Shown piece by piece: positions 1 to 64,000 of a stretch of DNA of 64,000 bases. The notes under the pieces were generated by a model. That model was given only the letters and a program-made list of their open reading frames with translations, was not told where the DNA came from and ran no database searches. The stretch lies in contig JAFXAN010000112.1 in the NCBI GenBank assembly GCA_017517035.1, positions 3,648-67,647 of the forward strand, in the 5' to 3' direction. How positions within the stretch are numbered: the stretch's first letter is position 1; each line of letters starts with the position of its first letter. Made by a program: the position numbers and the translations under genes. This DNA comes from Clostridia bacterium (GTDB lineage: Bacteria > Bacillota > Clostridia > Oscillospirales > CAG-272).

Positions 1-47
1 AAATTATTTCCTAAAAACTCAATACCAATACCGACTGTGCAAATCAC

Positions 48-76
48 TTGACTTTTCCGCTCTTTTATGGTACAAT
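48..76 (+). promoter_or_regulatory. sigma-70/sigA-type promoter for the recombinase gene
   Basis: TTGACT (48-53), 17-nt spacer, then TACAAT (71-76) preceded by TG (extended -10). RBS AAGGAGGTG lies at 92-100, before the ATG at 111. Confidence 0.5.
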
Positions 77-110
77 GTTATCAAGAGATACAAGGAGGTG
101 GATTTGCAAT

Positions 111-2327
111 ATGGTAAATAATGTCGCAGACTCCGAATTTGTGGGGGAAATCTTCGGTTATACTCGAATTTCGGTGGATATCGAGAGAGAAGAAGACGTC
201 AATACGAGCATTGAAAATCAGATAAGCGTTATAACAGATTTTGTTTCCAAAAATTTTCCCAAGTGCAGCCTGAAGATATACAAGGACAGAGATCGCTCGG
301 GATATACCTTTGAACAGCGTGAAGAATATCAAAAAATGCGGGGAGATTTACTTGACGGCAAGTCTAAAATCCTCATTGTAAAAGACCTTTCGAGATTTGC
401 AAGGCGAACAAGCTATGGCCTCGGCGAGTTTGAACGCTTGATAGACTCGGGCGTAAGAATTATTTCCATTATGGACAACGTAGACTATCCCACCAAGCCC
501 AACGATTGGCTCTTGATCCAGTTCCACTTTATGTACAACGAAATGCCGGTCACGGAAACCTCGCGAAAGGTGAAAATTGTCGTTTCTGACCGCCAAAAGA
601 AGGGCGACTGGATATGTGCCGCCCCATACGGTTACGTCCTGTCAGAGAAGAAAAATAAGCGGTTTGACGTGGTTCCCGACGAGGCGCAGATCATAAACGA
701 GATATTCAAGCTATATAATGACGGTTGGGGATACAAAAAAATAGCCAATTACTTGACCGACAAGCATATCCCTACCCCGAGGGCAAAAGAAAAAGAACGA
801 GCAGAAGAGGAAGGCGCAACGTATTCAAGAAAATACAACAGCGCCTGGAGTACTGCCACGATCCAGGGGATTTTGCAGAACGATTTTTACATCGGCACTC
901 TGCGTCAACACAAATATACAAGGAAGAAGATAAACGGAAAGGAAATAAAGGTCCCCGAGGAAGATATCTTTGTGTTTGAAAAAAATCACGAAGCCATAAT
1001 CGACGACAAAACCTTTCTATATGCAAAAGAGAACCTCAGACAGCGCTCCAGGGCAAATTACCGAGGCATAAAAAAATATGACACGGCATTTTCGGGATTT
1101 CTTTTTTGCGGGGATTGCGGCAGTCCGATGTTTTCCATGAGTCGCAGCGATCTTCCCCCAGCTTACAGGTGTAGCACCTATCACAAAAGAGGCACGAAGG
1201 GTTGCGAATCGCACCACACCAGAGTGGATTTTCTGAGCGGAGTTTTGAAGGATTATATCCTAATGATAAAGCAGAATTCCGAGAAAATGATTGCAGAGCT
1301 TGAAAGCTCTATAGCCGGTGAAAAAAAGGTGGTCCGTGACAGCGACAAGCTCGTAAAGCAGCTTGAAAATTCCCTTTATCGGGCAAAGGAAGAGCTGAAG
1401 CAGACCACGAAGCAAAGAATAAGCGATATCACAAAAAATCCCGATGACGCGGATATTATCACGGAAACGTATGAAGCGATCGAGACCGAACTGAAAAACA
1501 AGATACGCGGGCTCACGGAACAGATAAAATCCGCGGCTGACGAGAGAAACAATATCGTTGAGATCAACCGCGTTGCAAAAACTGTTTTTGACGTTTTTGA
1601 CAGTATTTTGGAAAAAGATAAGCTGTGCAAGATGGATATCGGTCTGATAGTCGAAAAGATAATGGTCTATAACGGTGATGTGATAGACATTAAGCTAAAA
1701 CCCGACATTGAACAGCTGTTAAATGTTGGAACATTGCCTACAAGCGAGGAAGCTGCAAATTTTAATTTTGACAGTATAGGTAGCTCATTCGGTACGAAGT
1801 ATACCCATAAGTCGGTAAATCAACCGGCTAAGGCTTATACTGTCAATGTTATATGTGAGGGCGACCCTCTCGAGATATACACGGACAGGGAAGGGGAAGT
1901 GATCTTTAAAAAGTATTCACCAATTGGTGAGCTTGCGTCATTTGCTGCTCAATATGCTGAAACGCTTTATAAGACCTGCTCTCTTTCTGTTGTTATTTGT
2001 GACAGGGATGCTGTTATTGCCTCGGCGGGCGTGCCAAAAAAGGAATATGCCGATCACAGGTTATCATCCGAGCTTGAGGGCATCATTGAGGGCAGAAATC
2101 TCTATGTTTGGCATGACGGCAATGAAAAAATTCCCGTTACAGCTGATGGAAGTGCGCATTTTGTGAGCTGTGCAATGCCCATTATGAGTGAAGGGGATAT
2201 TATTGGCTGTGTTGCCTCCCTTTGCCCCATGAACGGCGAAAGAGGCACGGAGCAGACAGCGAGTGACATTGAAAGCAAGCTTGTTCTCACTGCTGCGGGA
2301 TTTCTCGGCAAACAGCTTGAAGGTTAA
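111..2327 (+). CDS. Large serine recombinase whose reading frame continues into the 3' part of spoVT, forming a chimeric ORF across an element/host junction
   Basis: N-terminal resolvase domain (GYTRISV...SIENQ catalytic Ser region, LSRFARR), recombinase domain and a Cys-rich zinc ribbon (FCGDCGSPM...YRCSTY..GCESHH), then a long coiled-coil. There is no stop codon before SpoVT-like sequence begins at nt 1857. I trimmed the start from the ORF-track position 48 to the ATG at 111, which has a strong RBS. Confidence 0.85.
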   Translation: MVNNVADSEFVGEIFGYTRISVDIEREEDVNTSIENQISVITDFVSKNFPKCSLKIYKDRDRSGYTFEQREEYQKMRGDLLDGKSKILIVKDLSRFARRTSYGLGEFERLIDSGVRIISIMDNVDYPTKPNDWLLIQFHFMYNEMPVTETSRKVKIVVSDRQKKGDWICAAPYGYVLSEKKNKRFDVVPDEAQIINEIFKLYNDGWGYKKIANYLTDKHIPTPRAKEKERAEEEGATYSRKYNSAWSTATIQGILQNDFYIGTLRQHKYTRKKINGKEIKVPEEDIFVFEKNHEAIIDDKTFLYAKENLRQRSRANYRGIKKYDTAFSGFLFCGDCGSPMFSMSRSDLPPAYRCSTYHKRGTKGCESHHTRVDFLSGVLKDYILMIKQNSEKMIAELESSIAGEKKVVRDSDKLVKQLENSLYRAKEELKQTTKQRISDITKNPDDADIITETYEAIETELKNKIRGLTEQIKSAADERNNIVEINRVAKTVFDVFDSILEKDKLCKMDIGLIVEKIMVYNGDVIDIKLKPDIEQLLNVGTLPTSEEAANFNFDSIGSSFGTKYTHKSVNQPAKAYTVNVICEGDPLEIYTDREGEVIFKKYSPIGELASFAAQYAETLYKTCSLSVVICDRDAVIASAGVPKKEYADHRLSSELEGIIEGRNLYVWHDGNEKIPVTADGSAHFVSCAMPIMSEGDIIGCVASLCPMNGERGTEQTASDIESKLVLTAAGFLGKQLEG
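1857..2327 (+). pseudogene. spoVT: spoVT fragment lacking about 29 N-terminal codons (most of the AbrB-type DNA-binding domain)
   Basis: EGDPLEIYTDREGEVIFKKYSPIGELASFAAQYAETLY...VICDRDAVIASAG...TAAGFLGKQLEG aligns from about residue 30 to the C-terminus of Bacillus subtilis SpoVT as I recall it (REGDPLEIFVDRDGEVILKKYSPISELGDFAKEYADALY...LICDRD...TAAGFLARQMEQ). No SpoVT-like N-terminus or own start codon is present. Confidence 0.8.
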
Positions 2328-2335
2328 TTATTTAT

Positions 2336-2376
2336 AAAAAGCAGAAGCAAATGTGAAGTTTGCTTCTGCTTTTTTA
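2336..2376 (+). terminator. rho-independent terminator after spoVT
   Basis: GCAGAAGCAAA...TTTGCTTCTGC stem followed by a T-run. Confidence 0.8.
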
Positions 2377-2447
2377 CGAATGAAAAGGCTGTAAACAAAC
2401 ATATTTTTTCTGCATATTCTGTACCGAATAATATTTTGGAGGGACAT

Positions 2448-3476
2448 ATGGAAGAGAAATATTTTGCTGCATCAAATTCCGGAAAGGGTTTTGTAAGTTA
2501 TTTTGGGGAGATATTTGACCCTGAGTGCCTTGAGCATATTTACATAATAAAAGGCGGTCCGGGAACGGGAAAGAGCTATTTTATGAGGATGATTGCAACG
2601 GAAGCAGAGAAAAAAGGAAAAAATGTGGTATATTATTACTGTTCATCCGATCAAAGCTCACTTGACGGAATAATTATCGACGAAAAAATTGCGTTTCTTG
2701 ACGGTACAGCTCCCCATGACACGGATGCCACAATACCGGGAGCAGTGGAGGATCTTATTGACCTTGGTGTTTTTTGGAGTTCGGAGCAGCTTTCTTTGCT
2801 GAGAAAAGATATTGAAAAGTTGAACTGTGAAAAAAAAAGGCATTATAAGCGTGCTTATTCATATCTTGCCGCATATCACGATATAAGCGAGGGTGCTGTG
2901 AAGATCATCGAGCCTTTGATAGACAGGGAAAAAATCAAAAAAAGTATCAGAGTACTGCTTAAGGATGTTTCAAGAGGCAAAGGATACAGTCAAAGGACAG
3001 CGATCTGTGATTCAGTGGGGATGGGAGGCAGGATTCGCTTTGACACCCTTGAGAAAAAGGCAGAAAAAATACTCCGCATAAGCGATCTTTTTGACACTGC
3101 GCATTTTTATCTTGCGGAGGTGGCAAATTTCGCCTTTGAAAAGGATATGGCGATCACTCTCTCATATGATCCGATCAATTCCGAAAGACTTGATTCTGTA
3201 TATTTTGATAACGAAAAAATTCTTTTCACAGCTTGCGGAGAAGAAGAAAAAGACATCAATATGTCACGATTTATTGATAAAAAAGGACTTTCGGAGAGCA
3301 GAACTGCACTGAAAAATGCAATGAAATTGCGTTCTATAATGCTTGATGAGGCAATTCTTGCTCTTGAGGATGTCAAAAAAAGCCATTTTGCTATTGAAAA
3401 AATATATATTGGAGCTATGGATTTTGAAGCGAAAGAAAAATTCACTCATGATTTTATAAGCAGACTTGAACTTTGA
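2448..3476 (+). CDS. P-loop NTPase of unknown function
   Basis: Walker A motif GGPGTGKS near the N-terminus. ATG at 2448 follows RBS GGAGGG. No further family assignment is possible by eye. Confidence 0.7.
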   Translation: MEEKYFAASNSGKGFVSYFGEIFDPECLEHIYIIKGGPGTGKSYFMRMIATEAEKKGKNVVYYYCSSDQSSLDGIIIDEKIAFLDGTAPHDTDATIPGAVEDLIDLGVFWSSEQLSLLRKDIEKLNCEKKRHYKRAYSYLAAYHDISEGAVKIIEPLIDREKIKKSIRVLLKDVSRGKGYSQRTAICDSVGMGGRIRFDTLEKKAEKILRISDLFDTAHFYLAEVANFAFEKDMAITLSYDPINSERLDSVYFDNEKILFTACGEEEKDINMSRFIDKKGLSESRTALKNAMKLRSIMLDEAILALEDVKKSHFAIEKIYIGAMDFEAKEKFTHDFISRLEL

Positions 3477-3527
3477 GGAGTCTTATGATATAATAAGTAA
3501 AGATTATTTTGGGTAAAGGAAGTTGAA

Positions 3528-4967
3528 ATGAAAGTTGTACTTTTCGCCCTTTGCGGCTCGTATTCACATACTGCGCTTTCGGTCAGATGCTTGCGCCCTG
3601 CGCTTCTTTCGGAGGGCTATGATGTTGTTATAATTGAAGGAAATCTCCGTGACCGTTCATCGTCGCTTCTTCATTCTCTTTATTCACAGAAAGCAGATGT
3701 TTATGGATTTTCTTGCTATATTTGGAATATTGATGAGATGCTCACTCTTGCAAAGGATCTGCGTTCATTGCTTCCCGAATGCAAGATAGTTTTTGGGGGA
3801 CCGGAGGCTTCCTATGGTAATGAAAGATTTGCCGAGCTTGATTTTGTGGATTCGGTTGTTTGCGGAGCGGGAGAAAAGATTTTTTCTGAGATTTGTCGAG
3901 ATGTGGCAGCAAAAAAGCCTCTTGAAAAAGTTTACAGGGCTGAAAAGGTTGGGATCACAGATGGAATATTATATGAAGAGCGAGAGCTTATGGGAAAAGG
4001 GAAGAGCATTCTTTATTATGAATCTTCAAGAGGATGCCCTTTTTCCTGTGCTTACTGCCTTTCCTCTGCCGAATGCGGCGTTACTGCCAAGAGCGCAGAA
4101 CAGACACTCTCGGAGCTTCTGGATTTTGAGAAGCTTGGTGAAGATTACAAGATCATAAAATTTATCGACAGAACATTTAACTTTGATATTTCGAGAGCCA
4201 ATGACATCTGGCGCAGTCTTCTTGACGAAAAATATACGAAGAAATATCATTTTGAGGTTTGTGCATCACTTCTGAATGATGAAAGCTTCAACATTTTCAG
4301 AGAAATGCCCGAAGGAAAAATTCAGCTTGAGGTGGGATTACAGAGCACAAACGAAAGGACTCTTTCCGAGATCGCAAGACATCTTGATGTGAACAAAACC
4401 CTTGAAAACTGCCGTCGGATAAAGGATATGGGGAATATTCATCTTCATCTTGATCTCATAGCAGGTCTGCCATATGAGGATATGGAAAGCTTCAGGCGCT
4501 CGTTCGATGCGGCATATCCTGCTTGCCACAAGCTTCAGCTTGGATTTTTGAAGCTTCTTCACGGTACAGCACTTCGCAAGAACTTTGAAAAATACGGCTA
4601 TAAATTTCTTTCCGGAGCACCTTATACCGTGCTTTGCAATGATCATATAACCTATGATGAAATGCACTCTCTTGAAAAAATATCTTATCTTCTTGAGCGA
4701 TATCATGAGAGCGGAAATTTTGATAAATGTCTTGATTTTGTGATGGAGAAAACAAGCTCTCCCTTTGATTTTTATATGGGACTTTCTCACTTTATTGAGA
4801 AAAATGACGGTAGAGAGATTCAGAAGATATCACAATCCGATGCGTTTTCATTGCTTTATCGCTATGCTTTAGGACTACTTTGCGAGACGGATGCTGAACA
4901 TTTTTCTGTTCTTATGCACGAGGATTTTGCCGCCCGTGAGGTGCGAAAAATGCCGAGACTCAAATAG
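3528..4967 (+). CDS. B12-binding-domain radical SAM protein
   Basis: N-terminal B12-binding-like Rossmann region followed by the radical SAM motif CPFSCAYC (CxxxCxxC). Confidence 0.8.
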   Translation: MKVVLFALCGSYSHTALSVRCLRPALLSEGYDVVIIEGNLRDRSSSLLHSLYSQKADVYGFSCYIWNIDEMLTLAKDLRSLLPECKIVFGGPEASYGNERFAELDFVDSVVCGAGEKIFSEICRDVAAKKPLEKVYRAEKVGITDGILYEERELMGKGKSILYYESSRGCPFSCAYCLSSAECGVTAKSAEQTLSELLDFEKLGEDYKIIKFIDRTFNFDISRANDIWRSLLDEKYTKKYHFEVCASLLNDESFNIFREMPEGKIQLEVGLQSTNERTLSEIARHLDVNKTLENCRRIKDMGNIHLHLDLIAGLPYEDMESFRRSFDAAYPACHKLQLGFLKLLHGTALRKNFEKYGYKFLSGAPYTVLCNDHITYDEMHSLEKISYLLERYHESGNFDKCLDFVMEKTSSPFDFYMGLSHFIEKNDGREIQKISQSDAFSLLYRYALGLLCETDAEHFSVLMHEDFAAREVRKMPRLK

Positions 4968-4995
4968 AAAAGGGCTGATTTTTCAGCCCTTTTCT
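4968..4995 (+). terminator. rho-independent terminator hairpin, repeat copy 1 of 3
   Basis: AAAGGGCTGATTTTTCAGCCCTTTTC. The identical hairpin recurs at 26884 and 43413. Confidence 0.8.
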
Positions 4996-5022
4996 TTATG
5001 AATACTTGTTTTTTTCTTTTTT

Positions 5023-5323
5023 AAACAGTAATTTATCGAACTGTTGAAAAGGTAAATAGACGGTGATGAGGACACAGTTAGCCTCCACTGATTTTGAGAA
5101 GCAAAATTAGGGGAGGTGGATTTTGCCGTAAGGCAAAAGACGGAAGGGTCTTATGTGGTGCAAAGTAGCTTTTTTGTTTTATAAAGTTACTTTGCAAGCT
5201 ACACCCTTCAGTCACGGCGAATAGTATCTATTTTTCTACGGCAAGTTATTTCGCCGTGCCAGCTCCCCTATTAAAAACAGGGGAGCCTTATTTTACCGAT
5301 CAATTTCACTTGTATTTAAATTC
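5023..5323. repeat. Structured repeat module of about 300 nt (module S), copy 1, starting with the family TIR
   Basis: Near-identical second copy at 26939-27239 (a handful of substitutions by eye). Contains several nested hairpins. Confidence 0.85.
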
Positions 5324-5489
5324 AAACAGTAATTTATCGGTGAGTGAAAACGAAATTTGTAGGGGCGATCATTGATCGCCCGAAAAAACAAACGGCGTAA
5401 AATAACGATATTTTGAGCTGTTTATGAGACGGGCGATCAATGATCGCCCCTACGGATTAAGGCTTCGACAGTTCGCTAAATTACTGTTT
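5324..5489. mobile_element. MITE-like element with a REPIN-like palindrome doublet (arms a and c, core GGGGCGATCATTGATCGCCC)
   Basis: TIRs AAACAGTAATTTATCG / CGCTAAATTACTGTTT. Two inverted GTAG-headed palindromes flank a 49-nt spacer. Related copies lie at 18260, 27240 and 37051. Confidence 0.8.
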
Positions 5490-5561
5490 ATATGAAGCCT
5501 AAGCAAAGCAAATTGGTATCAAAAAACAAGGCTGAGTCAATAATGACGCAGCCTTGCTAGC

Positions 5562-6581
5562 TTAATTCTTCTTTTTGACGAAGGCAACTGCAACAATGAT
5601 CGCTATAATTACAACAGCAACAACGGGTATGATCCAAATGGGGAATGAGCCGCCTTTGTCTTCTACGGGTTCTACCGTATTAGTTTCATTCTCTTTTTCA
5701 TCGGTTTCGACAGGAGTTGTTTCGTCTGCCTGAGTTTCGGGGAGTGCTTCAGTGTCTGCCGTTGTTTCTTCAGGCTCGGTCTCAACTGCCTGATAACGGT
5801 CTGTCAGCTTCTGTGAAAAGAGCCATTCAACCCAGCCGTCTTCTGCCGCTGCTTTTTCCCAAATGCCGTGTCCTTCGCCTTCATAAACTACGAAGTTGAT
5901 AAGTCTTCCTGCCTCATCCTCAATGGCAGCAACCATTTCTTCTGTTCCCTCAAAAGGAACGGAGGCATCTGCTGTGCCGTGGAATGTATAGATAGGTGTT
6001 TCAACGAGCGAAGCTGCCTTTTCCGGGTCGCCTCCGCCGCACATAGGTGCAGCTGCTGCGAAAACATCATTATGGCGAATGATCAGATCCCATGTTCCAA
6101 ATCCGCCCATGGAAACTCCCATTGCGTAAATTCTTGCGGGATCAATGCTGTATTCTTCCTTAAGAGAAGATATCAGTTCCATAACTGTCATCAGCTCATC
6201 CGATTCGAGAACAAGGTCTGTGGAATAATTTCCGTCAGCCCAAGGGGTGTCAACCCATTGTTCTCCCTCGGGACACTGAGGTGCGATGACGATTGACTGC
6301 GCCATGAGGCCGTCTTCTCTGTCAAAAAGTGTCTGAACGGCATTTTTGAGCTGGAGATCGTTGTCATTGCCTCTTTCGCCTGCGCCGTGGAGAAATACAA
6401 CCAAGGGGTAATCGTTTCCTTCGTTATAATCCTCGGGAACATAGAGACGGTATGGCATAACAGCGCCATCAAGCGAAAATTCCTCAAAGGAAAATGCTTC
6501 TTCAACATTAAGTGCAAAGGCACCGATTGTGAATACAATGGCGAAAATAATAAGAGTGAATGTCAAACTGATTTTTTTCAT
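5562..6581 (-). CDS. Exported alpha/beta-hydrolase esterase with a C-terminal membrane anchor
   Basis: Signal-peptide-like N-terminus, then FLHGAGERGNDN and the nucleophile elbow GVSMGG. An acidic Thr/Glu-rich linker precedes a terminal TM helix plus KKKN. Start trimmed to MKKISL, which follows a GGAGG RBS. Confidence 0.75.
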   Translation of the reverse strand: MKKISLTFTLIIFAIVFTIGAFALNVEEAFSFEEFSLDGAVMPYRLYVPEDYNEGNDYPLVVFLHGAGERGNDNDLQLKNAVQTLFDREDGLMAQSIVIAPQCPEGEQWVDTPWADGNYSTDLVLESDELMTVMELISSLKEEYSIDPARIYAMGVSMGGFGTWDLIIRHNDVFAAAAPMCGGGDPEKAASLVETPIYTFHGTADASVPFEGTEEMVAAIEDEAGRLINFVVYEGEGHGIWEKAAAEDGWVEWLFSQKLTDRYQAVETEPEETTADTEALPETQADETTPVETDEKENETNTVEPVEDKGGSFPIWIIPVVAVVIIAIIVAVAFVKKKN

Positions 6582-6647
6582 GATAACCTCCAAAAATTTC
6601 ATATCCTAATTTTACCACAAAAATGACTTTTTGTCAATACAAACAAG

Positions 6648-6674
6648 AAAAAGGACTGCCGAAAGGCAGTCCTT
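6648..6674 (-). terminator. terminator downstream of rpsR
   Basis: AAGGACTGCC GAAA GGCAGTCCTT hairpin with a T-run on the minus strand. Confidence 0.75.
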
Positions 6675-6686
6675 GAATCTTTAAAA

Positions 6687-6947
6687 TTAGTCGGAAATGT
6701 AGGGCAGGAGAGCAACCTGACGCGCACGCTTAATAGCGGTTGTCAGCTCACGCTGATGCTTTGCACATGTTCCGGAGATTCTTCTGGGAAGAATCTTGCC
6801 GCGCTCGGAAATGAACTTTCTGAGCTTTGCGGAATCCTTATAGTCGATATAAGCAACCTTGTTCTCACAGAATACACAAACCTTTTTTCTCTTGCGGTTA
6901 TTCTTGTAAGCAGGGCGCTGAACTTCTCTCTCGACGTTGTTATCCAT
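6687..6947 (-). CDS. rpsR: 30S ribosomal protein S18
   Basis: KKVCVFC...IDYKD...[27 protein letters not shown] is characteristic S18 sequence. It sits in a conserved rpsF-ssb-rpsR arrangement. Confidence 0.95.
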
Positions 6948-6985
6948 CTTATGAAATCCTCCTGTTATAATTTTTGGTCTGCCTC

Positions 6986-7435
6986 TCAGAAGGGCAGGTC
7001 ATCGTCGCCCTTGATCTCCTCAAATTTCGGAGCATCTGCTGCCGAACCTGAGAAAGCGGGCTCGTAGGAATCGGGCGTGTACTGACCGCCTGCAGGATTT
7101 TCGCTTCTGGAATCAACAAAGTTTACTTCCTCTGCAACAATATCGGTAGCATAGCGCTTGTTTCCTTCGTTATCTGTCCATGAGCGGTTCTGAATTGTTC
7201 CAACAACAAAGATCGAGGAACCCTTCTTGAAGAACTTGCTGACAAAATCAGCAGTTGCACGCCATGCGACAACATTAAAGAAATCTACCTGCTGCTGCGC
7301 TGAATCCTTGCTATAACGGCGATTTACCGCAATGGAAAATCTCGTCATAGAAACGCCTGTTTCTGTCTGTCTGTTTTCGGGATCTGCGGTGAGTCTTCCG
7401 CCGAGCATAACTCGATTAAAATTGAAATTAGCCAT
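6986..7435 (-). CDS. ssb: single-stranded DNA-binding protein
   Basis: OB-fold N-terminus ([14 protein letters not shown]), Gly/Pro-rich tail and the acidic C-terminal tip DDDLPF. Confidence 0.95.
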
Positions 7436-7477
7436 TATAACGCCTCCTACAGAACAAATTCTTTAGATTTTTTGAGA

Positions 7478-7852
7478 TCACTCAGCGTCAGCTGCGGTCT
7501 CTTCTTCGTTTGCTGCTTCTTCAGCGGCTACTGCTGCTTCCTTTGCTGCAACCTTCTTGGGGTCGATCTTTACGATGACGGAACGCATAATGTTTTCGTC
7601 GATGTTGAAGATACGATCAAGCTCTGCAGGGAAATCAGCCTCACTCTTGAAGTTTACAACAACATAGTAGCCTTCCGGAATATCATTGATCGGGTAAGCG
7701 AGTCTGCGTTTGCCCCACTCGTTTACGGATTCAACGGTACCGTTCTCTGCTACAAGTCCTGTGAACTTGTCCACTGTTGCCTTAACAGCTTCTTCGCCGT
7801 TCTCGCAATTTACGATGAACAGTGTTTCATAAGAATTGATTACCTTATCCAT
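7478..7852 (-). CDS. rpsF: 30S ribosomal protein S6
   Basis: YETLFIV... plus WGKRRLAYPI motif, an acidic tail, and first position in the rpsF-ssb-rpsR operon. Confidence 0.93.
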   Translation of the reverse strand: MDKVINSYETLFIVNCENGEEAVKATVDKFTGLVAENGTVESVNEWGKRRLAYPINDIPEGYYVVVNFKSEADFPAELDRIFNIDENIMRSVIVKIDPKKVAAKEAAVAAEEAANEEETAADAE

Positions 7853-8051
7853 TTTTACACCTCCCTATGGACTTTTGACCGTGAAAACACAAATTTTTTC
7901 ACAGTAAGGAGACAGGACAGAAAATTTGCCCTGTTTCGAATCAATATTATAACATAGAAATATTCATTTGTCAAGCAATTTTTTCATTTTCCTATTGAAT
8001 TTTTGCGAAAAATGCTGTAAAATTATAGAAAAACCGGTTTTGGAGAGATTT

Positions 8052-8921
8052 ATGGCAAGAAAACGCAGTAAAAGTTTGAAGATTGAGCTTATTATATTAG
8101 CAATTTTTGTAATAATTGCCGGCTATAATTACTATCAGAAGATGAAGTCGGCGGAGCTTGTTGATGACACTGTTGAGCTTCATATAATTGATGTTGGACA
8201 GGGAGACAGCGTACTGATAAAGACAAAGGCGGGTAATATTCTGATAGATGCGGGAACAGGTGAGAGCGAGGAAGCTCTTTCACATTATCTTTATTCTGTA
8301 GGCGTTGACAGCTTTGAATATTGCATATTTACCCATCCTCATGAGGATCATATCGGCGGAGCGGACATGATCATGGAGAATTATGATGTGAGAAATGTAA
8401 TAATTTCGCCTGCCGTTACCGATACTGTCACATTTGAAAGACTTATTGATGCGCTTGAAAGAAGCGATGCGAATATTATTGAAGCCGTGCCCGATTCAAA
8501 ATATTCGGTGGGTGATGTTGAGATAATGATAATGGGGCCTATTGAGCTTGAAGACAGAGATCTCAATAACTCAAGTGTTATAACGAGGGTAAGTTATGGT
8601 GCTGTGAGGATGATGTTTACGGGAGATGCGGAGAAAAAACAGGAAAATGATATTCTCCATAGATATTCTGTTTTCGACCTTGATTGTGATTTTCTGAAAA
8701 TGGGACACCACGGCTCATCAACATCAAGTTCGGAGGATTTTGTTTTTGCTGTTTCACCATATCTTGCGGCGATCTCCTGCGGAATGGATAATGAATACGG
8801 TCATCCTCACAGCGAGATATTATCGCTTCTTGAGCGAGAAGAAATTGAGTATCACAGAACCGATTTGATGGGCGATATTGTCTATGTTTGTGACGGTAAG
8901 AATTTAGAGCTTAAAAATTGA
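8052..8921 (+). CDS. ComEC/Rec2-related metallo-beta-lactamase-fold hydrolase with an N-terminal TM anchor
   Basis: HIIDVGQGDSVLI and HPHEDHIGG (HxHxDH) motifs, plus GHHGS. ATG at 8052 follows GGAGAG; the ORF-track 5' extension was discarded. Confidence 0.8.
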   Translation: MARKRSKSLKIELIILAIFVIIAGYNYYQKMKSAELVDDTVELHIIDVGQGDSVLIKTKAGNILIDAGTGESEEALSHYLYSVGVDSFEYCIFTHPHEDHIGGADMIMENYDVRNVIISPAVTDTVTFERLIDALERSDANIIEAVPDSKYSVGDVEIMIMGPIELEDRDLNNSSVITRVSYGAVRMMFTGDAEKKQENDILHRYSVFDLDCDFLKMGHHGSSTSSSEDFVFAVSPYLAAISCGMDNEYGHPHSEILSLLEREEIEYHRTDLMGDIVYVCDGKNLELKN

Positions 8922-8966
8922 TTTGAAAGTCGGAAAAAAATCAGTGAAAAATAGGTAAGAATTTCC

Positions 8967-8995
8967 TTGACATCGGTTTGTTTCGATGATATAAT
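8967..8995 (+). promoter_or_regulatory. sigA-type promoter upstream of the aldose epimerase / glycoside hydrolase genes
   Basis: TTGACA (8967-8972), 17 nt, TATAAT (8990-8995) with an upstream TG. Confidence 0.55.
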
Positions 8996-9039
8996 CGTGT
9001 CAAACAGTAATATTATAATGTTTTAACGGGTACAAAAGT

Positions 9040-9897
9040 ATGGTGAATGATACAATCATTCTAAAGCAAGGGGAGTGGCAGGCAAATATTTGTCCTCGCC
9101 TTGGAGGTAATATAGTAGGCTTGACTTTTCGTGGTGAAAATGTTTTGAATCCTCTTGAAAATGAAGAATTATTGAAGTCAGATCCTTGTCTTTTTGGGGC
9201 GCCTGTTCTCATGCCCTCAAACAGAACATATGAGGGGCGATTTACCTTTGAGGGACGGGAATATACTCTGCCCCTTAATGAAAAACAGAACAACTGTCAT
9301 ATTCACGGACTTGTTATGTTTAATCGGTTTGAAACGATAAGCTGTGATGAAAATTCTGCGGTTTTGCGCTTTAGCGACAGAGAAAACATCAGCTATCCTT
9401 TCCCGTTTGAGTTGAAAGTCAAATATTCCCTTACAGATGACGGACTTTATTCTGCTTACGAGCTTAAAAATATTGGGCAGGGAAATATGCCGTTTACATT
9501 CGGTCTTCATACAACTTTTTCAGAGCCGGATTCCTTTTCTTGCCCCATCTCTTTGTGCCAGGAAAAGGATGCCCACCATATTCCTACGGGTAGATATATT
9601 CCTTTGAATGAGCAAGAACAAAGATATGCTCTTGCATCTCCTTCGCGAGGTGTGGTTATTTCAGGTTATTATCTTGCAGACGGAAATATTGCCCATATAG
9701 GCGAATATGAGTACAGAGTTTCGGACAATTTCGACCACTGGATACTGTTTAACCGTCGCGGCGAATGCGGATTTTTGTGCGTTGAGCCTCAGTCGGGCGG
9801 AGTTAACGGTCTTAATATTCCCGACGGGCATAAGGTTCTTGCACCAAATGAAACGATATGCTTTGAAACCTTTATTTGCAGAGCATGTGATGCTTGA
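9040..9897 (+). CDS. aldose 1-epimerase (galactose mutarotase-like) family protein
   Basis: Size and beta-sandwich-type sequence with HIHG and HTTF-type motifs typical of the aldose epimerase family. Confidence 0.7.
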   Translation: MVNDTIILKQGEWQANICPRLGGNIVGLTFRGENVLNPLENEELLKSDPCLFGAPVLMPSNRTYEGRFTFEGREYTLPLNEKQNNCHIHGLVMFNRFETISCDENSAVLRFSDRENISYPFPFELKVKYSLTDDGLYSAYELKNIGQGNMPFTFGLHTTFSEPDSFSCPISLCQEKDAHHIPTGRYIPLNEQEQRYALASPSRGVVISGYYLADGNIAHIGEYEYRVSDNFDHWILFNRRGECGFLCVEPQSGGVNGLNIPDGHKVLAPNETICFETFICRACDA

Positions 9898-9929
9898 GAG
9901 AGAATTAAAACTTTTTGGAGGATAGTTTT

Positions 9930-11792
9930 ATGGAATACATGATTGGCTGTAATTTTTGGGATTCAAAATCCGGCACCGATATGTGGAAATATTGGGATGA
10001 GGATTCGGTGAGAGCTGATATTGAGGCAATTTCCGCCTGCGGTGTCAGATATCTTCGTGTTTTTCCGAACTGGCGCGATTTTCAGCCGCTGACATTTCTT
10101 GAGGGATGGAGAGGAAAGCTGACAGAGGTCAGAATGACAGACGACAGACCCTTTGAAAATGAATTTGGAATTGATCCTGTGATGATCGAGCGTTTTGAAA
10201 AATTCTGCGATATTGCTGCGGAAAATAATATCAAGCTTATTGTTGCGGTCATAACAGGCTGGATGAGCGGAAGACTCTTTTTGCCTCCCGCACTTCAGGG
10301 AAGAAATCCCATTACCGATCCTATGGTTCTCAAATGGGAGATCCTTTTTGCAAGGGGATTTGTCAGATTTCTTCGCCATAGAAAAGAGATCGTCTATTGG
10401 GATCTTGGCAACGAATGTAACTGCCTTGGAGCAACTCCCGACAGTACCTCCGCTTGGCTTTGGACATCTACCATAAGAAATGCCATTCTTTCCGAGGATA
10501 ATACGAGAAAGATTATGTCGGGTATGCACGGTCTTTCCGTCGATCCCGATGTCTATCCCTTTACAATTCAGGATCAGGGAAGCCTTACAGATGTGCTTAC
10601 CCCTCATCCATATCCGTCACCGACTGTTGGCGGCGATGTTGATAAAGCTAACAATCTGAGGACTACCCTTATACCCACTGCACAGGTTGTGTATTATGAG
10701 GGAGTTGGCGGCAAGCCTGCAATGATACAGGAGAGCGGTACCTTTAACGATATGGTATGCTCAAAGGATATTTCCGCACAATTTATGAGAGTTAATCTTC
10801 TTTCCGGATGGGCGCATGGTTCTATCGGATATCTCTGGTGGTGCGCAATGGAGCATCTTCATCTGAAAAATCCCCCCTATTCCTGGAGCATGATCGAACG
10901 AGAGCTTGGAATACTTAATCTTGACCGTTCTCCAAAGCCTGTTGCGCTTGAAATGAAGAGAATGACAGAGCTTTTCGACAGACTTGATCTTTATGAGCTT
11001 CCGAGAAGAGATACAAATGCAGTTTGCGTTACCACAAAGGGTCAGTCGAACTATTGGCATATAGCAGCAACCTCGTATGTTCTTTCAAAGCAGGCGGGAC
11101 TTGACATGGAATTCCGTCATTATACCCAAAAATTGCCCGATGCAAAAATATATATCGTTCCTTCTATTACTTCGTGGGCTCCTCTCGGCAAGGATATGCT
11201 TGATCAGCTTATTGAGAGGGCAGAGCAGGGGGCAAGCGTTCTCTTTACAACCGATACGGGAATGATAACCACCTTTGAAAGTCTTACGGGACTTCGTTCT
11301 TTCGGAATGGAAAAGGAGAATCAGCAGCACATAATGAAGCTTGACGGTGTCGAACTTCCTTTCTCATATGAGCAGAAATATCTTTTGACCTCCATTGGTG
11401 CAGAGGTGCTTTCAAAGGACGATGACGGAACTGTTATTTTTTCAAGAAACAAGGTTGGCAAGGGATATATCTATATGCTGAATTTCCCGCTTGAGAAGAT
11501 AATCTGGGGCAAGGCTCGTGTCTTTTCGGATAAAACAAAGCCTTATTATAAGATTTATGAGAAGCTTACCGAAAAAGTGGAGCTTGATAGAATTTGTGTA
11601 AGCGCAAACCCCGATATCGGTGTTACTCAGCACCGCCATGAGGACGGAAGCTATACTGTTGTTGCAATAAACTATACAGATAAGGCTCTTGACGGTGAGC
11701 TTGATTTCTTCGGTAGAAAATACTCTGTAATTTATGGCGACGAACACAATATAGGCGCTTGTGATGCGGCTATATTCAAGATTGAGGCGTGA
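9930..11792 (+). CDS. TIM-barrel glycoside hydrolase (clan GH-A-like) with a C-terminal accessory domain
   Basis: WDLGNECN (acid/base NE motif) and IQESGT (candidate nucleophile Glu). ATG at 9930 follows GGAGGA. Confidence 0.65.
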   Translation: MEYMIGCNFWDSKSGTDMWKYWDEDSVRADIEAISACGVRYLRVFPNWRDFQPLTFLEGWRGKLTEVRMTDDRPFENEFGIDPVMIERFEKFCDIAAENNIKLIVAVITGWMSGRLFLPPALQGRNPITDPMVLKWEILFARGFVRFLRHRKEIVYWDLGNECNCLGATPDSTSAWLWTSTIRNAILSEDNTRKIMSGMHGLSVDPDVYPFTIQDQGSLTDVLTPHPYPSPTVGGDVDKANNLRTTLIPTAQVVYYEGVGGKPAMIQESGTFNDMVCSKDISAQFMRVNLLSGWAHGSIGYLWWCAMEHLHLKNPPYSWSMIERELGILNLDRSPKPVALEMKRMTELFDRLDLYELPRRDTNAVCVTTKGQSNYWHIAATSYVLSKQAGLDMEFRHYTQKLPDAKIYIVPSITSWAPLGKDMLDQLIERAEQGASVLFTTDTGMITTFESLTGLRSFGMEKENQQHIMKLDGVELPFSYEQKYLLTSIGAEVLSKDDDGTVIFSRNKVGKGYIYMLNFPLEKIIWGKARVFSDKTKPYYKIYEKLTEKVELDRICVSANPDIGVTQHRHEDGSYTVVAINYTDKALDGELDFFGRKYSVIYGDEHNIGACDAAIFKIEA

Positions 11793-11800
11793 ATTATAAG

Positions 11801-12466
11801 ATGAAATTATTTTTTGAAGCTATTGCAAAATTCCTTTTGGGTTTCATGATCGTTGCGGCTATACTGTTTTTGAGCGCCGGAAGTCTTCTGTATATTAATG
11901 GATGGATTTTCATTGCACTGCTCTTTGTGCCGATGCTTATACTTGGTGCGATTTTGTTTATAAAATCACCGTTGCTCCTGAAAAAACGACTTGATTCAAG
12001 AGAAAAGGAAAAAACGCAGAAGGGCGTTGTTGCTTTTTCGGGATTGTTATTTGTTATCGGGTTCATTGTTGCGGGACTTGATTTCAGATTCGGATTGTCG
12101 GTTGTTCCTACATGGGCGGTTGTGACAGCTTCGGTAATATTTCTGATCTCATATGCTCTTTATGCAGAGGTTATGAGAGAAAACGCATATCTTTCAAGAA
12201 AAATTGAGGTGCAGGAGGGGCAGAGTGTGGTGAGCACGGGGCTTTACGGAATAGTCCGTCATCCCATGTATGCCGCAACTGTATGGCTTTTCCTCTCGAT
12301 CCCGATAGTTTTAGGCTCATTCTGGGCGCTGATTTGCTTTTTACCTTATGTTTTCATTATAGCGGTCAGAATAATTGACGAGGAAAAGCTCCTCTCAAAA
12401 GAGCTTTGCGGCTATGAGGAGTATAAAAAGAAGGTAAGGTACAGACTCATTCCCTTTGTTTGGTAG
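11801..12466 (+). CDS. isoprenylcysteine carboxyl / phospholipid methyltransferase family membrane protein
   Basis: Multiple TM helices and the GLYGIVRHPMY motif. Confidence 0.75.
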   Translation: MKLFFEAIAKFLLGFMIVAAILFLSAGSLLYINGWIFIALLFVPMLILGAILFIKSPLLLKKRLDSREKEKTQKGVVAFSGLLFVIGFIVAGLDFRFGLSVVPTWAVVTASVIFLISYALYAEVMRENAYLSRKIEVQEGQSVVSTGLYGIVRHPMYAATVWLFLSIPIVLGSFWALICFLPYVFIIAVRIIDEEKLLSKELCGYEEYKKKVRYRLIPFVW

Positions 12467-12472
12467 GCTTAT

Positions 12473-12640
12473 AAACAGTAATTTAGCGAACAGTCGAAGA
12501 CGTGTTTTTGTAGGGGACGGCGACCACGACGTCCCTCAAAAGACATGAAATAACCGTGAATTTTAAATGAAAAATGGGACGTCGAGGTCGCCGTCCCCTA
12601 CAGATCTGCGTTTTTTCATCGCACCGACAAATTACTGTTT
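12473..12640. mobile_element. MITE-like element with a REPIN-like doublet (core GGGGACGGCGACCNCGACGTCCC)
   Basis: Family TIRs at both ends, with inverted GTAG-headed GC-rich repeats. A sister copy lies at 43470-43637. Confidence 0.8.
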
Positions 12641-12711
12641 GATAAAATCTATAAAAATAAAGACCGGATCAGATGCTTTTTGCAAATGATCAGGTCTTTT
12701 AATTTTAAGAT

Positions 12712-13509
12712 TTACGCTTGTTTTTCTTTAAATACTCCCGGTGCGAAGCCATAGTGCTTTTTGAACTCACGGCTGAAATAACATTCATCTGAAAAACCAC
12801 ATTCCTTTGATGCCGCAGAAACGGTATATTCACCGCTCTTCAGCAGCTCAAGCCCTCGTTCGAGACGCATATGGTTGATATATGCAACGGGTGATTTTCC
12901 GACAGCAGAAACAAAAAGCTTACGAAGATAAACCTCGCTTATCGAGCACATTTCGGCAAGTTCACCTACGCTTATCTTTTTTGTTGTATAGTTTTCTGCA
13001 ATAAAATCAAGCGCCGGTGCGATTATGCTTCTTTGTTCCGAGGACATATAACTCACTGTCAGATCGTTCTTTAACGCTGATATTATTTCTGAAAGACAGG
13101 ATAAGCATTTTTCCATATATCCCGGAGTTTTTGTTCTCCATGCTTTTTCTGCCTCCTTGAACAGCTCAAGTAATTTTGCAGGTTCCCTTGGACGGTAAAG
13201 AAACGGTTCGCAGGGAAAATCATAAGGCAGATCAAAATTTATGGCATAGCAGGACTTTTGAGGTTTGATCTCTCCCGAAACATTATAGCTTGAGCCTTTA
13301 GGCATAAAAATCACAGTATTGGCATCGACTTCAATGTCTTTTTTATCCCAAAAATGGTATGTTTTCGGTCCTTCTCTGTGAAAAGCAAAGCCATGGGAAG
13401 GACGGTTTATATGAGTATGTGCATTTTTAGGCAGATCTGTCGGAACTTTTGTTGCAAGCACTATTTTGCTTGGGAAAATGTCTTTTAAAAGAAATTCTTT
13501 TCCGTTCAT
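12712..13509 (-). CDS. AraC family transcriptional regulator (cupin sensor plus HTH)
   Basis: C-terminal AraC HTH signature (ISEVYLRKLF...GFSDECYFSREFKKHYG). ATGA overlap with the upstream HAD gene. Confidence 0.9.
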   Translation of the reverse strand: MNGKEFLLKDIFPSKIVLATKVPTDLPKNAHTHINRPSHGFAFHREGPKTYHFWDKKDIEVDANTVIFMPKGSSYNVSGEIKPQKSCYAINFDLPYDFPCEPFLYRPREPAKLLELFKEAEKAWRTKTPGYMEKCLSCLSEIISALKNDLTVSYMSSEQRSIIAPALDFIAENYTTKKISVGELAEMCSISEVYLRKLFVSAVGKSPVAYINHMRLERGLELLKSGEYTVSAASKECGFSDECYFSREFKKHYGFAPGVFKEKQA

Positions 13510-14327
13510 AGCTTTATAAATCCGTTATCAATATCGGAAATAATCTTGGAGATGGCATCTTCATCGTTGCTTACGGTCACCATGTCTGCCGCTTTCTTTA
13601 CTTCAGGTTGTGCATTTGAAACCGCAATTCCAAGCCCCGCCGCCTTTAGCATTGAGATATCGTTATGGTAATCACCAACAGCAATAGTTTTTTTCATATC
13701 AATTCCAAGCTGCTCGGAGAGCTTTGGCAAAACATTGCCCTTTCCGCTTCCCTTGGGGAGAATTTCAAAAAGTGTTTTTTCAGAGCGGATAAAATCAAAT
13801 TCGTTTGCTCTCGGATGATTTTTCAGAAGCTCTTCGACCTTTTCAAGAACTCCGTCTCTGTGGTCAACGAATATTATCTTTGCCATCGGTTCATCAACAT
13901 CGTAATAATTCTTCGGAAGATAAGGCATTCCGGTTATCATTCTGAAATGCTCATTTGCAATATTGTCACGGCAGAAATATACCTTATCAAATGTGTTGAC
14001 CTGTATTCCGATTTCGGGGATATTAGTATCAATATATTCAACAAGCTCAAAAACCGAACGGGAGATTTCGAGAGTATATGTATATTCCATTTTGACATGG
14101 TCATATATTCCTCCGCCGTTTATGCACCCGAAGGGACAATTTGGCCTTACGGTTTCATACATCTGCTTTGCAAAGAAGGGCATTCTTCCCGTTATAAAGG
14201 TGAAATAGCCGCCTTCACTCTTAAAATATTTAATGGCTTCAAGATTCTTTTCGGAAATTATTCTTTGACTGTTCAGTAGCGTTCCGTCAAGATCTGTGCA
14301 TATAAGCAAGCCTTCAAATTTCTTCAT
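13506..14327 (-). CDS. Cof-type HAD-IIB sugar phosphatase
   Basis: LICTDLDGTLL motif I and GDYHNDISM motif IV. Confidence 0.85.
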   Translation of the reverse strand: MKKFEGLLICTDLDGTLLNSQRIISEKNLEAIKYFKSEGGYFTFITGRMPFFAKQMYETVRPNCPFGCINGGGIYDHVKMEYTYTLEISRSVFELVEYIDTNIPEIGIQVNTFDKVYFCRDNIANEHFRMITGMPYLPKNYYDVDEPMAKIIFVDHRDGVLEKVEELLKNHPRANEFDFIRSEKTLFEILPKGSGKGNVLPKLSEQLGIDMKKTIAVGDYHNDISMLKAAGLGIAVSNAQPEVKKAADMVTVSNDEDAISKIISDIDNGFIKL

Positions 14328-14514
14328 TCAATTCACTTCCTTTTTGCTGGAAATAATTATAAACCTTTTTTTCTGAAAAAGCAATAGTTTTTGAGAAAAT
14401 TGTTTCGTTTTGTTCAAGTGTATCGTATTATTCATTGACTTTTTTATGCGGGCAGAGTATACTGTGCTTGAATGATAAACCGTAATCTATCAAAACACAA
14501 AGGAGGCTTTTGAT

Positions 14515-16755
14515 ATGAAGTACATAACCGAAGCTGATAAAAGGCACATTGAAGGGAAATACCATCCTCTTGACGGTAGCTACGATCCATATAACCGTTT
14601 TGGATATAACGGATATGATTATGACCCCGAAAGCGGAATGGATAATGAAAAGATCAAAGAGGGACTTTATGCGCTCCTTGATGAGCTTGATGCAAAAGGT
14701 GAGCATCATCATGTGACAAAAGCAAAGGGATTTTCCTTTATTCTCGACAACACAAGAATTGATGTGAATGAGTATGATTATTTTGTTGGCTTCAACTGCT
14801 GGAACAGAATTATGTCTCCTCACAGAAAATGGCTGAAGGAAGTTGAGCAGAATGAAGAGATGAAGAGAATAAAAGCTCTCCGTGATTTGTGTTGGGATAC
14901 GGGAATTATCACAATGTGGCCCGACTTTGATCACACAACGCCTGATTGGGACGCTGTTTTTAAGCTTGGCTTTCCGGGACTTCTTGCGCGTGCGGAGTTT
15001 TATAAGGAAAAGCACAGAAGAGAGGGAACTCTTGATAGCGAAAAGGAAGCAGTTTTTGACGGTGTTATTCTTACCTATCAGTCAATTATGAGACTGATAA
15101 ACAGATTTTATGAATACTCTCTCACCCATGGCGGTGAAAAGAGCGCAGAAATTTCCGCTTGTCTTAAGAGACTTTCCGAAGGCGCACCGCAGAACACATA
15201 TGATGTACTTCAGATAATATATCTATATTTTATGTTCAGTGAATCTGTTGACTATTATCAGGTGCGTACCCTTGGTTACGGTCTTGATGCTGCGATCTAT
15301 CCCTATATGGTAAAGGATATAGAGGAGGGGCGATACACAAGAGATCAGATCGGAACATTTATTGCCCATTTCCTTATGCAGTTCTCCGCCATCGGCAACT
15401 ATTGGGGGCAGCCCTTCTATCTTGGCGGAAAACATCCGGACGGAAGAACAAAGATAAATGAAGCTTCGCATCTTATAGTTGAAGTTTATGACGAGCTGGA
15501 TATATATAACCCCAAAATGCAGCTTAAGCTTGATAGAAGCACTCCCATGGACTTCAGAAACAAGGTTCTCGACATGGTGAGGCGCAGAAACGGTATTTTT
15601 GTCTTTATCTGTGAGGACGGCATGGTCAATGCTTTGATGAAGTCGGGTCACTCCTATGAGGAAGCACTTGATGCTGTTATCACAGGCTGCTATGAAGTTA
15701 AGCCAAAGGGGGCAAACGGTTCAGGATGCACCCATCTCAATATGGTAAAGCCCCTTCTTCTCATTCTTAACGGCGGAAAGGATGAAATGACGGGTAAAAC
15801 TCTCATAGATGATGTTAAACCACTTGCAGAGCTTAAAACATACGATGAATTTTATCGAGAATATATCAGACTTGTTTCGCATTTTGCAGAGATAGCAATG
15901 GAGCTTGAGGATGCATATGATCCTTATCTCACATATTGCAATCCCGCAAACATGATGACGGGTGCATATGAGGAAGCGCTTATAAAGGGTGAGGATGCTT
16001 ATTTTAAGGGCATTAAGAACGGAAGCGGATTCCTTGTTTGCAGCTTTGCGAGCGCTGTGGATTCGCTTATGGCTGTTAAAAAGCTTGTTTATGAAGGCAA
16101 TAAAATAACTCTTGATGAGCTTCGTGATATTCTTAATGCAAATTGGGAAGGAAATGAAAAGCTGATGATGCTTGCCCGTTCACTCCCCAATAAATACGGT
16201 AATGCAGATCCCGAAACCGATATGACAGCGAAGGGGCTTGCCGCTTATATATGCAATATAGTAAATGGCAGACCGAATAAGAAGAACGGAAGATACGGAA
16301 CCCTCGCGCACTCTGCAAGACAGTTCATTGTTCACGGTGAAAAAACGGGCGCAACTCCCGACGGAAGAATGGCGGGATATGAGCTTTCAAAGAATGCTTC
16401 TCCCGTGCCCGGAATGGATAAAAACGGCGTTACTGCACTTATCAGAAGCGCACTAAGTATGGATCCATCAAACTTCACAAGCGATTTCTGCGTTGATGTT
16501 ATGCTTCATCCGTCTGCCGTTGAAGGGGACGAGGGACTTGCGGTTCTGAACGGTATTCTCGATACCTATATGAACGGCGGCGGTTTTGCCATTCATTTCA
16601 ACATCATGAATGCGGATGTGCTTCGTGATGCACAGAAGAACCCCGAAAAATATAAGAATTTGCAGGTTCGTGTTTGCGGATGGAATACTCTCTGGAATAA
16701 TATGGCAAGGAGTGAGCAAGAGGCTTATATCCTCCGTGCGGAGAATATTATATGA
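14515..16755 (+). CDS. glycyl-radical enzyme (PFL/glycerol-dehydratase superfamily), short form of 746 aa
   Basis: C-terminal glycyl-radical fingerprint LQVRVCGWN (Gly722, nt 16678-16680). TPDGR motif is present. Candidate thiyl loop is TGCYE (Cys392, nt 15688-15690). Confidence 0.85.
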   Translation: MKYITEADKRHIEGKYHPLDGSYDPYNRFGYNGYDYDPESGMDNEKIKEGLYALLDELDAKGEHHHVTKAKGFSFILDNTRIDVNEYDYFVGFNCWNRIMSPHRKWLKEVEQNEEMKRIKALRDLCWDTGIITMWPDFDHTTPDWDAVFKLGFPGLLARAEFYKEKHRREGTLDSEKEAVFDGVILTYQSIMRLINRFYEYSLTHGGEKSAEISACLKRLSEGAPQNTYDVLQIIYLYFMFSESVDYYQVRTLGYGLDAAIYPYMVKDIEEGRYTRDQIGTFIAHFLMQFSAIGNYWGQPFYLGGKHPDGRTKINEASHLIVEVYDELDIYNPKMQLKLDRSTPMDFRNKVLDMVRRRNGIFVFICEDGMVNALMKSGHSYEEALDAVITGCYEVKPKGANGSGCTHLNMVKPLLLILNGGKDEMTGKTLIDDVKPLAELKTYDEFYREYIRLVSHFAEIAMELEDAYDPYLTYCNPANMMTGAYEEALIKGEDAYFKGIKNGSGFLVCSFASAVDSLMAVKKLVYEGNKITLDELRDILNANWEGNEKLMMLARSLPNKYGNADPETDMTAKGLAAYICNIVNGRPNKKNGRYGTLAHSARQFIVHGEKTGATPDGRMAGYELSKNASPVPGMDKNGVTALIRSALSMDPSNFTSDFCVDVMLHPSAVEGDEGLAVLNGILDTYMNGGGFAIHFNIMNADVLRDAQKNPEKYKNLQVRVCGWNTLWNNMARSEQEAYILRAENII

Positions 16756-17609
16756 AAATTTTATCCGAAAAAAGATGTATAATCGGTGAAGGTCCAATAT
16801 ATAACGAGAAAAACGGACTTCTCTATTTTACAAACGGTTTTGGTGATGAGCTTTGCACTTATGACATAAAGACAGATAAAATAAGTGTCAGACCGCTAAA
16901 GGTTGGTTGCGCCGCATATGCTTTTGATGTAAGTGGCAGACTTATCGTTTCAAGGCAGGACGGTGTTTTCTATTTGAATGATGATGACAGCGTTGAGCCG
17001 CTTTACGATAGAAAAAAATACGATATCAGATATGCAAACGACATGAAGGTGGGGCCTGACGGAAGGCTTTATGTGGGAACACAGAGCGGAAAACGAAAGG
17101 GTGTTTCTGACAAGATCGATGGCAAGCTTTACAGCATCGATAAGGACGGAAATGTTAAAATACTCCTTGATGGTCTTATTCTCTCAAACGGTCTTGAATG
17201 GTCGATTGATGAAAAGAGATTTTACCATACCGACAGCGATACCAATATTATAAAAGAATATGATTTTGATGCAAAATCAGGTGAACTGTCTTTTACCGGA
17301 AGAGAAATCTATATTCATGGAGTTGATGGATTTACTATCGACAGAAGCGGAAGGCTTATAGTTGCTTCAATGGGAGATGGATGTATTTATGAGGTAGATA
17401 CCGAGAATATGAAGATCGTTTGTAAAACGGATTTTCCCATGGGAGCCCTTGCAAGCTGTGGGTTTTTCGGTGAAAATATGGATATGCTGGCGGTAACGAC
17501 TTCCAGCTACACTGTGGATATAGAAAAGGATAAAAACGCAGGCTTTACTGTGATAATGAAGCGCAGTACAGGCGGAAGAAAACCTTATTTGTTTAGGAGA
17601 AAGATATGA
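16752..17609 (+). CDS. SMP-30/gluconolactonase/LRE-like six-bladed beta-propeller protein
   Basis: GEGPIYNEKNGLLYFT, NDMKVGPDGRLYVG, SNGLEWS and DGFTIDRSGRLIVA repeats. ATGA overlap with the GRE stop codon. Confidence 0.8.
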   Translation: MKILSEKRCIIGEGPIYNEKNGLLYFTNGFGDELCTYDIKTDKISVRPLKVGCAAYAFDVSGRLIVSRQDGVFYLNDDDSVEPLYDRKKYDIRYANDMKVGPDGRLYVGTQSGKRKGVSDKIDGKLYSIDKDGNVKILLDGLILSNGLEWSIDEKRFYHTDSDTNIIKEYDFDAKSGELSFTGREIYIHGVDGFTIDRSGRLIVASMGDGCIYEVDTENMKIVCKTDFPMGALASCGFFGENMDMLAVTTSSYTVDIEKDKNAGFTVIMKRSTGGRKPYLFRRKI

Positions 17610-18241
17610 AAAAAATACTTTTAATCGGTGATTCGATAAGAGAGGGTTATGACAAATATGTAAAAATGGCTTTTGAGGGCGTTGCAGACGTGATTTATCC
17701 CAATGAAAATTGCCGTGATTCGGGGTATATTATAAGGCAAATCGTTTTTTGGAGACAGCGGATGCCCCTTGGGGAGGATATTGACCTTGTACATTTCAAT
17801 GCGGGACTTTGGGACGATCTTCATATGTATGACGGAAAAAAGCTCAATTCGATTGATCAATACGAGGAAAATATAGATAGAATATGCACTATATTTAAAA
17901 AGCTATTTCCAAAGTCGAAGCTTATTTTCGCGACCTCGACTCCTGTTCAGGAGGAGCTTTTCGGTGAGCTTAAGCGTTATAATAAGGATACAGAGGAGTA
18001 TAATGCGGTGGCAACGGCGGTTGTGAAAAAGCATGGTGGCACGATAAATGATCTTTATGCAATAACCAAGGATATTCCGAAAAGCTACTATAGCGATCTT
18101 ACTCATCTTTATACAAAGGATGGAACAAAGCTCTTGACGGAGCAGGTTGTTAAAACCATCGAAGAAGCACTTGGCATAAGGGGAAAGGCACTTGATTACG
18201 AAGCTCTTTTCTCGGATGCAAAGGATGTAATCGGGATTTGA
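17606..18241 (+). CDS. SGNH/GDSL-family hydrolase
   Basis: LLIGDSIREGY block I (GDS). ATGA overlap with the preceding gene. Confidence 0.8.
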   Translation: MKKILLIGDSIREGYDKYVKMAFEGVADVIYPNENCRDSGYIIRQIVFWRQRMPLGEDIDLVHFNAGLWDDLHMYDGKKLNSIDQYEENIDRICTIFKKLFPKSKLIFATSTPVQEELFGELKRYNKDTEEYNAVATAVVKKHGGTINDLYAITKDIPKSYYSDLTHLYTKDGTKLLTEQVVKTIEEALGIRGKALDYEALFSDAKDVIGI

Positions 18242-18259
18242 TTTGAATTTTTTAATTTC

Positions 18260-18428
18260 AAACAGTAATTTATCGGTGCGAAGAAAAACGCAGATCTGTA
18301 GGGGCGATCATTGATCGCCCGAAAAAACAAACGGCGTAAAATAACGATATTTTGAGCTGTTTATGAGACGGGCGATCAATGATCGCCCCTACGGATTACG
18401 GCTTCGACTGTTCGCTAAATTACTGTTT
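18260..18428. mobile_element. MITE-like element with a REPIN-like doublet (arms b and c), inside the GRE cluster
   Basis: Core and spacer are the same as in 5324-5489. TIRs AAACAGTAATTTATCG / CGCTAAATTACTGTTT. It ends 14 nt before the activase start codon. Confidence 0.85.
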
Positions 18429-18442
18429 ACATAAGGAGAATT

Positions 18443-19273
18443 ATGACAGGAAGAATATTTGATATAAAGCATTTTGCGGTTCATGACGGTGATGGAATCA
18501 GAACCACGGTATTTTTTAAGGGCTGCCCACTGAAATGTTTGTGGTGTCACAATCCCGAGGGACTGACAAGACCAAAGCAGCTTGCTTACTATGAACATAA
18601 GTGCATCAGCTGTGGTGAGTGTGCCACAGCTTGCCCTGCACACATCATTTCAGAGAACGGACACATATTTGACAGGACAAAATGTGATGGCTGTGAGCAA
18701 AAAGAGGTCTGTCTATGTGAGCCTCTTTGTCTTGGCGGTGCGCTGAAGCATTACGGTCGTGATGTGACTGTAGATGACCTTATGCCCGAACTTTTGGCGG
18801 ATGTTGATTTCTATAAAAATTCGGGAGGCGGAGTTACTCTTTCTGGCGGCGAATGCTTACTTCAGGCAGATTTCTGTGCTGAGCTGTTAAAATCACTTAA
18901 GGCACAGGGAATAAATACTGCAGTTGACACCTGCGGATGCGTTCCGAGAGCATCGATTGAAAAGGTTCTGCCCTATACCGATGTGTTCCTTTTTGATGTT
19001 AAGGCGATAGACGGAGATGTGCATAAAAGGTGCACGGGAGTTGATAATGCTCTCATTCTTGAAAATCTTTGCTTTCTTGATTCTGTGGGAGCAAAAAATG
19101 AGATAAGAATACCCGTAGTTCCCGGATATAACAACGGAGAGCTTCCGAAAATATATGAATTTTTATCGAAGCTCAAAAATATAACTGCTGTAAAGGAGCT
19201 TAAATATCATAATCTCGCTGGCTCAAAATATGAAGCCCTCAAAATGGAAAATAACTTGCCAAAATCGACTTGA
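18443..19273 (+). CDS. glycyl-radical enzyme activating protein (radical SAM)
   Basis: DGDGIRTTVFFKGCPLKCLWCHNPE radical SAM cluster motif, plus a ferredoxin-type Cys-rich insert (CISCGECATACP). Confidence 0.9.
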   Translation: MTGRIFDIKHFAVHDGDGIRTTVFFKGCPLKCLWCHNPEGLTRPKQLAYYEHKCISCGECATACPAHIISENGHIFDRTKCDGCEQKEVCLCEPLCLGGALKHYGRDVTVDDLMPELLADVDFYKNSGGGVTLSGGECLLQADFCAELLKSLKAQGINTAVDTCGCVPRASIEKVLPYTDVFLFDVKAIDGDVHKRCTGVDNALILENLCFLDSVGAKNEIRIPVVPGYNNGELPKIYEFLSKLKNITAVKELKYHNLAGSKYEALKMENNLPKST

Positions 19274-19280
19274 TTTTTCC

Positions 19281-19309
19281 TTGACATCACCTCTCTTGCG
19301 TGTTATAAT
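19281..19309 (+). promoter_or_regulatory. consensus sigA-type promoter embedded in a 17-bp-arm dyad
   Basis: TTGACA (19281-19286), 17 nt, TATAAT (19304-19309). Confidence 0.6.
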
Positions 19310-19332
19310 AGCACACAAGAGAGGTGATTTTT

Positions 19333-20682
19333 ATGGGGAAAATAGATCTTTACGCAATGCGAGATGAGAAAACAGTTCTCAAAAATCCCCACAAGGGATG
19401 GTATTGGCATTATATAGATTGCGGCTACAGCCGTCCGAGATATAGAGACGATAAGGAGCTTATTGGTGATTTTACGGCGTTTCCAGGACTTGGTCAGCTT
19501 TATCTTCGCTTTGATATGGTGGATATAAACCCCAAAAAGGGCGTTTATGATTTCTCCTATCTTGATGAAATAATGGATGAATACGGAAAGCTTGGTTATA
19601 GCTTTTCTCTGAGAATGTGTACCTATCAGACTAATGTCAGAAGATGGGGAAATAATCCGATTGCAACTCCCGACTATGTAATAAAAGAAGGTGCAAAGGG
19701 TTATTATTATGATATAGTTGACCCATTTGATTCAAGCAAGCGTTATGAGGGACAGGCTTGGGAGCCTGATTATTCGGATGAGATTTTTCTCCGATATGCA
19801 GAGGAAGCCATGATGCGCCTCGGTGAAAAATATGACGGTGATCCCAGAATTGAATTGGTTGATATCGGTACATTCGGAAAATACGGAGAGGGGCATACCG
19901 AAAATAATATATATGATGAAGCTGTCATAAAGCGTCACATAGATATTGCAAGAAAAGCTTTCCCGAAAACACTTTTATATACTAACGACGCTATGCTTAA
20001 ACACAACAAGGATTTTTCAAAATCTCTTACTGAGTATTGTCTTTCCAATGACATTGGAATAAGAGATGATTCTATCTGTGTTACTTGGCATGCGCTTAAC
20101 AGTCCTTCATATGATACCATTCATTCAATGTACCTTTTTGAACCTTTTTTTGACAAAATTCCGGTTAATATTGAATTTGCACATAATGAACTTATAAGAG
20201 AAGATGTTTGGAAAGACGGTTATACCGCAATGGAGTCGTTGAAGAATACCAAGGCAACATATGCGGGATTCCACGATTACCCGGGCAGATTTTTGGAGAA
20301 AAACAGATATTTTGCTGAATATTGTGCCAACCGTCTCGGATATTGGTTTCGCCCCGATTTTCTTGAGCTTTCCGCATCCGGTGGAAGAATAAGCATAACC
20401 AATCTCGGCTGGGCACCCTCCTACAGAGATTATGAGCTTACTCTTTGGCTTACCGATTGTGGCGGAAGATCGCTTTCTCCGATAAAAATCGGTGGAAGCA
20501 GCGCATGGAAAGAGCAGAGTACAACGGTGAGCGAGTTTGCCTTTGAAAAGGCTGTTCCGGCGGGGCTTTACAGCGTTGCAATAGCTTTGCATGATGCTGA
20601 CGGAACTCCTATACTTATGGCTCTTGACGGAAAATATTATGAAAACGGAAAGTATAATATCGGAATTATAGAGATCAAATAA
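19333..20682 (+). CDS. DUF4832-like putative glycoside hydrolase
   Basis: NPHKGWYWHY N-terminal motif as I recall it from DUF4874/DUF4832-type proteins. ATG at 19333 follows AGAGGTG. Confidence 0.55.
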   Translation: MGKIDLYAMRDEKTVLKNPHKGWYWHYIDCGYSRPRYRDDKELIGDFTAFPGLGQLYLRFDMVDINPKKGVYDFSYLDEIMDEYGKLGYSFSLRMCTYQTNVRRWGNNPIATPDYVIKEGAKGYYYDIVDPFDSSKRYEGQAWEPDYSDEIFLRYAEEAMMRLGEKYDGDPRIELVDIGTFGKYGEGHTENNIYDEAVIKRHIDIARKAFPKTLLYTNDAMLKHNKDFSKSLTEYCLSNDIGIRDDSICVTWHALNSPSYDTIHSMYLFEPFFDKIPVNIEFAHNELIREDVWKDGYTAMESLKNTKATYAGFHDYPGRFLEKNRYFAEYCANRLGYWFRPDFLELSASGGRISITNLGWAPSYRDYELTLWLTDCGGRSLSPIKIGGSSAWKEQSTTVSEFAFEKAVPAGLYSVAIALHDADGTPILMALDGKYYENGKYNIGIIEIK

Positions 20683-20763
20683 AAACACGGTCCTTTTTGC
20701 ACCGTATTTTTATGAAAAGGTTGATTTTTCGAAATGGTTGTGATATAATCATCTCGGAAGGCG

Positions 20764-21528
20764 GTGGATTTTGTGTTTTATGAAAACGACATTATAAATT
20801 TCAACATTCTTGATGTTCTGGAGCTGAAATATAAAAACAGCAGTCATAACAATTACGGTAGGAATTTTAATGCACTTTCTTTCAGAATAAGGTCTGATGC
20901 AAGGATAAAAACAAGTGAAAATGAATATGAGCTTTGCGATAATTCTATTGCTTATATTCCTGCAAGACTAAGCTATTATAGGGAAGCAAGCCGTGATGAG
21001 CTTATTGTTGTGCATTTTGATTCCACAAATTACAGCACGAAAAGCATCGAATATTTTTATGCGGCAGAGCCTGAAAAATTTGAAGCTCTTTTCAGAAAAA
21101 TTTATCTTTGCTGGGAGGAAAAGGCACCCGGATATAAATACACCTGTTCTGCAATTCTCAATGAGATATTTGCATTATGTTATGCTCAGAACCATCGTGA
21201 AAAATATGAAAAAACGAAAATACAGCCATCCCTTGAATTTATCACAAAAAACTATAAAAATCCGGATATTACCATTGGGGAAATTGCGAAAAAATCTTTT
21301 ATGAGTGAGGTCTATTTCAGAAAGCTGTTTAAGGAAGAATACGGTATTTCACCGCAAAAATTTATTACTAATCTGCGTATTCAAAATGCTGCTGGACTAA
21401 TTTCTTCGGGGTATTATTCTCTCGGAGAGATAGCAAAAATGTCGGGATATAACGATTATAAATATTTTTCCGTTGAATTTAAAAGGGTAATGGGAGTTTC
21501 ACCATCAAAATATACCTATAATTATTGA
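20764..21528 (+). CDS. AraC family transcriptional regulator
   Basis: C-terminal double HTH (MSEVYFRKLFKEEYG...GYNDYKYFSVEFKRVMG). GTG start. The nearby ATG is out of frame. Confidence 0.85.
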   Translation: MDFVFYENDIINFNILDVLELKYKNSSHNNYGRNFNALSFRIRSDARIKTSENEYELCDNSIAYIPARLSYYREASRDELIVVHFDSTNYSTKSIEYFYAAEPEKFEALFRKIYLCWEEKAPGYKYTCSAILNEIFALCYAQNHREKYEKTKIQPSLEFITKNYKNPDITIGEIAKKSFMSEVYFRKLFKEEYGISPQKFITNLRIQNAAGLISSGYYSLGEIAKMSGYNDYKYFSVEFKRVMGVSPSKYTYNY

Positions 21529-21577
21529 TGTGTCTGTTTTGCAATAGAAAGCACATTCTATTTATAATTGTTTTTCT

Positions 21578-21768
21578 AAACAATAATTTGTCGGGCTGTA
21601 AAATAGTGGTGAAATCATCCTTTAAAGTTTCCAGATCCTTCGCTACGCTCAGGATGACATGTGGTGATAAATGCCCTCACCACACCTTGTCATTCTGAGC
21701 GTAGCGAAGAATCTATTAGCATTAACGGATGATTATATTGCAACAACCGCTCTGACAAATTACTGTTT
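21578..21768. mobile_element. MITE-like element with a different core (inverted GATCCTTCGCTACGCTCAGGATGAC arms)
   Basis: Slightly degenerate left TIR AAACAATAATTTGTCG and right TIR CTGACAAATTACTGTTT. A sister copy in the opposite orientation lies at 63447-63639. Confidence 0.75.
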
Positions 21769-21800
21769 AAAAACAAAGGGCTGCCTTCATGAGACAGCCC
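21769..21800 (-). terminator. terminator downstream of the AraC gene 21807-22637
   Basis: GGGCTG...CAGCCC stem with a T-run on the minus strand. Confidence 0.6.
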
Positions 21801-21806
21801 ACACAT

Positions 21807-22637
21807 TCAATCTTCATTTTTATGTTTTATCAGATATTGCTTGGGTGTGATTCCTATTTTGCTTTTAAAGGCTCGAATGAGGCTTCCCACATCGCTAAAT
21901 GAGCAAAGATATGCACATTCCTGCTCGCTGTATCCGGCACGAAGAAGCTTTATTGCCTCGCTGATCCTGCGGTGAGTGATATAATCGAGAAGAGTGCTTC
22001 CCGTATGCTTTTTGAATGCGGTCATAAGGGTGGTTCTGCCTATATGAAGCTCCTTTGACATAGTTTCGGCTGTGATCTTTTTTCCGAAATTCTTGTCGAT
22101 ATATTCGAGCGCATCAATGATATAGGGAGGCACGGTTGTAAAAGAGGTGTTTGTGCCGATATCCTTTGAAAACTCCAAAAGATATGAAAGCAGATATAAC
22201 ACCAAAAACCTTTTTCTCAAAATATCATTTTCTGCTTTTATGCGGTTTATTATCATTTTGCAGATGTCTGTTTTACCGGGACTTGTTTTGATGATATTTC
22301 CGTTTTTTCCGAATACTGCAGCAAGACTATCCCATTCGGGGATATAGTTTTCAACAAATTCTTTTGAAAAAAGAAGATAGAGTCTGCTATATAATGTAGG
22401 CTTTCGTATGGCAACAAAATGGGGAGTTTCCGGGGCGGTGAGAACAATGCAGCTTCCGGAGCATTCTTCGCTTCTGTCGCTTAAAAGTATCTTGACATCG
22501 CCCGAGAGTATTATGTTGATCTCATAAAAATCATGCTCATGAAAATCTGCCACAGAAGAATAATAGCCTTGATTTTCATGAATATGAAGGTCATTCCAGA
22601 CATTTCCAAATCCGTGGTCATATAATCTGTTTTTCAT
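21807..22637 (-). CDS. AraC family transcriptional regulator
   Basis: Cupin-like N-terminus plus an AraC HTH (HIGRTTLMTAFKKHTG...). Confidence 0.85.
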   Translation of the reverse strand: MKNRLYDHGFGNVWNDLHIHENQGYYSSVADFHEHDFYEINIILSGDVKILLSDRSEECSGSCIVLTAPETPHFVAIRKPTLYSRLYLLFSKEFVENYIPEWDSLAAVFGKNGNIIKTSPGKTDICKMIINRIKAENDILRKRFLVLYLLSYLLEFSKDIGTNTSFTTVPPYIIDALEYIDKNFGKKITAETMSKELHIGRTTLMTAFKKHTGSTLLDYITHRRISEAIKLLRAGYSEQECAYLCSFSDVGSLIRAFKSKIGITPKQYLIKHKNED

Positions 22638-22892
22638 GTTGCGCCCCTCCTTCTTATTTACATTTTAACATATGTTTCAAGGTTTTTCAATATCTTTTTA
22701 TAAATTATTGAACAATTTGCTTTTTTGCTGAGATTCATATATTCAAGGAAAATATCTATTTAATTTTGATTTGATGAAGGTGCATTTCAAAAAGGAACTG
22801 TTTTGTGTAAGAAAGGCACTTTTATCAAAAAAGTTGACTTAGCTCGGTTCTTTATGATAAAATACATTTTATAATATCATTAGGAGGTTTTT

Positions 22893-23768
22893 ATGCGCAA
22901 ATTTTTAGTTGATTTTCTTGATAGATTTGATTACCCCGAAGAGGCAAAGGAAGCACTTGTGAGCTGCTATGATGCGATGGCGGCGGATGAAGGTGCTGCT
23001 GCGGTTATGAATAAGCACCTTGATATTTATGCCGCAGGAGGAGATTACAAGCACTATGAAATGCTTGCGGAAACAACCACTGAGGCTCTGCGCATTGGTA
23101 AGCCTTGGCAGACGGCACATCTTGTTATGGTGATATTACTTTCAAAATATCTTTTGGAAAGATATGCCGCAAAGGGCATTGACGAGCAGAGATGGATAGA
23201 TATTGTGGATGATTTCAAATGTAAGCTTTTTGAATGCCATAATGTTTACCACATCTGGGGCAGCTTTCTCTGTAATTGGTGGGAGCAGAAACTCTCAATG
23301 AATATTTTCGGCGTTGGAAGATTTCAATATCAAATGAAGCCCTTCGGCAGGGAATATAAGGATGAAAATATTCACCTCACACCCGATATGAAGGCTCTCT
23401 CGATACATATTCCGTCATCCGGACCGCTCACAAAGGAGCTTCGTGAGGAGTCATACAGAATGGCAAAGGAGTTTTTTGCACCGTATTTTGGTGATCAGCA
23501 GGCGCTGTTTATGTGCTCGTCCTGGCTTCTCTATCCCGAAAATGAAGAGATGATTCCCGGCTCTAATATTGTTGATTTTATGCATGATTTCAAGGTTTTT
23601 GAGGTCTTTGAACCTGAAAAATCAAACGATCTCTGGAGAATTTTTGGAGATGCTTGTGTTCTTCCGTATGAGCTTTTGCCTCGGAATAATTCTCTGCGCC
23701 GTGCTTATGCTTCCCGTCTTTGCGAGGGCAAAAAAGTTGGTCTAGGAATCGGATTTTTTGTCAGATAA
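22893..23768 (+). CDS. conserved hypothetical protein, possibly an acyltransferase-like fold
   Basis: Long ORF with a good RBS (AGGAGG). No diagnostic motif could be recognised with confidence. Confidence 0.5.
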   Translation: MRKFLVDFLDRFDYPEEAKEALVSCYDAMAADEGAAAVMNKHLDIYAAGGDYKHYEMLAETTTEALRIGKPWQTAHLVMVILLSKYLLERYAAKGIDEQRWIDIVDDFKCKLFECHNVYHIWGSFLCNWWEQKLSMNIFGVGRFQYQMKPFGREYKDENIHLTPDMKALSIHIPSSGPLTKELREESYRMAKEFFAPYFGDQQALFMCSSWLLYPENEEMIPGSNIVDFMHDFKVFEVFEPEKSNDLWRIFGDACVLPYELLPRNNSLRRAYASRLCEGKKVGLGIGFFVR

Positions 23769-23780
23769 AAATATTTCATT

Positions 23781-23820
23781 TAATTCCTTGAGAATATACA
23801 TGTATATTCTCAAGGAATTA
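23781..23820. repeat. 40-nt perfect palindrome
   Basis: TAATTCCTTGAGAATATACATGTATATTCTCAAGGAATTA equals its own reverse complement. Confidence 0.9.
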
Positions 23821-23942
23821 TTTGCATTTGCGGCAAAATTTGCCGTTCTGAATCAGGTTCGTATAATACTCCGAACCTTAAGGTTGACGAATCGTTTTTT
23901 TTGTGATATAATTATGCTAAATAAACAATACAGAGGTAACGG

Positions 23943-24938
23943 ATGATGAAAAGACCGTTGTTTGTTTTTGCAGGACAGTCAAATATGATGGGGGCTTGTG
24001 TTTACGAGGCTCCCGAGCAGATATATTTTGAAAACAGCTTTGAATATCTTCACAAGGCAAGAAGATTTGGTAATGACATCGGAGATTTCAAGGAATTCGG
24101 ATTCCCCTGCGGAGAATTTTCATATAATGATATGAAAAAGGCATATGGTGAATGCACTGATGCCGATTTCAAAAGCACTCTTGATACATATGCAGAAAAT
24201 ACATATTTCTGTCCTTCAATGAGCAATCTTGAGGATGAAGAAAAAAAGACCGTACTTTCATTTTATCACTTTTCGGAATCAAATCTCAGAAGAAGCACTT
24301 CTGTTGCTCCTTATATAATTAAAGGACTTGAGGATAATGGAATATCTTCCGCTTTTGCTCATATTGCAAAGGGCGGTGTTCCGATCAGCTATTATCTTGA
24401 GGGCGAGGCTGAAAAATATTTTTACGAAAAGGTCAATGATTTTTTTGCCGATTGTGAGAAAAAATTTGAGGGCGATGATATGAGTGAGAGGTGTTTCGTC
24501 TGGCTTCAGGGTGAATCTGACAACGGAAAAGGAACAGAATACTATCTCGATCGGTTGAGAGAGCTATGGTCAAGACTGAAAAAGGTTGGTTTCACAAAAT
24601 TCTTTATGATAAGAGTTCCTTATTGGTCTTCTATAGGAATTGCCGAGATAATGCGTGCAGAGGAGATCTTTTGCAAGGAAAATGAGGATGCATATATGCT
24701 CACAAGAGTTTGCTCATTTATTCCTTGGTGCGGTCTTGATACTGCCGAATGGCAGAATCGTGAGGATGACGAGGAGCTTTCATTTTGCCGTGACAGCTTT
24801 TACGGATTTGCTAATCAGCATATAAATGATAAAGGCTTCAGACTTGTTGCAAAATATGCTGTGCCGAATATTATCAGAATTTTTGAGGGGAAAGAGCCTG
24901 TTCTTGAGAAAGAAAGAGTAAAAGCATTAATTAATTGA
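23943..24938 (+). CDS. sialate O-acetylesterase-like (CE6-type, SGNH) carbohydrate esterase
   Basis: N-terminal FAGQSNMMG motif characteristic of this esterase family. Confidence 0.7.
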   Translation: MMKRPLFVFAGQSNMMGACVYEAPEQIYFENSFEYLHKARRFGNDIGDFKEFGFPCGEFSYNDMKKAYGECTDADFKSTLDTYAENTYFCPSMSNLEDEEKKTVLSFYHFSESNLRRSTSVAPYIIKGLEDNGISSAFAHIAKGGVPISYYLEGEAEKYFYEKVNDFFADCEKKFEGDDMSERCFVWLQGESDNGKGTEYYLDRLRELWSRLKKVGFTKFFMIRVPYWSSIGIAEIMRAEEIFCKENEDAYMLTRVCSFIPWCGLDTAEWQNREDDEELSFCRDSFYGFANQHINDKGFRLVAKYAVPNIIRIFEGKEPVLEKERVKALIN

Positions 24939-25028
24939 ACGATTTGCATATAAATCCGAATGATTTACTATTGTATTCTCTCCCAAAATGCTATATAATT
25001 ATGTCAAATAAAAAATAGGAGAAGTGAA

Positions 25029-26174
25029 ATGAGTTCGGTTAAATTTTCTTACGAAAAATTGGAGCGTTTTTGCCGTGACGCCTTTATAAAATTCGGTTTT
25101 ACGAGCGAGGAGGCTGCGCAGATAAGCGATGTGCTTCTTCTTGCGGACCTCTATGGGGTAAAATCTCACGGAACACAGAGACTTGTTCGCTATCACAAAT
25201 CCATTGAAAACGGCTGCACGAATCCCAAGGCAAAGCCTGAGATCGTTTTCGAAACGCCCGTTTCTGCAGTTATTGATGCTCATGCCGCAATGGGACAGCT
25301 TGTTTCGATTTTTGCAACCAATCTTGCAATAAAGAAGGCAAAAGAGGTTGGAATGGCATTCGTCAGCGTCAAAAATTCCAATCATTTCGGAATTGCCGGA
25401 TATTATACAAAAATGGCACTTGATGCGGGAATGATAGGCATTGCCGCAACAAATTCCGAATCTATCATGGTACATACAAATTCAAGAGAGGCAGTGCTCG
25501 GCTCAAATCCTATAGCCTTTGCAATGCCTGCTGAGCCTTATCCTTTCTGGTTTGATGCAGCAACAACGGTTGTACCCAAAGGTAAGCTTGAGGTCTATCA
25601 TAAGGCAGATAAGGAGCTTTCGGACGGATGGGCTGTTGACGAAACAGGCGCAGAGAGCCATGATGCAAAGCGAGTTCTCGGCTGCATTGACAAGAAGCTT
25701 GGAAGCGGCGGTATTCTTCCCGTTGGCGGAAAAAGCGAGGATAGCGGAAGCCATAAGGGATATGGATATAGCATGATTTGCGAGCTTCTTTGCTCGATAA
25801 CCTCGGGTGGAGCAACATCAAATCACCATGTCAGAGCAAAGGGACAGCCTGCCGGAACTTGTCATTCGTTTATAGTTATTGATCCTAAGATCTTCGGTGA
25901 TCCCGAGGAGATTAAAGAGCATCTTTCCGTTTTCCTTGAAGAGCTAAGAAGTGCAAAGAGAGCGGATGAGAATGTTCCGATATATACTCACGGTGAAAAG
26001 GAAGCAATAAGCTACAAGGAACGCATGGAAAACGGCATAGATGTTGATATAAGCACCGTTTCCGAAATGGTGAATATATGCAATTATCTTGGAATGGATA
26101 GTGTTCAATATCTTGGAGATATTGATATTTCCGAAGCAAAAGAGTCAACATACGAGGTTTCCTATAAAAAATAA
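25029..26174 (+). CDS. Ldh_2 family (malate/L-lactate/sulfolactate dehydrogenase type 2) oxidoreductase
   Basis: GVKSHGTQRL and NSNHFGIAGYY motifs. Confidence 0.8.
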   Translation: MSSVKFSYEKLERFCRDAFIKFGFTSEEAAQISDVLLLADLYGVKSHGTQRLVRYHKSIENGCTNPKAKPEIVFETPVSAVIDAHAAMGQLVSIFATNLAIKKAKEVGMAFVSVKNSNHFGIAGYYTKMALDAGMIGIAATNSESIMVHTNSREAVLGSNPIAFAMPAEPYPFWFDAATTVVPKGKLEVYHKADKELSDGWAVDETGAESHDAKRVLGCIDKKLGSGGILPVGGKSEDSGSHKGYGYSMICELLCSITSGGATSNHHVRAKGQPAGTCHSFIVIDPKIFGDPEEIKEHLSVFLEELRSAKRADENVPIYTHGEKEAISYKERMENGIDVDISTVSEMVNICNYLGMDSVQYLGDIDISEAKESTYEVSYKK

Positions 26175-26195
26175 TTGATTGTTTTTGGGGGGCAT

Positions 26196-26885
26196 ATGGA
26201 ATTTAGCGAGAGACAAAAAAAGATAATAGATCTTTTAAGTGAACGCAGTATGTCTATAATGGAGATTGCCAAAAGGCTGTCTTCCAGCGAAATGACCATC
26301 AGACGAGATGTTGCAGATCTCAAAAAAATGGGAGTTGTAGATCAATTCAGAGGTGGAGTTTCCATCAAAAAAGCCAGATCCTTTCAGTCCTTCGACTTTA
26401 GGTCAGATATTGAAAAAAATGAAAAAATGGAGCTTGCAAGAAGGGCAGCGGAGCTTGTACAGGATGGAATGCTGATTTATATTGATAATTCAACTACCTG
26501 CTGGTATATTGTGCAGTTTCTCGGTAAATTCCGTGATCTTAAGGTTGTTACAAATTCTGCGCCGGTAATGAACGATCTTGGAAATATGGGAATTAAGGTC
26601 AAAATGGCAAGCGGAAATTATGTTCACAGAGACAGATGTGTTGTCGGAAGCGAAACCGAAGAATATATAAGAAATTATAGATATGATCTTGCGTTTCTTT
26701 CCTCGAGCGGATATAACGATAAAAGGATAGTGAGCTGGAGTGAAGCACAGATCAATGTAAGACGCGCAGTTATCGAAAGTGCTGCTAAAACATATTTTTT
26801 GATGACCCCCATGAAAAAAAACAGAAGATCATATTTTGTTGCTTGCAGAACAGAGGATGTTGAGCTTATAACACTTGATAAATAA
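26196..26885 (+). CDS. DeoR family transcriptional regulator
   Basis: N-terminal HTH (ERQKKIIDLL...MSIMEIAKRLSSSEMTIRRDV) plus a DeoR C-terminal sensor domain. Confidence 0.85.
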   Translation: MEFSERQKKIIDLLSERSMSIMEIAKRLSSSEMTIRRDVADLKKMGVVDQFRGGVSIKKARSFQSFDFRSDIEKNEKMELARRAAELVQDGMLIYIDNSTTCWYIVQFLGKFRDLKVVTNSAPVMNDLGNMGIKVKMASGNYVHRDRCVVGSETEEYIRNYRYDLAFLSSSGYNDKRIVSWSEAQINVRRAVIESAAKTYFLMTPMKKNRRSYFVACRTEDVELITLDK

Positions 26886-26909
26886 AGGGCTGATTTTTCA
26901 GCCCTTTTC
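26884..26909 (+). terminator. terminator hairpin, repeat copy 2 of 3
   Basis: AAAGGGCTGATTTTTCAGCCCTTTTC, identical to the one at 4968. Confidence 0.8.
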
Positions 26910-26938
26910 TTTGTGATGGTTTTTGATTGTACTTTATT

Positions 26939-27239
26939 AAACAGTAATTTGTCGAACTGTTGAAAAGGTGAATAAACGGTGCTGAGGACACAGTTAGCCT
27001 CCACTGATTTTGAGAAGCAAAATTAGGGGAGGTGGATTTTGCCGCAAGGCAAAAGACGGAAGGGTCTTATGGGGTGTAAAGTAGCTTTTTTGTTTTATAA
27101 AGTTACTTTGCAAGCTAAACCCTTCAGTCACGGCGAATAGTATCTATTTTTCTACGGCAAGTTATTTCGCCGTGCCAGCTCCCCTATTAAAAACAGGGGA
27201 GCCTTATTTTACCGTTCAATTTCACTTGTATTTTAATTC
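26939..27239. repeat. structured module S, copy 2
   Basis: Collinear with 5023-5323, with few substitutions. Confidence 0.85.
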
Positions 27240-27337
27240 AAACAGTAATTTAGCGGTGAGTGAAAACGAATTTTGTAGGGGCGATCATTGATCGCCCCTA
27301 CGGATTACGGCTTCGACTGTTCGCTAAATTACTGTTT
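27240..27337. mobile_element. collapsed MITE (arms a and c joined by a single palindrome)
   Basis: Ends are the same as in 5324-5489, but only one GTAGGGGCGATCATTGATCGCCCCTAC unit is present and there is no spacer. Confidence 0.8.
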
Positions 27338-27367
27338 GAAATCCGACCACTCTACAGTGAGATATAG

Positions 27368-27396
27368 AAAAGAGGCTGATTAATAAATCAGCCTCA
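27368..27396 (-). terminator. terminator downstream of the phosphodiesterase gene
   Basis: GAGGCTGAT...ATCAGCCTC stem with a T-rich tail on the minus strand. Confidence 0.65.
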
Positions 27397-27409
27397 TAAT
27401 TCAACTATA

Positions 27410-28186
27410 TTATACCAGTGGTTTGCCTTCCCACTCACGAGGTGCTTCAACATCCATGATCTTTGCGATCGTGGGGGCTATATCAAGAATACTGATACCC
27501 GAAAGCTCCTTGCCTGCTTCAAAATTAGGACCATAGAAGAACATGGGGATGGTCATATCCTCGGGAAGCTCTGTGCCGTGGCATCTGTCATGTCCGCCAT
27601 GGTCTGCGGTCACGATAACCGAATATTCTCCGTTCGTTTCTTCAATAACTCTCTTTACATTGTCTATTGCGTGTTTGATATAATCAAAATACTTCTCGCT
27701 CATCCAGCCGTTATCATGACCGCCCTTTTCGTCCGTCTCGACCATATAAAGGAAAACAAAATCAGGTTTTGCCAGCTTGATGAAGCTGAGCGCTTTGTCG
27801 GTCAGGATGCCGTCTGTGTGCTCGAAAGCATAGGAATTGAGGTATTCAGAACTGAAAAGCGATCCCGGACGACCTATGCTTCGGATAGGTTCCCATCCAT
27901 AATACATAGTGGATTTTTTTCCGGCTGCTCTGAGTAGCTCAAAAAGACCGGTAACGGGATGAACAGGTTCAATATAATTGTTTGTAAGAGTGCCGTGCCT
28001 CTGCGGAGGAACACTATGGAACATTGAAAGATGACAGGGAAGGGTGATGGAGGGAACAACAGTTCTCGCATCGAATGTATAGGAAGCTATCTTTTTCAGT
28101 TCCTCAAGATAAGGATTGCCGCAAATCTGCAGACCGTCCGGTCTCATGCCATCTATTGATATAAGAATCACTTTTTTATTACTCAT
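27410..28186 (-). CDS. alkaline-phosphatase-superfamily nucleotide pyrophosphatase/phosphodiesterase
   Basis: VILISIDGMRPD metal-site motif and a later TADHGGHD motif. Confidence 0.8.
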   Translation of the reverse strand: MSNKKVILISIDGMRPDGLQICGNPYLEELKKIASYTFDARTVVPSITLPCHLSMFHSVPPQRHGTLTNNYIEPVHPVTGLFELLRAAGKKSTMYYGWEPIRSIGRPGSLFSSEYLNSYAFEHTDGILTDKALSFIKLAKPDFVFLYMVETDEKGGHDNGWMSEKYFDYIKHAIDNVKRVIEETNGEYSVIVTADHGGHDRCHGTELPEDMTIPMFFYGPNFEAGKELSGISILDIAPTIAKIMDVEAPREWEGKPLV

Positions 28187-28323
28187 TTTAACCTCCGAAA
28201 AAGCGTTTTTTAAATTATAGCATTATGAATAAATGTTGTCAAGCATTTTCATTGATTTGATCAAAATTGTTTTTTATAGATATTTTTTCGCAAATTCGAA
28301 TCGCAAGATTCGGAAAAATCTTT

Positions 28324-29223
28324 TCATCTATATGATTTTTTTACCTCTCGGTATATTTTCATAAGCTTTGAGAGAATTTCGGTTCCGTCAAAATCCTTAT
28401 GGTAAACAATATTTGTTTCTCTTATCATACTGAGGTTTTCAATGGGCAGAACTGTGATCTTGCCCTTCATCACCTCATCCATGCAAGCACTTTTTGCCAG
28501 GATCGAAACACCGAGATTTTTTCTGATAAGGTCTTTTATTGTTGCTATATTATCAACCTCAAGCATAATGTCAAAATCGCTTATGCTCTCGCCGAGTATT
28601 TCAAGCTGGTTTTCAAACTGTATTCTGGTTGCCGAGCTTGGCAGACGGAGGATCATTTTTTCACGTCTCAGCTCACGGAGCGTGACCATCTCGTTTTTTG
28701 CAAGAGGGTTTTCATTGGCAAGAACGCAAACCAGATAGTCGGTATCAAGCATGAGGGAGCGAAGCTCTTTTCCGCTCGGCTTTCCGTCAACAATTGCCAA
28801 ATCAAGCTCATAATTTTCAAGCTTATTATAAAGATTTGTTATGGGTTCAGTTATAATTTTTATGCTTGCACCCTCGTATTTTGCTCCGTATTTTGCCAGT
28901 ACCTCAGTTATAAGATTACTCTCTGCAGTATGGGTGATTCCTATTCTGATATTGTTGATTCGTTTTTCACTATCGTCAAGCTCTCGGATGAGCTTGTCAC
29001 CGAGAACCTTCATTCTTCTCGCATATTTCACAACGATTTCACCGTCCGGCGTCAGTTTCAGCTCGCCTTTGCCTCTGACAAATATCTTTTTATCAAGCTC
29101 CGCTTCAAGGGCATTTATATGGTGGCTGATGGCAGGTTGGGTAAGAGAAAGCTGCTTTGCCGCCTTTGTGAAGCTTCCGAGATCTGCCACTGCAAGCAAG
29201 GTTTTAAGTTTAACATCTATCAT
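28324..29223 (-). CDS. LysR family transcriptional regulator
   Basis: N-terminal LysR HTH (LKTLLAVADLGSFTKAAKQLSLTQPAISHHI). Divergent from the antiporter gene. Confidence 0.9.
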   Translation of the reverse strand: MIDVKLKTLLAVADLGSFTKAAKQLSLTQPAISHHINALEAELDKKIFVRGKGELKLTPDGEIVVKYARRMKVLGDKLIRELDDSEKRINNIRIGITHTAESNLITEVLAKYGAKYEGASIKIITEPITNLYNKLENYELDLAIVDGKPSGKELRSLMLDTDYLVCVLANENPLAKNEMVTLRELRREKMILRLPSSATRIQFENQLEILGESISDFDIMLEVDNIATIKDLIRKNLGVSILAKSACMDEVMKGKITVLPIENLSMIRETNIVYHKDFDGTEILSKLMKIYREVKKSYR

Positions 29224-29375
29224 ACCTATTTCTCCTATAAATTATTTTTATATCCCGAAGAAAAATAATAATTTGACTTTATGATAGAAATAGTATATCA
29301 TATTAATGAGAAAAAAGCAAGAGCCGATTGAATTTTTTTGCTCGGCTCTTATAATTTTTTATTGGAGGTTTTACC

Positions 29376-30842
29376 GTGCTTGATAAGCTCTATGATAAAA
29401 TAAGCACCGATTCCCCCGGTGCTGTTATAATTATCTCGGTAGCGCTGATGATATTTTTCGGCTTTGCCATGACGCGAATTACCAAAAAATTGCGTCTCCC
29501 AAATGTCACCGCTTATATTCTTGCCGGTGTTATCATTGGCCCTGCCTGTCTTGATCTGATCCCGAATAAAATAATAGCTGGAACTGATTTTCTTTCGGAT
29601 ATTGCCCTCGCCTTTATTGCTTTCAGCGTGGGTGAGTTTTTCAAGATAGCAAATCTGAAGAAAAACGGTCTTAAAAGCATCGTTATAACACTCATTGAAG
29701 CAGGTCTTACATCTGTTCTTGTGTTCACTCTTCTGCACTTTGTTCTGAAAATGAGCTTTCCTCTTGCGCTTGTGCTCTCGGCACTTGCATCGGCAACAGC
29801 TCCCGCTTCCACCATTATGACCATCAGGCAAACAAGAGCAAAGGGCGATCTTGTTGAAACTCTCCTTCAAGTTATAGCCCTTGATAATGTTGTTGGCCTT
29901 CTTGCATACAGCATTGCGATCTCCGTTGCGATCTCTTATGGGGTAGAGGGTGCGGCTCTTGACACGGCTGTCATTATAATGCCGATCATAAAAAATGTCA
30001 TTGCAATTGCTATCGGTGCATTCCTCGGTTTTGTGATGAAGCTGCTGCTCTCAAAGAGGTCAAGCGACAACAGACTGATAATTTCTGTTGGCATAATGTT
30101 TCTTTTCTGCGGAATTTGCACCGTTATGGATGTTTCACCGCTTCTCGGTTGTATGATGATCGGTGCAGTCTACATAAACCTTTCGGATGACGGAAAGCTG
30201 TTCCTTCAGCTTGGATATTTCACGCCGCCGATATTGCTTTTGTTTTTTGTCCGTTCGGGACTTAATTTCGACCTTACCGCACTTCTCGGAAGTGCTTCAT
30301 CTGTAGGAATTGCGCCTCTTTGGGCGGTTAGTATAATTTACTTTCTTATCAGAATGGTCGGTAAATACTGCGGCTCGCTTCTCGGGTGTGTTACAGCAAG
30401 AAAGAAAAGTAAAACCAGAAATTATCTGGGACTTGCAATGTTCCCCCATGCGGGAGTTGCCATCGGTCTTGCGGCGATGGGAGCAAGAGCATTGGGGGGA
30501 GAAACAGGCTCGATGCTCCAGACAATAATTCTTGCATCGAGTATAATGTATGAGCTTGTTGGCCCTGTTCTTGCAAAGCTTGCGCTTCAGCTTTCCGGTG
30601 CATATTCGGATAAGATCGAGGATATAGCAGAGGTTGAGACGCTGAAAGAGGACGGAAACAAGAAAAGTGACATTGAGATTCTCATCGAGCGTATTCAGAA
30701 GATTCAAAAGGAGCTTCCTCCTCATGTTGGGGATTCACAAGCCGAGGCAGAGCAAGCATTTACCGAGGCGGCTGAAGAGCATTTCAGCTCAGTAAATTCA
30801 AATTTCAGAGGCGGCAGAAGAGATATCAGCCGCAGAATTTAA
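29376..30842 (+). CDS. cation:proton antiporter (CPA2/Kef-like) with a soluble acidic tail
   Basis: About 12 TM segments typical of the Na+/H+ exchanger family. GTG start. Confidence 0.75.
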   Translation: MLDKLYDKISTDSPGAVIIISVALMIFFGFAMTRITKKLRLPNVTAYILAGVIIGPACLDLIPNKIIAGTDFLSDIALAFIAFSVGEFFKIANLKKNGLKSIVITLIEAGLTSVLVFTLLHFVLKMSFPLALVLSALASATAPASTIMTIRQTRAKGDLVETLLQVIALDNVVGLLAYSIAISVAISYGVEGAALDTAVIIMPIIKNVIAIAIGAFLGFVMKLLLSKRSSDNRLIISVGIMFLFCGICTVMDVSPLLGCMMIGAVYINLSDDGKLFLQLGYFTPPILLLFFVRSGLNFDLTALLGSASSVGIAPLWAVSIIYFLIRMVGKYCGSLLGCVTARKKSKTRNYLGLAMFPHAGVAIGLAAMGARALGGETGSMLQTIILASSIMYELVGPVLAKLALQLSGAYSDKIEDIAEVETLKEDGNKKSDIEILIERIQKIQKELPPHVGDSQAEAEQAFTEAAEEHFSSVNSNFRGGRRDISRRI

Positions 30843-30864
30843 CTTTTAAAAAGGAGATTTTGAC

Positions 30865-31587
30865 ATGAATTTCATTGATCCCATCGCAAAGCTGCTCGGA
30901 GAATGGTCATATGACCTTGGCGGCGCATCTGTTGCATTCAGACTTGGACTTTCAATGGTCTTTGCTTTTATCATCGGCTGTGAGCGAGCAAGCAAGAGAC
31001 ACGCTGCAGGTCTGCGCACATTCATCACCATTTTTCTTGCTTCGACAGTAACATCCATGATGGATATTTATCTTAATAAGGCTTATGGTGTTTCTACCGC
31101 AATGCTTTCCGCAGCAACCGTTATCGGCATTGCTATAATCAGTACAAACTCCATTCTTTTCAGCTCCAAAAGCCAGATAAAGGGGCTTACGACATCTGCG
31201 GGACTTTGGGCTTCGGGAATCCTCGGAATGACCATCGGTGCAGGGTTCTATACCGTTTCTCTCATCGGTTATATTGCTCTCCTTTGCTGTCTTACATATT
31301 TTCCCGCCTTTGAAATATTCCTCAAGAACCGTTCCAACCATTTTGAGGTTCATCTTGAGCTTGTGAGCAAGAGCAATCTGCAGGATTTTATCACAACCAT
31401 CAGAAAGCTGGGACTTCGCATCGACGATATTGAAGCGAATAATGCTTATCTCAGCTCCGGTCTTGCGGTCTATTCCGTGTCTGTAACAATAATTAGCGCA
31501 GAGCTGAAAAAATATAAGACGCATAAAGAAATAATCGAGGCTATGAGTACCCTCGATTATGTCTACCATATTGAAGAAATGAATTAA
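30865..31587 (+). CDS. MgtC/SapB family membrane protein
   Basis: IIGCERASKRHAAGLRTF signature plus a C-terminal ACT-like domain. Confidence 0.8.
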   Translation: MNFIDPIAKLLGEWSYDLGGASVAFRLGLSMVFAFIIGCERASKRHAAGLRTFITIFLASTVTSMMDIYLNKAYGVSTAMLSAATVIGIAIISTNSILFSSKSQIKGLTTSAGLWASGILGMTIGAGFYTVSLIGYIALLCCLTYFPAFEIFLKNRSNHFEVHLELVSKSNLQDFITTIRKLGLRIDDIEANNAYLSSGLAVYSVSVTIISAELKKYKTHKEIIEAMSTLDYVYHIEEMN

Positions 31588-32123
31588 CGCTTCCTTATTG
31601 CAAAGGAAACGGAAAACAATGCCGCCATTATGCAAAGCACCGAAATTTCGGGTAGCCACGCATCAAATGGCGGCATTGGCTTTGCAAGAATATATATCTG
31701 CATATCCTCAACAAAAATATGATATAAAAGAGGTAGCAGAAAAGGCGGATAGAGAAGCTTTTTTGTCTTGATTATTCCAAAGATCGTAAAAGAGTAGATC
31801 AGAAGCACGGCAAAATAGAGAAGAAGGCAAAGATATGTATGGATCTTGCTTTCAAAAGTAAATGCCTTTACAGCAAAGAATATCACTCCCAGAAGCACCG
31901 AGAGCGATGTAAGCTCAGGTGCTTTTTTGCCTAGAAATATAACCGCTACGCAAAAGATGACCGATGCCGCAAGCACAAGATAAAGATGAACAAAAAGCTC
32001 TGCTTTGCCTATATTTTTATTCTGAAAGTATATAATTCTGATAATTGCTGCCGAGAGCATGAAGAAGACCGAGATCCATGCTGAAGGACTTTTTGAATCA
32101 ATATAAAACATCCTGTTTTTCAT
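31584..32123 (-). CDS. polytopic membrane protein of unknown function
   Basis: 5-6 hydrophobic helices. Its start codon forms an ATGA overlap with the MATE stop, so I trimmed the ORF-track start from 32150. Confidence 0.6.
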   Translation of the reverse strand: MKNRMFYIDSKSPSAWISVFFMLSAAIIRIIYFQNKNIGKAELFVHLYLVLAASVIFCVAVIFLGKKAPELTSLSVLLGVIFFAVKAFTFESKIHTYLCLLLYFAVLLIYSFTIFGIIKTKKLLYPPFLLPLLYHIFVEDMQIYILAKPMPPFDAWLPEISVLCIMAALFSVSFAIRKR

Positions 32124-33502
32124 TTTGACCTCTTTCTCGGCTTTTTCCAAGCTCCGGTGAAATAGAAAATAAGTCCTATCCAGAAGGGGGTGAAGCCAGC
32201 GAGTGCGTCACCGAGCCAGAAACCGTAATGCTTCATATCGAGAACAAGTCCGAAAAGAACGGAAAGCCCAATGCGGAGAATGATACCGTCAAAGATAGCA
32301 GTGGTGAAATTCACTATAGTGTTTCCGCTACCGTTTATCAGTGCATTCATAAGAGCACGAAGCGCACCGCCAAAGAAGAGCAGTATTGCAATGGGTACAT
32401 ATTTTTCACCGATACCGAGGATCAGTTCTGCATCAGACGCATTTTCACTGTCGATAAATGCTGTGAATATCTCGTCGGAGAAGAATATGATGGCAGCAGA
32501 AAATACGACCGCAAGCGAAAGAGTAACGAGCGCCAGACGCAGGAGGATCTTCTTTACTCGGTCATATTTTTCCGCCGCAAGATTTTGACCGACCATAGTT
32601 GACCCTGCTGTATTCATTGCAGAAGAGATTAGATTGCTGACATTTGAAATTTTGTTTGCAATTCCGGCAAAGGCAGAAATATCCTTACCATAAGAATTTA
32701 TAAAGGAATTGACAAACAGCTTCGATATCTGAACAGATGCCATTTTTATTGCCATTGGCGTTCCGAGCTTCAAAAGATCCGAGAGCATTTCCTTGTCCCA
32801 TCTGAAAAAGTCATAAAGGCTTGCTTCAAGTGCAAACTCCTTGCGCTTTTTAAAAAGAAAAATACTGCAAGCGATAAAGCTTACCGCTTGACTTATGACG
32901 GTTGCGAGAGCCGCACCGCCTGCACCCATTTCCAGCTTCATAACGAAAAGAATATCAAGAATAACATTGATGGCAGCAGCCACCGCAATGAAGATGAAAG
33001 GATGCTTTGAATCTCCCATTCCGCGGAGAATTGCGCTGACAATGTTATATCCGTAAATAAAAACAAGTCCCATCATGCAGATAACGGAATATGAAAGGGC
33101 CTCATCCCATGATTCATCGGGAGTGTTCATCATCATCAAAAGCTCATTGCGGAAGAGAAATCCGAGAATACTGATGACGATTGCGCAGGTGAAAAGAAAG
33201 GAAAACATCGTTCCGACAAATTTTCCGATTTTATGTCTTTCTCCTGCACCTATGTATCTTGCAATGAGCACCTGTCCTGCGCTTGCAAAGCCAATTGCAA
33301 TAAAATTGAGAAGTGCAGTAACATCACCGCCAACAGAAACGCCCGAAATTCCTTCAAGCCCCAGTTCCTTTCCGACGATGACCATATCGACCATATTGTA
33401 TACTATCTGCAGGAAATTAGAAAGAAAAAGCGGCAGAGAGAATATAATCAGTTGCGGCATTATGCTGCCATGAGTAAAATCCTTTATCTGGGATCGGTTC
33501 AT
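32120..33502 (-). CDS. MATE family efflux transporter
   Basis: 12-TM MATE architecture (PLFLSNFLQIVYNMVDMVIVG...). ATGA overlap with the upstream amidotransferase gene. Confidence 0.85.
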   Translation of the reverse strand: MNRSQIKDFTHGSIMPQLIIFSLPLFLSNFLQIVYNMVDMVIVGKELGLEGISGVSVGGDVTALLNFIAIGFASAGQVLIARYIGAGERHKIGKFVGTMFSFLFTCAIVISILGFLFRNELLMMMNTPDESWDEALSYSVICMMGLVFIYGYNIVSAILRGMGDSKHPFIFIAVAAAINVILDILFVMKLEMGAGGAALATVISQAVSFIACSIFLFKKRKEFALEASLYDFFRWDKEMLSDLLKLGTPMAIKMASVQISKLFVNSFINSYGKDISAFAGIANKISNVSNLISSAMNTAGSTMVGQNLAAEKYDRVKKILLRLALVTLSLAVVFSAAIIFFSDEIFTAFIDSENASDAELILGIGEKYVPIAILLFFGGALRALMNALINGSGNTIVNFTTAIFDGIILRIGLSVLFGLVLDMKHYGFWLGDALAGFTPFWIGLIFYFTGAWKKPRKRSK

Positions 33503-34149
33503 TTCATTGCCTCCGAGCATTTTTCAATGAAGTATTCAAATATTTTTATGCCATCGACAGTATCGTCTCTTTTTTTACCGAGGCACATTCTTTCCGGATG
33601 AAACTGAACTCCGATAATTGGTAGGCTTTCATGCTCAAAAGCTTCAATAACTCCTTCTTTTGATTTGAGAAGCACACGAAGTCCGTCTCCCATGCGACAT
33701 GCTGCCTGATGATGGGAGCTGTTTACCACAAAACTCTCCCCATAGCTTTGCTTAAGAAAGCTTTCATCTGTTGCAAACACCTTATGGACAAGATCGTTCT
33801 CGCCTTTATGGATATCTGCCGTATCAAGATGCTGAATGAGATTTCCGCCAAAACAAACATTGAGAAGCTGGCTTCCTCTGCAAATGCCGAGGACGGGTTT
33901 TCCCGCCTTAATAAAATCCTTTGCAAGTGCAAATTCATGTTTGTCACGGTCAAGGTCGATATTTGCGGAACCGTTGTTTTCCTCTCCGTAATATGATGGA
34001 TCGATATCACCGCCGCCGCATAGAATAAGTCCGTCATAATCGCAGGCTTTTCCTTCTGTGAGATATCCGCCGTAAGCTTCCGCTCCCATAGCTGTGGTGG
34101 CGGCAGCATAATTCTCCATATTATTCTTTCCGGATAAAAGTATTTTCAT
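33499..34149 (-). CDS. class I glutamine amidotransferase-like / peptidase C26 (gamma-glutamyl hydrolase, PuuD-like)
   Basis: GICRGSQLLNV nucleophile Cys motif and the later HHQA / FHPE His region. Confidence 0.8.
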   Translation of the reverse strand: MKILLSGKNNMENYAAATTAMGAEAYGGYLTEGKACDYDGLILCGGGDIDPSYYGEENNGSANIDLDRDKHEFALAKDFIKAGKPVLGICRGSQLLNVCFGGNLIQHLDTADIHKGENDLVHKVFATDESFLKQSYGESFVVNSSHHQAACRMGDGLRVLLKSKEGVIEAFEHESLPIIGVQFHPERMCLGKKRDDTVDGIKIFEYFIEKCSEAMK

Positions 34150-34166
34150 TTTAACCTCGAAATTTA

Positions 34167-35153
34167 TTAGAATATCCCCGATGCTTTAAGAAGGAATGAA
34201 ACGAGGAACACGGTAAATCCGGAGACAAGGGTCGTCCAGACAACAAGCTGACCCGCAAGGATCGCATCCCCTTTCATTTCCTGTGCCATCGGAACGCTGG
34301 AAACTGCAACGGGAGTTGCAAAAACCGCAACAAAGGTTGCAAAATGCGCACCGTCGAAAGTATTTCTGAAGAGCAGATAAGCAATGCCGATTCCAATTAG
34401 AGGCACAAAAACGGTTCTCGCAAGAGTTCCGAAAATTATCTCCTTCTTCAGAGAAGCAACGGCAGAAAACTCAAACTGTGCGCCGAGCACCAAAAGTGCA
34501 AGAGGAGTTGCCATGGAGGAAAGATAATTCAGAACCTTAAAAGGTGGCTCGATAGAAGAGAGGCGGAATGTGATCCCGTTTTTTGCAAATAAAGCTCTCA
34601 CACAAAGAACAAGAACACCGAGAAGAACGCTTATTATAAGCGGATTTTTGATGATTCCGAGCATGATCTTTTTAAAGCTCGGTTTTTCACCGTCACCGCT
34701 GAAAACAGTGAGACTGATGACTGCAAGAATATTGAGAAGCGGTATGGTAAATGCCGAAAGTATCGTGGCGACCGCTATTCCTTCGTCTCCGAAAAGCGAG
34801 CCGGAAAGAGGAATGCCTATAAGGGCATAATTTGAGCGAAAAACTGCTTGGAGAAGAGCACCCCTACAGCCGTTTTTCTTCGTTATAAGCATAACGCAAG
34901 GAAGTGCTATGCAGAAGATCAGCGCAAGAGCAACGAGAACATAAATAACATATCCAAGCTCGATATCCCCGATGTCCTCAATATTATAGACATTGAGAAA
35001 AAGCATCGAGGGCAAAAAAATACGGAAAACAAGCTTGTTTGCTTTTTTTGCAAATTCCGCATCCATGAATTTGATCTTTTTCAGAATATAGCCGATGGCA
35101 ACCATAATGACTATCGGCAAAACCGCTTTGATCGCAAATATAAGTGATTCCAT
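34167..35153 (-). CDS. AEC (auxin efflux carrier) family transporter
   Basis: 10-TM protein with typical AEC N- and C-terminal halves. Confidence 0.75.
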   Translation of the reverse strand: MESLIFAIKAVLPIVIMVAIGYILKKIKFMDAEFAKKANKLVFRIFLPSMLFLNVYNIEDIGDIELGYVIYVLVALALIFCIALPCVMLITKKNGCRGALLQAVFRSNYALIGIPLSGSLFGDEGIAVATILSAFTIPLLNILAVISLTVFSGDGEKPSFKKIMLGIIKNPLIISVLLGVLVLCVRALFAKNGITFRLSSIEPPFKVLNYLSSMATPLALLVLGAQFEFSAVASLKKEIIFGTLARTVFVPLIGIGIAYLLFRNTFDGAHFATFVAVFATPVAVSSVPMAQEMKGDAILAGQLVVWTTLVSGFTVFLVSFLLKASGIF

Positions 35154-35311
35154 TGTTTTTCCTTTTCAAAACAGAAATTTAACTTTAATATTATATCACA
35201 AATGTTCGTTTAAATCAAGCAAATAAAATAAATTGCTTGTCAAGAGACGAAATATGCACAATTTTGCACGCCTGAAAAATGGATTTGTTGGCGTTTTCGA
35301 CAAAATCCCCC

Positions 35312-35340
35312 TTGACAAAAACCAATAATCATGGTATAAT
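35312..35340 (+). promoter_or_regulatory. sigA-type promoter
   Basis: TTGACA (35312-35317), 17 nt, TATAAT (35335-35340) with an upstream TG. Confidence 0.55.
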
Positions 35341-35360
35341 TAAAAAAAAGGGGATTTAAT

Positions 35361-36002
35361 ATGCCAAACGAAAAGTCTTATAAAATCAGAACTAAGTACA
35401 ACAATCTTTTCCTCAGAGTTACAGAGGGACATTTCGCAACCAGCCACAGCCATATAAATTATTATATTGATGTGACCACTCATAAGACTCGTCTCTCGGA
35501 GGCGACCGCAATTGCGGAGCAACTTGTTGCTTTCTATACACACAACACTATAGTTGATACCATTCTTTGTCTTGACGGAACGGAGGTCATCGGCACTTGT
35601 CTTGCGGATCATCTCACAAAAGGGAATTTTCTCAATATGAATGCTCACCAGACCATATATGTTGTAACACCGGAGCACACTTCGGGAAGCCAGATCATTT
35701 TCAGAGACAATATGCTTCCTATGATCAAGGGCAAAAATGTTCTCATTCTTGCAGCATCTGTAACAACCGGATATACCGCTCAGGCGGCAATTGAGGCGAT
35801 TAAATATTATGAGGGGCATGTTGCGGGAATTTGCTCGATTTTTGCAACGGTCAAGGAATGCGCAGGCTATGAGGTCAAATCTATCTTTGATACGGGAGAC
35901 CTTGGAAATTATGCTTCCTATCCTTCTCACGAATGTCCGCTTTGCAAAGAGGGCAAAAAGATCGAGGCACTTGTTAACAGCTTCGGTTATTCAAAACTGT
36001 AA
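35361..36002 (+). CDS. phosphoribosyltransferase-family protein
   Basis: PRPP-binding-loop-like VLILAASVTTGYT. C-terminal CPLC motif. Confidence 0.6.
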   Translation: MPNEKSYKIRTKYNNLFLRVTEGHFATSHSHINYYIDVTTHKTRLSEATAIAEQLVAFYTHNTIVDTILCLDGTEVIGTCLADHLTKGNFLNMNAHQTIYVVTPEHTSGSQIIFRDNMLPMIKGKNVLILAASVTTGYTAQAAIEAIKYYEGHVAGICSIFATVKECAGYEVKSIFDTGDLGNYASYPSHECPLCKEGKKIEALVNSFGYSKL

Positions 36003-36010
36003 ATAATAAC

Positions 36011-36048
36011 GAGAGCTGAGCGCATCAGTTGCGCTCAGCTCCTTTTTT
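36011..36048. terminator. bidirectional terminator between convergent genes
   Basis: GAGCTGAGCGCA...TGCGCTCAGCTC stem flanked by A- and T-runs. It overlaps the stop codon of the minus-strand gene. Confidence 0.7.
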
Positions 36049-36891
36049 GTATGAAAAATATCCGATGGCATTTACAAGTATCGTTACAAAAGATGAGATC
36101 TTAAACCAATCGGTGACGAAGGAAAGAAAACGCTGAAATCCAATAGCTCTTTGCATTGATAGATATTCGCGGTTTTCCAGTGCTTTGCTTAGGTTGATTC
36201 CGTATATATGCGAGAGTATCATAAAAGTAAAGGTCACAAGGAGAAGCGAGGTAATAATGACAATTTTTTTCGTGTTGGGTTTGAAGATGTATTTTCTGAA
36301 GCTTATAAGAGTTGCTATGATAAGGATAACAAGGCAGATAAAAGATGCCCATGCGGTGTAAAGTCTTGCGTAATTCATTGATTCTGTCCATTTGAGCGTA
36401 TGTAAAATGCTTGCTCTTGAGATGCTCGTAGCATATGCAAGATATGCGTCAACGAGAAAGAAAACCGCCCATGAACACCATAAAACAACTCTCTTTTTAA
36501 ATACGAGACAGATAATTCCGCATACGATGAATGGTGAGGAGAAAAACAGTCCTCCGAGAAATCCGCCAAGCACCGAGAAAATGAGAAATGCAAGAAGACC
36601 TATGCAGAGAAGAATGGTACCGACTATTGTTTTTATCATTGTTTTTTCTTTATATGTTGGAGAGGGAAGCTTCTCGGTTTCAGTTCCTGCATTTTCCGTA
36701 CCTTTTATCAGGCTGTCAAGAGATATTCCGAAAATTTCGCTCATTTTCAAAAGCTTGTCAAGCTCGGGGACAGATGCGTCGGTTTCCCATTTGGAGATCG
36801 ACTGCCTTGAAACATCAAGCATTTCCGCAAGCTCCACTTGGGAAAGATTCTTTTCCTTTCTCAGCTCATATATTCTTTTTCCTAATTCCAT
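36025..36891 (-). CDS. XRE-family HTH protein fused to a multi-TM domain
   Basis: LRKEKNLSQVELAEMLDVSRQSISKWE followed by 5-6 TM helices. Confidence 0.85.
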   Translation of the reverse strand: MELGKRIYELRKEKNLSQVELAEMLDVSRQSISKWETDASVPELDKLLKMSEIFGISLDSLIKGTENAGTETEKLPSPTYKEKTMIKTIVGTILLCIGLLAFLIFSVLGGFLGGLFFSSPFIVCGIICLVFKKRVVLWCSWAVFFLVDAYLAYATSISRASILHTLKWTESMNYARLYTAWASFICLVILIIATLISFRKYIFKPNTKKIVIITSLLLVTFTFMILSHIYGINLSKALENREYLSMQRAIGFQRFLSFVTDWFKISSFVTILVNAIGYFSYKKGAERN

Positions 36892-37050
36892 ATTGACCTC
36901 CGATTTGTTTTTATGGGTAAATTATATCATAAAACAACTAAAAAGTCTATAAACTATCCTTGGAAATTTAGCAACTGCCGGTTGCATTAATAGAAAAACA
37001 ATACGGATTTATAAATTCAACCTCTGTCAATTTCAAATTTTATGATAGAT

Positions 37051-37218
37051 AAACAGTAATTTAGCGGTGAGTGAAAACGAAATTTGTAGGGGCGATCATT
37101 GATCGCCCGTCTCATAAACAGCTTAAAATTTCGTTATTTTACGCCGTTTGTTTTTTCGGGCGATCAATGATCGCCCCTACAGATCTGCGTTTTTCATCGC
37201 ACCGACAAATTCCTGTTT
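37051..37218. mobile_element. MITE-like element with a REPIN-like doublet (arms a and b), spacer inverted relative to arm a
   Basis: Same palindromes as 5324 and 18260. The spacer is the reverse complement of that in 5324-5489 when both are anchored on arm a. Confidence 0.8.
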
Positions 37219-37289
37219 GAAAAATAATTATAAACAGAAGAGGTCATCTCTTGGTGAGATGACCCCATTTTGAATCAATCTATCTTTGA

Positions 37290-37697
37290 TTAATCATCCG
37301 AGCAGGCAAGGCATTTTGTTAAGCAAGCACCGCTGCTGAGAGTAAATGAGATGGCAAAGAGAAGAAGTCCTGTCAGTATTGCTCCTACTATACTTGTTGC
37401 AACAAAGGTAACTCCGAGAAGCACGACCGAAAGCAGTGCGGTCAAAAGCGCACCGAACAGGGTAGAGGATAGTGTCTCTCTTACGCACCTACCGCAATCA
37501 CGGATGAAAACTGAAGCGGTTTGTGTCAGTAAAAGATAACCGACAGAAATTCCGAAGAGCGTCCAGAGAAAGGCGGGCGTTATGGTTATTACCGCTGTGA
37601 TTCGGAGAAAAGCGGTTACTATTCCTATTATGAGACTTGCGATAAAAGCAAGGAGAGTGCAGTTATATTTGCACTTGCATGAGCAAGGATTGTTCAT
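37290..37697 (-). CDS. small 4-TM membrane protein with Cys-rich termini
   Basis: MNNPCSCKCKYNC... at the N-terminus and ...GACLTKCLACSDD at the C-terminus. A GGAGGTG RBS precedes the start. Confidence 0.6.
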   Translation of the reverse strand: MNNPCSCKCKYNCTLLAFIASLIIGIVTAFLRITAVITITPAFLWTLFGISVGYLLLTQTASVFIRDCGRCVRETLSSTLFGALLTALLSVVLLGVTFVATSIVGAILTGLLLFAISFTLSSGACLTKCLACSDD

Positions 37698-37757
37698 AAG
37701 ATCACCTCCACTGATAATTTTATGCTAAGCGAAGGCTTTCGGTTAATAAATCACGGA

Positions 37758-38504
37758 TCAAACAACGATGAATTCTGTTTTGCTGAATTTGCTTTTTGTT
37801 TCTTCTGGAAAATCGAAATCGCAAATAACTCCGCTGACCTCGCTTAAGCTGCACCATGTTCTTTTTCCATGAGGCTCTTCATATTTTGCATGATCAACAA
37901 GATAATATGAAAGAGCGGAATTTTCACTCATCACTTTTCGGAGCATCGCATAAATATCTCCGCCCCAAATTCTTCCATCGGGAGAAACTCCACCCGAGGT
38001 GAAAAAATGCTTGTCTGCTTTGAATTTTGCGGCTGTTTCGATAGTATCTATGCTGAATAGCATACTGGGGGCTTCAACAACGCTTCCTCCAAGGCAGATG
38101 GAGTTTATGCCATATTCGCTAAGATATGCGATCAGCGCCATATTGTTACTTATGACGGTTATATCCTTTTTTTCTGTCAAAAACTGTGCCATGCATTGGG
38201 TTGTGGTTGTGCCATCTATGAAGATGGTATCACCGTCCGAAACAAGCTCGGCGGCGGCTCTTCCCAGCTTGCTTTTTGCCGCTCTCATTTTGTGATGGCG
38301 GAATCTCAGCGGAACGCTGTGGTCGCTTGCAAGCTCCGCTCCGCCATAATGTCTTTTTATAAGCTTTTGTTCTGCCAAAATGTTAAGATCACGGTTAATG
38401 GTGGCAGTGCTGTAATGAAGCTCGTCCATCAAAAATTTGACAGTTACATATTTGTGAGTGGTGATAATTTTGAGAATTTGATCGAGTCTTTCTTTTTGTA
38501 ACAT
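37758..38504 (-). CDS. DeoR/GlpR family transcriptional regulator
   Basis: HTH (RLDQILKIITTHKYVTVKFLMDELHYSTATINRDL) plus a DeoR C-terminal domain. Confidence 0.85.
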   Translation of the reverse strand: MLQKERLDQILKIITTHKYVTVKFLMDELHYSTATINRDLNILAEQKLIKRHYGGAELASDHSVPLRFRHHKMRAAKSKLGRAAAELVSDGDTIFIDGTTTTQCMAQFLTEKKDITVISNNMALIAYLSEYGINSICLGGSVVEAPSMLFSIDTIETAAKFKADKHFFTSGGVSPDGRIWGGDIYAMLRKVMSENSALSYYLVDHAKYEEPHGKRTWCSLSEVSGVICDFDFPEETKSKFSKTEFIVV

Positions 38505-38562
38505 CTAAACAACTCCTTTTGCATGATAATTCGTGAGAAATTACCGCGTTTATGTACCTGTG

Positions 38563-38591
38563 TTGACATATTTTGAGAAATCTGATATAAT
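38563..38591 (+). promoter_or_regulatory. sigA-type promoter for the MATE gene
   Basis: TTGACA (38563-38568), 17 nt, TATAAT (38586-38591) with an upstream TG. Confidence 0.55.
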
Positions 38592-38629
38592 TATAGCATA
38601 TTTTAACGATTTGTCAAGCGGAGATTAAA

Positions 38630-39967
38630 ATGAAAGACCTAACAAAGGGTAATACTCTTAAAACTTTTTTGATTTTTGCCATTCCTCTGGTACTTGGTGG
38701 CGTTTTGTCACAAGGATATAATCTTGTTGATACAATTATTGCAGGCAAGATGCTCGGTGACACGGGACTTGCGGCAATCGGTGCAACCGGAAGCTTTGTA
38801 ACTCTCATCTCGTCTGTGCTTTGGGGATTTGGCGGCGGCTATGCGGTATATATCGCGAGACTTTTCGGCTCAAAAGACTTTAAGAAGATGAAAAACTGCA
38901 TTGTTTCCGGAGGAGTTTTTATCTCGCTTTCGGCTCTGATTATGGGTATTGTTCTTTTTTTGATCAAAGATCCCATATTTGATCTTCTGAAGGTTGATGA
39001 ATCCATCAGAAAAGAAACCTTTGAATATTTCGGAACATATATTCTTGGGCTTTTTATTATCATTCTCAATAATTTCGGCTTCAGCATTATGAATGCGCTG
39101 GGTGAGAGTACATATCCTTTTTTCATGTCTCTCATATCTGCATTGCTCAATATTTTGGGAAATATAATTTCGGTGGCTTTTCTCAGAATGGGAGTTTTCG
39201 GAATTGCTGCATCAAGCCTTTTTGCGGCTTTTGTTGTTGATATATTTTATATCATAAGGCTGAGGAGATGCTTTGCGGAGCTGGGACTCGGAAAAGAGCG
39301 TACCGAGCTTAGCTTCAAATATATAAAGGATTCATTGCCTTATGCAGGTCCGAATACCTTCCAGCAAACGGTGCTTTATATTGCCGGTGTTATCGCTTCC
39401 TCAATTATCAATGGTATGGGTGCGGCGGCAACAGCGGGCTTCATCGTTATAACCCGAATTTATGATTTTTGTGCTCAGATATATCATAATTCCGCAAAGA
39501 CCATCAGCAATTATACAGCACAGTGCGTTGGAGCGGGAAAGACAGATAAGATAAGAAGCGGTGTTTGGCTCGGCATCGCCCAGGGATGTGCTTTTGTGCT
39601 TCCCGTTATCCTTCTTTGCATGATATTTTCCGAGCCTGTCTGCTATCTTTTCTTTGATGCGGATGCGGAAAGGGAAGCGGTTGAAATTGCTGTGACCTTC
39701 ACAAAATATTTTCTTCCCTTTATTGTTTTTCAGCTTCTGTGCAATGTTTTTCATGCACTTTTCAGAGGAGTAAAAAGCACTAAATGTCTTTTTATATCAA
39801 CAACGATCGGTGCAGTTTCAAGAATTGTGCTTACATTTATTCTGGCAAGATTTTATAATATGAATGGCGTTCTTTGCGCCTGGGTGCTTTCATGGGTCAT
39901 TGAAACAGTCTATTCCTTAATAATTTTCATGGGCGACAGCTGGCTTCCTCAAAATACAAGTAAATAG
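38630..39967 (+). CDS. MATE family efflux transporter
   Basis: 12-TM MATE architecture (IPLVLGGVLSQGYNLVDTIIAG). Confidence 0.85.
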   Translation: MKDLTKGNTLKTFLIFAIPLVLGGVLSQGYNLVDTIIAGKMLGDTGLAAIGATGSFVTLISSVLWGFGGGYAVYIARLFGSKDFKKMKNCIVSGGVFISLSALIMGIVLFLIKDPIFDLLKVDESIRKETFEYFGTYILGLFIIILNNFGFSIMNALGESTYPFFMSLISALLNILGNIISVAFLRMGVFGIAASSLFAAFVVDIFYIIRLRRCFAELGLGKERTELSFKYIKDSLPYAGPNTFQQTVLYIAGVIASSIINGMGAAATAGFIVITRIYDFCAQIYHNSAKTISNYTAQCVGAGKTDKIRSGVWLGIAQGCAFVLPVILLCMIFSEPVCYLFFDADAEREAVEIAVTFTKYFLPFIVFQLLCNVFHALFRGVKSTKCLFISTTIGAVSRIVLTFILARFYNMNGVLCAWVLSWVIETVYSLIIFMGDSWLPQNTSK

Positions 39968-39969
39968 AA

Positions 39970-39999
39970 AAATGCGCACCAACAGGTGCGTATTTTTTT
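39970..39999 (+). terminator. rho-independent terminator
   Basis: GCGCACC...GGTGCG stem followed by T7. Confidence 0.75.
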
Positions 40000-40020
40000 A
40001 CATATTTTTCTGAAAAACTA

Positions 40021-40049
40021 TTGACAAAATAAATACTTCGTGATATGAT
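40021..40049 (+). promoter_or_regulatory. sigA-type promoter of the padR operon
   Basis: TTGACA (40021-40026), 17 nt, TATGAT (40044-40049) with an upstream TG. Confidence 0.55.
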
Positions 40050-40073
40050 GTATTACATGAGGGGAGGTATAGA

Positions 40074-40394
40074 ATGGATATTCAACTTAAAAGAGGACTT
40101 CTTGATGTTTGTGTTCTTGCCGCCATCAAGGACGGCGAATCCTATGGTTATAAGATCATCAAGGATATGAAGCCTTATATGGAAATGTCGGAATCGACAC
40201 TTTATACCATTCTGAAACGCCTTGAGAGTGCTGAAATGCTCACTGTCAGATGTGCGGAGCATGGCGGCAGGCTTCGGAAATACTATAAGATCACCTCGGC
40301 AGGTCTTTGCCGCATCGAGGATTTCAAGACGGAATGGAAAGAAATTATGTTGATCTACAGCTTTGTTACAAAGGAGGGTATTACAGATGACTAA
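40074..40394 (+). CDS. PadR family transcriptional regulator
   Basis: LLDVCVLAAIKDGESYGYKI...TLYTILKRLE winged-helix signature. Confidence 0.9.
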   Translation: MDIQLKRGLLDVCVLAAIKDGESYGYKIIKDMKPYMEMSESTLYTILKRLESAEMLTVRCAEHGGRLRKYYKITSAGLCRIEDFKTEWKEIMLIYSFVTKEGITDD

Positions 40395-40980
40395 AAATGA
40401 ATTTCTTGAGGCTCTTCGGAGGGGGCTTTCGTCTCTTCCCGAGGAAGAGATATCGGAGCATATATCTTTTTACAGTGAAATGATTGATGACAGGATCGAA
40501 GAAGGACTTCCAATGGATGAGGCAATAGAGGGAATAGGGAATCCCGAGAGTATCGCATTTCAGATAATGAGTGAGCACGCCCCGCTCGAGGAAAAGAAAA
40601 AGGAAAAAACAAGAAGAAAGATCGGTGCTCTTGAGATCGTTCTTTTGGTTCTCGGTTCACCCCTATGGCTATCGCTTCTGATAGCTGTTTTCTCGGTTAT
40701 TTTTTCTCTTTATGTAGTTCTTTGGTCTGTGATCGCTTCTTTTTGGGCAGTTGCGGCATCCTTTGTGGGAGTGGCGATCGTAGGCTTTATAACAAGCGGC
40801 GTGTTTACATTTTTCGGCAATGTTCAAGCTGCACTTGCAATGTTTGGCATTGGTATTCTGTCCCTTGGACTTTTCATATTGGGAATCATAGGATGCATTG
40901 GAGCAACAAAGGGTGCTGCATTTCTCACGAAGAAAAGCGTGCTTTTGATGATATCCCCGTTTAGAAGAAAGGAGAATTGA
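40387..40980 (+). CDS. DUF1700-like membrane protein (PadR partner)
   Basis: N-terminal FLEALRRGLSSLPEEE...HISFYSEMIDD motif plus TM helices. It occupies the conserved padR-DUF1700-DUF4097 gene order. Confidence 0.75.
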   Translation: MTKNEFLEALRRGLSSLPEEEISEHISFYSEMIDDRIEEGLPMDEAIEGIGNPESIAFQIMSEHAPLEEKKKEKTRRKIGALEIVLLVLGSPLWLSLLIAVFSVIFSLYVVLWSVIASFWAVAASFVGVAIVGFITSGVFTFFGNVQAALAMFGIGILSLGLFILGIIGCIGATKGAAFLTKKSVLLMISPFRRKEN

Positions 40981-40982
40981 AT

Positions 40983-41951
40983 ATGAAAAAATCTTTGGTG
41001 ATTTCGCTTGCTATCGGACTTTCACTTGTTTTTATCGGTCTTTTGGCGTTTGGTGCTGCATTTGTGATGGGCGGCTTTGATTTTAAGGAGCTGAGCCTGC
41101 AGAAATATGTTACGAATACATATGATATTGAATTTGATTTTGAAAAAATTTCAATAAAAACCATTGAAAGCGATGTAACATTTATCAAATCCGACACCGA
41201 TAAATGCAGAGTTGTATTTTTTGAAAACAAAAAGGTGCGCCATTCTGCCGTCGTGAAGGACGGAGAGCTGATGATCGAGAGCATGGATGAGCGGAAATGG
41301 TATGACTATATATCATTATTTGATTTTGAAAACGAAACCATCAAGCTCTATCTTCCGAAAAACATTTATGATTCACTTGTTATCAACACCGTAACAGGTG
41401 ATATAAATATCCCGAAGAATTTTGCTTTCAATACAGTAAGTATAACGGGAAGCACGGCGGATGTTGAATTCAGCGCTTCAAGCATAGGACTTACGGAGAT
41501 CAAGCTCACAACGGGAGATATTGAGATGGAAAATGCAGTTTTTGGTGATTTGCGTCTCACCGTTTCAACAGGAGATATTGAAGTTGACGGAGTGGAATGC
41601 AAAGGGGATATCTATATCAAGGTAAGCACGGGCGAAACCGAGCTTGACAGAATAGCTTGCAAGAATTTCACAAGCGAGGGGACAACAGGCGATATTGAGC
41701 TTTCGAGTGTCATTGCATCCGAAAAGCTTGATGTCAGACGAAGCACGGGCGATATAAGATTTAGAAGGTGTGATGCTTCGGAGGTATATGCAAAGACCGG
41801 AACAGGCGACATCACAGGAAGTTTCCTTTCGGAAAAGATATTTATAACCGAATCGTCAACGGGCAGCGTCAGAGTTCCGAATTCTGTTTCGGGAGGAAGA
41901 TGCGAGATAAAGACCTCGACAGGCGACATCAGAATAGAAATTGCAAAATAA
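40983..41951 (+). CDS. DUF4097-like beta-helix repeat protein
   Basis: N-terminal TM helix, then at least 8 repeats of the (S/T)TGDI motif. Confidence 0.75.
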   Translation: MKKSLVISLAIGLSLVFIGLLAFGAAFVMGGFDFKELSLQKYVTNTYDIEFDFEKISIKTIESDVTFIKSDTDKCRVVFFENKKVRHSAVVKDGELMIESMDERKWYDYISLFDFENETIKLYLPKNIYDSLVINTVTGDINIPKNFAFNTVSITGSTADVEFSASSIGLTEIKLTTGDIEMENAVFGDLRLTVSTGDIEVDGVECKGDIYIKVSTGETELDRIACKNFTSEGTTGDIELSSVIASEKLDVRRSTGDIRFRRCDASEVYAKTGTGDITGSFLSEKIFITESSTGSVRVPNSVSGGRCEIKTSTGDIRIEIAK

Positions 41952-41996
41952 AAGGAGCTGTCTCAAATGCTTTTTTCGCATTTGAGACAGCCCCTT
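41952..41996. terminator. bidirectional terminator
   Basis: GCTGTCTCAAATGC...GCATTTGAGACAGC 14-bp stem between convergent genes. Confidence 0.8.
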
Positions 41997-41997
41997 T

Positions 41998-42717
41998 TCA
42001 AATTGCAAATCCGCCGTCGACAGAAATGATCTGCCCTGTTATAAAGGCGGCTTCATCAGATGAAAGGAAAAACGCAAGCTCTGCCACCTCATCCGGTTTT
42101 CCGATGCGGCAAAGAGGAGTTTCATCCGCAAGAGCCTTTATGTCAGCTTCCGTAAGATGAGCGTTCATATCTGTTTCGATAACTCCGGGGCAGATGCAGT
42201 TTACATTTATCGAGGACGGGCCAAGCTCCTTTGCCATTGCCTTGGTCATTCCGATGATGCCTGCCTTTGCTGCGGAATAAGGCACCTCACAGGATGCACC
42301 TGTGATACCCCACATTGAGCCTACATTGATTATTCTTCCGCTTTGTTTTTTTATCATTTCTTTTGCGCATTCTCTTGAAAAATAGAAGGGTGCTGAAAGA
42401 TTTACGGAGATCATTTTTTCAAAATCCTCATCTGCAGTCTCCGTGAAAAGCCCAAACGAAGCGATTCCGGCATTATTTATAAGCACATCAACACCGCCAA
42501 GCTTTTCTATTGCGAGAGAAGCTGCTCTCTTGCATTCCGAGGCAGAGCCGATGTCTGCGCATATTCCCATGGCTCCAAGCTCCTCTGTGAGCTTGCTTGC
42601 TTCCTCATGGCAGCTTTTATATATAAAGGCGACTTTGTCTCCCTCAAGCGCAAATTTCTTGACCATGGCGGCACCTATTCCTCTTGATCCGCCGGTGATA
42701 ATGATTTTCCTGTTCAT
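41998..42717 (-). CDS. short-chain dehydrogenase/reductase (FabG-like)
   Basis: TGGSRGIG cofactor motif, NNAG, and the catalytic YSAAK. Start trimmed to MNRKIIITGG. Confidence 0.85.
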   Translation of the reverse strand: MNRKIIITGGSRGIGAAMVKKFALEGDKVAFIYKSCHEEASKLTEELGAMGICADIGSASECKRAASLAIEKLGGVDVLINNAGIASFGLFTETADEDFEKMISVNLSAPFYFSRECAKEMIKKQSGRIINVGSMWGITGASCEVPYSAAKAGIIGMTKAMAKELGPSSINVNCICPGVIETDMNAHLTEADIKALADETPLCRIGKPDEVAELAFFLSSDEAAFITGQIISVDGGFAI

Positions 42718-42912
42718 TTTAAGCCCTCTTTTAGTTTTATAAATAAATGATAACATATTTTTACTGATTTTTCAAGAGGTTAGCCACATCTCCTATAAAA
42801 AGTTTTTTTTCTTAAAATTTTTGTGAAAAATGCCTATGTCTTTTTTTAGAAAAAAATGGTATAATATATATAGTTTAAAAGCTTTTTGTCGACGCAAAAC
42901 GGAGGTAAAGTA

Positions 42913-43410
42913 ATGTTTGAGGTTAACGAATATGTTTTTTACGGCTCTGAGGGGATCTGCAAGATCGATGACATCGTTTCGTCACCCTTTTCTGATGTGA
43001 AGTCTGATACGAAATATTATGTTCTTCATTCTCTTCACGGTGGAAACAACACTGCCTATGTTCCCTTTGACGGTGCTTCATCACTTATTCGCGCAGTTAT
43101 GACAAAGGCTGATATTGATTCTCTTATTGCCAAAATCCCGTCGGTTGAGCTTTTTGAGGAATGCCCTCTTAAGCTTCTGAAGGAAAAATACGCTATTTCG
43201 ATAAGATCAGGAGATCCGTGCGAATGGGTAAAGGTGATCAAAACTGTTCGGGATCGCACCATCAACGGCAGAGACGGCGGAAAAAAGGTTTCGGATGCTG
43301 AAAAGGTCTATGCGGAGAACGCAAAGAAGTTTTTGTATAAGGAAATTTCTATTGTTCTTGGCATTCCTTGCGAGAGCGTTGAGAGCTATATAATGGAAAG
43401 AATTAAATAA
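42913..43410 (+). CDS. CarD/CdnL/TRCF-domain protein
   Basis: N-terminal Tudor-like MFEVNEYVFYGSEGICKIDDI...KYYVLHS. ATG follows GGAGG. Confidence 0.7.
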   Translation: MFEVNEYVFYGSEGICKIDDIVSSPFSDVKSDTKYYVLHSLHGGNNTAYVPFDGASSLIRAVMTKADIDSLIAKIPSVELFEECPLKLLKEKYAISIRSGDPCEWVKVIKTVRDRTINGRDGGKKVSDAEKVYAENAKKFLYKEISIVLGIPCESVESYIMERIK

Positions 43411-43412
43411 TT

Positions 43413-43438
43413 AAAGGGCTGATTTTTCAGCCCTTTTT
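43413..43438 (+). terminator. terminator hairpin, repeat copy 3 of 3
   Basis: AAAGGGCTGATTTTTCAGCCCTTTTT. Confidence 0.8.
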
Positions 43439-43469
43439 GTCTGTATATTAGTTGAAACCGGAATTAAAT

Positions 43470-43637
43470 AAACAGGAATTTGTCGAACGGTCAAAGATGT
43501 GTTTTTGTAGGGGACGGCGACCTCGACGTCCCACAGAAGACATGAAATAACCGTGAATTTTAAATGACAAATGGGACGTCGAGGTCGCCGTCCCCTACAG
43601 ATTTGCGTTATGTTCACGCACCGACAAATAACTGTTT
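43470..43637. mobile_element. MITE-like element, sister of 12473-12640
   Basis: TIRs AAACAGGAATTTGTCG / CGACAAATAACTGTTT and the same GGGGACGGCGACC..CGACGTCCC doublet. Its right end overlaps the stop codon of the FAD gene. Confidence 0.8.
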
Positions 43638-45489
43638 ATTCAGCTTTGAGAATTTTCAGTGCATTATCAAGAAATTCGCTTATTTCCTGACCTGATGCGC
43701 TTTCGGGCGTTCCTCTTGAAATGAAATCAATAATTTCGTTTCTGCTGTCGCCTGTAAAAAGCTCTTGGAATTTATCGAGATATTCAGCCTTTTTGCCCAA
43801 TTTTTTGCTGAGCTTTATAATTGCCATAACAGCATGGGTGAAAAGCTGATAATATCCGTATGCCATTCTCTCGGAAGCATAGACCAGAGGTGCATTCGGC
43901 ATTGAATACATGGGATTTTTTCTCTCCCGGCTATCGAAAACGATGGTGGAAAGAAGCTCGATGTCATTTTCATTTCCGAGCCTGCCGAGAAGACAAATGG
44001 CGGCGGCAGTTTTATACTGATTTGAGCGTCTGCAACCAACAAAATAATCAAGATTTCTGTTTCTGACCTCTTCTCTGAGGCGAGGTAAGGCTTCTTTTCT
44101 TCCCATCATGCCGAGAGCTATTGCATAATGAAGCTGACCGTCATATTCATTCAGCAATTTTTCGGCAGCTTTTTCGCCCGAAATATAGCAGGACCATATT
44201 GCCTCACCCGGACTTTCACTATTAAGTCCTTTGAATATTTCATCATCCGTCAGGTCAAAGCGGACGCTGCGATATAGCTTTCCGTTTGGTGAATCGAAGG
44301 CGAAATCGTCCTTCATTGCTCCGTCAAAAGCAGAGTATTTTCTTGCTATCATCAAATATTCATCATAGTCTATATCCAATATATTATATTTGTTCGACTT
44401 TGCGGCAATGGCTACGGCAATTCCGACGCATTCACCAATTCTGAACATATCACGGTTCATTCTCACGGCACTTGATGAATAGCTGTCAAGAGATATACAT
44501 CTGCCTGCACTGAGAATCCCATCAAGTCCTTTCGGCACTACTGCACCCATTGGCAGGGCAATTTTTGCAGTTACCGTTGAAAGATTGGATATTACCCACC
44601 AATTCTGGTAGATCTCATCGTCAATGGCAAGATCCCTGCCGTGCCTGTCGAGATCAGAACGGCAATAGAGAAGTGTTTTTTGAGGCTTTTTCATGAAGAG
44701 TATGTCTTTATATGAGAGCATTTCCTCTCCCTCGAAGCGCTTTCCTTCTCTGACACCAATATTCGGTGCAACCGAGATGATCTCCTTGTTTTCTTTCATC
44801 AGAAATTCAAGCTTTGAGGCGTGGGCATTGATGATGCTTTTTGAGATCTCAACGGGATCATACTGATTTCTGTATCCGTCATCGTCATTATAGTAGCCGT
44901 AAAAGCCGTCCTCGTCAAGATAATCTATGCGGTTGGTGAAAGGTGCAGCTTTTCCGTCGGCTATTCTTCCAAAATATGTTTTCACGGGGCACATTGAAAT
45001 AATATGTCCCTCGGATGTTGCATCTATCAGCATTTTTGATGCGATATTTTTCTGCTCACCTCTTATAAGCGCACGAACACCGATAGCTCTTTTACCGTCA
45101 AAATAAACACCAAGGGCAAGCGAGGAGCAGAGAAGCTTTATCTTATGCGTGGAAATGAGTCGGAAAAGCTCACAGTGCCGTGATTCGGTATGAATATATC
45201 CCCCCTCAAAGAACTTGTCAAGCTCGATTGCATTTTTCTCGACCTTTTCAAATGTGCCGCCAACCTCGCCATAATAAAAGGTTGGCACCATTCCCGTGAT
45301 GGGCATTCCTCCAATATTTTCGTCCCTTTCAAGGGCTATGACCGATGCACCCTCTCTTGCGGCGGAAATAGCAGCATACGCACCTGCTGCGCCCATTCCA
45401 ATGCAAAGCACATCGCATTCCATATCAAAGTTAATATTTTTTACCTCTTCAGTAAGTTGTTTTCCGTTTTCGAGATATGAAAGCTTCAT
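43636..45489 (-). CDS. FAD-dependent oxidoreductase with a C-terminal helical-repeat domain
   Basis: Dinucleotide-binding motif DVLCIGMGAAGAYAA...E at the N-terminus. Confidence 0.75.
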   Translation of the reverse strand: MKLSYLENGKQLTEEVKNINFDMECDVLCIGMGAAGAYAAISAAREGASVIALERDENIGGMPITGMVPTFYYGEVGGTFEKVEKNAIELDKFFEGGYIHTESRHCELFRLISTHKIKLLCSSLALGVYFDGKRAIGVRALIRGEQKNIASKMLIDATSEGHIISMCPVKTYFGRIADGKAAPFTNRIDYLDEDGFYGYYNDDDGYRNQYDPVEISKSIINAHASKLEFLMKENKEIISVAPNIGVREGKRFEGEEMLSYKDILFMKKPQKTLLYCRSDLDRHGRDLAIDDEIYQNWWVISNLSTVTAKIALPMGAVVPKGLDGILSAGRCISLDSYSSSAVRMNRDMFRIGECVGIAVAIAAKSNKYNILDIDYDEYLMIARKYSAFDGAMKDDFAFDSPNGKLYRSVRFDLTDDEIFKGLNSESPGEAIWSCYISGEKAAEKLLNEYDGQLHYAIALGMMGRKEALPRLREEVRNRNLDYFVGCRRSNQYKTAAAICLLGRLGNENDIELLSTIVFDSRERKNPMYSMPNAPLVYASERMAYGYYQLFTHAVMAIIKLSKKLGKKAEYLDKFQELFTGDSRNEIIDFISRGTPESASGQEISEFLDNALKILKAE

Positions 45490-46205
45490 TTTTTTGCCTC
45501 CCTTCCGTCTTTTATGCCCTTGTCAAATTCGTCAAAGGGGCAGGGGAGAGAATCATCAAAATATGGTAGATAAGCCATTCTGAGTATTTTATCATCCTTA
45601 TTCTTAAAGGATTTTGTCAGATGGTCGGTAATGAGCATTTTTAAAAGGTTGGTTTCGGTTTCTTCGGAAGAAGAAAATGTCAGAACAAATCTATTTTCAC
45701 ATGGAAAAAACGATGTGGAAATCTCAAAATTTTCATTCTTTTCAATATTTGATGGTTTGCCTGTGCAAATGACATTTATATGCTTTTTGCCGCAGCTTTT
45801 CGTTCTTTTGTCGATGATTTTTTCGGCTTCGAGGTGATTTATTCCGCCGTTGTTTATGATAGAAAGTGTCTTTTCCGAAAGCTCAATGATGTCGCTTCCG
45901 AAAAGCATGGGAATTTCTTTCCTGCGAATAAAATCCGCAAGAAGTATTTCAGAATGCGTTGGGATCAGATAACCGTCTTTGATCCCGCCGTTTTCTGTGA
46001 AAAAACTAAAGATCTCCTTTGTTTCGGGAAGCCAGCTCTCCCGATATTCAATTTTGAAGGTTCTGAAAGTGCCATAATAAACAGGGTCACAAAGCTGGGT
46101 TCTTTCGATTATCATTGTGTTATTTGCTTCAAAAGCATATCCCACAGAATAATAGGATGAGCCGAGAATAATTTTCTTTGAGCTGTTCATTTTATTTCCT
46201 TTCAA
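45486..46205 (-). CDS. hypothetical protein translationally coupled to the FAD oxidoreductase
   Basis: A 239-aa ORF whose stop overlaps the downstream ATG (ATGA). No recognisable motif. Confidence 0.55.
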   Translation of the reverse strand: MKGNKMNSSKKIILGSSYYSVGYAFEANNTMIIERTQLCDPVYYGTFRTFKIEYRESWLPETKEIFSFFTENGGIKDGYLIPTHSEILLADFIRRKEIPMLFGSDIIELSEKTLSIINNGGINHLEAEKIIDKRTKSCGKKHINVICTGKPSNIEKNENFEISTSFFPCENRFVLTFSSSEETETNLLKMLITDHLTKSFKNKDDKILRMAYLPYFDDSLPCPFDEFDKGIKDGREAKK

Positions 46206-46252
46206 GAAAGGGGACTATGGCATAGTCCCCCTATTTTTAAAGTTCGTACAAT

Positions 46253-47347
46253 TTAAACATTGAATCTGAAAAGAACGATATCACCGTCTGCGATAACATA
46301 TTCCTTACCTTCGCTTCGCATAAGTCCCTGTTCCTTTGCGGCGTTCATTGTGCCGCACTTCATAAGGTCGTCATATGCAACGATCTCGGCACGGATAAAT
46401 CCGCGCTCGAAGTCACTATGTATCTTTCCCGCTGCCTGGGGAGCCTTTGTTCCCTTGGTGATGGTCCAGGCTCTTACCTCCTTAGGACCTGCTGTGAGAT
46501 AGCTGATAAGTCCGAGAAGAGTATAGCTTGCTTTTATAAGTCTGTCAAGGCCGCTTTCGGCAATTCCAAGATCTTCAAGGAAAACAGCCTTTTCGTCTGC
46601 GGGAAGCTCGGCAATTTCAGCCTCGATTCCGGCGCAGATAGCCATGACCTGTGCGTGCTCGCTTTCGGCATGAGCCTTAAGCTTCATATACATTTCATTG
46701 CCCGTAGGCTCACTGCCTGCCTCGTCTTCGCTTACATTGGCAACATAGATGATTGGCTTTAAGGTCAGAAGGTTTGCTTCGGCAATATATCCAAGCTCGT
46801 CCTCGGTCAGCTCCAGCGCTCTTGCGCACTTGCCCTCTTCAAGACCTGCATAAACCTTTTCAAGTGCTTCAAGCTCCGCAGCAAGTGTTTTGTCGCCCTT
46901 CATAGCCTTGCGAACTCTGTCCATTCTGCGCTCGAGTATCTCCATATCAGAGAATATCAGCTCAAGATTTATCGTTTCAAGGTCTCGCATGGGGTCAATA
47001 GCACCGTCAACATGAATGATATTATCGTCATTAAAGCAACGGATAACATGAAGGATAGCATCAACCTCTCTTATATGGGAAAGGAACTTGTTACCAAGAC
47101 CTTCGCCCTTTGAAGCACCTCTAACAAGACCTGCAATATCAACAAATTCGATAACAGCGGGGGTATATTTTTCGGGATTATACATTTCTGCAAGAACATC
47201 GAGGCGGCTATCGGGAACCGCAACAACACCAACATTCGGTTCGATCGTGCAGAAAGGGTAGTTTGCAGATTCAGCGCCCGCATTTGTGAGGGCATTAAAA
47301 AGTGTACTTTTGCCGACATTCGGCAGACCAACTATACCTAATTTCAT
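46253..47347 (-). CDS. ychF: redox-regulated ribosome-binding ATPase YchF
   Basis: [21 protein letters not shown], the TGS domain and the conserved C-terminus [11 protein letters not shown]. Start trimmed from the ORF-track position 47410. Confidence 0.93.
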
Positions 47348-47389
47348 TTGTTTCAAATCTCCTTTATTTTCAAGGTTTTTCAAATTGGC

Positions 47390-47412
47390 TTGACACCAAT
47401 TTGACACCATTT
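47390..47412. repeat. left copy of the imperfect direct repeat flanking the GRE-2 island
   Basis: TTGACACCAATTTGACACCATTT, compared with CTGACACCATTTCTGACACCAATTT at 51153-51177. Confidence 0.6.
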
Positions 47413-47573
47413 ATCTCAAAAAATAAATATCTATCGTTTATAATACCATAAAATTAATATAAAATCAATAATTTTATCGATTTTGATGGATTAATTTTTT
47501 GAAATCAGTTGACAAATTGACTATTGTGTAATATACTTATTACATAATAATAAATATATTACGAGGTGATAAA

Positions 47574-48335
47574 ATGTCGCGTGCTCCTGCGGTGGATTAT
47601 GCGGTGCAAATAATTGAACTTTTTTCTAAGAAGGACGATATAGGTATTGCAGATATCAGTAATGAATTAGATATAAACAAAAATGCTGTAACACGGGTGT
47701 TAGAAGCATTAGTTGAAAAGAATTGGATCTATATGAGTGATACGGTCGCAAAAAAATACAGTCTTACATTACGCCCGTTTTCTATGTTATCCGGACAAAT
47801 ATGTAACAACAACCTTGTGAAAATTGCAACACCACATTTGAGAGACTTGAACCAAAATCTTGGCGATTCTGTATATCTTGGTGTTAAAAACGAAAGAAAT
47901 GTGCTTTATCTTTCACATTATGATTCCACAAAGGAAGTTAGAATCAATGGTCGTACGGGTGGGGAATATCCTTTGAACTGTTCTGCACCCGGTAAAATTC
48001 TTTTATCTTATTCGAATCTTGATGAAATCAAAAGCTATTTTGATGTATCCGTCGATAAACGGACAGAAAACACCATTATAAAATTTGATAACTTTATGGC
48101 AGAGGCTGACAAAATAAAAAAGTCCGGCTATGCTATCGACAACGAGGAATTCGCCAAAGGTATTATTTGCATTGCTGTGCCTGTTTTTGATTATGCAGAA
48201 AATATGGTGGCAAGTATAGGCGTTTCTTCTCTTACGCTATATGACGATATTGACTCTTTGATTAACCATAAATTTGCTTTGCTGAAAAAAGCTGCAGATG
48301 AAATATCGTTATGTCTTGGGAAAAAGAAAATGTAA
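47574..48335 (+). CDS. IclR family transcriptional regulator
   Basis: N-terminal winged HTH plus an IclR effector domain (...GYAIDNEEFAKGIICIAVPVFD). Confidence 0.85.
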   Translation: MSRAPAVDYAVQIIELFSKKDDIGIADISNELDINKNAVTRVLEALVEKNWIYMSDTVAKKYSLTLRPFSMLSGQICNNNLVKIATPHLRDLNQNLGDSVYLGVKNERNVLYLSHYDSTKEVRINGRTGGEYPLNCSAPGKILLSYSNLDEIKSYFDVSVDKRTENTIIKFDNFMAEADKIKKSGYAIDNEEFAKGIICIAVPVFDYAENMVASIGVSSLTLYDDIDSLINHKFALLKKAADEISLCLGKKKM

Positions 48336-48348
48336 AGGGAGGGATTTA

Positions 48349-48798
48349 ATGAAAAAATCAACATTATTTGCAAAATTACCGGATTATGTTGCAACTCCTG
48401 ACGGAATGACAATAGACAAGGACGGTAATCTTATACTTGCGTGTCCAAATTATGGCGACCAATCTATGCCCGGTTGTATTTTAAAAATTGATAAAAACAA
48501 GAATATAGAAAAATGGTTTGATGTTCAAGTTCATGAAGAAACAGGGCTTGCTTCACCTATGGGAATAGCATTCGGTCTTGACGGAGATTTATATATCTGC
48601 GACAATCAGGGGTAGCCCGGAAAACCTGAACTTATAAGAAAGGGCAGAATTTTAAGAGTCCGTATAGATGGCAACAATATTGCGAAGGCAACTGTTGTTG
48701 CAAAAAATATGGAACATCCCAATGGTATGAGAATAAAAGACGGATATGTTTATATTACTCAGAGCACGTTAGAACTTGTAAAAGAGATTACTCTATAA
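48349..48798 (+). pseudogene. beta-propeller (SMP-30/gluconolactonase-like) gene fragment with an in-frame TAG
   Basis: PDGMTIDKDGNLILA, PMGIAFGLDGDLYICDNQG, then TAG at 48613-48615. The same frame continues as PGKPE...HPNGMRIKDGYVYIT. Total length is only 149 codons, against 285 for the paralog at 16752. Confidence 0.7.
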
Positions 48799-48811
48799 GG
48801 AGAACATTTTT

Positions 48812-50806
48812 ATGGGAAATTTGACAAATTTAAAAGAGTTTATATTTGAAACAGATAATAAGGCGTGTTTTATTGAAAGAGATGAAATTTTAGGACGCTT
48901 GGAAACTGAAATGGCTGATTATGACAAACCGGACAAATTTGCAATTATTTTTTCAAAGCTGTTAAGCGAGGTTTCCGTACCCATAAATGAAGATGACTAT
49001 TTTGCCGGACGTGTTGTTGAAGCTTTACCCTATGAAGGTCTGAAAACAGCAAACTATCTTTTGAATTCAGCAGGACATCTGAGTCCGGATTACGGAAAAG
49101 TTTTGAACTGCGGCTTAAAAGGTATAGTTTCCGAAATAAATGATATTGCAAGAAAAAAGGGCGATGCCGAATCTAAAAGCTTTGCGGAAAACGCTGTAAT
49201 TGTGGCAGAAGCAGTGCGTGCTTACTGCCTGCGCTATGCGGAAGAAGCCCAAAAAGCAGGATTTCATAAAATGGCAAAAGCACTTCGGGTTGTTCCTTAT
49301 GAACCTGCTTATGATTTCTATTCTGCTTTGCAGGGAATATGGATTTTGCATATGATACTCAGTTGTTATATTGGTTCTCGTGATTATGCATTCGGAAACT
49401 TTGACAAATATATGCTCCCATTTTACGAAAAAGCTCTTGCCGACGGCAAGACTGAAACGGAGCTTACAGAACTTCTTGCCGGATTCTTCATTAAAACAAA
49501 TGAAATTTGCGGAAGATGTACGCACAACTATAACGCAAAACCGGTCTTGTGTCAGGCATCCAAGCAATATGTCAATATAGGCGGAGAATTCCCAAACAAA
49601 TTTTCGATTGTATGCCTGAAGGCAGCAGAACTTAATAATATGGCACAGCCGGAAATAGTTGTCCGTTTAAAACCGGACGCTGATGCAGAGTTTACCGAGC
49701 AGGTGTTTAAGTTGCTTGCGGTTTTAACAGACAAGGTGAATATATATAATTATGACACCATCTTCAAATGTCTTACAGACCGGGGTGTAAAGCCTGATGT
49801 GGCGAAAGATTTTACTTATTCGGCTTGCTGTACTTTTGATTTGCATTACCATAACCCGAGGGGCGAATATTATGTTCCGACTGTACAGATTTTTCTTGAA
49901 GTTCTGCACAGTAAAAATTATACTTCAATAGAAAAAATTTTAAAGGACTACACTGCGGCGTTGTCAAAGGATATGGAAAACCAACACTGGATAAAGCCAA
50001 TAGAGGATATGCGGCAGACTGCTGTACTTGACTCATTGCTCCTGACCGACACAGCTATGGAATGTAAATATGCATATGACAAAGACCGTGCGTATTGCCT
50101 CAACAATTTATTTTTGCCTGGGGTTGCAACAATAGGCGACTCACTTATGGTGCTGGATAAGCTTGTTTTTAAAGAAAAACGTTATTCCTTCGCGGAATTT
50201 ATGAAAATCCTTGATGAAAATTATGAAAATAACGAAGAGCTTAGAAGTGAAATACTGAATTACGAAAGATTCGGAAATGACAGTGAAAATGATAATTATA
50301 CAGCTATGGTAGGCAATGCTATGGTTGACGCAGTTGACAATCTAGAAAAGCGCGATAATGAATATAACATTCCGGGATTTTACTCTCTGGAACGTGACAA
50401 TAGTTGGTGTGGCAAAATAGGAGCTTCGCCTGACGGAAGAAAAAGCGGAGAACCGTTTAGCGAAAATCAGTCACCTACTTATGGTGCCGATAAGAATGGA
50501 ATAACAGCACTTTTAAAAAGTATTTCAAAACTGCCCTTTGAGAGAACTGCAGGCGGCGGACTCAATTTGACCTTTTCACAAAAGGTTTCATCGGATGTTT
50601 TAAAAGCCCTTATACTGACTTATTTCAGCATGGGTGGGCTTCATGTGGGAATAAGCGTAATTGACCGCAGCACTTTGCAGGATGCAATGGTTAATCCCGA
50701 CAAATACAAGAGCCTGACGGTAAGACTATACGGCTTTAGCGAATATTTTGTAAGTCTTCCCGAATGGCAGCAGATTGCTGTTTTGAACAGGACCGAATAT
50801 AAGTAA
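48812..50806 (+). CDS. glycyl-radical enzyme, very short form (664 aa)
   Basis: C-terminal LTVRLYGFSEYF glycyl-radical fingerprint (Gly641, nt 50732-50734). SPDGR motif is present. Candidate active-site loop is SACCTF (Cys339/Cys340, nt 49826-49831). Confidence 0.8.
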   Translation: MGNLTNLKEFIFETDNKACFIERDEILGRLETEMADYDKPDKFAIIFSKLLSEVSVPINEDDYFAGRVVEALPYEGLKTANYLLNSAGHLSPDYGKVLNCGLKGIVSEINDIARKKGDAESKSFAENAVIVAEAVRAYCLRYAEEAQKAGFHKMAKALRVVPYEPAYDFYSALQGIWILHMILSCYIGSRDYAFGNFDKYMLPFYEKALADGKTETELTELLAGFFIKTNEICGRCTHNYNAKPVLCQASKQYVNIGGEFPNKFSIVCLKAAELNNMAQPEIVVRLKPDADAEFTEQVFKLLAVLTDKVNIYNYDTIFKCLTDRGVKPDVAKDFTYSACCTFDLHYHNPRGEYYVPTVQIFLEVLHSKNYTSIEKILKDYTAALSKDMENQHWIKPIEDMRQTAVLDSLLLTDTAMECKYAYDKDRAYCLNNLFLPGVATIGDSLMVLDKLVFKEKRYSFAEFMKILDENYENNEELRSEILNYERFGNDSENDNYTAMVGNAMVDAVDNLEKRDNEYNIPGFYSLERDNSWCGKIGASPDGRKSGEPFSENQSPTYGADKNGITALLKSISKLPFERTAGGGLNLTFSQKVSSDVLKALILTYFSMGGLHVGISVIDRSTLQDAMVNPDKYKSLTVRLYGFSEYFVSLPEWQQIAVLNRTEYK

Positions 50807-50816
50807 GAGGTTCATT

Positions 50817-50938
50817 ATGTATGGATTTATTTTTAACATTCAGAGGTTTTGCATAAATGACGGACCGGGAATACGCAAACTGTGTTTTTTAAGGTTGTCC
50901 GCTAAAGTGCGTGTGGTGTCACAATCCCGAAAGTCAAC
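50817..50938 (+). pseudogene. remnant of a GRE-activase gene (two frameshifts, 3' part deleted)
   Basis: MYGFIFNIQRFCINDGPGIR is in frame 1, TVFFK in frame 2 and GCPLKCVWCHNPESQ in frame 3. Compare the intact paralog [25 protein letters not shown] at 18443. No homologous sequence follows. Confidence 0.8.
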
Positions 50939-51068
50939 ATGCATTTGGGAAACAGCAACCTAAAATATCATTACTAAGAGAAAAATTGACGATATTATCG
51001 ATTATATCGGCTCAAAAACAAGAAAAACGGTAAAAAAAGCATAATTTTTTACGAAATAAATATTTATT

Positions 51069-51107
51069 AAAAAGCCCGCTATTGTTTTCGTACAATAGCG
51101 GGCTTTT
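51069..51107 (+). terminator. rho-independent terminator
   Basis: AGCCCGCTATTG...CAATAGCGGGCT 12-bp stem followed by TTTT. Confidence 0.8.
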
Positions 51108-51152
51108 GAGGTGTTTTATGTCAAACTCTTTTAATAGTCTTATATATACGCC

Positions 51153-51177
51153 CTGACACCATTTCTGACACCAATTT
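51153..51177. repeat. right copy of the imperfect direct repeat flanking the GRE-2 island
   Basis: CTGACACCATTTCTGACACCAATTT. Confidence 0.6.
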
Positions 51178-51446
51178 TTTATGAAATTTATTCATATTAT
51201 TATAGCTCATATATATGAATTTTTCAAGTATATTTAGCAATTAGATCAAAAAAAATTTATTTTTTTGTAAAAAATCATTGCATTTTTCGTAAAATGTGAT
51301 ATAATATTAAAATGAAAGTGATATTTTACACATAGTTTCTTCATTTTTACGACAAAATTCTGTGAAAATTCAAAATTTTATCACATGATTTTCCCATTTG
51401 TGTTATAAAATGGTATCATCGAGGATTTACAAGGAGGTTAAACGAT

Positions 51447-52136
51447 ATGATGGATACAAAAATTCTGCTTATTGACGACGATGCAAACACATGCGATCTT
51501 GTAAAAATATATCTTGAAAATGAAGGATATGAGGTTAAGGTTGCAAGCGACGGCGTTGAAGGTCTTGCTTTTTTCAAAATGTACGAGCCTGATCTCATTC
51601 TGCTTGACATAATGCTTCCGAAGAAGGACGGATGGCAGGTTTGCCGCGAGATCAGAGAGCAGTCCTCAAAGCCGATCATTATGATAACCGCAAAGAGCGA
51701 GGTTTTTGATAAGGTTCTCGGCCTTGAGCTTGGTGCTGACGATTTCATTGTCAAGCCCTTTAATGTTAAGGAGCTTTCTGCAAGAGTGAAGGCTGTTCTT
51801 CGCCGATATAATGCTCATTCTTCACAGAATGATGATGATATTATTAAATTTGAAAATATCGAGATAAGCCTTCAGAAATATGAGCTGAAGCTCGGCGGAA
51901 AGAGCGTTGATGTCCCTCCAAAGGAGCTGGAGCTTCTTTATTTCCTGGCTTCTAATGCTGACCATGTGTTTACCCGTGACCAGCTTCTTGATAAGGTTTG
52001 GGGCTTTGATTATCTTGGCGACTCAAGAACTGTTGATGTTCATGTCAAGCGACTTCGTGAGAAGCTTGACGGCATTTCGGACAAATGGACTCTTCAGACT
52101 GTTTGGGGCGTTGGTTACAAATTTAAACTTATTTAA
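51447..52136 (+). CDS. OmpR/PhoB-family response regulator
   Basis: Receiver domain (ILLIDDD...LDIMLPKKDG) plus a winged-helix output domain (...TVWGVGYKF). Confidence 0.92.
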   Translation: MMDTKILLIDDDANTCDLVKIYLENEGYEVKVASDGVEGLAFFKMYEPDLILLDIMLPKKDGWQVCREIREQSSKPIIMITAKSEVFDKVLGLELGADDFIVKPFNVKELSARVKAVLRRYNAHSSQNDDDIIKFENIEISLQKYELKLGGKSVDVPPKELELLYFLASNADHVFTRDQLLDKVWGFDYLGDSRTVDVHVKRLREKLDGISDKWTLQTVWGVGYKFKLI

Positions 52137-52196
52137 AGGATTCAAAACCGCGCCAATGCCGATAAGGCATTGGCGCATTGTTTGGGAGGCTTAAAA

Positions 52197-52865
52197 ATGG
52201 GTGAAAATGATCTTATTGCGATAATTTCTTCTTCTGTTCACGATATGAAGGCTCCTCTTACTACGATCTCGGGATTTGCAGGCGCTATGCTTGACGGAAC
52301 GATTCCCGAGGAGAAACGAGAGCATTACCTTGCGATAATTCGTGATGAATCCGAGCGGATGAGCCGTATATGCGAGGAGCTTCTTGAAGCTTCGAGGATA
52401 GAAGCTGGGTGTGAGAACTATAAAAACGAAACGGTCGACATTTCGGATATTGCACGGAATGTCATAGTTTCGCTTCTTGATGAGATTGAGGCGAAAAATC
52501 TTAATTTTGAGTTTAATGAGCCGGAGATTCGGCAAACTGTTATGGGAGATAAGGGCGCAATTACAAGACTTCTGTATAATATCTGTGAAAATGCGGTAAA
52601 ATTCTCCTATAAGGGCGGTGACATGGTTGTTACCCTTGGCGTGATTGATGGGTATAATGCCGTACGCATCGAAAACAGCGGCGATGCTATAAGCGATGAA
52701 GTTAAAGAAAAGATCTTTTTACCCTTTTACAGAAGCGGAAAGGGAAGCGGAAGCGGTCTTGGAATGTTTATTGCGAAAAGGATCGCAGATGCTCATGGAG
52801 CTGAAATAAAAATTGATAGAGATAATGATAGAACGGTATTTACCGTTGTATTTGGGCGAGGTTGA
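52197..52865 (+). CDS. histidine kinase consisting only of DHp and catalytic domains (no sensor or TM region)
   Basis: The H-box SSSVHDMKAPLTTISGF begins at about residue 12. N-, G1- and G2-boxes are present (NAVKF, GSGLGMFIAKRI). Only 222 aa. Confidence 0.8.
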   Translation: MGENDLIAIISSSVHDMKAPLTTISGFAGAMLDGTIPEEKREHYLAIIRDESERMSRICEELLEASRIEAGCENYKNETVDISDIARNVIVSLLDEIEAKNLNFEFNEPEIRQTVMGDKGAITRLLYNICENAVKFSYKGGDMVVTLGVIDGYNAVRIENSGDAISDEVKEKIFLPFYRSGKGSGSGLGMFIAKRIADAHGAEIKIDRDNDRTVFTVVFGRG

Positions 52866-52867
52866 TT

Positions 52868-54145
52868 ATGGAAGATAATATTTTTAATCCCGAGGAAAAA
52901 AAGGAAAATTACGAGGAGAAATTACCCGAAGAAGAGAATGCTCCTACAGAGGAGGAAAGGGAAGAGCCTGCTCCTCAGCCTCAATACGCCTTCAGGTGGA
53001 ATTATGAGGAACAGGAAAAAGCAAATCTTGAAAGAGAAAAAGCAAAGAAAAAGAGCGGAATCAGAACATATGCCATAGTTATGACGGCAGCATTTGCTAT
53101 TTGCTTTGCACTTCTTATTGCTGTTCTTTTTATTGATGGATTTGCAAATATAACCGAAACCAAAATAATCGAGCATGAGAGAACGATCTATGTGAGAGAA
53201 TTTGATAGCGAAAGCGGAGTTCTCACCATTCCCGAGATCACCGAAAAGGTAAAGCCCAGCGTTGTGGGAATCGAGATCACAACAAAGAGCGGCGGCGGTA
53301 TCGGTACGGGAATAATCATGCGTGAGGACGGATATATTGCAACCAATGCCCATGTGGTTGAAAATGCCGAGACCGTCAAGGTCATCATGCAGGACGGAAG
53401 TGAAATTGATGCCGAGATCATCGGCAGAGATGAGCTGAGCGATCTTGCGGTGGTTAAGATCGAGGGCGAGGGATATGCTGCGGCTGAGTTCGGCAAGAGC
53501 GAAGAGATCATCGTGGGTGAGCTTGCAGTTGCGATCGGTACTCCTGCAGGACTTGAGCTTGCCGGAACGGTTACGGATGGTATAATTTCCGCAATAAACA
53601 GAAATGTTAAGATTTATGACGATATTACCGGTGCGCTCCAGAAGACCATGACTCTCATTCAGACCAGCGCAAGTATAAATAAGGGAAACAGCGGCGGGCC
53701 TCTTATAAATGACAGAGGTCAGGTCATCGGAATCAACACATTGAAGCTGGCGGACGGATATGACGGGATCGGGTTTGCAATTCCCATTGACGGTGCGCTT
53801 GTGATTCTTAATAAGATCATTGAAACAGGCGAGGATATTGTTGAAAACAATACAAGCATTGCGGAAAAGCGTGTTATTATAGGAATCAAGGGCGGCGCAG
53901 TCACAAAGAACGGAATATATCCCGCAACAGGCGTGCTTGTTGCAGAGGTTTATGAGGGATACGACGCTGAAAATCATCTGAAGCCGGGAGATATAATAGT
54001 CGGTATCGACGGATATGAGGTTATTGATATTTCCGATATTTCAGAGTCTCTGGCAACGAAAAAAGCAGGCGATAAGATCACCCTGAAGGTTTATAGAGAG
54101 GGCAATATTTTCGACTGCGATGTAATAGTTGATTATGAAAAATAA
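52868..54145 (+). CDS. HtrA/DegP-family serine protease with a PDZ domain
   Basis: Acidic N-terminus, TM anchor, catalytic triad motifs (TNAHV, D, GNSGGPL), and a C-terminal PDZ domain. Confidence 0.9.
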   Translation: MEDNIFNPEEKKENYEEKLPEEENAPTEEEREEPAPQPQYAFRWNYEEQEKANLEREKAKKKSGIRTYAIVMTAAFAICFALLIAVLFIDGFANITETKIIEHERTIYVREFDSESGVLTIPEITEKVKPSVVGIEITTKSGGGIGTGIIMREDGYIATNAHVVENAETVKVIMQDGSEIDAEIIGRDELSDLAVVKIEGEGYAAAEFGKSEEIIVGELAVAIGTPAGLELAGTVTDGIISAINRNVKIYDDITGALQKTMTLIQTSASINKGNSGGPLINDRGQVIGINTLKLADGYDGIGFAIPIDGALVILNKIIETGEDIVENNTSIAEKRVIIGIKGGAVTKNGIYPATGVLVAEVYEGYDAENHLKPGDIIVGIDGYEVIDISDISESLATKKAGDKITLKVYREGNIFDCDVIVDYEK

Positions 54146-54149
54146 AACA

Positions 54150-54178
54150 AAAAAGCACCTCGGATGAGGTGCTTTTTT
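54150..54178 (+). terminator. rho-independent terminator
   Basis: AGCACCTC GGAT GAGGTGCT followed by T6. Confidence 0.85.
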
Positions 54179-54180
54179 GT

Positions 54181-54256
54181 TGGTGCTCCATTGCGGAATC
54201 GAACCGCAGACACCTTGATTAAAAGTCAAGTGCTCTACCGGCTGAGCTAATGGGGC
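54181..54256 (-). tRNA. tRNA-Lys (anticodon UUU), CCA-encoded
   Basis: Hand-folded cloverleaf: D stem GCTC/GAGC, anticodon stem CTTGA/TCAAG with loop CTTTTAA, T stem TGCGG/CCGCA with loop TTCGATT, and a 3' ACCA end. The acceptor stem has one C3-A70 mismatch. Confidence 0.9.
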
Positions 54257-54274
54257 ATATCCACAACGACATAT

Positions 54275-54303
54275 ATAATACCATATTTTTTTCGATTTGT
54301 CAA
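54275..54303 (-). promoter_or_regulatory. sigA-type promoter of the tRNA-Lys gene
   Basis: On the minus strand: TTGACA, 17 nt, TATTAT with an upstream TG. It lies about 12-18 nt upstream of the tRNA 5' end. Confidence 0.6.
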
Positions 54304-54346
54304 CAGTTTTGGCAAAATTTATTTGATTTATTCACTTTTTTGAAAA

Positions 54347-54372
54347 TAAAAGGACGACATTTGCCGTCCTTT
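54347..54372 (-). terminator. terminator downstream of the DUF1385-like gene
   Basis: AGGACGACA...TGCCGTCCT stem with a T-run on the minus strand. Confidence 0.7.
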
Positions 54373-54380
54373 ATAAGATT

Positions 54381-55388
54381 TTACCAGCTTGCTTCCTTTT
54401 CGTCCTCGGGGAGAACCTCAACAAATGCCTTTATAGCGCATTCGATCATATCGTCCTCAGGCTCGACGGTTGTGATCCTCTGGAACCACATTCCCGGCTG
54501 GGATATAACTCTTGTAAACACATTATCATGTCTTCCTGCAAGCTTAATAAGCTCATATCCTATGCCAACTGACACAGGCAGGAGCAGAAGCTTGATTGCT
54601 GAGCGAATGAGAGTTGGAAGATTTGTTGGAATAAACATTCCGATGATGATTCCGACTATTAGCATCAGCACCATGAATGATGTTCCGCATCTTGGGTGAT
54701 AACGGCTTTCTTTTCTGACATTTTCAACCGTAAGCTCGTTTCCGTGCTCATAGCAGAAGATGGTCTTATGCTCGGCTCCGTGATACATAAATGTTCTTCT
54801 GATGTCTTTCATTCTTGAAACAAGAAGCATATAGACAAGGAAAATAAGTATTCTGAGGATTCCCTCAAAGGGAGATTGGAGATATTTACTCTTATCGGCA
54901 AAGAAGGGAACAAACCTTTCCAGAAGGTCATAGAGAAATGTTGGAAGGATCATGAAAAGCCCAACAGCCAGAGCAATTCCGAGAACTGCGCTTATGACCA
55001 TGAGTATATTCATGCCGACTTGGCTGATCCCGGAGCTTTTTTTCTCCTCTGAGCCGTCCTCGCTTTTCTCCTCGACCTCCTCAAACCCTGCGATTTCTGC
55101 AGAGCGCATGAGGCATTTATAGCCGCTTGACATTGAATCTATAAAATTGAAAATTCCGCGAACGAAAGGTAATTTAAAAAATTTACCGTTGAATTTTGCT
55201 TTTGTATCCCATTTTTCAAGTACGATCTCTCCATTTGGATCACGCACAGCCATAGCTGAGAGCTTTGGACCTCGCATCATGATTCCCTCGATGAGAGCCT
55301 GACCGCCGATCGAGGTCTTTTTGGCACATCCGCCGCAAGCGCTAACTCTATCTTTTTTCAAAAAATCACTCCTTTGTAACATAATCAA
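54381..55388 (-). CDS. DUF1385-family membrane protein
   Basis: IGGQALIEGIMMRG N-terminal signature and the HGAEHK motif. Confidence 0.8.
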   Translation of the reverse strand: MIMLQRSDFLKKDRVSACGGCAKKTSIGGQALIEGIMMRGPKLSAMAVRDPNGEIVLEKWDTKAKFNGKFFKLPFVRGIFNFIDSMSSGYKCLMRSAEIAGFEEVEEKSEDGSEEKKSSGISQVGMNILMVISAVLGIALAVGLFMILPTFLYDLLERFVPFFADKSKYLQSPFEGILRILIFLVYMLLVSRMKDIRRTFMYHGAEHKTIFCYEHGNELTVENVRKESRYHPRCGTSFMVLMLIVGIIIGMFIPTNLPTLIRSAIKLLLLPVSVGIGYELIKLAGRHDNVFTRVISQPGMWFQRITTVEPEDDMIECAIKAFVEVLPEDEKEASW

Positions 55389-55480
55389 AGCAATTATACA
55401 CCCAATATATTAACTGAATATTAATTTTACAAAAAAATCGGGCTGAAATGTCAAATATAATGACACAGCCCGATTTTTGA

Positions 55481-56761
55481 TTATTTAAGAAGCTTTTCGA
55501 CTGCAGCCAGCTTAACGCAGCAGACGAGGACTTCCATTGCTGCCACAAGCTCCTCATCGGAGGGGAATGTGGGAGCGATTCTGATGTTTCTGTCTCTGGG
55601 GTCATTTCCATAGGGGAATGTTGCGCCGACAGTTGTGAGAGTTACGCCTGCTTCCTTTGCGAGGGCATAGGTTCTCTTAGCGCATCCGTCCATAGTATTT
55701 AGGCTTACAAAGTAACCGCCGAGAGGATTTGTCCATTCAGCAATTCCCGTATCCGAAAGCTCTTCACCGAGGATCTCGAGAACAGCCTCGAATTTAGGTC
55801 TGATAAGGTCAGCAAGCTTCATCATATGTGCTCTGATATTATCAACGCTCTTGAAATACTTAACATGTCTTATCTGATTTATCTTATCAAATCCGATGGT
55901 CTGAACGCCCATGATAGGCTTGATAAACTTAAGATTATTGGGGCTTGAGCCGAAAATCGCAACGCCGGAGCCGGGGAAAGAAATCTTTGATGTTGAAGCA
56001 AAGAAGAAGATTCTGTCCTCGTTTCCGTGCTTTTCGGCTTCTGCATAGATATTTAGAAGCTCATCGTGCTTATCGGGATAAAGATCGTGAACGATATACG
56101 CATTATCCCAGAAGATTCTGAAATCATTTGCTGCACACTTCATAGCCGCAAGACTGCGAACCGTTTCATCGGAATATGTGATTCCTTCGGGATTTGAATA
56201 TTTGGGGCAGCACCAGATTCCCTTGATAGCGGGATCTGAGGAGACATACTTTTCAACAGCATCCATATCGGGTCCTGTTGGTGTCATATCAACTGTTATC
56301 ATCTCAATACCGAGAGATTCACAGATGGCAAAATGACGGTCATAGCCGGGGGCAGGGCAGATGAATTTTACCTTATCAAGCTTGCACCAAGGCTTTTCGC
56401 TTCCGTAAACTCCATAGAGCATTGCTCTTGCAACCGCATCATACATGAGATTGAGGCTGGAGTTTCCGCAAACAACGATATTTTCATCCGGAACATCGAA
56501 AAGCTCGGCAAAAAGCCTTTTTGCCTCGGGGATTCCGTCAAGGATACCATAGTTGCGGCAATCGAAGCCTGCCTCGGATCTGCAGTCCTCACCTGTGGCA
56601 ATGACATCGAGCATACCTTCAAGCATATCAAGCTGTTTTTTTCCCGGCTTACCTCTTGAAAGGTCAAGAGAAAGACCGAGACTCTTATATTTATCGTACT
56701 GCTTCTGCAGCTTTGCGCCGAGCTTTTCAAGCTCTGCGCGGGAAAGATCTGTATATTTCAT
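55481..56761 (-). CDS. PLP-dependent aminotransferase (class I/II fold)
   Basis: Size and sequence typical of the fold-type I aminotransferase family. Candidate PLP-lysine region is [10 protein letters not shown]. Confidence 0.75.
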
Positions 56762-56784
56762 TTAAAAAACCTCTTGTTTGTGGA

Positions 56785-58179
56785 TTAGAAATCGGCATTG
56801 CCGGTTGTTCTCGGGAAAAGTTCAACATCTCTTATGTTGGAGATACCTGTGATGTACATAATAAGTCTCTCAAAGCCGAGACCGAAGCCCGCATGCTTAG
56901 TTCCACCGAACTTGCGAAGCTCAAGATACCACCAATAGTCTTTTTCCTCAAGACCGAAGGTTTTGAGAGCGTCAAGAAGCATATCCATTCTTTCCTCACG
57001 CTGAGAACCGCCGATAAGCTCACCAACACCGGGAACGAGCATATCCATGGCTGCAACAGTCTTGCCGTCATCATTGCGGCGCATATAGAATGCCTTGATC
57101 TCACGGGGATAATCTGTAACGAAAACAGGCTTCTTGAAGATCTGCTCTGTGAGATATCTCTCATGCTCTGTTTGAAGGTCGATGCCCCATTCAACGGGAT
57201 ATTCGAACTTGTGTCCGCTCTCCTTAAGGAGCTTAACGGCCTCGGTATAGGTAACTCTGCCGAAATCGCTGTTAATAAGATCGGTAAGTCTCTGAATGAC
57301 AGTTTTATCAATTCTCTGGTTGAAGAATTCAAGCTCACGGGGACACTGCTCCATAACATAGCGGAGAACATATTTTACCATATCCTCTGCAAGCTTCATA
57401 TCGTCCTCAAGATCTGCAAAAGCGATCTCCGGCTCAACCATCCAGAATTCTGCTGCGTGTCTTTGTGTATAGGAGACTTCTGCACGGAATGTGGGACCGA
57501 AAGTATATATGCTTCCATAAGCGAGAGCCATGCACTCAGCGTTAAGCTGACCTGAAACGGTAAGGCTTGCTTTTTTGCCAAAGAAATCCTTAGAGAAGTC
57601 AACCTCTCCATCCTCTGTGAGAGGAGGATTTTTTGGATCAAGGGTCGTTACTCTGAACATCTCGCCTGCTCCCTCGCAGTCTGAGGCTGTTATAAGGGGT
57701 GTCTGTGCATAAACAAATCCTCTGTCCTGGAAGAATTTATGAATTGCGTAAGCCGCAACCGAGCGAACACGGAAAACAGCATAATAAGTGTTTGCTCTTG
57801 GACGAAGATGAGCGATGGTGCGGAGATATTCGGGTGTGTGGCGCTTATTCTGAATAGGATAATCGGGAGTTGACTTTCCCTCGACCTCAACTGCGCTTGC
57901 GTGCAGCTCAAAGGGCTGGGGAGCATCGGGGGTCATGACCAGAGTTCCGCGGACAACAAGAGCTGCGCCGATATTCTGAGAAGCTATCTCCTTATAATTT
58001 TCGATTTTAGTGCTTTCAATAACCACCTGAAGACTTGTAAAGTAGCTACCGTCATTAAGCATTATGAACCCAAATGCGTTACTTGTGCGTATATTTCTTG
58101 CCCAACCCGCAACTGTTATTTCCTTGCCTTCATAGTCGGCGGGCGATGTGAAGATGGATTTCAGAACTACTCTGTCCAT
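56785..58179 (-). CDS. asnS: asparagine--tRNA ligase
   Basis: N-terminal OB fold ([13 protein letters not shown]), then class II motifs (FRAE..., [17 protein letters not shown]). Confidence 0.93.
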
Positions 58180-58330
58180 GTTTCTTCCTCCTTGTTAAAA
58201 ATCTGTTTAAAAATAAATTTTTGAAAAAGCAAAAATGCAAGTTCAAAGTTGATTAACAGATATATTATATACATATTTTGGGAATTTTCAACATAATATG
58301 AACATTTTTAACTTAATAACACCATTTTGT

Positions 58331-60754
58331 TTACATATTATTCGCATTTTTCCAAAAGCTACCGATGATTTTTGCAAGTTCGGAAACAGAACTTGCATTT
58401 TTTATGTTTTCCCAGTGTTCGGGAAAGAGGCATTTATACTGTGGTGTTTGGTATCTGTCATCGATGAGAACTACGATTCCTCGATCATCTTCTCGCCTGA
58501 TAACTCTTCCGGATGCCTGAAGGACCTTATTCATTCCGGGGAAGGTATAGGCATAGTCATATCCCTGTTCGTATTTCAGCTCGTAAAAATCTCTGATGAT
58601 ATTCAGCTCATTTGAAAGCTGCGGAAGACCTACTCCGACAATTATACTGCCTACAAGGCGTTTTCCGGGAAGGTCAACTCCCTCTGAAAAGCTGCCGCCC
58701 AGAACACAGAACCCAACTCGCATATTATCTTCATCATCCTTGAAAAAGTCAAGAAAATGGTTCTTTTCGGCATGAGTCATTCCTCTTGTCTGGACATTGA
58801 GCGAAACTGCGGGAAAGGCGGCGGAAAAACGCTTTGCCACATTTTCCATATAGCTATATGAAGGAAAATATACGATATAGTTTCCCTTATGAGGCAGTAT
58901 CGAGGCTGCGATCGTCTTTGCTATTTTACCGTAGCTATCAGCTCTGTCATCGAATCTTGTACTTATGGGCAGTGTGCAGAGACAAAGATTTTCGGTGGGG
59001 AATGGGGAGGGAAGAGCAAGAGATGTTGCTTTTTCAGCTCCGCCGAGAACGTCGATAAAATAATTTATCGGTGTCATTGTTGCGGAAAACAATACGCAGG
59101 CACAGGCTGAATTCATGCATTCCCCCAAAACTTCCGAGGGGTCGATGCAATATGCTTTGACAGTTATATCACCCTCTGCAACAAGGATATAGGTTCTGAA
59201 ATGCTCATCATAATAATCGAGGATAGTGCAGAATGCCTTGATCTCGGAGATAAGGTCAAAGAGAATCTCGGAGATCGGAGCGCCGGGATGCTTTTTAGAA
59301 TAAAGATCGACACGGGACAAGAACTTGTTCAGCTCCTCCGTGAGCCTTGATACGGGATTGGTACTAAAATAAAAGCCCATATCATTTCCGTTTTCATCCT
59401 TTGTCAGATTGTCCGAGCAGAGCTTTTTTAGCCCTTTGAATGTTCGTATTATTTCCTCAAAATATGAGATAAGCTTGTTTTCGTCGATGGGAAGCTCGGA
59501 GTAGTAACGCTCAAGGGTGGAAAGTGAAAGCCGGGCTGAATACATTTCTCTTGCTCTGTCTGCAAGATTGTGTGCTTCATCCGTCAAAAACACGAATTTT
59601 TCGCTTTTTTTATCCGAAAGTTCTCCGAAATATCTTTGAAGCCTGACGGATGGGGAAAAAACATAGTTATAATCGCAGATTATTATGTCGCAATATTCGC
59701 TCAGATCAAGTGAAAGTTCATATGGACAGATTCCGTATTTGTTTGCAACATCTGCGATAAGATGCGGTGTATAGCCGTTTGCAGTGGTGAGAAGCTCGTA
59801 GAGCGCATCCTCGCTACCCGCATAATAACGCCTTGAAAGCTCGCATTTTTCTCCGGAGCAGAAGCTGCTTATCCTCATTCCCGATAGTTTAGCTGCTGAA
59901 TTTGCGCACATCTGCTCCTTGGGATCGAGGATCATAACTCGAAGAGAAGCACCCGCCTCAAACATTTTTTTGACGGCTGAAAAAGCCTCTCTTCTCGTGC
60001 TTGCCTTTGCGGTAAGGTAAAATATCTTGTCGCAAAGACCGCACCCCAAGGCTTTAACTGCCGGGTAGAGGACGGATATTGTTTTTCCGATTCCCGTGGG
60101 TGCCTGAACGAAAAGCCTTGAGCCGTCATGGATCGCTCTGAAGCATTCCTCAATAAGCTCCTTTTGACCCTTACGCATTTTACCGAATGGAAATTTCATT
60201 TCGGAAACAGAATCCTTTTCATCGGTGGATCTTTTGATGCAAAGCTTTGCGAATCGCTCAATGGAAACCAAGCGGCTTCTTATCTCTCTTGAGAGGAATG
60301 CATTGCAATATTCATTTTCGATGATCCGTGCCTTTCCTGTTTCGGCGTTCAGAATTACTGTGCGCAATGTAATGCTCTCGGCTTCATATTTTGTTGCCGC
60401 AAGACCAGCAGTGCAAAGACTTTTTGCCATGAAAACCGGCTCGGGGGGCATTGCAAATGCTTTTCCTTTTACCGCTTTCACAGAATAAACGGTAATTTTT
60501 CCGTCTTTTTTTAAAATTCCGTCAGCCATTCCCGATAATTCATAGTGGATCCCGCTGATCGAAACTGTCATAAGAAGTGATTCATCGGGGGAGAAGAAAA
60601 TGCCAAGCTCCTTTGCGAGACTGTCACGGTATTTTTGTCTTGCACTTTCAAATTCCGCCGCTCTGTATTTACCGATATATCCGCTTTCGATACTTCTTCG
60701 GCAAAGCTCATCCGTATCGAGAAAAATAACAGCTCTCTCCGTGATATATTGCAT
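58331..60754 (-). CDS. XPD/DinG-family (Rad3-like) ATP-dependent DNA helicase with an extra N-terminal domain of about 190 aa
   Basis: Walker A QAPTGIGKT, DEAH box LTDEAHNL, a Cys cluster between them (C..C..C..C, FeS-like), and a C-terminal QASGRVIRR motif. Confidence 0.85.
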   Translation of the reverse strand: MQYITERAVIFLDTDELCRRSIESGYIGKYRAAEFESARQKYRDSLAKELGIFFSPDESLLMTVSISGIHYELSGMADGILKKDGKITVYSVKAVKGKAFAMPPEPVFMAKSLCTAGLAATKYEAESITLRTVILNAETGKARIIENEYCNAFLSREIRSRLVSIERFAKLCIKRSTDEKDSVSEMKFPFGKMRKGQKELIEECFRAIHDGSRLFVQAPTGIGKTISVLYPAVKALGCGLCDKIFYLTAKASTRREAFSAVKKMFEAGASLRVMILDPKEQMCANSAAKLSGMRISSFCSGEKCELSRRYYAGSEDALYELLTTANGYTPHLIADVANKYGICPYELSLDLSEYCDIIICDYNYVFSPSVRLQRYFGELSDKKSEKFVFLTDEAHNLADRAREMYSARLSLSTLERYYSELPIDENKLISYFEEIIRTFKGLKKLCSDNLTKDENGNDMGFYFSTNPVSRLTEELNKFLSRVDLYSKKHPGAPISEILFDLISEIKAFCTILDYYDEHFRTYILVAEGDITVKAYCIDPSEVLGECMNSACACVLFSATMTPINYFIDVLGGAEKATSLALPSPFPTENLCLCTLPISTRFDDRADSYGKIAKTIAASILPHKGNYIVYFPSYSYMENVAKRFSAAFPAVSLNVQTRGMTHAEKNHFLDFFKDDEDNMRVGFCVLGGSFSEGVDLPGKRLVGSIIVGVGLPQLSNELNIIRDFYELKYEQGYDYAYTFPGMNKVLQASGRVIRREDDRGIVVLIDDRYQTPQYKCLFPEHWENIKNASSVSELAKIIGSFWKNANNM

Positions 60755-60934
60755 TTTTCTTCCCTCCTTTCGGGAAAATAATACATATATTTTAACATAT
60801 TATCCCTGTCAAGTCAAGACCTGCATGAAGGGCAGCACCTCAATCTTTATTTTTGAAGGTTTTATCTTTATTTTAAACACTTGAAAAAGGACTTTTTGTG
60901 TGTTAAAATTATAATCAGAAAAGGAGGTGCTTTT

Positions 60935-63418
60935 ATGCACAAATATAACTACCGTGATGGGCTTGATACGGGCAGGATTTGCCTTGAAATGAGTCTTAAG
61001 CCCTTTGTTTTTCTTGATGATGAATATATTGAGAGTGTTTGCCGTCACCTTTTTGAGGATTGGAAGCCTCTTATAAAAAAGGCATCCTCTGTAGCTGTTA
61101 TGCTTTGGACCGCAGACGGAAGTGAGATACTCGAATATGACGGTGATCTTTCAAAGGAGTTCAATTGGTGCAATCTCATAGGCATAGGCAATCCAAGAAA
61201 AGAACCGAAGGACGAGATTGAATTTCATATGCCTCATGTTCGTTCCGTTCCTTATAATGAAAACAAGCATTCGTTTACATACGGAGATCTGAAAAGGGTG
61301 ATTACCGCTCTTAAAAAGGTCGGTAAAGAGTTGACCGGAAAGGAAATATCTGTTGTAGAAACCTTTGATCCCGGTCCTGAATTTGCAAAATCCGATTTTA
61401 AATTCAATAGACATAAAGAGCTTGCTGTGGGCAGTATTATGGGAAATAATATGTGGATCCATTGCGCTTCAAAGCTTCATGCTGAAAATAAAAAATATGC
61501 TGCTTTTCCTGATGGCATTCCTGAAGGTACTCCCTTTGGGACATTTCTCGGAAAGCAGTTTATGGCTTTGAAAAATGATATCGGATTTGACCGCATCTGG
61601 CTTTCAAACGGCTTTGGATTTTCGCTTCAGTCATGGAATTGCTATGGAGAGGTTTTTGATGGTGAAAGATTTGATTTCTCGGGCGCAAAGGCTGTTCGTG
61701 AAAGTATAAATGAATTTTGGCGCACATTCACCGCCGAAACCGGTGACATGGTCATTGAAACGAGAGGAAGCAACCTTTCGATGGCGATGGATATTTCTGC
61801 TCACGGCTGTCCTGTTGATGATATATATGGTTATAACATGATAGCACCGCCAAATTCCCCTTGGGCGGCACTGAATTCACGCTTTGGTCTTGAGCTTTGC
61901 GGCTATCTTTCGAGAATTGCCACACTTCCCGATAACGGCTTTCTTTTCAGATATTACACCCATGATCCGTGGTGGGCAAATTCTCCCTGGTTTGACAGAT
62001 ACGGAAGATGTCCTCATGATATTTATCTCCCTCTCGCACTGGCGAGACTTGATGAAAACGGAAAGATTACAAGACCTTATGGCATAAATCTCCTTTCTTG
62101 CGACGATTCCTTTGGAGATATGCCTGAAAAATGTCCGAATGAGGTCATTCCTCATCTGCTCTCTGCAATGAATGACTATCCCGAGTCCTGCGGCCCCGTA
62201 ACATGGCTGTATCCTTTCAAAACCTATTGTGATATAGGACTTCGTGACGGTAAGCCCGACAGAATTTTCATGGATGATTGGTTTATTGAGGCTGCCCTTG
62301 ATCTTGGATTCCCCATGAGCAGCGTTATCTCGGATGAGAATTTTGATAAAGTTGATGCTTCGATCTTCAAAAACACCGTAATTTTTACGGCTGTTCCCGA
62401 GGAAGGCTCACTGCTTGAAAAATGCGTATTCAAAGCACTTGAGAACGGTATAAGAGTCCTTCTTTACGGTAGCTGTGCTCATGCATCGCATAAGCTCTAC
62501 GATCTTCTGGGAATAAAAAAGACAGAGCCCATAGAGGGGGAATTTACCATTGACAAGAGCATTATTTTCGACAGTTTTGAAAAGGATGATCTCGCAAGCA
62601 GCTTCAATCACATCTCTCTTTATTCAGGTGGAGGTCTTTGCGAGTCAGTTAAGGATAGCGAAAAGGTGATTTCAACGGTCAAGAGTACAAACGGTGAAGA
62701 GAGAGCTTATCTTGCGCTTGGGAAAAATATTGCTTGGGTTAGAGGAAGCTTCCCACATGATCCTAATAGGAACGGAAGCCTGCCCGAGATAATTCCCGCA
62801 AATGAAGCATTCCCCGTGGCATCCCTTATGCGTTCGGCTCTGGCACTTCTCGGCTTTAAGCTCAGCTTTTCTGCTTATTCCGCAGGGGATGCACTGCCCG
62901 TTACTGTTGTGTCTGATAGTAAGGAATCTATGTTCCTTACCACATTTGCAAAAAATATGAATGTCAAAATGCTCATGTCAACACCTCTCGGTGCGCCCGT
63001 CTGCACCGGACTTGATGCCATTGTTGAAAATGATACATCCGAAATGATCATGCCAAAATGGCAGCATGAGGAGCTTCAGATGTTTATTAAGCAGAAGGAA
63101 CGCTCGCAGATCATAACCAGACATGAAATAAACGGTCCTTACCTAAGATGTGATAAGAGACTTTCGATCTCCGGTCTTGCTGATGCGAGGGTATATATCA
63201 GACTTCCCGAGCCTTTCGCTCATGCGGAATATGCAAAATCGGGAGTTTGGCCTTGGTTTAAATATTCTTCGCCTATGAAATATACCGATGATGGCTGCTT
63301 TGCTTATGCCGATGGACTTACGGGCTGCTATGATTTTTCTTTCCAGACAAAGGACACAAGAGAGGAATATATCGAAAAAGGTTTTGTTCACGATGATGAG
63401 ACTTTTTGGAAAAATTAG
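60935..63418 (+). CDS. large uncharacterised protein (827 aa)
   Basis: Uninterrupted ORF. ATG at 60935 follows AAAGGAGGTG. No diagnostic motif recognised; no signal peptide. Confidence 0.6.
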   Translation: MHKYNYRDGLDTGRICLEMSLKPFVFLDDEYIESVCRHLFEDWKPLIKKASSVAVMLWTADGSEILEYDGDLSKEFNWCNLIGIGNPRKEPKDEIEFHMPHVRSVPYNENKHSFTYGDLKRVITALKKVGKELTGKEISVVETFDPGPEFAKSDFKFNRHKELAVGSIMGNNMWIHCASKLHAENKKYAAFPDGIPEGTPFGTFLGKQFMALKNDIGFDRIWLSNGFGFSLQSWNCYGEVFDGERFDFSGAKAVRESINEFWRTFTAETGDMVIETRGSNLSMAMDISAHGCPVDDIYGYNMIAPPNSPWAALNSRFGLELCGYLSRIATLPDNGFLFRYYTHDPWWANSPWFDRYGRCPHDIYLPLALARLDENGKITRPYGINLLSCDDSFGDMPEKCPNEVIPHLLSAMNDYPESCGPVTWLYPFKTYCDIGLRDGKPDRIFMDDWFIEAALDLGFPMSSVISDENFDKVDASIFKNTVIFTAVPEEGSLLEKCVFKALENGIRVLLYGSCAHASHKLYDLLGIKKTEPIEGEFTIDKSIIFDSFEKDDLASSFNHISLYSGGGLCESVKDSEKVISTVKSTNGEERAYLALGKNIAWVRGSFPHDPNRNGSLPEIIPANEAFPVASLMRSALALLGFKLSFSAYSAGDALPVTVVSDSKESMFLTTFAKNMNVKMLMSTPLGAPVCTGLDAIVENDTSEMIMPKWQHEELQMFIKQKERSQIITRHEINGPYLRCDKRLSISGLADARVYIRLPEPFAHAEYAKSGVWPWFKYSSPMKYTDDGCFAYADGLTGCYDFSFQTKDTREEYIEKGFVHDDETFWKN

Positions 63419-63446
63419 AACCAATAGTTTTACCGTATGAAATGAT

Positions 63447-63639
63447 AGGCAGTAATTTGTCGGTGAGTTATAAATGGCAGTTGTGGGTTTGTCCTCCGTT
63501 AATGCTAATAGATTCTTCGCTACGCTCAGAATGACGAGTTAGGGTGAAGGCGCTTCTTGTCATCCTGAACGAAGTGAAGGATCTAGAAACGCTAAAGGAT
63601 GATTTTATCACTATCTGACTGTTCGACAAATTACTGTTT
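63447..63639. mobile_element. MITE-like element, sister of 21578-21768 in inverted orientation
   Basis: Degenerate left TIR (GGCAGTAATTTGTCG) and intact right TIR (CGACAAATTACTGTTT). Inverted GATTCTTCGCTACGCTCAGAATGAC / GTCATCCTGAACGAAGTGAAGGATC arms. Confidence 0.75.
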
Positions 63640-63654
63640 GAAAATTCATCAACA

Positions 63655-63682
63655 GCAAAAGCCACCTGTGGGTGGCTTTTTG
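63655..63682 (+). terminator. rho-independent terminator
   Basis: AGCCACC TGTG GGTGGCT followed by T5. It is separated from the upstream gene by the MITE. Confidence 0.75.
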
Positions 63683-63739
63683 TGATAGTTGGTTGAAATA
63701 TTGAGTTATTCGTGTTATAATTAATGTGGAGGGATAGAA

Positions 63740-64000
63740 TATGACAGAGCTAGAAAAGATACAATATACCAAGAATTTTATTGACAAATTAGCAAGTGGT
63801 ATCAATCCTCTTGATGACAGCCCCATTTCGGACGGTGAGGTCGCAAAAAATCCGAGGATTCTCGGATGCTTTTCGTATGTTTCAGACATTCTCGGTAGAG
63901 TTATTGAAAATGGAGGCACGGAAAAAAAGAAAAAGCACAAGAAAAAATCCTTTGAAATTCCCGAGGACAAGCGAGATGATCTGATTGCTTCGGAAAAGCT
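63740..64000 (+). CDS. hypothetical protein, 5' part only (runs off the window)
   Basis: ATG at 63740 follows GGAGGG. 87 codons are open to the window end (MTELEKIQYTKNFIDKLASGINPLDD...KKKKHKKKSFEIPEDKRDD). It is absent from the ORF track because there is no stop codon. Confidence 0.55.

Follow-up and report, generated by a model that had tools for sequence, protein, structure and literature searches.

Why should a gene for a large serine recombinase (LSR) run without a stop codon into the end of a sporulation gene, and what becomes of that sporulation gene in the cells that carry the fusion? The question is raised by the beginning of a 64,000-nucleotide stretch of DNA from a Clostridia bacterium, hereafter the window, where a single reading frame joins a recombinase to the C-terminal part of SpoVT. 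The explanation that best accounts for the whole, and which we hold to be quite probable, is that of an attR junction lying in codon 32 of spoVT, together with an inferred mode of excision that would resemble that of the skin and SPbeta elements. The features on which the argument is built are the following.

48..76, forward strand: promoter of sigma-A type in front of the recombinase gene: TTGACT and, after 17 nt, TGgTACAAT, in which the -10 is extended (consensus scan, 10/12 matches with TG).
111..2327, forward strand: chimeric ORF of 738 aa, in which the LSR passes in frame into the 3' part of spoVT (Pfam, NCBIfam).
111..1862, forward strand: element-derived part of the ORF, with resolvase, recombinase, zinc ribbon, coiled-coil and C-terminal tail (..NFNFDS..KAYTVNVI..) (Pfam, alignment).
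1839..1888, no strand: attR, made of the P arm, the crossover and the B' arm (alignment with intact spoVT genes; the extent, about 25 bp per side, is an assumption from typical LSR sites).
1841..1856, forward strand: attP-derived half-site (P arm), TGTCAATGTTATATGT, inside the recombinase coding sequence (conservation in 62 loci).
1863..1864, no strand: GA, inferred to be the crossover dinucleotide; in spoVT, these are bases 1 and 2 of codon Asp32 (centre of attP symmetry).
1865..2327, forward strand: host spoVT 3' fragment, from the remainder of codon 32 to the stop, with the GAF-like SpoVT_C (identity to P0512, Pfam).
2341..2375, forward strand: probable intrinsic terminator of spoVT, GCAGAAGCAAA..TTTGCTTCTGC then a T run (read by eye; absent from the output of a simple terminator scan).
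2448-3476, forward strand: host flank, P-loop ATPase (Pfam; synteny marker for the empty site).
3528-4967, forward strand: host flank, B12-binding radical-SAM/DUF4080 gene (Pfam; synteny marker for the empty site).

The chimeric frame starts at ATG 111, and it is likewise open from a TTG further upstream, at 48. Its 738-aa product, found identical on 8 public contigs, matches the Pfam families Resolvase (aa 14-167, 6e-16), Recombinase (aa 189-312, 2e-24) and Zn_ribbon_recom (aa 327-383, 2e-12), then SpoVT_C (PF15714; aa 607-737, 3e-35) over the entire length of the model. In the LSR alignment, Y17, R19 and S21 of the catalytic domain (YxRISVD) are invariant, as are C333, C336, C354 and C365 of the zinc ribbon, in which a coiled-coil appears to be embedded, as is typical of these enzymes. 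Pfam and NCBIfam thus agree with the sequence-only reading of this region, which had described a complete LSR continuing in frame into SpoVT. That reading had also noted the loss of some 29 N-terminal SpoVT codons, and indeed the chimera carries SpoVT residues ~30-185, its aa 581-737 aligning with positions 27-180 of the 180 of TIGR02851 (spoVT). The score against this model, 151 bits, lies under the cut-off of 235.9, as expected of a gene deprived of its N-terminal domain. This AbrB-type swapped-hairpin DNA-binding domain (PF04014), present in the intact allele P0512, has no match in the chimera, and the corresponding 5' motif of spoVT is found neither across the 64-kb window nor, in the first loci that we inspected, within 10 kb upstream.

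What the locus looks like when it is free of the element can be seen in L120, from another strain of the species, where spoVT is uninterrupted and followed by the same ATPase and radical-SAM genes. Its DNA is 97.6% identical to that of the window across 3516 nt, the homology beginning at nt 1855, and nothing to the left of this position has a counterpart there. In a related species (L016), which also has an uninterrupted spoVT upstream of the same two genes, homology begins at nt 1857, so that the position first proposed for the junction, nt 1857, was correct to within a few bases, and the alignment to uninterrupted genes which had been suggested then does define attB. The intact protein of the same species, P0512 (185 aa), matches the window fragment over residues 30-185 with 100% amino acid identity, and protein clusters built at 90% identity contain both fusions of 731-738 aa and intact proteins of 178-185 aa: the insertion site is polymorphic within the species. 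The remainder of the element, expected to the left of the window, was seen in loci L001-L004. The strain of the window occurs in the samples ERZ27256852, ERZ27256862, SRR12529313, SRR12529307 and SRR31077521. Two other routes to the empty site led nowhere. A look-up through the downstream ATPase gave occupied contigs only, the empty site being reached later via cluster members; and P0122, a 96% identical SpoVT, belongs to another species, with a different neighbourhood.

Is the fusion peculiar to this genome? It recurs in 120 of the 120 best protein clusters, and of 80 genome loci picked by the recombinase part alone, some 70 show the same junction; the LSR abuts the junction at every locus examined. 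Chance read-through does not produce such recurrence. One might then think of a genuine multidomain protein, recombinase-SpoVT_C, inherited vertically while the real spoVT lies elsewhere in the genome, especially as more than 120 clusters, with 51-91% identity, have the four-domain architecture in common. Yet the two halves have discordant histories, as befits an integration junction rather than a domain architecture. LSRs that are 100% identical can be joined to SpoVT parts only 45% identical; of the 173 protein pairs whose LSR parts are at least 90% identical, 102 fall below 70% identity in SpoVT_C, and none shows the converse. Together with the same-species empty site, its identical downstream synteny and its lack of the DNA left of nt 1855, with the missing 5' fragment held by attL in a complete relative (below), and with excised forms that carry no SpoVT part, this leaves the idea of a conserved multidomain protein refuted, its probability being close to nil. 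The sequence-only reading had asked whether such chimeras recur, and had admitted that conserved fusions would point to a genuine architecture: the conservation is there, while the architecture is not, and the criterion was too strict. Its main proposal, a mobile element integrated in spoVT, is upheld by the empty site and by the discordant identities, and the comparisons of sequences made here support the view that nt 1-2327, at the start of the window, are the attR, or right-hand, junction of an integrative element placed in codon 32 by an LSR.

The geometry of the site can be worked out from the family. Over 62 loci, the P arm, from -22 to -7 relative to the central GA, is conserved at all three codon positions, whereas conservation on the host side of the junction follows a 3-nt periodicity. 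The P' arm is an inverted copy of the P arm in L050, L044 and L108 as well as in six metagenome attP contigs. Reconstructed and observed attP sites alike are symmetric about GA, with 19 nt per side, and insertions in the opposite orientation display TC in the same register, from which we infer that the GA at 1863-1864 is the crossover dinucleotide. Short sites of this kind, with imperfect inverted-repeat arms about a 2-bp crossover that determines polarity, are typical of LSRs. The attP is a palindrome of ~40 bp, the left arm and centre of which belong to the last codons of the LSR gene, while the target core, GGCGACCC, falls in the most conserved stretch of spoVT. The 5' end of spoVT, which had been predicted to lie at the other boundary of the element, is indeed found there in L050, a complete element of 11.6 kb whose attL holds spoVT codons 1-33; its attL and attR have the core GGCGACCCGTT in common, and together they rebuild an intact spoVT. 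In five loci of opposite orientation (class B), it is this 5' fragment that adjoins the recombinase. For the element of the window, attL is expected to read ..ATGCGCATCCGTGAGGGCGA, followed by an inverted copy of a ACATATAACATTGACA-like sequence.

Seven contigs in excised form have the palindromic attP, centred on GA, inside the 3' end of the LSR gene; symmetry about GA is seen in the attP-form contigs L108-L111, L139, L143, L150, L151, L153 and L167, and the LSR of L139 is 80% identical to one that is integrated in spoVT. In these forms the reading frame passes through attP and stops 8-30 codons further on. It had been anticipated that attP would lie within the 3' end of the recombinase gene, the C-terminus of the protein differing with the state of the element, and this is borne out: the tail is short when the element is excised, and made of ~155 aa of SpoVT when it is integrated. 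As metagenome contigs, the excised forms give neither the timing nor the compartment of excision. A parallel comes to mind with the integration-dependent immunity of mycobacteriophages, where attP likewise lies inside a gene, the product of which differs between the integrated and the excised prophage. Those phages integrate by a tyrosine recombinase, and the gene concerned is that of the repressor, whose change of tail has been shown to be regulatory. In the present family it is the serine recombinase gene that is concerned, and the tail would seem, on the evidence, to be incidental.

By analogy with these phages, the SpoVT tail might still be functional, its GAF-like domain sensing the forespore signal of SpoVT or altering oligomerisation or stability, so that the activity or direction of the recombinase would depend on its state of integration. 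The fusion in frame is universal in the common orientation, it is probably translated, given the sigma-A-type promoter, and the C-terminus does differ between the two states. We nevertheless find this improbable. Since attP is inside the LSR reading frame, continuation in frame into spoVT is automatic; the same recombinase, to the last residue, works with SpoVT tails of widely different sequence; related LSRs inserted in the opposite orientation end in unrelated tails of 6-95 aa, which suggests that the fusion tail is dispensable; and the tails of excised forms have no conserved feature. The chimera is a by-product of the geometry of the site, not a designed domain architecture.

In 45 of 78 loci, a conserved, unannotated gene of ~80 aa is present in the 4 kb that precede the LSR; it is also present in the species of the window (L002, 1759-1986) and in the phage-like L108. 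In many related loci, a TTGACA-17-TACAAT promoter lies between this gene and the LSR. Upstream of the small gene itself, 15 of 35 non-redundant cases agree with the sigma-F consensus in at least 10 of its 11 positions, as against 0.93 expected by shuffles for these 35 regions and a match rate of 3.7% at RBS-bearing control starts; models for sigma-E, sigma-K and sigma-A show no enrichment there. The motif is weaker in the rest of the 35, including the species of the window (about 9/11) and the abundant L112-type element. The protein has no match in Pfam or PHROG and no fold match in the PDB (AlphaFold model of moderate confidence, pLDDT 73), nor could a resemblance to any known directionality factor be detected; it is by its position, size, conservation and promoter only that we see it as a candidate recombination directionality factor. 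As for spoVT, 10 of 11 positions of a forespore-type promoter are matched upstream of the intact gene in a close relative of the host (L016-L018), and a similar one is seen by eye upstream of spoVT in L120. The description of spoVT as a forespore gene accords with C. difficile, where it depends on sigma-F/G and is required for heat-resistant spores (PMC3789822).

These features recall the sporulation-gene-intervening elements, with differences that matter. The skin elements that split sigK (SpoIVCA in B. subtilis, CD1231/CD1234 in C. difficile) also have the LSR at their edge, next to the 3' fragment of the split gene, and a cargo so variable that the recombinase alone is common to all. Transcription of the skinCd LSR relies on sigma-A, whereas direction is controlled by a factor of 72 aa that is placed under sigma-E (PMC5025042), a division of labour that the sigma-A-type LSR promoter and the candidate ~80-aa gene would reproduce here, with a forespore-type promoter in place of sigma-E. 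SPbeta in spsM (SprA/SprB), gin, vfbin, vrin and the yabG-intervening element are likewise carried by serine recombinases and restore a sporulation gene by precise excision, gin being the proof that elements other than phages can do so. As had been stated in the sequence-only reading, the literature that we examined describes mother-cell targets only. Because the mother cell dies, excision from such genes, confined to that compartment, is harmless to inheritance, and the spore keeps the element. With a forespore gene as its target this solution is unavailable, and excision would strike the germline copy. The present elements differ further from skin in that the centre of attP lies within the LSR frame, hence the chimeric protein, and in that they are mobile, polymorphic and spread beyond one lineage. 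In the openly accessible literature we found no report of an element that interrupts spoVT.

Active lysogeny, as in the comK prophage of Listeria, shows that reversible excision can restore a host gene without lysis and be followed by re-integration. A comparable behaviour is what we propose here, the trigger being a developmental sigma factor in the spore compartment. The system would operate like skin or SPbeta: the LSR would be made constitutively from its sigma-A-type promoter, while the ~80-aa protein, expressed from a sigma-F/G-type promoter, would act as directionality factor and cause the element to leave the forespore chromosome precisely, so that spoVT would be whole again at the place and time of its use. 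As the germline chromosome would thereby lose the element, the circle formed on excision would probably be kept in the spore. At outgrowth, the factor being gone, the LSR alone, with its short native tail, would put the element back into spoVT, with occasional loss. Excision in the forespore is presumed, and retention in the spore and re-integration are purely conjectural. As a programmed, reversible rearrangement of the germline, the whole is a tentative scheme, which we take seriously without calling it probable.

The state of the spoVT fragments fits the scheme, and it can also be read otherwise. The 3' reading frame is full-length in 66 of 66 complete loci among those selected by the LSR, and the seven 5' fragments that could be recovered (L050, L044 and the five of class B) are intact too, except for that of L044; both fragments are retained, as in known intervening elements, and excision would restore the gene. 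The intact 3' fragments could alternatively reflect recent insertions. The spoVT gene might indeed have been hit simply for its conserved codons 27-38, in a gene dispensable for growth, as a dead end or a safe harbour; carriers would then be spoVT mutants, asporogenous or with altered spores, and excision would serve horizontal transfer or phage induction only, outside development. The choice of the most conserved stretch of the gene as target fits this, as do the polymorphism of the site within a species and the decayed copies: in L044, degenerate at the junction, attL is one base short at the crossover, and in L105 and L113 the LSR is split. Relaxase or phage-like genes, carried by many of the elements, already provide a reason to excise. 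Some hosts, in Ruminococcus flavefaciens and Flavonifractor, are regarded as non-sporulating, which fits as well; Flavonifractor plautii is labelled so in the literature. Against this stand the intact fragments, the promoter of the small gene, which is of forespore type rather than a sigma-A or SOS-type signal, and the cost to gut spore-formers of losing a gene whose loss abolishes heat-resistant spores in C. difficile. Such a passive insertion seems to us unlikely, though by no means far-fetched.

The family is widespread. The spoVT site is occupied in many Oscillospiraceae, Acutalibacteraceae, Ruminococcus, Flavonifractor and Lachnospiraceae, by elements whose cargo ranges from a phage-like genome to relaxase-bearing mobilisable elements and carbohydrate-use islands. 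Window and L019 are similarly diverged at synonymous sites in the LSR and in host genes; an argument for long vertical inheritance of the element in place was nevertheless dropped as weak, the species of the window being polymorphic for the insertion and the cargo unrelated. Among viral sequences, IMG/VR contains one relative, itself an attR junction cut inside spoVT, and a scan of viral contigs for the attP pattern returned a single chance match, in a tail-fibre gene. Two GenBank records named 'Bacteriophage sp.' (MT836658, MT839487) are chromosomal junction fragments rather than phage attP forms, and plasmid records contain distant LSRs only.

With a large family of mobile elements that splits a forespore regulator, the mother-cell-only rule of the intervening elements described so far is broken. 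Three outcomes can be envisaged: carriers forgo normal spores, the element is shed at each sporulation, or it is excised and re-integrated across dormancy; each bears on the balance that gut Clostridia strike between sporulation, transmission and the load of mobile elements. Should the reversible germline rearrangement be true, the element would be without precedent among intervening elements in having a forespore gene as its target, and it would be widespread in gut Clostridia, with the inheritance, the loss and possibly the transfer of the element coupled to the spore cycle. Because there are cultured carriers (Flavonifractor sp. An100 and An306, Ruminococcus sp. Marseille-P6503, Eubacterium sp. 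MSJ-21, Hominimerdicola aceti and R. flavefaciens), the question is directly testable. The family also offers natural LSR/attP/attB triples with a defined and common core, plus a candidate directionality factor. The annotation given to the chimeric ORFs, 'recombinase family protein' or 'SpoVT C-terminal domain protein', conceals the split spoVT from censuses of sporulation genes.

The sequence-only reading, which took the start of the window for a large serine recombinase (LSR) running in frame into a 5'-truncated spoVT, holds in the open reading frame and its Pfam domains:

48-76 (+), sigma-A-type promoter of the LSR (TTGACT, 17 nt, TGgTACAAT)
111-2327 (+), recombinase-SpoVT open reading frame, 738 aa from the first ATG
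aa 14-167 of this frame, Resolvase domain (Pfam)
aa 189-312, Recombinase domain (Pfam)
aa 327-383, recombinase zinc ribbon (Pfam)
aa 607-737, full-length SpoVT_C domain (Pfam, 3e-35)
1863-1864, inferred att centre GA
2341-2375, hairpin with a T run, 3' of the stop codon
54181-54256 (-), tRNA-Lys(ttt), sole tRNA/Rfam match across the 64 kb

The AbrB-type N-terminus is indeed missing: the NCBIfam spoVT model aligns from position 27 to 180, with a score under the cut-off as expected for a truncated gene, and no coding sequence for such an N-terminus lies within the 64-kb window.

The four-domain layout of this chimera is common to all of the best 120 protein clusters (51-91% identity). This recurrence is compatible with a genuine domain architecture, and it is therefore the shared history of the two halves that was put to the test. 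Among 173 protein pairs with recombinase parts at least 90% identical, the SpoVT part is less than 70% identical in 102; in P0026 and P0038, as in P0092 and P0097, identical recombinase parts (100%) are followed by SpoVT parts sharing only 45% and 55% identity, respectively. No protein pair had the converse pattern, a similar SpoVT part behind a divergent recombinase part. Two variable residues directly before GDPLEI track the recombinase part, not the SpoVT part, and clusters built at 90% identity contain both fused (731-738 aa) and intact SpoVT (178-185 aa) proteins. One of the latter, P0512 (185 aa), is identical over residues 30-185 to the window's C-terminal part. Its contig, from another strain of the species (L120, GCA_045540725.1), aligns with the window at 97.6% identity, starting at nt 1855 and running as far as the contig goes, displays the order GDPD, spoVT, ATPase, radical-SAM gene, and contains no element homology; a related species (L016) has the same empty site. 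The fusions are thus conserved across clusters, while the discordant histories of their halves rule out a true architecture, and the two empty sites identify the start of the window as the attR junction of a mobile element inserted in spoVT, as had been proposed. The window's species thus has both occupied and empty alleles.

Species-representative genomes, scanned with an alignment of the recombinase part alone, yielded 80 loci, about 70 of which read in frame into spoVT. The missing 5' end, anticipated at the opposite element boundary, was found in a Ruminococcus sp. (L050), where an 11.6-kb element is present in full: attL consists of spoVT codons 1-33 and then element DNA, attR resembles that of the window, and the core common to both is GGCGACCCGTT. 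The attP reconstructed from it has inverted arms, TCAACGTTATCTGT .. GCAGACAACGTTGA, symmetric about GA. Over 62 loci the left arm, TGTCAATGTTATCAGT (-22 to -7), shows conservation at all codon positions alike, and the host side of the junction has the 3-nt periodicity typical of coding constraint; the left arm is thereby recognizable as a DNA site inside the recombinase frame. Excised forms agree with this placing of the attP core inside the 3' end of the recombinase gene, their frames crossing attP. In the phage-like contigs L108-L111, the frame of a 615-aa relative spans CAATGTTGTAAGAGAAGGT-GA-AGGATTTGTAACAACATTG and stops 30 codons on. The palindrome recurs, with core GGCGACCC, in six metagenome contigs, where the LSR stops 8-15 codons past Gly-Asp; one of these LSRs shares 80% identity with the LSR integrated in spoVT in Flavonifractor sp. 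An100. Two excised-form contigs, L139 (attP at 3844-3883) and L153 (3390-3429), both linear and without terminal overlap, encode past attP a nucleoside-type ABC transporter operon, presumably cargo from the element's left end.

Five loci (L024 ~11729-11830, L025 ~3107-3200, L028 ~2293-2380, L061 ~5567-5660, L085 ~6706-6800) carry the element in reverse orientation, the LSR continuing into the 5' fragment of spoVT on its antisense strand. The polarity of integration by serine integrases is set by the central dinucleotide alone. At the crossover register four of the five have TC, which looks like natural evidence for this rule; the exception, L061, has GA with a host Gly-Ser-Pro variant. The SpoVT tail of the chimera is probably incidental, since LSRs of identical sequence function with divergent tails, and reverse-oriented insertions carry unrelated ones. 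Immediately past the GA register, the LSRs of L046 (~6791-6830) and L071 (~2081-2170) end in sequence that is neither spoVT nor palindromic (..NVISSGEG* and ..NVISSGEPSRICLG..), perhaps through secondary integration or rearrangement.

Is the insertion a dead one? All 66 spoVT 3' fragments uncut by a contig end, among the recombinase-selected loci, are full length with a canonical FLGKQME-type C-terminus, and six of the seven 5' fragments obtained (from L050, L044 and the five reverse-oriented loci) are intact. These intact fragments, the sigma-A-type promoter of the LSR and a small gene upstream of it suggest that the insertion is not dead but works as a switch. Three copies have decayed, and some insertions are probably fixed in place: L044, degenerate at the junction, where attL (~612-650) reads RIRMGAP with one base lost at the crossover, and L105 (5417-7563) and L113 (11017-13163), with recombinases split into 313-aa and 383-aa frames. 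Some carrier hosts are regarded as non-sporulating.

Of 78 loci, 45 have the small gene (~70-87 aa) no more than 4 kb ahead of the recombinase, mostly immediately upstream. Its homologs number more than 1,100; it has no match to a Pfam or PHROG family, and a fold search with its model (pLDDT 73) gave no match; directionality factors known so far have diverse structures (PMC12286644). It is also present in phage-like L108 and in the window's species (L002 1759-1986), where an oppositely oriented DUF4143/AAA_14 ATPase gene (2198-3559) separates it from the recombinase (3758); in most relatives the two are adjacent. A motif of sigma-F type, GywTA-N15-GGnrAnAnT, ends about 19-26 nt ahead of its start codon, with at least 10 of 11 positions in 15 of 35 non-redundant upstream regions (shuffles, 0.93, maximum 4 in 200; all ORF upstreams, 2.5%; RBS-bearing starts, 3.7%). 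In some lineages, the window's species and the L112-type element among them, the motif is weak. Scored with B. subtilis sigma consensus strings, these upstream regions are mildly enriched for the sigma-G model and not for the sigma-E, sigma-K or sigma-A models.

This organization is like that of skinCd, the C. difficile skin element, in which a constitutive LSR is accompanied by a directionality factor of 72 aa that a sporulation sigma factor controls (PMC5025042), but the promoter of the small gene is here of a forespore type (sigma-F/G), and spoVT is expressed and needed in that compartment (C. difficile, PMC3789822). From this likeness and the forespore-type promoter, we propose that the LSR would be made constitutively from its own sigma-A-type promoter and that the small protein, a candidate directionality factor, would drive excision in the forespore. 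The circle might then stay in the spore until outgrowth, when the LSR by itself would re-integrate it. The insertion polymorphism within the species fits occasional element loss. The intervening elements described in the papers covered (in sigK, spsM, spoVFB, spoVR, gerE, cotJC, spoIIID, yabG) all interrupt mother-cell genes; a target belonging to the germline compartment is a categorical difference. Among the openly accessible papers searched, none connects a recombinase, a prophage or an att site with spoVT.

The cargo is unrelated between loci, with only the recombinase and, in many, the small gene in common:

L050: hydrolase, GH16, AraC regulator, solute-binding protein, AAA_25 protein
L006 and L102-L119: NikA-like protein, relaxase, RhuM; Ser/Thr kinases and FHA proteins further left
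L007: SLH proteins, rhamnosidase
L108: phage-like genome with NrdD, dUTPase, GH25 lysin
Window's species: integrase-like ORF, DUF4143 ATPase

Three records filed as phage or viral contigs, MT836658.1 (L099), MT839487.1 (L100) and UViG_3300018495_003548 (L012, IMG/VR), are actually chromosomal attR junctions; in L099 recN, argR and nadK-type host genes come after the fusion, and L012 terminates within spoVT. The breaks of four independent assemblies of the window's strain (L001-L004) lie no more than about 100 nt apart, some 3.1-3.7 kb before the recombinase (to the left of window position 1) and upstream of the integrase-like ORF, a clustering that suggests a repeat or strain-variable boundary inside the element.

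Follow-up and report, generated by a model that had tools for sequence, protein, structure and literature searches.

Short hairpin-forming repeats at long-lived intergenic sites with changing contents in an uncultured gut Clostridia bacterium

A dense family of short non-coding elements

The window considered here (i.e., the whole 64-kb stretch of DNA that was analysed) contains many short non-coding sequences framed by the same inverted ends, which raises the question of what these sequences are and how they come to occupy their intergenic sites. The DNA comes from an uncultured gut bacterium that is spore-forming and Clostridia/Lachnospiraceae-like. The window has a GC content of 41% and encodes, among others, S6-SSB-S18 and a SpoVT_C-containing serine recombinase; SASP and SpoVA genes occur in relatives, the nearest named of which bears the label uncultured Lachnospiraceae bacterium.

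An earlier note on this DNA had proposed that terminal inverted repeats (TIRs) delimit a dense family of small non-coding elements, and that these make up about 3% of the window; both proposals are borne out. Eight intergenic loci hold ten modules of 98-301 nt (1,923 nt in total, 3.0% of the window), and all eight coordinates given earlier match, with 5023-5489 resolving into 301 + 166 nt and 26939-27337 into 301 + 98 nt. Searches with AAACAGTAATTTNNCG, allowing up to two mismatches, gave 21 matches in the window compared to 0.75 expected by chance and to a maximum of four in 100 shuffles; 18 of the 21 are ends of the modules listed below, and the other three lie at 35169, 59588 and 60487. The copies are dispersed, repeated DNA detected by self-BLAST of the window is essentially confined to the eight loci, and related MAGs contain more copies. 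This is a real, dense and previously undescribed family of non-autonomous repeats of the MITE/BIME kind. All modules are bounded by Y|AAACAGTAATTTRKCG...CGMYAAATTACTGTTT|R, and the elements (E1 to E8, with core types A to D) and associated features are as follows.

5023..5323, plus strand: E1a, type D, 301 nt, with a perfect left terminal repeat, five internal hairpins and a degenerate right end CGATCAATTTCACTTGTATTT; abuts the left tip of E1b; 96% identical to 26939-27239; DNA fold -57.9 kcal/mol, z -8.5
5324..5489, plus strand: E1b, type A, 166 nt, in the order terminal repeat, arm a, GTAG + palindrome, 47-nt loop, inverted palindrome + CTAC, arm c, terminal repeat; fold -50.5 kcal/mol, z -12.8
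12473..12640, plus strand: E2, type B, 168 nt, core GTAGGGGACGGCGACC..GGTCGCCGTCCCCTAC; 90% identical to 43470-43637
18260..18428, plus strand: E3, type A, 169 nt, between two co-directional genes inside an operon, 18 nt past the stop of a GDSL lipase gene and 14 nt ahead of the start of a radical-SAM activase gene
21564..21768, plus strand: E4, type C, 191 nt (21578-21768) plus a 14-nt appendix ATAATTGTTTTTCT (21564-21577)
26939..27239, plus strand: E5a, type D, 301 nt
27240..27337, plus strand: E5b, type A collapsed to 98 nt; fold -31.4 kcal/mol
37051..37231, minus strand: E6, type A, 168 nt (37051-37218) plus a 13-nt appendix GAAAAATAATTAT (37219-37231); inverted relative to E3 (150 nt, 93% complementary)
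43470..43637, plus strand: E7, type B, 168 nt, its right tip forming part of the stop codon of an FAD oxidoreductase gene
63447..63639, minus strand: E8, type C, 193 nt, inverted relative to E4, its left tip mutated to AGGCAG; fold -30.5 kcal/mol, z -5.1
14477..14492, plus strand: solo terminal-repeat-like sequence AAACCGTAATCTATCA (13/16 positions), just downstream of a conserved promoter -10 box
35169..35184, plus strand: solo AAACAGAAATTTAACT, the same as a 16-mer repeated in phage contig L280, kept in the sister genome
4969..5001, plus strand: terminator-like hairpin AAAGGGCTGATTTTTCAGCCCTTTT, with near-identical recurrences at 26884-26916 and 43413-43445

Five of the eight loci lie between convergent genes and two between co-directional genes. 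The earlier description of all elements as intergenic holds for their location, but with two exceptions at the margins: the last two bases of 43470-43637 fall within the TAA stop of the FAD oxidoreductase gene (617 aa, 43636-45489, minus strand), and a mechanical ORF without Pfam hit (63611-63970, minus strand) overlaps the last element by 29 nt. Most elements are situated between gene 3' ends. At E1, E5 and E7, i.e., at all three places where it recurs, the AAAGGGCTGATTTTTCAGCCCTTTT-type hairpin begins 54-57 nt before the element start, and could be either a module that accompanies the elements or a context in which they preferentially land. Pfam scans of the window revealed no transposase gene, as the earlier note had also reported, and none is present among the precomputed Pfam hits on orthologous contigs; the sole recombinase in the window is a large serine recombinase ORF (48-2327).

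Conserved ends, few arms and exchangeable cores

The logo of 43 distinct ends shows Y at position -1, then AAACAGTAATTT, followed by R, K, CG, R, N, S, N and G. Positions 1-12 of the terminal repeat are essentially invariant (40-43 of 43 ends), and positions -1 (Y), +19 (S) and +21 (G), which lie outside the search pattern and are hence unbiased, are each conserved in 42 ends; the constrained terminal inverted repeat therefore extends to ca. 22 nt and reads Y|AAACAGTAATTTRKCGRNSNG. A variant form of the end is AAACAGAAATTT. The earlier statement that all elements share these ends is accurate for most modules but not for both 301-nt modules, where the right end is degenerate, nor for the left end at 63447, which has two mismatches (AGGCAG); four further ends carry one mismatch each.

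Each unit is layered, with the ~22-nt terminal inverted repeat followed by an arm of 20-25 nt and then by an exchangeable, GC-rich palindromic core. The arms come in few alternatives (a, b and the c variants), which are combined as a mosaic across units (a-c, b-c, a-b and c-b). As for the cores, type A (E1b, E3, E5b and E6) consists of GTAGGGGCGATCATTGATCGCCC plus its inverse around a 47-nt loop, type B (E2 and E7) is characterized by GTAGGGGACGGCGACC..., type C (E4 and E8) by ...CTTCGCTACGCTCAGGATGACA..., and type D (E1a and E5a) is the 301-nt form with five hairpins and the degenerate right end. In E5b, a 68-nt deletion between the inverted palindromes, seen as an alignment gap, has left a single GTAG-hairpin-CTAC. 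Cores of types A and B (six modules) present GTAG + palindrome as inverted doublets, a signature that is absent from types C and D and from a further type E encountered in a related contig (see below). When folded as single-stranded DNA every module forms a long hairpin (-30 to -58 kcal/mol, z -5 to -14.5). Rfam searches of the whole window at the gathering threshold recovered a tRNA-Lys only, and in E-value mode E1, E4 and phage contig L280 gave generic microRNA-hairpin noise or nothing.

Site persistence and content turnover in related genomes

The sister genome GCA_045540725.1 covers almost the whole window with five contigs at 96-98% identity. Two of the eight sites are empty there and six are occupied at the identical nucleotide, five of these six with a different interior. 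The presence/absence differences that the earlier note had proposed to look for in sister strains are found at E3 (18260-18428) and E4 (21578-21768), the former missing from contig L013 and the latter missing from the same contig together with its appendix. At E1 the element is present and its right half is type A, as in the window, whereas at E2 the arms are unchanged and core A replaces core B, on which two contigs agree. The E5 flank and terminal repeat lead directly into a full type A unit that lacks the D module (L013); relative to this contig E5a reads as a clean insertion of 301 nt, placed directly against the tip of the type A unit already resident there. The E6 site keeps identical junctions around a 314-nt element whose interior is unrelated (L027, 8277-8590, fully spanned), the interior at E7 is related to this 314-nt allele, and E8 is represented by another C-like core at the same junction (L152). 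Contig L151 has a type E element at the E7 site.

Other contigs carry additional alleles. The right half of the E1 element (E1b) is type B instead of type A in L022, and the E7 site contains an inverted D module in L149 (97% identical), its stop-codon junction being also occupied in L148 (89% identical), a contig that ends in the terminal repeat. In L014 (76% identical) a 260-nt element with yet another core sits at the E3 site, and the left end of a 333-nt element, upstream of a glycyl-radical enzyme gene, is found exactly where the window has the solo repeat 14477-14492. The sites persist while their contents turn over and, if site reuse and core swapping are real, these contents turn over faster than 3-4% point divergence accumulates. 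The two empty sites agree with the earlier suggestion of mobile insertions, and the exact reuse of sites speaks against simple discrete insertion at random positions.

Boundaries of the replaced segments lie 27 and 44 nt inside the element at E2 and within the first 7-16 nt at E5, E6 and E7. Contig-end artefacts are an unlikely cause, given that k-mers spanning the 16-22-nt repeat link the interiors to unique flanks, and two of the replaced interiors are fully spanned by one contig. Contigs of the window's own strain from five samples (L001/L015, L002/L025, L003, L018 and L026) are colinear with the window at 99.9-100% identity, and a reading of the elements as invertons was rejected, as no segment occurs in both orientations among them. 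We also discarded an integron attC/cassette reading (the ends read AAACAG...CTGTTT, the genes alongside have ordinary housekeeping and regulatory roles, and an integrase is lacking) and the possibility that strain-specific islands of 1.16 and 3.8 kb are hidden insertion sequences (their products are a GNAT-like acyltransferase, and an IclR regulator with a glycyl-radical enzyme).

Core motifs and a related 13-mer in phage contigs

The core motifs are not lineage-specific and are common to unrelated phage contigs. The type C motif TTCGCTNCGCTCAGNATGAC is present in > 120 IMG/VR contigs spanning 32-71% GC, where by estimate only a handful would be expected by chance, and the type A unit GTAGGGGCGATCANTGATCGCCC (the 23-nt GTAGGGGCGATCATTGATCGCCC) occurs in eight phage contigs (53-66% GC), where it lacks the outer repeat and stands either singly or as an inverted doublet. 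In phage contig L280 the 13-mer AAACAGAAATTTA, one base off the window end, is present in six perfect copies, laid out as TAAATTTCTGTTT, hairpin modules (including a type A doublet) and AAACAGAAATTTA in three consecutive intergenic regions by the portal/terminase genes. A second contig, L281, is similar, with one copy of the 13-mer overlapping a stop codon and another directly preceding an RBS. In both contigs the 13-mers stand at gene boundaries in a topology opposite to that of the window elements, and IMG/VR yielded no tip-outward pair like those of the window at 130-160-nt spacing. Matches to the 16-mer in IMG/VR (> 120) were dismissed as chance, the apparent pairs at 620-996 nt lying inside phage coding sequence. 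It is mainly owing to this opposite topology that our confidence in a pure transposon-end reading is only moderate.

Search for a partner enzyme

No gene is bracketed by or adjacent to the terminal repeats in the window and the fetched related loci (ca. 40 distinct ends), in IMG/VR or in PLSDB, and this applies equally to transposases, HUH enzymes and recombinases. The ORFs beside REP units in the phage contigs and loci that were checked include no Y1 transposase, and the scanned ORFs of the 64-kb window and related MAG fragments include no RAYT (Y1 HUH) gene. An autonomous partner with the same TIR, either IS630-like or a RAYT, had been suggested in the earlier note; neither was encountered in the window, the related loci, IMG/VR or PLSDB. 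Nine modules joined into a 2.4-kb query, with every element type represented, also had no match in PLSDB. The serine recombinase ORF at 48-2327, which includes a fused SpoVT_C domain, is a conserved resident with no tie to the repeats. As no partner enzyme was found, the mechanism proposed below is one that we infer.

Target sites and origin of the elements

The flanking-base counts reported earlier are correct (T before AAACAG at seven of eight left ends; A at four right ends and G at four), but the TA duplication of the IS630/Tc1/mariner type that they had suggested does not hold over the larger set. The base outside the repeat at 43 ends is T in 27, C in 15, A in one and G in none, T...A stands on both sides in only ca. 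6 of 15 complete elements, and exceptions to T...A always take the form of a symmetric Y/R pair. No target duplication longer than 2 nt is visible. The element E4 (21578) offers the one clean filled/empty pair: the empty allele is ...GCACATTCTGTTT|AAAAACAAAGGG, reading ...TTCTGTTT|AAAAAC at the junction, and the filled allele is ...GCACATTCTATTT ATAATTGTTTTTCT (E4) AAAAACAAAGGG, from which it follows that the inserted DNA is E4 plus the 14-nt appendix. Beside this appendix the window has the hexamer CTATTT (21558-21563), where the empty allele has CTGTTT. Two readings fit the junction, namely a TA target, provided that the 14-nt appendix is counted as element DNA, or an element terminating in CTGTTT that was inserted immediately behind this hexamer, and it is equally possible that E4 was lost from L013 by microhomology deletion. 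Absence of E3 from the same contig corresponds to no clean excision under any model.

The appendix and flank of E4 are nearly identical to those of E6: the two appendices (13 nt shared) are followed by AAAYAGAA, and directly after the E6 appendix stands AAACAGAA, with AAACAG at 37232-37237. Such cases (E4, E6, the D module and 14477) point to resident tips or tip-like sequences as landing places of new copies, which we treat as a lead rather than a result since enrichment of CTGTTT just outside the tips was not significant (12 of 39 ends compared to 8.4 expected, P about 0.1).

We consider that the elements are non-autonomous mobile repeats of the MITE/BIME kind belonging to a small clade of uncultured Clostridia, and for this reading, including its proposed mechanism, the chances appear to be about even. 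An enzyme encoded elsewhere in the genome would recognise the terminal repeat, and new copies would land in T-rich DNA just downstream of genes and terminators, with a preference for resident tips or for sequences resembling them (...CTGTTT|). Landing at tips would create composites, e.g., the D + A pairs at 5023 and 26939, and older copies would collapse or become deleted between the repeated ends, the expected outcome being long-lived sites with contents that turn over. Several observations speak against this reading: the partner search described above was negative, a fixed-length target duplication is not demonstrable, CTGTTT is not significantly enriched outside the tips, the absences of E3 and E4 from L013 are open to the objections given above, swap boundaries within the 16-nt repeat are short for ordinary homologous recombination, and the topology of the 13-mers in L280 and L281 is unlike that expected of transposon ends.

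Several rival explanations account for part of this evidence. A classical MITE origin, from a transposon of the IS630/Tc1/mariner type that moves by cut-and-paste into TA and duplicates it on both sides, would agree with the T before AAACAG at 27 of the 43 ends, with T...A on both sides at E1, E7, L009b and both L014 elements, and with a start resembling that of Tc1/mariner ends, which often begin with (A)CAG; E4, E6 and E2 also become TA...TA if an appendix of 9-14 nt is counted as element. This origin is nevertheless improbable, as C stands before the otherwise almost invariant repeat at 15 of 43 ends, 8 of the first 14 right ends examined are followed by G, the symmetric Y/R exceptions resemble a 17th position of the repeat more than a duplication that has decayed, a target that is TA only would not lead one to expect that five of six sites reuse the very same nucleotide with different interiors, and the sequences scanned contain no IS630-like gene. 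REP/BIME/REPIN-like behaviour, in which single-stranded DNA hairpins are processed by an HUH enzyme (Y1, RAYT-like or IS200/IS605-like) and inserted without duplication 3' of YTGTTT, the hexamer that also ends the element, is an unlikely explanation too. It agrees with the inverted GTAG + palindrome doublets of type A and B cores, the GTAGGGGCGATCATTGATCGCCC singlets and doublets that eight phage contigs carry without outer repeat, the lack of visible duplication, the strong single-strand hairpin potential of all units, and the E4 and D-module polymorphisms, which fit clean insertion right after CTGTTT. However, the GTAG-palindrome signature is missing from core types C, D and E, the feature conserved in all units is the outer inverted repeat and not the REP, polarity judged by the side of the appendix is mixed within 64 kb (four plus, three minus) in contrast to the strand bias of IS608-type elements, and no Y1 transposase accompanies the REP units in the loci checked.

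The ends might instead be sites of a serine or tyrosine site-specific recombinase, with circular hairpin cassettes integrating at the tips and being exchanged as in recombinase-mediated cassette exchange. According to the logo, two abutted ends would make up a perfect palindrome of ca. 34 bp centred on a TA or TR dinucleotide, targets offer one good half-site or more, the footprint is only 2 nt, and nucleotide-identical junctions, replaced interiors and D + A composites would all be natural products of such exchange. We hold this to be a poor prospect all the same: no locus shows an abutted-end junction or a circle, five independent same-strain contigs show no inverted interior, the only recombinase nearby (48-2327) is the conserved resident unlinked to the repeats, and the swap boundaries at E2 lie well inside the element, not at the tips. 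It is just as improbable that the elements are not primarily mobile, and that the 12-13-mer and hairpins are a functional signal of the clade and its phages (for processing, termination or insulation) kept by selection at fixed intergenic sites. Sites that persist over genomes 76-98% identical, elements at or within a few nt of stop codons with one inside an operon, the AAACAGAAATTTA 13-mer that brackets every gene in a 3-kb stretch of L280/L281, overlapping a stop codon and preceding an RBS, and an identical 16-mer standing alone at 35169 of the window would all suit such a signal, but two of eight sites are empty in a near-identical genome, a close relative is without a copy in 27 kb, interiors are unconstrained and interchangeable, a simple terminator/promoter scan gave no enrichment at the elements, no Rfam family matches, and real terminators already precede E1, E5 and E7. 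A broader proposal, in which the ends are fixed landing pads between which a putative dedicated, sequence-specific enzyme (HUH or site-specific recombinase) inserts and exchanges a pool of promiscuous GC-rich hairpin modules, some of them shared with distant bacteria and phages, we regard as doubtful; if true, non-coding hairpins would be exchanged as cassettes in chromosomes and phage genomes alike.

Comparison with known repeat systems

The mobile MITE/BIME-kind repeats that we favour share traits with several known systems. Like REP/BIME of enterobacteria and the RAYT-associated REPINs of Pseudomonas, they are intergenic, often between convergent genes, and carry GTAG with an imperfect palindrome in inverted doublets (here types A and B); both are mosaics of few unit and linker types, with strain-variable locus content and, as far as is visible here, no target duplication. 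They differ in the additional, highly conserved outer inverted repeat of 16-22 nt around every unit, which also encloses cores without the REP signature, and in their Firmicute host. In common with the Correia elements of Neisseria and other MITEs (ERIC, RUP, Nezha and bcr1), they are 100-300 nt long, non-coding, TIR-bounded, hairpin-forming and very dense intergenically, with internal-deletion subtypes and presence/absence differences between strains, and for Correia elements too the partner transposase is not known. However, Correia elements have a TA duplication and one basic interior, whereas here there is no consistent duplication, many unrelated interiors stand under one pair of ends, and the same sites are reused with different interiors, unlike in Correia elements or the other MITEs.

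BOX elements of Streptococcus pneumoniae (boxA, boxB repeated n times, and boxC) are likewise modular, with conserved terminal modules around a variable middle, and are intergenic, stably structured and hosted by a Firmicute; their ends are not inverted copies of one sequence, in contrast to those described here, and their middle is a single repeated family, not a set of unrelated palindromes. As an analogy of mechanism only, Tn4451/Tn5397-type serine-recombinase transposition and integron attC cassettes resemble the present family in having targets similar to their own ends, a footprint of 2 nt or none, and cassette-like exchange at fixed boundaries, but here no recombinase is linked, the elements are non-coding, circular junctions were not observed, and attC core sites and cassette arrays are absent. 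What is unusual in this family is the combination of long-lived sites and fast interior replacement with tip composites and with core motifs and a 12-13-mer common to unrelated phage contigs. A full-text literature search returned nothing relevant on MITEs in Lachnospiraceae/Clostridia, on RAYT/REPIN in Firmicutes, or on the repeat or core sequences, and to our knowledge REP/RAYT-type biology has hardly been described in Firmicutes. If site reuse and core swapping are real, these elements would be a convenient natural system for the movement and mutual replacement of palindromic repeats in Firmicutes, for how repeats break metagenome assemblies, and for why hairpin motifs recur across very different bacteria and phages.

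Distribution among relatives

The family is specific to a small clade of uncultured Clostridia. A scan of a genome collection with the exact paired-end pattern (one genome per species) matched two MAGs only, Lachnospiraceae CAYPKQ01 (five loci) and a roe-deer 'Clostridia bacterium' MAG, and a metagenome scan with a flanking protein found only 56%-identical homologues, which were of no help for empty sites. Distribution is patchy among close lineages, given that GCA_045648605.1, a relative at ca. 78-89% identity, has no copy of the repeat in 27 kb and CAYPKQ01 has many. Counts from assemblies are underestimates because MAG contigs often stop inside elements, and the 22-nt end could serve as a marker for strain typing and assembly gaps in this gut clade. 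The elements of CAYPKQ01 and of the roe-deer MAG have the same ends around further, different interiors, and at 120-156 of contig L005 there is a 37-nt mini-hairpin built of two ends alone.

A small palindromic module in viral contigs

The palindromic motif (G)AGATYCTTCGCTNCGCTCAGRATGAC, which lies within the type C modules of two of the hairpin-forming intergenic elements (E4 and E8), was also found in more than 120 viral contigs from IMG/VR, spanning a GC content of 32-71% and frequently carrying it as inverted pairs. It is a small palindromic module of very wide distribution, for which we found neither an Rfam family nor literature. Its locations in the window are:

21628-21712, (G)AGATYCTTCGCTNCGCTCAGRATGAC motif in E4
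63510-63590, (G)AGATYCTTCGCTNCGCTCAGRATGAC motif in E8

Two phage contigs (L280, 9700-12760, and L281, 3800-4060) carry AAACAGAAATTTA 13-mers on both sides of each gene, and REP-like doublets occur between these brackets. Conserved modules of ~60-70 nt, composed of a hairpin and tandem heptamers (TGCATTG or TTTCAAT), adjoin the genes, and the same heptamer-repeat architecture is seen internally in the elements of a related MAG locus (L005).

Terminators preceding three of the elements

Three near-identical copies of a 33-nt terminator hairpin are located at the ends of three different genes. The first base of each copy lies 54-57 nt ahead of the first base of the element that follows, and no further copies occur elsewhere in the window. 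The terminator may be carried along with the elements, or may draw them.

4969-5001, terminator hairpin
26884-26916, terminator hairpin
43413-43445, terminator hairpin

Gene content differences between strains

In a strain 97% identical (L149, 8050-9726), the E7-site element is separated from the FAD oxidoreductase gene by an LRR-repeat gene (558 aa) and ~320 nt of extra DNA, and the final codons of the oxidoreductase are altered (619 aa vs 617). Comparisons with strains 96-97% identical also revealed two single-gene indels; the window holds in addition a larger strain-specific island:

8973-9906, indel, aldose 1-epimerase gene
22727-23882, indel, GNAT-like acyltransferase gene carrying a promoter of its own
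47353-51185, strain-specific island (3.8 kb), IclR regulator, small ORF and glycyl-radical enzyme

A perfect consensus promoter, followed by AAACAGTAAT at 9002, precedes the epimerase gene. The island ends in a 117-nt fragment (50814-50930) similar to the start of the radical-SAM activase gene at 18443; it is absent from the sister genome GCA_045540725.1 (L151), and in L149 its place is taken by an integrase/RepA_N/IstB element adjoining the YchF GTPase gene.

One further ORF combines recombinase and sporulation domains:

48-2327, + strand, large serine recombinase and SpoVT_C ORF (759 aa)

The Resolvase, Recombinase and Zn_ribbon_recom domains of its N-terminal part make up a complete large serine recombinase, and a SpoVT_C domain forms its C-terminus, an arrangement that could represent a true fusion or the recombinase of an intervening element read through into a sporulation regulator gene. 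Both the ORF and its neighbours are kept in relatives ~82% identical.

Follow-up and report, generated by a model that had tools for sequence, protein, structure and literature searches.

An uncharacterized short glycyl radical enzyme encoded with a predicted lactonase and a putative esterase in a Clostridia bacterium

RESULTS AND DISCUSSION

Gene organization around GRE1

Within the window (the whole 64,000-nucleotide stretch of DNA analyzed here), an ORF check recovered four intact same-strand ORFs at positions 14515-19273, encoding an oxygen-sensitive glycyl radical enzyme (GRE1), an SMP-30/gluconolactonase-type propeller (SGL), an SGNH/GDSL hydrolase (SGNH), and a GRE activase (Table 1). 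An earlier note on this DNA had described such a cluster, and its coordinates, the ATGA overlaps at both the GRE1/SGL and SGL/SGNH junctions, and the RVCGW and TGCYE motifs of GRE1 were all confirmed. Shine-Dalgarno-like sequences lie just 5' of both junctions. GRE1 carries the barrel domain, the C-terminal glycine-radical domain, and the catalytic Cys of the GRE superfamily and has a nearby activase, which exceeds the TIGR02494 cutoff of 174 bits and contains a CxxxCxxC motif and ferredoxin-like Cys motifs.

The divergent AraC and HAD phosphatase genes that had been reported upstream of GRE1 are both present on the opposite strand and overlap each other by 4 nt. The same pair precedes an 84%-identical GRE in loci L154 and L155, and the HAD phosphatase is missing from most of the more distant GRE-family loci. 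The AraC protein is likely a substrate-responsive activator of the GRE operon. A phosphorylated sugar is hinted at by the pairing of AraC with HAD, but no kinase or PTS gene is present, which is a point against the reading we prefer below.

The spacer between the SGNH and activase genes holds a palindromic repeat with 14 matches in the window versus 0 expected (other copies at 5362-5450, 27278-27298, and 37089-37177), and this element probably lies outside the GRE system. The DUF4832-like, AraC, and CE6-like genes noted earlier downstream were likewise found, the DUF4832 and CE6-like assignments resting on weak matches. The DUF4832/GH42-like gene has its own consensus promoter (19281-19309) and has a counterpart at the locus only in L008, the closest relative (76% identity); its tie to the GRE system is loose. 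The surroundings of the operon are rich in carbohydrate genes and esterases, including an aldose 1-epimerase and GH5-like, S9/DLH esterase, and SASA-like genes.

Table 1. Features of the GRE1 operon, its flanks, and the second GRE locus (positions in the window)
Feature	Position	Strand	Basis or remark
AraC-family regulator	12712-13509	-	PF12833 + PF00165
HAD-IIB Cof-type (sugar-)phosphatase	13506-14327	-	PF08282 8e-58; TIGR00099 173 bits
Promoter-like site TTGACT-17-TATACT, upstream of GRE1	14435-14463	+	consensus scan only
GRE1, glycyl radical enzyme, 746 aa	14515-16755	+	PF02901 1e-80; PF01228 3e-22
SGL, SMP-30/gluconolactonase-type six-bladed propeller, 285 aa	16752-17609	+	PF08450 7.5e-46
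SGNH/GDSL hydrolase, predicted (acetyl)esterase, 211 aa	17606-18241	+	PF13472 27.7 bits, below gathering score
Palindromic repeat element, SGNH-activase spacer	18301-18389	.	genome-wide repeat
GRE-specific radical SAM activase, 276 aa	18443-19273	+	TIGR02494 308 bits
DUF4832/GH42-like protein, possible glycosidase	19324-20682	+	weak Pfam and weak PDB beta-galactosidase matches
AraC regulators, downstream pair	20764-21528; 21807-22637		
SASA/CE6-like protein	23943-24938		weak match
IclR (KdgR-like) regulator, decayed GRE2 locus	47574-48335	+	PF01614 + PF09339
Pseudogene of 327-aa SGL/NHL-type propeller	48349-48786	+	tblastn
GRE2, 664 aa	48812-50806	+	Gly in RLYGF; Cys loop SAC339-C340-T341, no Glu
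GRE2 activase remnant	50817-51044	+	~45 frameshifted N-terminal and ~25 C-terminal residues, middle deleted

GRE1 lies outside the characterized GRE clades

GRE1 matches no characterized GRE and falls outside every characterized clade. None of the NCBIfam equivalog models (HypD, HpsG/HpfG, CutC, HPAD, IAD, PflD, and PFL) reaches its curated cutoff, the best being HypD at 248.8 bits versus a cutoff of 1100, and the subfamily model TIGR01774 gives 244.5 bits versus 678. Identity to solved GREs is 19-24%, and at least 150 uncharacterized 50%-identity clusters outscore the best solved GRE against GRE1 (245-741 versus 216 bits). GRE1 belongs to a large uncharacterized radiation of short GREs from uncultured gut and rumen Clostridia, with family hosts in herbivore and human guts. 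The AF2 model is a complete and confident GRE fold (pLDDT 90.5) that Foldseek matches to all GRE structures with probability 1.00 and to all CXE-type GREs with TMq 0.79-0.86, GRE1 being equidistant from them. The case that the earlier note had named as refuting, placement within a characterized clade, is countered by profile, structure, and cluster comparisons alike. The same note had contrasted GRE1 with characterized enzymes of mostly 790-850 aa or larger; it is indeed shorter, but only slightly so, given lengths of 759 aa for PFL, about 765-781 for PflD, 776 for Archaeoglobus fulgidus PFL2, and 787 for glycerol dehydratase (GDH).

The earlier note had raised the possibility of a new GRE chemistry; the catalytic residues point to known eliminase/isomerase chemistry acting on a new substrate. 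The Cys-x-Glu motif of GRE eliminases and isomerases has been defined, and the catalytic roles of its Cys and Glu and of a His assigned, in a 2026 review (PMC13450708). In GRE1, TGCYE spans residues 390-394 and RVCGW, which fits the GRE consensus RVxG[FWY], residues 719-723; Gly722, Cys392, Glu394, and His140 are invariant among 60 family members, as are R719, C721, and W723 of the radical motif, and the loop G391-C392-Y-E394 is invariant across the family. In an alignment to GDH, on which all active-site assignments rest rather than on model coordinates, Cys392, Glu394, and His140 correspond to GDH Cys433, Glu435, and His164, and Tyr302 retains GDH Tyr339. The eliminase/dehydratase-type loop proposed earlier is thus both present and invariant, and the matching His is also kept. 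The GDH substrate contacts, in contrast, are replaced: Ser282 by an invariant Gln249 (with Arg251 two residues further), Tyr640 by an invariant His599, and Asp447 by a position that varies in the GRE1 family.

With the 1,2-eliminases compared here, B12-independent glycerol dehydratase (1R8W/1R9D), HypD (6VXC), and the choline TMA-lyase CutC, GRE1 shares the 10-stranded barrel fold (TMq 0.82-0.85), the C-terminal Gly radical motif, the Cys-x-Glu loop, the counterparts of GDH His164 and Tyr339, and an activase of its own that carries additional ferredoxin-like clusters. However, it is only 21-24% identical to them, scores 187-249 bits against equivalog cutoffs of 1050-1100, lacks microcompartment genes and downstream aldehyde- or P5C-processing genes, and instead appears AraC-regulated, its family having a lactonase, esterases, and an EamA transporter as accessory components. 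A. fulgidus PFL2 (2F3O), solved and of debated function, is likewise a CXE-type, PFL2-like protein (188 bits, TMq 0.83), but it is archaeal, 22% identical, and set in a different genomic context. The YbiW/PflD isomerases of the "anhydroglycolysis" pathway (8ID7, 8ID0, and 8YJO; TMq 0.79-0.83) act on a sugar-derived substrate and have a CXE loop (PMC13450708), which GRE1 shares. Their identity to GRE1 is 20-22%, PRK09983 reaches 173 bits versus a cutoff of 1109, and GRE1, unlike them, has no adjacent PTS, kinase, or aldolase gene. A Cof-type HAD phosphatase gene adjoins GRE1, as ybiV presumably adjoins ybiW in E. coli.

SGL is a predicted lactonase with an esterase-like neighbor

SGL scores 157 bits against PF08450 (gathering score 26.3) and matches regucalcin (3g4e) at 2.7e-25. 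Its residues E13, N146, and D192, as well as R93, N96, and D97, align with regucalcin positions that we take, from SMP30 structures, to be the metal and substrate residues, and its homologs carry the source name "sugar lactone lactonase YvrE". The SGL family includes non-lactonases as well; with these residues conserved, SGL is predicted to be a metal-dependent lactonase. Like the SMP-30/regucalcin gluconolactonases (3G4E and 4GN7) and the xylonolactonase XylC (7PLB), it has a PF08450 domain with conserved metal and substrate residues, although identity is about 25-30% and, unlike those systems, the locus offers no partner sugar dehydrogenase to generate a lactone. The neighboring SGNH protein stays under the PF13472 gathering score of 32.9, matches PDB 4h08 at 8e-11, and keeps blocks I, II/III, and V in its orthologs (GDS10, N65-A-G67, and D164-x-x-H167).

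SGL orthologs are 52-78% identical; they form a discrete group, with at least 52% identity inside it and ≤34% to the next relatives, whose genes lie almost exclusively behind those of short GREs. Where the GREs are 38-50% identical to GRE1, the linked SGL proteins retain 52-65% identity to the window copy, so the propeller has diverged less than the GRE it accompanies.

The propeller is a recurrent but optional part of the locus

Unbiased clustering of the neighbors at 83 family loci returned AraC at 64, the activase at 55, EamA at 13, and SGL at 10, followed by SGNH (5), SASA (5), and beta-lactamase-fold (3-4) esterases. A divergent AraC, the GRE, and the activase therefore make up the conserved family core, and most members have only these three genes; at the 64 AraC loci, the orthologous regulator (36-44% identity) precedes the GRE in divergent orientation. 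No downstream catabolic enzyme, and no kinase, aldolase, or isomerase, was conserved next to the GRE at these 83 loci. SGL occurs in 9 of the 80 best species-level loci and is scattered over the tree; about 87% of these loci lack it.

Where SGL does occur, its placement is regular. A same-strand SGL gene follows the GRE, either directly or past an intervening esterase, at L006/7, L008, L029, L031, L036, L039, and L042, and also at L059, L066, L084, L091, L092, L159, and L160; no further SGL match was found in the 10-kb flanks of the SGL-linked GRE loci. EamA accompanies SGL at 7 of 10 SGL loci, and the recurrent inserts besides SGL are the EamA transporter and the SASA, SGNH, and beta-lactamase-fold esterases. 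Viewed from SGL first, with orthologs chosen without reference to the GRE, four of five informative contexts were GRE-linked, L089 being the one ortholog not adjoining a GRE.

These patterns bear on whether SGL and SGNH are simply unrelated hydrolases that landed between the GRE and activase genes and share no pathway with them. The low frequency of SGL among species-level loci, the lack of any discriminating residue in SGL-linked GREs, and the GRE-free SGL of L089 all speak for such mosaicism. However, orthologous SGL genes keep their position and strand even where the GREs are only 38-50% identical, and most SGL-first contexts lead to a GRE; given this recurrent placement and the co-occurrence with EamA, repeated independent insertion is very unlikely, and we disfavor mosaicism as quite improbable. 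For the functional GRE-SGL link that the earlier note had put forward, the non-random part therefore stands, with 52-78% identical orthologs behind distant GREs, but the obligatory part does not, as SGL is accessory. Its strong pairing claim fails because SGL and SGNH neighbors are not conserved beside GRE orthologs, most of which lack them. Its lactone/ester theme fits, since SGNH, SASA, and beta-lactamase-fold esterases recur in the same slot. No GRE-lactonase pairing was found in the literature searched.

A second GRE with a decayed propeller

The same GRE-propeller pairing had also been reported at 48349-50806. Intact relatives of this second enzyme (GRE2) do pair with a conserved propeller directly upstream, but the pairing is not the same: GRE2 is only 22% identical to GRE1, belongs to a different GRE family (at least 343 members, 663-670 aa in length) without the Glu of the Cys loop, and its propeller is of a different subfamily, with only a 27-residue local match to the GRE1-linked SGL, and is a pseudogene here. 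By tblastn, residues 1-146 of the intact L151 propeller are 85% identical to it across a stop codon (TGG to TGA at codon 89), and the C-terminal ~180 residues (~147-327) are missing. The GRE2 activase is also a remnant; an intact 277-aa ortholog is encoded at L077 8104-8937. An IclR regulator whose best NCBIfam match is KdgR (142 bits, below cutoff) has orthologs preceding GRE2 in L077, L151, L157, and L158. GRE2-linked propellers are 86-94% mutually identical, and the GREs beside them share 62-86% identity with GRE2. The intact GRE2 operon carries a kinase, a dehydrogenase, and a DeoC aldolase and is thus closer to anhydroglycolysis logic than that of GRE1, even though GRE2 lacks the Glu.

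This second locus is informative on whether the propeller might serve the GRE as a structural or regulatory partner, as small subunits do in HPAD and benzylsuccinate synthase, instead of catalyzing a pathway step. Such a role would agree with the ATGA start/stop overlaps in the window, L006/7, and L154-156, with the higher conservation of SGL relative to its GRE, and with the highly conserved upstream propeller of an unrelated short-GRE family. Nevertheless, most GREs of both families lack a propeller, GRE2 is kept despite a decayed propeller in both the window and L077, several loci have an esterase gene separating SGL from the GRE, and SGL retains every catalytic and metal residue that an active lactonase has. 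With no propeller subunit of any GRE found in the literature searched, we regard a subunit role as very unlikely.

Proposed role of the GRE1 operon

From what was observed of the genes present, their motifs and linkage, the GRE1 fold, and the spread of the family, we infer a reaction type, an order of steps, and a substrate class. The reading we prefer, with slightly better than even confidence, is that GRE1 is a CXE-type radical eliminase/isomerase whose substrate is a hydroxylated metabolite able to form lactones or esters, with the optional hydrolases unmasking it. SGL would open the lactone form ahead of GRE1, and SGNH would strip off an O-acyl group, which would supply GRE1 with the free hydroxy compound. 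The activase would install the radical on Gly722, from which it would move to Cys392; the Cys392 thiyl radical would then take an H atom from the hydroxyl-bearing substrate carbon, Glu394 would deprotonate the substrate hydroxyl, and His140, as a general acid, would assist cleavage of the neighboring C-O (or other C-X) bond. Elsewhere in the family, the place taken here by SGL and SGNH is filled by an EamA importer or by SASA or beta-lactamase-fold esterases. A lactonase that merely speeds a partly spontaneous hydrolysis would be dispensable, which would explain why most family members lack SGL. Counting against the preferred reading are the want of a conserved catabolic gene beside the GRE, the patchy occurrence of SGL, the GRE-free SGL of L089, the non-lactonases within the SGL family, and the sub-threshold Pfam score of SGNH.

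The most likely substrate is a sugar-derived acid (an aldonate or uronate) or another lactonizing hydroxy acid, an idea based on what SMP-30-type lactonases are known to accept and on a putative anion-binding role of Gln249/Arg251. Alternatively, the GRE1 substrate may be a plant or host compound other than a carbohydrate that is present in ester or lactone form and is freed from its conjugates by the hydrolases, e.g., a hydroxylated derivative of an amino acid, or quinate or shikimate, for which chlorogenic acids and quinides would be the conjugates. This would be consistent with (i) accessory genes that are generic esterases and lactonases rather than sugar-specific enzymes, (ii) hydroxyproline dehydratases among the top NCBIfam and Foldseek matches of GRE1, (iii) herbivore and human host guts rich in plant esters, and (iv) a conserved neighborhood without kinase, aldolase, or isomerase. 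The AraC regulators, Cof-type HAD, aldose epimerase, and GH-like genes around the window copy argue against it, as do the sugar-lactone lactonases (regucalcin) and YvrE-named proteins among the relatives of SGL, the former being the closest solved ones. We consider a non-carbohydrate substrate the less likely of the two, though a serious contender. In our preferred reading, the recurrence of the GRE-lactonase pairing in many gut bacteria probably marks an undescribed breakdown route for a sugar-derived acid or ester.

Organization of the GRE operon

The window carries a gene for a 746-residue glycyl radical enzyme (GRE1), followed by genes for an SMP-30/gluconolactonase-type propeller (SGL), a predicted SGNH esterase and a radical SAM activase. 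An ORF check of the window found these four reading frames exactly as an earlier note, made from the sequence alone, had described them, including their coordinates, the ATGA overlaps at the GRE1/SGL and SGL/SGNH junctions, and the motifs TGCYE (residues 390-394) and RVCGW (residues 719-723) in GRE1. Both overlapping junctions are preceded by a Shine-Dalgarno-like sequence. The predicted family assignment of the SGNH hydrolase is weaker than those of the other genes in the operon; despite the sub-threshold PF13472 score, its catalytic blocks (Ser10, Asn65/Gly67, and Asp164/His167) are kept across orthologues.

Features of the window, with positions in window coordinates
Feature	Position	Length	Assignment or content
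GRE1	14515-16755 (+)	746 aa	PF02901 and PF01228 matches
SGL propeller	16752-17609	285 aa	PF08450 at 7.5e-46
SGNH hydrolase	17606-18241	211 aa	PF13472, 27.7 bits vs 32.9; PDB 4h08 match
Radical SAM activase	18443-19273	276 aa	TIGR02494, 308 bits vs cutoff 174
GRE2	48812-50806 (+)	664 aa	
Second locus, containing GRE2	47574-51044		
Recombinase-type ORF	48-2327		Resolvase, Recombinase, and Zn ribbon domains; SpoVT C-terminal domain
Palindromic repeat GGGGCGATCATTGATCGCCC	5362-5450, 18301-18389, 27278-27298, 37089-37177		
Region upstream of the operon	5562-11792		S9/dienelactone-hydrolase-type esterase, metallo-beta-lactamase-fold protein, aldose 1-epimerase, GH5-like protein
NAT_N/GNAT_C-domain protein	22893-23768		

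Divergent from GRE1, and upstream of it, lie genes for a Cof-type HAD phosphatase and an AraC regulator that overlap each other by 4 nt. Downstream of the operon, behind a consensus promoter of its own, is a gene with weak DUF4832/GH42 similarity, for which a function search gave only marginal matches to GH42 beta-galactosidases, and further on are two more AraC genes, the NAT_N/GNAT_C protein, a weak SASA-like protein, and an Ldh_2 dehydrogenase. A related NAT_N/GNAT_C pair (31% identity over 180 residues) is fused to an Amidohydro_2 domain at positions 10026-11705 of locus L160, directly after a GRE-SGL-EamA-activase operon, and the window protein, a few kilobases downstream of GRE1, is a possible further accessory gene of the system. 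The region upstream of the operon is rich in carbohydrate and esterase genes, which is consistent with a sugar-derived substrate for GRE1.

An Rfam scan of the window returned one tRNA only and no riboswitch upstream of the operon. The 200-nt spacer ahead of the activase contains a palindromic intergenic repeat, GGGGCGATCATTGATCGCCC, which has 14 matches in the window against 0 expected and is usually paired, with two inverted copies ~68 nt apart; one such site lies between the SGNH and activase genes. This repeat looks like a REP- or MITE-type element. The serine-recombinase-type ORF at the start of the window may stem from insertion of a recombinase element at spoVT, and SpoVT-like genes adjoin the activase in loci L005 and L151 as well.

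GRE1 belongs to an uncharacterised radiation of short GREs

Membership of GRE1 in a characterised GRE clade was ruled out, which bears out the expectation of the earlier note. Its scores against the NCBIfam equivalog models fall far below the cutoffs (HypD, 249 vs 1100; HpsG, 216 vs 1000; CutC, 187 vs 1050; PflD, 173 vs 1109; PFL, 97 vs 994), and the PFL2-3 subfamily model is failed as well (244 vs 678). Solved GREs are equidistant in both sequence and fold: the top relatives are B12-independent glycerol dehydratase (GDH; 216 bits), HypD (204), and the A. fulgidus PFL2 (188), and an AF2 model of GRE1 (pLDDT 90.5) superposes about equally on all GREs with a Cys-x-Glu (CXE) Cys loop, with TMq values of 0.79-0.86 and sequence identities of 19-24%. 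When 1.84 billion cluster representatives were searched exhaustively (E <= 1e-30), 1172 matches were returned, the best 150 of which (245-741 bits, mostly 680-750 aa, with identity declining smoothly from 47% to ~28%) all score above any solved GRE, so that at least 150 clusters at the 50% identity level outscore the best solved GRE against GRE1. Because of these sub-cutoff equivalog scores, the equidistance of the solved enzymes, and the outranking of all of them by the best 150 matches, GRE1 is placed in a large uncharacterised radiation of short GREs. Whole GRE clades without an assigned function are also described in a 2026 review (PMC13450708).

Relatives of GRE1 were found in 274 species-representative genomes (one genome per GTDB species), essentially all from uncultured gut or rumen Clostridia; the best 80 of the 274 loci all come from uncultured gut or rumen MAGs of the Oscillospiraceae, Acutalibacteraceae, Christensenellales, and Lachnospiraceae, plus one Lentisphaeria. 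GRE1 is identical to an NCBI "hypothetical protein" of a Clostridia MAG, the second GRE of the window (GRE2) bears the same label, and none of the 10 homologue clusters examined carries a name. The length of GRE1 is unremarkable (746 aa vs 759 for PFL and 787 for GDH). Its alignment with GDH begins at GDH residue 162 and GRE1 residue 138, which leaves ~24 N-terminal residues absent from GRE1, and the rest of the length difference probably lies in internal loops.

Seven relatives of GRE1 (P0380, P0384, P0387, P0403, P0486, P0401, and P0408) are 940-1560 aa long, with a C-terminal GRE part and a large N-terminal extension. Eight gut Clostridia loci (L001-L004, L027, L046, L057, and L006) hold two to three different short GRE paralogues each (744, 744/759, and 707 aa) at ~23-26% mutual identity, each with its own AraC gene and some with beta-lactamase-fold or SDR genes. 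This suggests that the short GREs of gut Clostridia form a paralogue expansion toward different substrates.

Conserved catalytic residues and altered substrate contacts

In an alignment of 60 homologues, G391, C392, E394, R719, C721, G722, W723, and H140 are invariant. A HMMER alignment to GDH pairs C392 and E394 with Cys433 and Glu435, H140 with His164, and Y302 with Tyr339. According to the 2026 review, the Cys of GDH is the hydrogen-atom abstractor, the Glu is the base for the substrate hydroxyl, and the His is the acid for the leaving hydroxyl, and the CXE motif is common to all 1,2-eliminases and to the isomerases YbiW, PflD, and HplG (PMC13450708). While these four residues are kept, the substrate contacts of GDH are replaced in GRE1: Ser282 by Gln249, which is invariant, as is Arg251 two residues along the strand, Asp447 by a position that is variable in the family, and Tyr640 by an invariant His599. 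Judged from these alignments, GRE1 would act as an eliminase or isomerase, on a different substrate that may be anionic. The family has two Cys-loop subtypes, type A (IRGCYETGVRAN...) and type B (VITGCYEYK...), and the window copy is of type B.

The second locus holds a different GRE family

The earlier note had taken a GRE-propeller pairing at 48349-50806 as a recurrence of the GRE1-SGL pairing. This locus was ruled out as an independent replicate, as it holds a different GRE family among decayed genes. GRE2 shares 22% identity with GRE1, making it more distant than glycerol dehydratase. In its Cys loop, S-A-C339-C340-T341, C339 and T341 are invariant and C340 is nearly so; because this loop has no Glu, GRE2 is not a CXE enzyme. 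The GRE2 family comprises at least 343 proteins, each 663-670 aa long. Intact operons of this family (L150, L151, and L152) encode an IclR regulator, a DeoC aldolase, a Zn-dependent dehydrogenase, an FGGY kinase, a 327-aa SGL/NHL propeller, GRE2, and an activase, and look like an undescribed sugar or polyol pathway.

The second locus of the window is a decayed remnant around an intact GRE2. The aldolase, dehydrogenase, and kinase genes are missing, the propeller gene has a TGG-to-TGA nonsense mutation at codon 89 and ends after about residue 146, and the activase is reduced to ~45 frameshifted N-terminal and ~25 C-terminal residues. At locus L077, only the last 79 residues of the GRE2-locus propeller are left. 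The propeller of the GRE2 locus has only a 27-residue local match to SGL, and GRE2 relatives at L153, L157, and L158 have no propeller. The locus nevertheless shows that a second, unrelated short-GRE lineage is also often paired with a propeller. At positions 11014-13635 of L158, the gene call gives an 873-aa protein in which AraC HTH domains are combined with a PFL-like GRE, and an activase comes next; the protein may be a true fusion of regulator and GRE or an artefact of gene calling.

The propeller is a real but optional partner

The unbiased clustering of all ORFs within 6 kb at 83 family loci, together with tblastn mapping of 80 loci, found a divergent AraC gene at 64 of the 83 loci and an activase at 55, followed by an EamA transporter (13), SGL (10), SGNH (5), a SASA/CE6 acetylesterase (PF03629 at 5e-55; 5), and a beta-lactamase-fold protein (3-4). 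No other neighbour recurred beyond local synteny; KdgK-like, Gfo/Idh/MocA, and DeoR genes occur at only 3 loci each, which may be mere shared synteny, and neither microcompartment genes nor a conserved downstream catabolic enzyme was found at the 83 loci. The accessory genes lie between the GRE and the activase, in the order GRE, [esterase], SGL, [SGNH], EamA, activase. The core system is AraC, GRE, and activase, with an importer and predicted lactone-opening or acyl-removing hydrolases as optional parts.

The earlier note had read a functional link into the pairing of SGL with this GRE. The link is real. That it is obligatory is ruled out by the gene neighbourhoods mapped at 80 species-level loci and by a neighbor-joining tree, on which SGL-linked GREs occupy at least five separate positions. 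No alignment column discriminates SGL-linked from unlinked GREs, and SGL occurs with both Cys-loop subtypes. The full window arrangement is repeated only in the closest relatives, at L008 (77% identity) and in P0002 at L154-156 (84%). In L008, the closest species-level relative, a stop codon interrupts the SGNH gene (3516-4151) close to its 5' end, and the GRE (P0003) is called at only 594 aa, reflecting either decay or an assembly error of the MAG.

Within the 10-kb flanks of the 80 loci, all SGL matches lie just 3' of the GRE on the same strand, and chance does not explain this position. SGL orthologues form a discrete group of at least 691 proteins (E <= 1e-40), with 52-78% identity to the window copy against 34% or less for the next relatives. 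Five contexts reached via SGL alone came with sufficient flanking sequence to be informative: in L091 and L092 a GRE comes directly before SGL; L159 and L160, picked solely for their long contigs, show the order AraC, GRE (738 aa), [SASA], SGL, EamA, activase; and L089 has no GRE, SGL there being flanked by genes for a phosphotriesterase-like amidohydrolase and an SGNH protein. Since identity to the window copies in L159 and L160 is higher for SGL (61-64%) than for the GRE (38-40%), SGL is better conserved than its GRE partner and accompanies a wide span of the short-GRE radiation. At 7855-9576 of L159, a called 573-aa product combines an EamA transporter and a radical SAM activase; the two may be fused, or a stop codon or frameshift may have been missed.

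A structural role of the propeller as a partner of the GRE is unlikely, because the propeller is usually absent, esterase genes intervene between the GRE and SGL, and the catalytic residues of SGL are intact: E13, R93, N96, D97, N146, and D192 correspond in the alignment to the residues with which regucalcin binds its metal and substrate.

A June 2026 review of the characterised GRE classes lists none with a lactonase-type partner (PMC13450708). In literature searches of incomplete coverage, no GRE was linked to SMP-30, gluconolactonase, or lactonase beyond unrelated co-mentions in sulfoquinovose papers, and no description of uncharacterised GREs in these uncultured gut Clostridia was found.

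Proposed pathway and possible substrates

The GRE1 system is a CXE-type GRE with an accessory set of lactonase, esterase, and transporter that is widespread in uncultured gut Clostridia. The interpretation in the earlier note holds in that the enzyme is new and the lactonase link real; the link is optional, and the argument from a second copy was wrong in detail. In the simplest reading, the optional hydrolases and importer would supply the GRE with the hydroxy compound in its free form. Since many lactones hydrolyse without an enzyme, a lactonase would be helpful yet dispensable, and this fits the patchy but strongly position-specific distribution of SGL. SMP-30-type lactonases act mostly on aldonolactones. 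With an aldonate as substrate, the thiyl radical would take the hydrogen at C2, and the C3 hydroxyl would then be lost, so that a 2-keto-3-deoxy acid would form through the steps known from glycerol dehydration. A serious alternative to a sugar acid as the GRE1 substrate is a plant ester or lactone (quinate, for example).

A broader proposal, which we hold tentatively and think rather unlikely to be right as a whole, is that at least two independent short-GRE lineages in uncultured gut Clostridia have a propeller lactonase as a dedicated partner, and that the reaction of the GRE1 family is a radical dehydration or ring opening of a lactone-forming sugar acid, with the enzyme taking the place that sugar-acid dehydratases of the Fe-S or enolase type would otherwise have in strict anaerobes. 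Linkage to a lactonase, esterases, and a transporter focuses the search for the GRE1 substrate on lactone- or ester-forming hydroxy compounds and the AraC regulator offers a reporter, so the question of the substrate is directly testable. To our knowledge, each GRE newly assigned so far has defined a gut-relevant pathway (choline to TMA, hydroxyproline, sulfonates to H2S, and anhydro-sugars). Carboxylated sugars are a substrate class not yet known for GREs; if the substrate is a sugar acid, it would be new to GRE chemistry, and little-known gut taxa would gain an extra way of breaking down carbohydrates anaerobically.

Follow-up and report, generated by a model that had tools for sequence, protein, structure and literature searches.

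At positions 18260-18428 of the window, i.e., the 64,000-nt stretch of DNA from a Clostridia bacterium (Oscillospirales) that was analysed here, GC-rich palindromes headed by GTAG form an inverted doublet within a terminal inverted repeat (TIR) element. This raises the question whether a REPIN-type system, moved by a RAYT transposase, is nested inside a TIR shell, as had been proposed in a first-pass annotation. REP sequences are recognised by a fully paired stem of 7-20 nt that closes a short loop and has GTAG or GTGG on its 5' side at a distance of 0-2 nt (PMC6006769), and REP/REPIN-RAYT systems have been described in E. coli and Pseudomonas fluorescens (PMC2817692, PMC3116915, PMC3733652, PMC6006769). 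The REP/RAYT literature searched makes no mention of Clostridia or Firmicutes as hosts, nor of REPs nested in TIR elements. The genome studied here, G000, is a MAG of 3.07 Mb in 165 contigs, which is 96.9% complete and contains no contig below 2.5 kb.

The element at 18260-18428 and its copies in the window

The inverted doublet of GTAG-headed palindromes described for this locus is present. The element consists of 169 bp, in which a 12-nt terminal inverted repeat, AAACAGTAATTT, encloses two arms and two inverted copies of GTAGGGGCGATCATTGATCGCCC that lie 49 nt apart (Table 1). According to the arm typing it is a chimera, in which a b2 arm is joined at GTAGGGG to a type-A core followed by an a1 arm. 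Folding, which had been suggested as a check, gave one long hairpin for the DNA (-55.1 kcal/mol, z = -12.9) as well as for the RNA (-89.3 kcal/mol, z = -12.8), and in the predicted fold both GTAG units pair with each other, leaving the spacer as a small hairpin of its own. The element is intergenic and is flanked by two co-oriented genes. Here, 18 nt separate it from the stop codon of an SGNH-type hydrolase gene (ORF 17606-18241) and 14 nt from the start of a radical-SAM activase gene (ORF 18443-19273). Among the places listed by an exact-protein look-up no empty version of the site was seen, since all of them carry the element or end inside it. An Rfam scan of the window returned one tRNA and nothing else.

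Table 1. Parts of the element at 18260-18428 and further shell elements with type-A or type-B cores in the window.
Feature	Position	Strand	Remarks
Left terminal inverted repeat of the shell	18260..18271	+	AAACAGTAATTT
Left arm	18272..18297	+	ATCGGTGCGAAGAAAAACGCAGATCT; 26 nt; type b2 by arm typing, usual partner of type-B cores
Left REP unit	18298..18320	+	GTAG tag and palindrome GGGCGATCATTGATCGCCC; type A
Spacer	18321..18369	+	49 nt; folds into a small hairpin by itself
Right REP unit	18370..18392	-	inverted copy; ...CCCCTAC on the + strand
Right arm	18393..18416	+	GGATTACGGCTTCGACTGTTCGCT; 24 nt; type a1 by arm typing
Right terminal inverted repeat	18417..18428	-	AAATTACTGTTT on the + strand
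Canonical type-A shell element	5324..5489	+	166 bp
Short type-A form	27240..27337	+	98 bp; single 27-nt palindrome GTAGGGGCGATCATTGATCGCCCCTAC
Chimeric type-A element	37051..37218	+	a2 arm, A core with flipped spacer, b2 arm
Canonical type-B shell element	12473..12640	+	GTAGGGGACGGCGACCNCGACGTCCC doublet; 40-nt spacer
Canonical type-B shell element	43470..43637	+	

Throughout the window GTAGGGGCGATCATTGATCGCCC occurs at eight sites (seven exact, one with one mismatch), namely at 5359(+)/5431(-), 18298(+)/18370(-), 27275(+)/27279(-) and 37086(+)/37158(-), whereas 0 would be expected from 100 shuffles. Likewise, the shell 12-mer AAACAGTAATTT gives 20 matches at ≤1 mismatch versus 0.9 expected. 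The six positions at which the first-pass annotation had placed the palindromes (5324, 18260, 27240, 37051, 12473 and 43470) are the starts of the elements, that is their AAACAGTAATTT ends, and the palindromes themselves begin 35-38 nt further in. One of these six, 27240, had been counted as a doublet and is in fact the short form with a single palindrome, which probably arose by slippage, with loss of 68 bp between the direct repeats GGGCGATCA of the two palindromes. The spacer of about 50 nt proposed for all doublets holds for type A, whereas in type B it is shorter by 9 nt.

Two modules of about 300 bp are located at 5023-5323 and 26939-27239 of the window. Both start with the shell end AAACAGTAATTT, finish with ...CTTGTATTTTAATTC and directly abut the left end of a type-A element. 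Their right-hand motif CTTGTATTTTAATTC recurs beside other copies in the genome.

The palindromes and their relation to REPs and RAYT-like genes

In the type-A unit, GTAG directly abuts a palindrome with 9-bp arms, GGGCGATCA-T-TGATCGCCC, and the stem of the type-B palindrome comprises 6+2 bp. This arrangement, with GTAG directly 5' of a GC-rich palindrome, is the one known from the REP/REPIN-RAYT systems cited above. As in REPINs, two inverted units have their GTAG ends outside (the 'HH' dimer of PMC3733652), here with a spacer of 49 nt (A) or 40 nt (B), and the whole folds into one hairpin. Further features shared with REP/RAYT systems are the high extragenic copy number, with 82 type-A and 68 type-B units in this genome, and the cognate palindrome of each RAYT lineage, a tie that was found for type A as well as for type B.

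The likeness to REPs noted at first reading is borne out by RAYT-like genes of related bacteria, whose palindromes are identical. For type A, a scan of one genome per species for the palindrome and a downstream HUH motif revealed RAYT-like Y1 transposase genes in 11 Oscillospiraceae/Faecousia MAGs, which carry the palindrome twice in frame. Within these genes the left 23-mer reads VGAIIDRP and the inverted copy GRSMIAPT. VGAIIDRP ... GRSMIAPT is encoded at all 11 loci, most of which have a full-length ORF of 164-175 aa. For type B, a metagenome scan yielded 57 RAYT-like loci encoding VGDG..DVP ... GTSR.PSPT. In addition, the congener G007 harbors a frameshifted, nonsense-bearing RAYT gene, whose right palindrome equals type B at 26/26 positions.

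The best family for the RAYT-like proteins is NF047646 (REP-associated tyrosine transposase), with E values of 1e-15 to 1e-19, although the matches fall short of its curated cut-off, and their sole match of solved structure is TnpAREP of E. coli (4ER8). In this alignment the HUH, W-Q..D-H..R and Y..NP motifs line up. The residues W-Q..E/D-H..R have been linked to GTAG recognition in RAYT/TnpAREP (PMC6006769), and the proteins of the relatives possess these as well as the HUH motif and the catalytic tyrosine. Weak PF01797 matches in G008, G023 and G028 correspond to RAYT-like proteins of 158-202 aa, and a RAYT-like copy in G005 (59% complete) was detected with a protein profile and not with PF01797. 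The strong PF01797 matches in relatives are ordinary IS200/IS605 transposases, which have no GTAG palindromes alongside.

RAYT-like genes carry their own palindrome twice, inverted and in frame, with one copy on each side of the HUH motif (loci L031, L029, L025, L035, L038, L040, L046-L056 and L069-L125), and in most of the genes inspected copies are also found beside the gene. In this respect related Clostridia differ from the E. coli/Pseudomonas type, their RAYT genes containing the cognate REP pair within the ORF in addition to having it alongside. The second in-gene copy codes for a loop inserted with respect to TnpAREP of E. coli, and RAYT lineages of Oscillospirales have differing palindromes at the same two in-gene positions. 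The idea that a doublet is an internally deleted RAYT gene was rejected, as the spacers have no similarity to RAYT interiors. Both palindrome types are true REPs, being identical to palindromes embedded in RAYT genes.

Palindromes of this kind are widespread in the order. The pattern GTAGGGGCG-N9-CGCCC occurs in 51 of 201 genomes, while a control pattern gives 0-2 matches per genome, and a RAYT-like gene is present in 45 of the 201. Counted together, 18 of the 25 genomes with at least five such palindromes contain a RAYT-like gene, compared to 27 of the 175 others; these are counts without a test statistic, taken over genomes that are related to one another. In relatives without shells, GTAGGGG-headed palindromes are free-standing and occur in arrays and pairs, as seen in G008 and G005 of the same genus and in G023 and G028 of other families. 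The three genomes G051, G172 and G168 contain 21-50 GTAGGGGCG-N9-CGCCC palindromes and have neither a detectable RAYT-like gene nor shells. REP populations without a RAYT are therefore not unique to G000.

The shell element

The shell is a repeat family in its own right. Genome-wide, its ends give 529 matches at ≤1 mismatch, and there are 135 complete pairs. Nearly all of the 165 contigs start and end 40-460 bp inside a shell element, so that roughly 250 shell copies can be estimated for the genome, of which about 75 are GTAG-cored. The shell family is the main cause of assembly breaks in G000. The elements fall into size classes of 98, 166-168, 191-203, 249, 269-271 and 345-350 bp, which have common ends and unrelated, hairpin-rich interiors. 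Past position 16 the two ends differ (...NNCGAACWGTC versus ...NNCGGTGAG/CGGTGCG).

The exact 16-mer end AAACARTAATTTNNCG is present in 336 copies in G000, 218 in G014, 156 in G002 and 99 in G007, whereas in each of 200 other genomes of the order at most two exact copies occur. The shells of G001 have a variant spelling of the end, AAACAGGAATTT. The shell is confined to this genus. It is furthermore independent of the REPs, since it also holds several unrelated hairpin cores, and REPs are found order-wide while the shell is found in the genus only.

To its left the shell is flanked by T-rich and to its right by A-rich sequence, and many of these flanks resemble terminator tails. Many elements directly follow such terminator-like tails, e.g., CAGCCCCTTTTTGT immediately followed by AAACAG, and in >90% of the copies a pyrimidine immediately precedes the left end and a purine follows the right end. 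A third GTAG-tagged palindrome, GTAGGGCAATGCGACAGCATTGG, has about 10 copies and belongs to the 345-350-bp class (e.g., C23:5171-5515). It occurs only in shell elements, and one of its copies lies at a contig end.

With its terminal inverted repeats, small size, lack of coding capacity and many copies, the shell resembles TIR MITEs such as Correia/NEMIS, RUP, ERIC, Bcr1 and EFAR (PMC3733652). Shared are a length of 98-350 bp, a terminal inverted repeat of 12-16 nt, folding as a long hairpin, an intergenic location, hundreds of copies, and subfamilies with common ends and unrelated interiors. In contrast to TIR MITEs, the shell has neither a target-site duplication nor a partner IS with the same ends, its two ends are unlike beyond 16 nt, and its sites are retained between species with differing cores. 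Also described are RAYT genes with long TIRs on either side, together with moderately abundant TIR repeat families (PMC3733652). These resemble the present case in that Y1-type transposases are tied to small TIR-bearing repeats and not to bare REPs. A difference is that the RAYT-like genes inspected in this genus have no shell flanks, and a shell end was found in none of the 57 type-B RAYT loci of the metagenome scan.

The search for an enzyme that moves the shell gave negative results throughout. No target-site duplication was seen at the shell boundaries at offsets of -8 to +8 and lengths of 2 to 9 nt, and only 29% of the copies are compatible with an IS630-like TA duplication. Between shell ends no transposase gene was found, the segments of 0.7-10 kb between inverted ends holding ordinary genes. 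Domains of IS630, IS4/5, IS256 and IS1595 are absent from the genome, and among the transposase families scanned no autonomous IS with the same ends was found. Phage and plasmid collections gave no match to shell elements. Copies of IS3 and ISL3 were rejected as partners as their ends differ, and the ISL3 remnant has no shell ends. The only transposase adjoining a shell end belongs to an IS3-family element (C133:7227-9034), which encodes an HTH OrfA and an rve OrfB in a shifted frame and is inserted just after the b2 arm of a shell. With no shell enzyme found and no target-site duplication, a MITE moved by a DDE transposase is not demonstrated.

Absence of a RAYT gene and confinement of the palindromes

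The transposase expected for a REPIN-type system was not detected in this genome. The PF01797 profile and a profile of six RAYT-like proteins gave 0 matches, and tblastn with five RAYT-like proteins gave nothing below E = 0.39. This result refers to a MAG with a bin minimum of 2.5 kb, while RAYT genes often lie on contigs <1.5 kb. The locus after the 5S rRNA gene, at which G007 carries its RAYT relic, is assembled in G000 and contains other genes and no RAYT. Profile searches found none in G014 and G001 either.

All 150 palindromes of the genome lie inside the AAACAGTAATTT shell, and no repeated family of GTAG plus hairpin was found outside of it. The copies sampled in G001 and G014, which have 68 and 82 type-B units, respectively, are likewise all within shells, and in G007 six of the seven type-B units outside the RAYT pseudogene lie beside a shell end. 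In contrast to REP/RAYT systems, G000 thus has neither a RAYT nor a free-standing unit, and its doublets without exception lie between the same inverted ends and arms that co-vary with them. The dispersed unit is not the REP or REPIN itself, and no cognate RAYT was found in the same genome, taken as a 96.9% complete MAG. A complete REPIN-RAYT system is not present in this genome. Of the proposal in the first-pass annotation, the doublets of REPIN architecture inside a TIR shell are supported, while a working system is not.

Probable origin of the element

The 44 complete elements with a GTAG core comprise 21 of the form b1-B-b2, 16 of the form a1-A-a2, which include three short forms of 98 bp, and seven chimeras with breakpoints at GTAGGGG. 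The type of the arms hence matches the type of the core (A with a1/a2, B with b1/b2) in 37 of 44, which points to copying of entire elements, and some sublineages of whole elements can be recognised. Taking the lack of a RAYT, the confinement of the palindromes and this arm-core linkage together, the likeliest copied unit is the whole shell element and not the REPIN.

We therefore favour, with a probability of roughly 55%, that a REPIN was captured in a TIR element specific to the genus, and that the whole shell element was then amplified with the REPIN as a passenger, the RAYT being gone. The element would be a composite. Its core, two inverted GTAG REP hairpins and a spacer, would belong to a REP family for which other Oscillospirales possess RAYT-type Y1 transposases, and this core would be enclosed in the non-coding shell of AAACAGTAATTT and two unlike arms. 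A RAYT-bearing ancestor may have captured one REPIN of each type, after which the RAYT would have been lost from this genome and the shell element, with its passenger, would have multiplied, presumably through the shell ends. The 98-bp forms, spacer flips and arm/core chimeras may result from slippage and recombination at the repeated palindromes.

The sequence variation adds a further aspect. In family A (13 canonical copies) the per-site pairwise difference amounts to 0.024 in the ends, 0.083 in the arms, 0.000 in the palindromes and 0.022 in the spacer. The corresponding values of family B (22 canonical copies) are 0.051, 0.185, 0.010 and 0.186. Compared with arms or spacers, the palindromes are conserved 10-20 times better, which cannot be explained by ascertainment, as the selection of copies tolerated ≤3 mismatches per palindrome. 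They are also the same in G000, G001 and G014, the type-B palindrome being unchanged although gene identity among these genomes is only about 70-83% in the stretches compared. A pure passenger should decay like its neighbours, and the palindromes are therefore not inert cargo. The likeliest reason for their invariance is that a four-fold symmetric hairpin under structural selection cannot change one base at a time. That the GTAG hairpins are still read by something, either a machinery moving or exchanging the shells or a host protein, despite the loss of the RAYT, appears doubtful, though it would explain the invariance across species while arms and spacers drift.

The left arm, the spacer and the right arm show no correlation in their variation (Mantel r about 0), four-gamete pairs amount to 44% between segments versus 28% within, and the spacer is found in either orientation, which recombination between inverted repeats would be expected to produce. 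We read this pattern as mosaic evolution anchored on conserved palindromes and ends, combined with purifying selection on the four-fold symmetric hairpin. It would also suit a different, rather unlikely history, in which the shells are long-lived docking sites and hairpin cores, including REPINs, move or swap between them by recombination or by cleavage at the GTAG boundary, which would make the REPIN an invader and not a passenger. At the position orthologous to the focal site in G014, the shell is the same and the right junction agrees to the nucleotide, yet the core, of 250 bp, is unrelated, and most other sites of the window also appear occupied in G014, whose contigs break there. These orthologous shells with other cores, together with the seven chimeras, to which the focal element belongs, fit core exchange better than simple copying, and the same kinds of cores are free-standing in shell-free congeners. 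Against this stand the arm-core linkage and the whole-element sublineages. Furthermore, the type-B spacer has diverged as much as the arms, so that the doublet is no recent arrival as a single unit, and an enzyme for such an exchange is not known in this genome.

Compared with this, capture in a shell and amplification as a passenger remains our preferred explanation, and it also has to be weighed against a RAYT that still drives the doublets, its gene being missing from the assembly or present in part of the population only. Conservation of the palindromes, within this genome as well as across the three species, would then reflect continued sequence-specific use. A gene could indeed escape a 96.9% complete MAG with a contig minimum of 2.5 kb, since the RAYT family is large (4960 proteins at E ≤ 1e-20) and many of its best-scoring members lie on contigs <1.5 kb. 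RAYT genes of this genus, in contrast, assembled well, on contigs of 11-20 kb and without flanking shells, and the orthologous locus in G000 is free of a RAYT. None of the four doublet-bearing genomes (G000, G001, G014 and G007) has an intact cognate RAYT, G007 having the relic only. Shell-rich G002, devoid of types A and B, possesses an intact RAYT of another palindrome type that has no dispersed copies there. Moreover, no doublet is free-standing here, although RAYT-positive genomes hold free REPs, and the REP-rich genomes G051, G172 and G168 likewise manage without a detectable RAYT. Overall, a hidden RAYT is slightly less plausible than the swapping of cores between shells. As to G002 itself, its intact RAYT-like gene and a partial second copy (C143:4636-5124 and C132:8259-8552) carry the palindrome GTAGGGCGGGGGCTTGCTCCCGCC, of which shell-free G005 contains nine dispersed copies.

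For a genome in which no RAYT is found and no palindrome lies outside the shell, the first-pass annotation had named simple internal MITE structure as the fallback. Both of these observations were made here, yet this description is too weak for cores that share homology with true REPs and have diverged far less than the other parts of the element. That the palindromes are ordinary MITE interior and resemble REPs by coincidence is very improbable, being refuted by the exact 23-mer and 26-mer found in frame, twice per gene, in 11 and 57 RAYT-like genes of other bacteria, and by the 0-2 matches of the control pattern per genome.

Significance for REPINs and their hosts

REPINs are considered dependent on a RAYT that is inherited vertically along with them. 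If so, REPIN populations should not expand after the loss of the RAYT. Here, two REP families are present at about 150 units without a detectable RAYT, and only as cores of another non-autonomous element. The new link is that two shell subfamilies have as their cores REPINs that belong to known RAYT lineages and were amplified in genomes where no intact cognate RAYT is present. Nesting inside a second repeat suggests one way in which REPINs outlive their transposase, and shell-nested REPINs offer a natural test of what keeps REP hairpins conserved. As shell elements end nearly every contig, they also influence MAG quality in this group of gut bacteria. Should some factor indeed still read the GTAG hairpins, this would mean that a second, RAYT-independent mobile or recombining system has adopted REP hairpins as its functional core.
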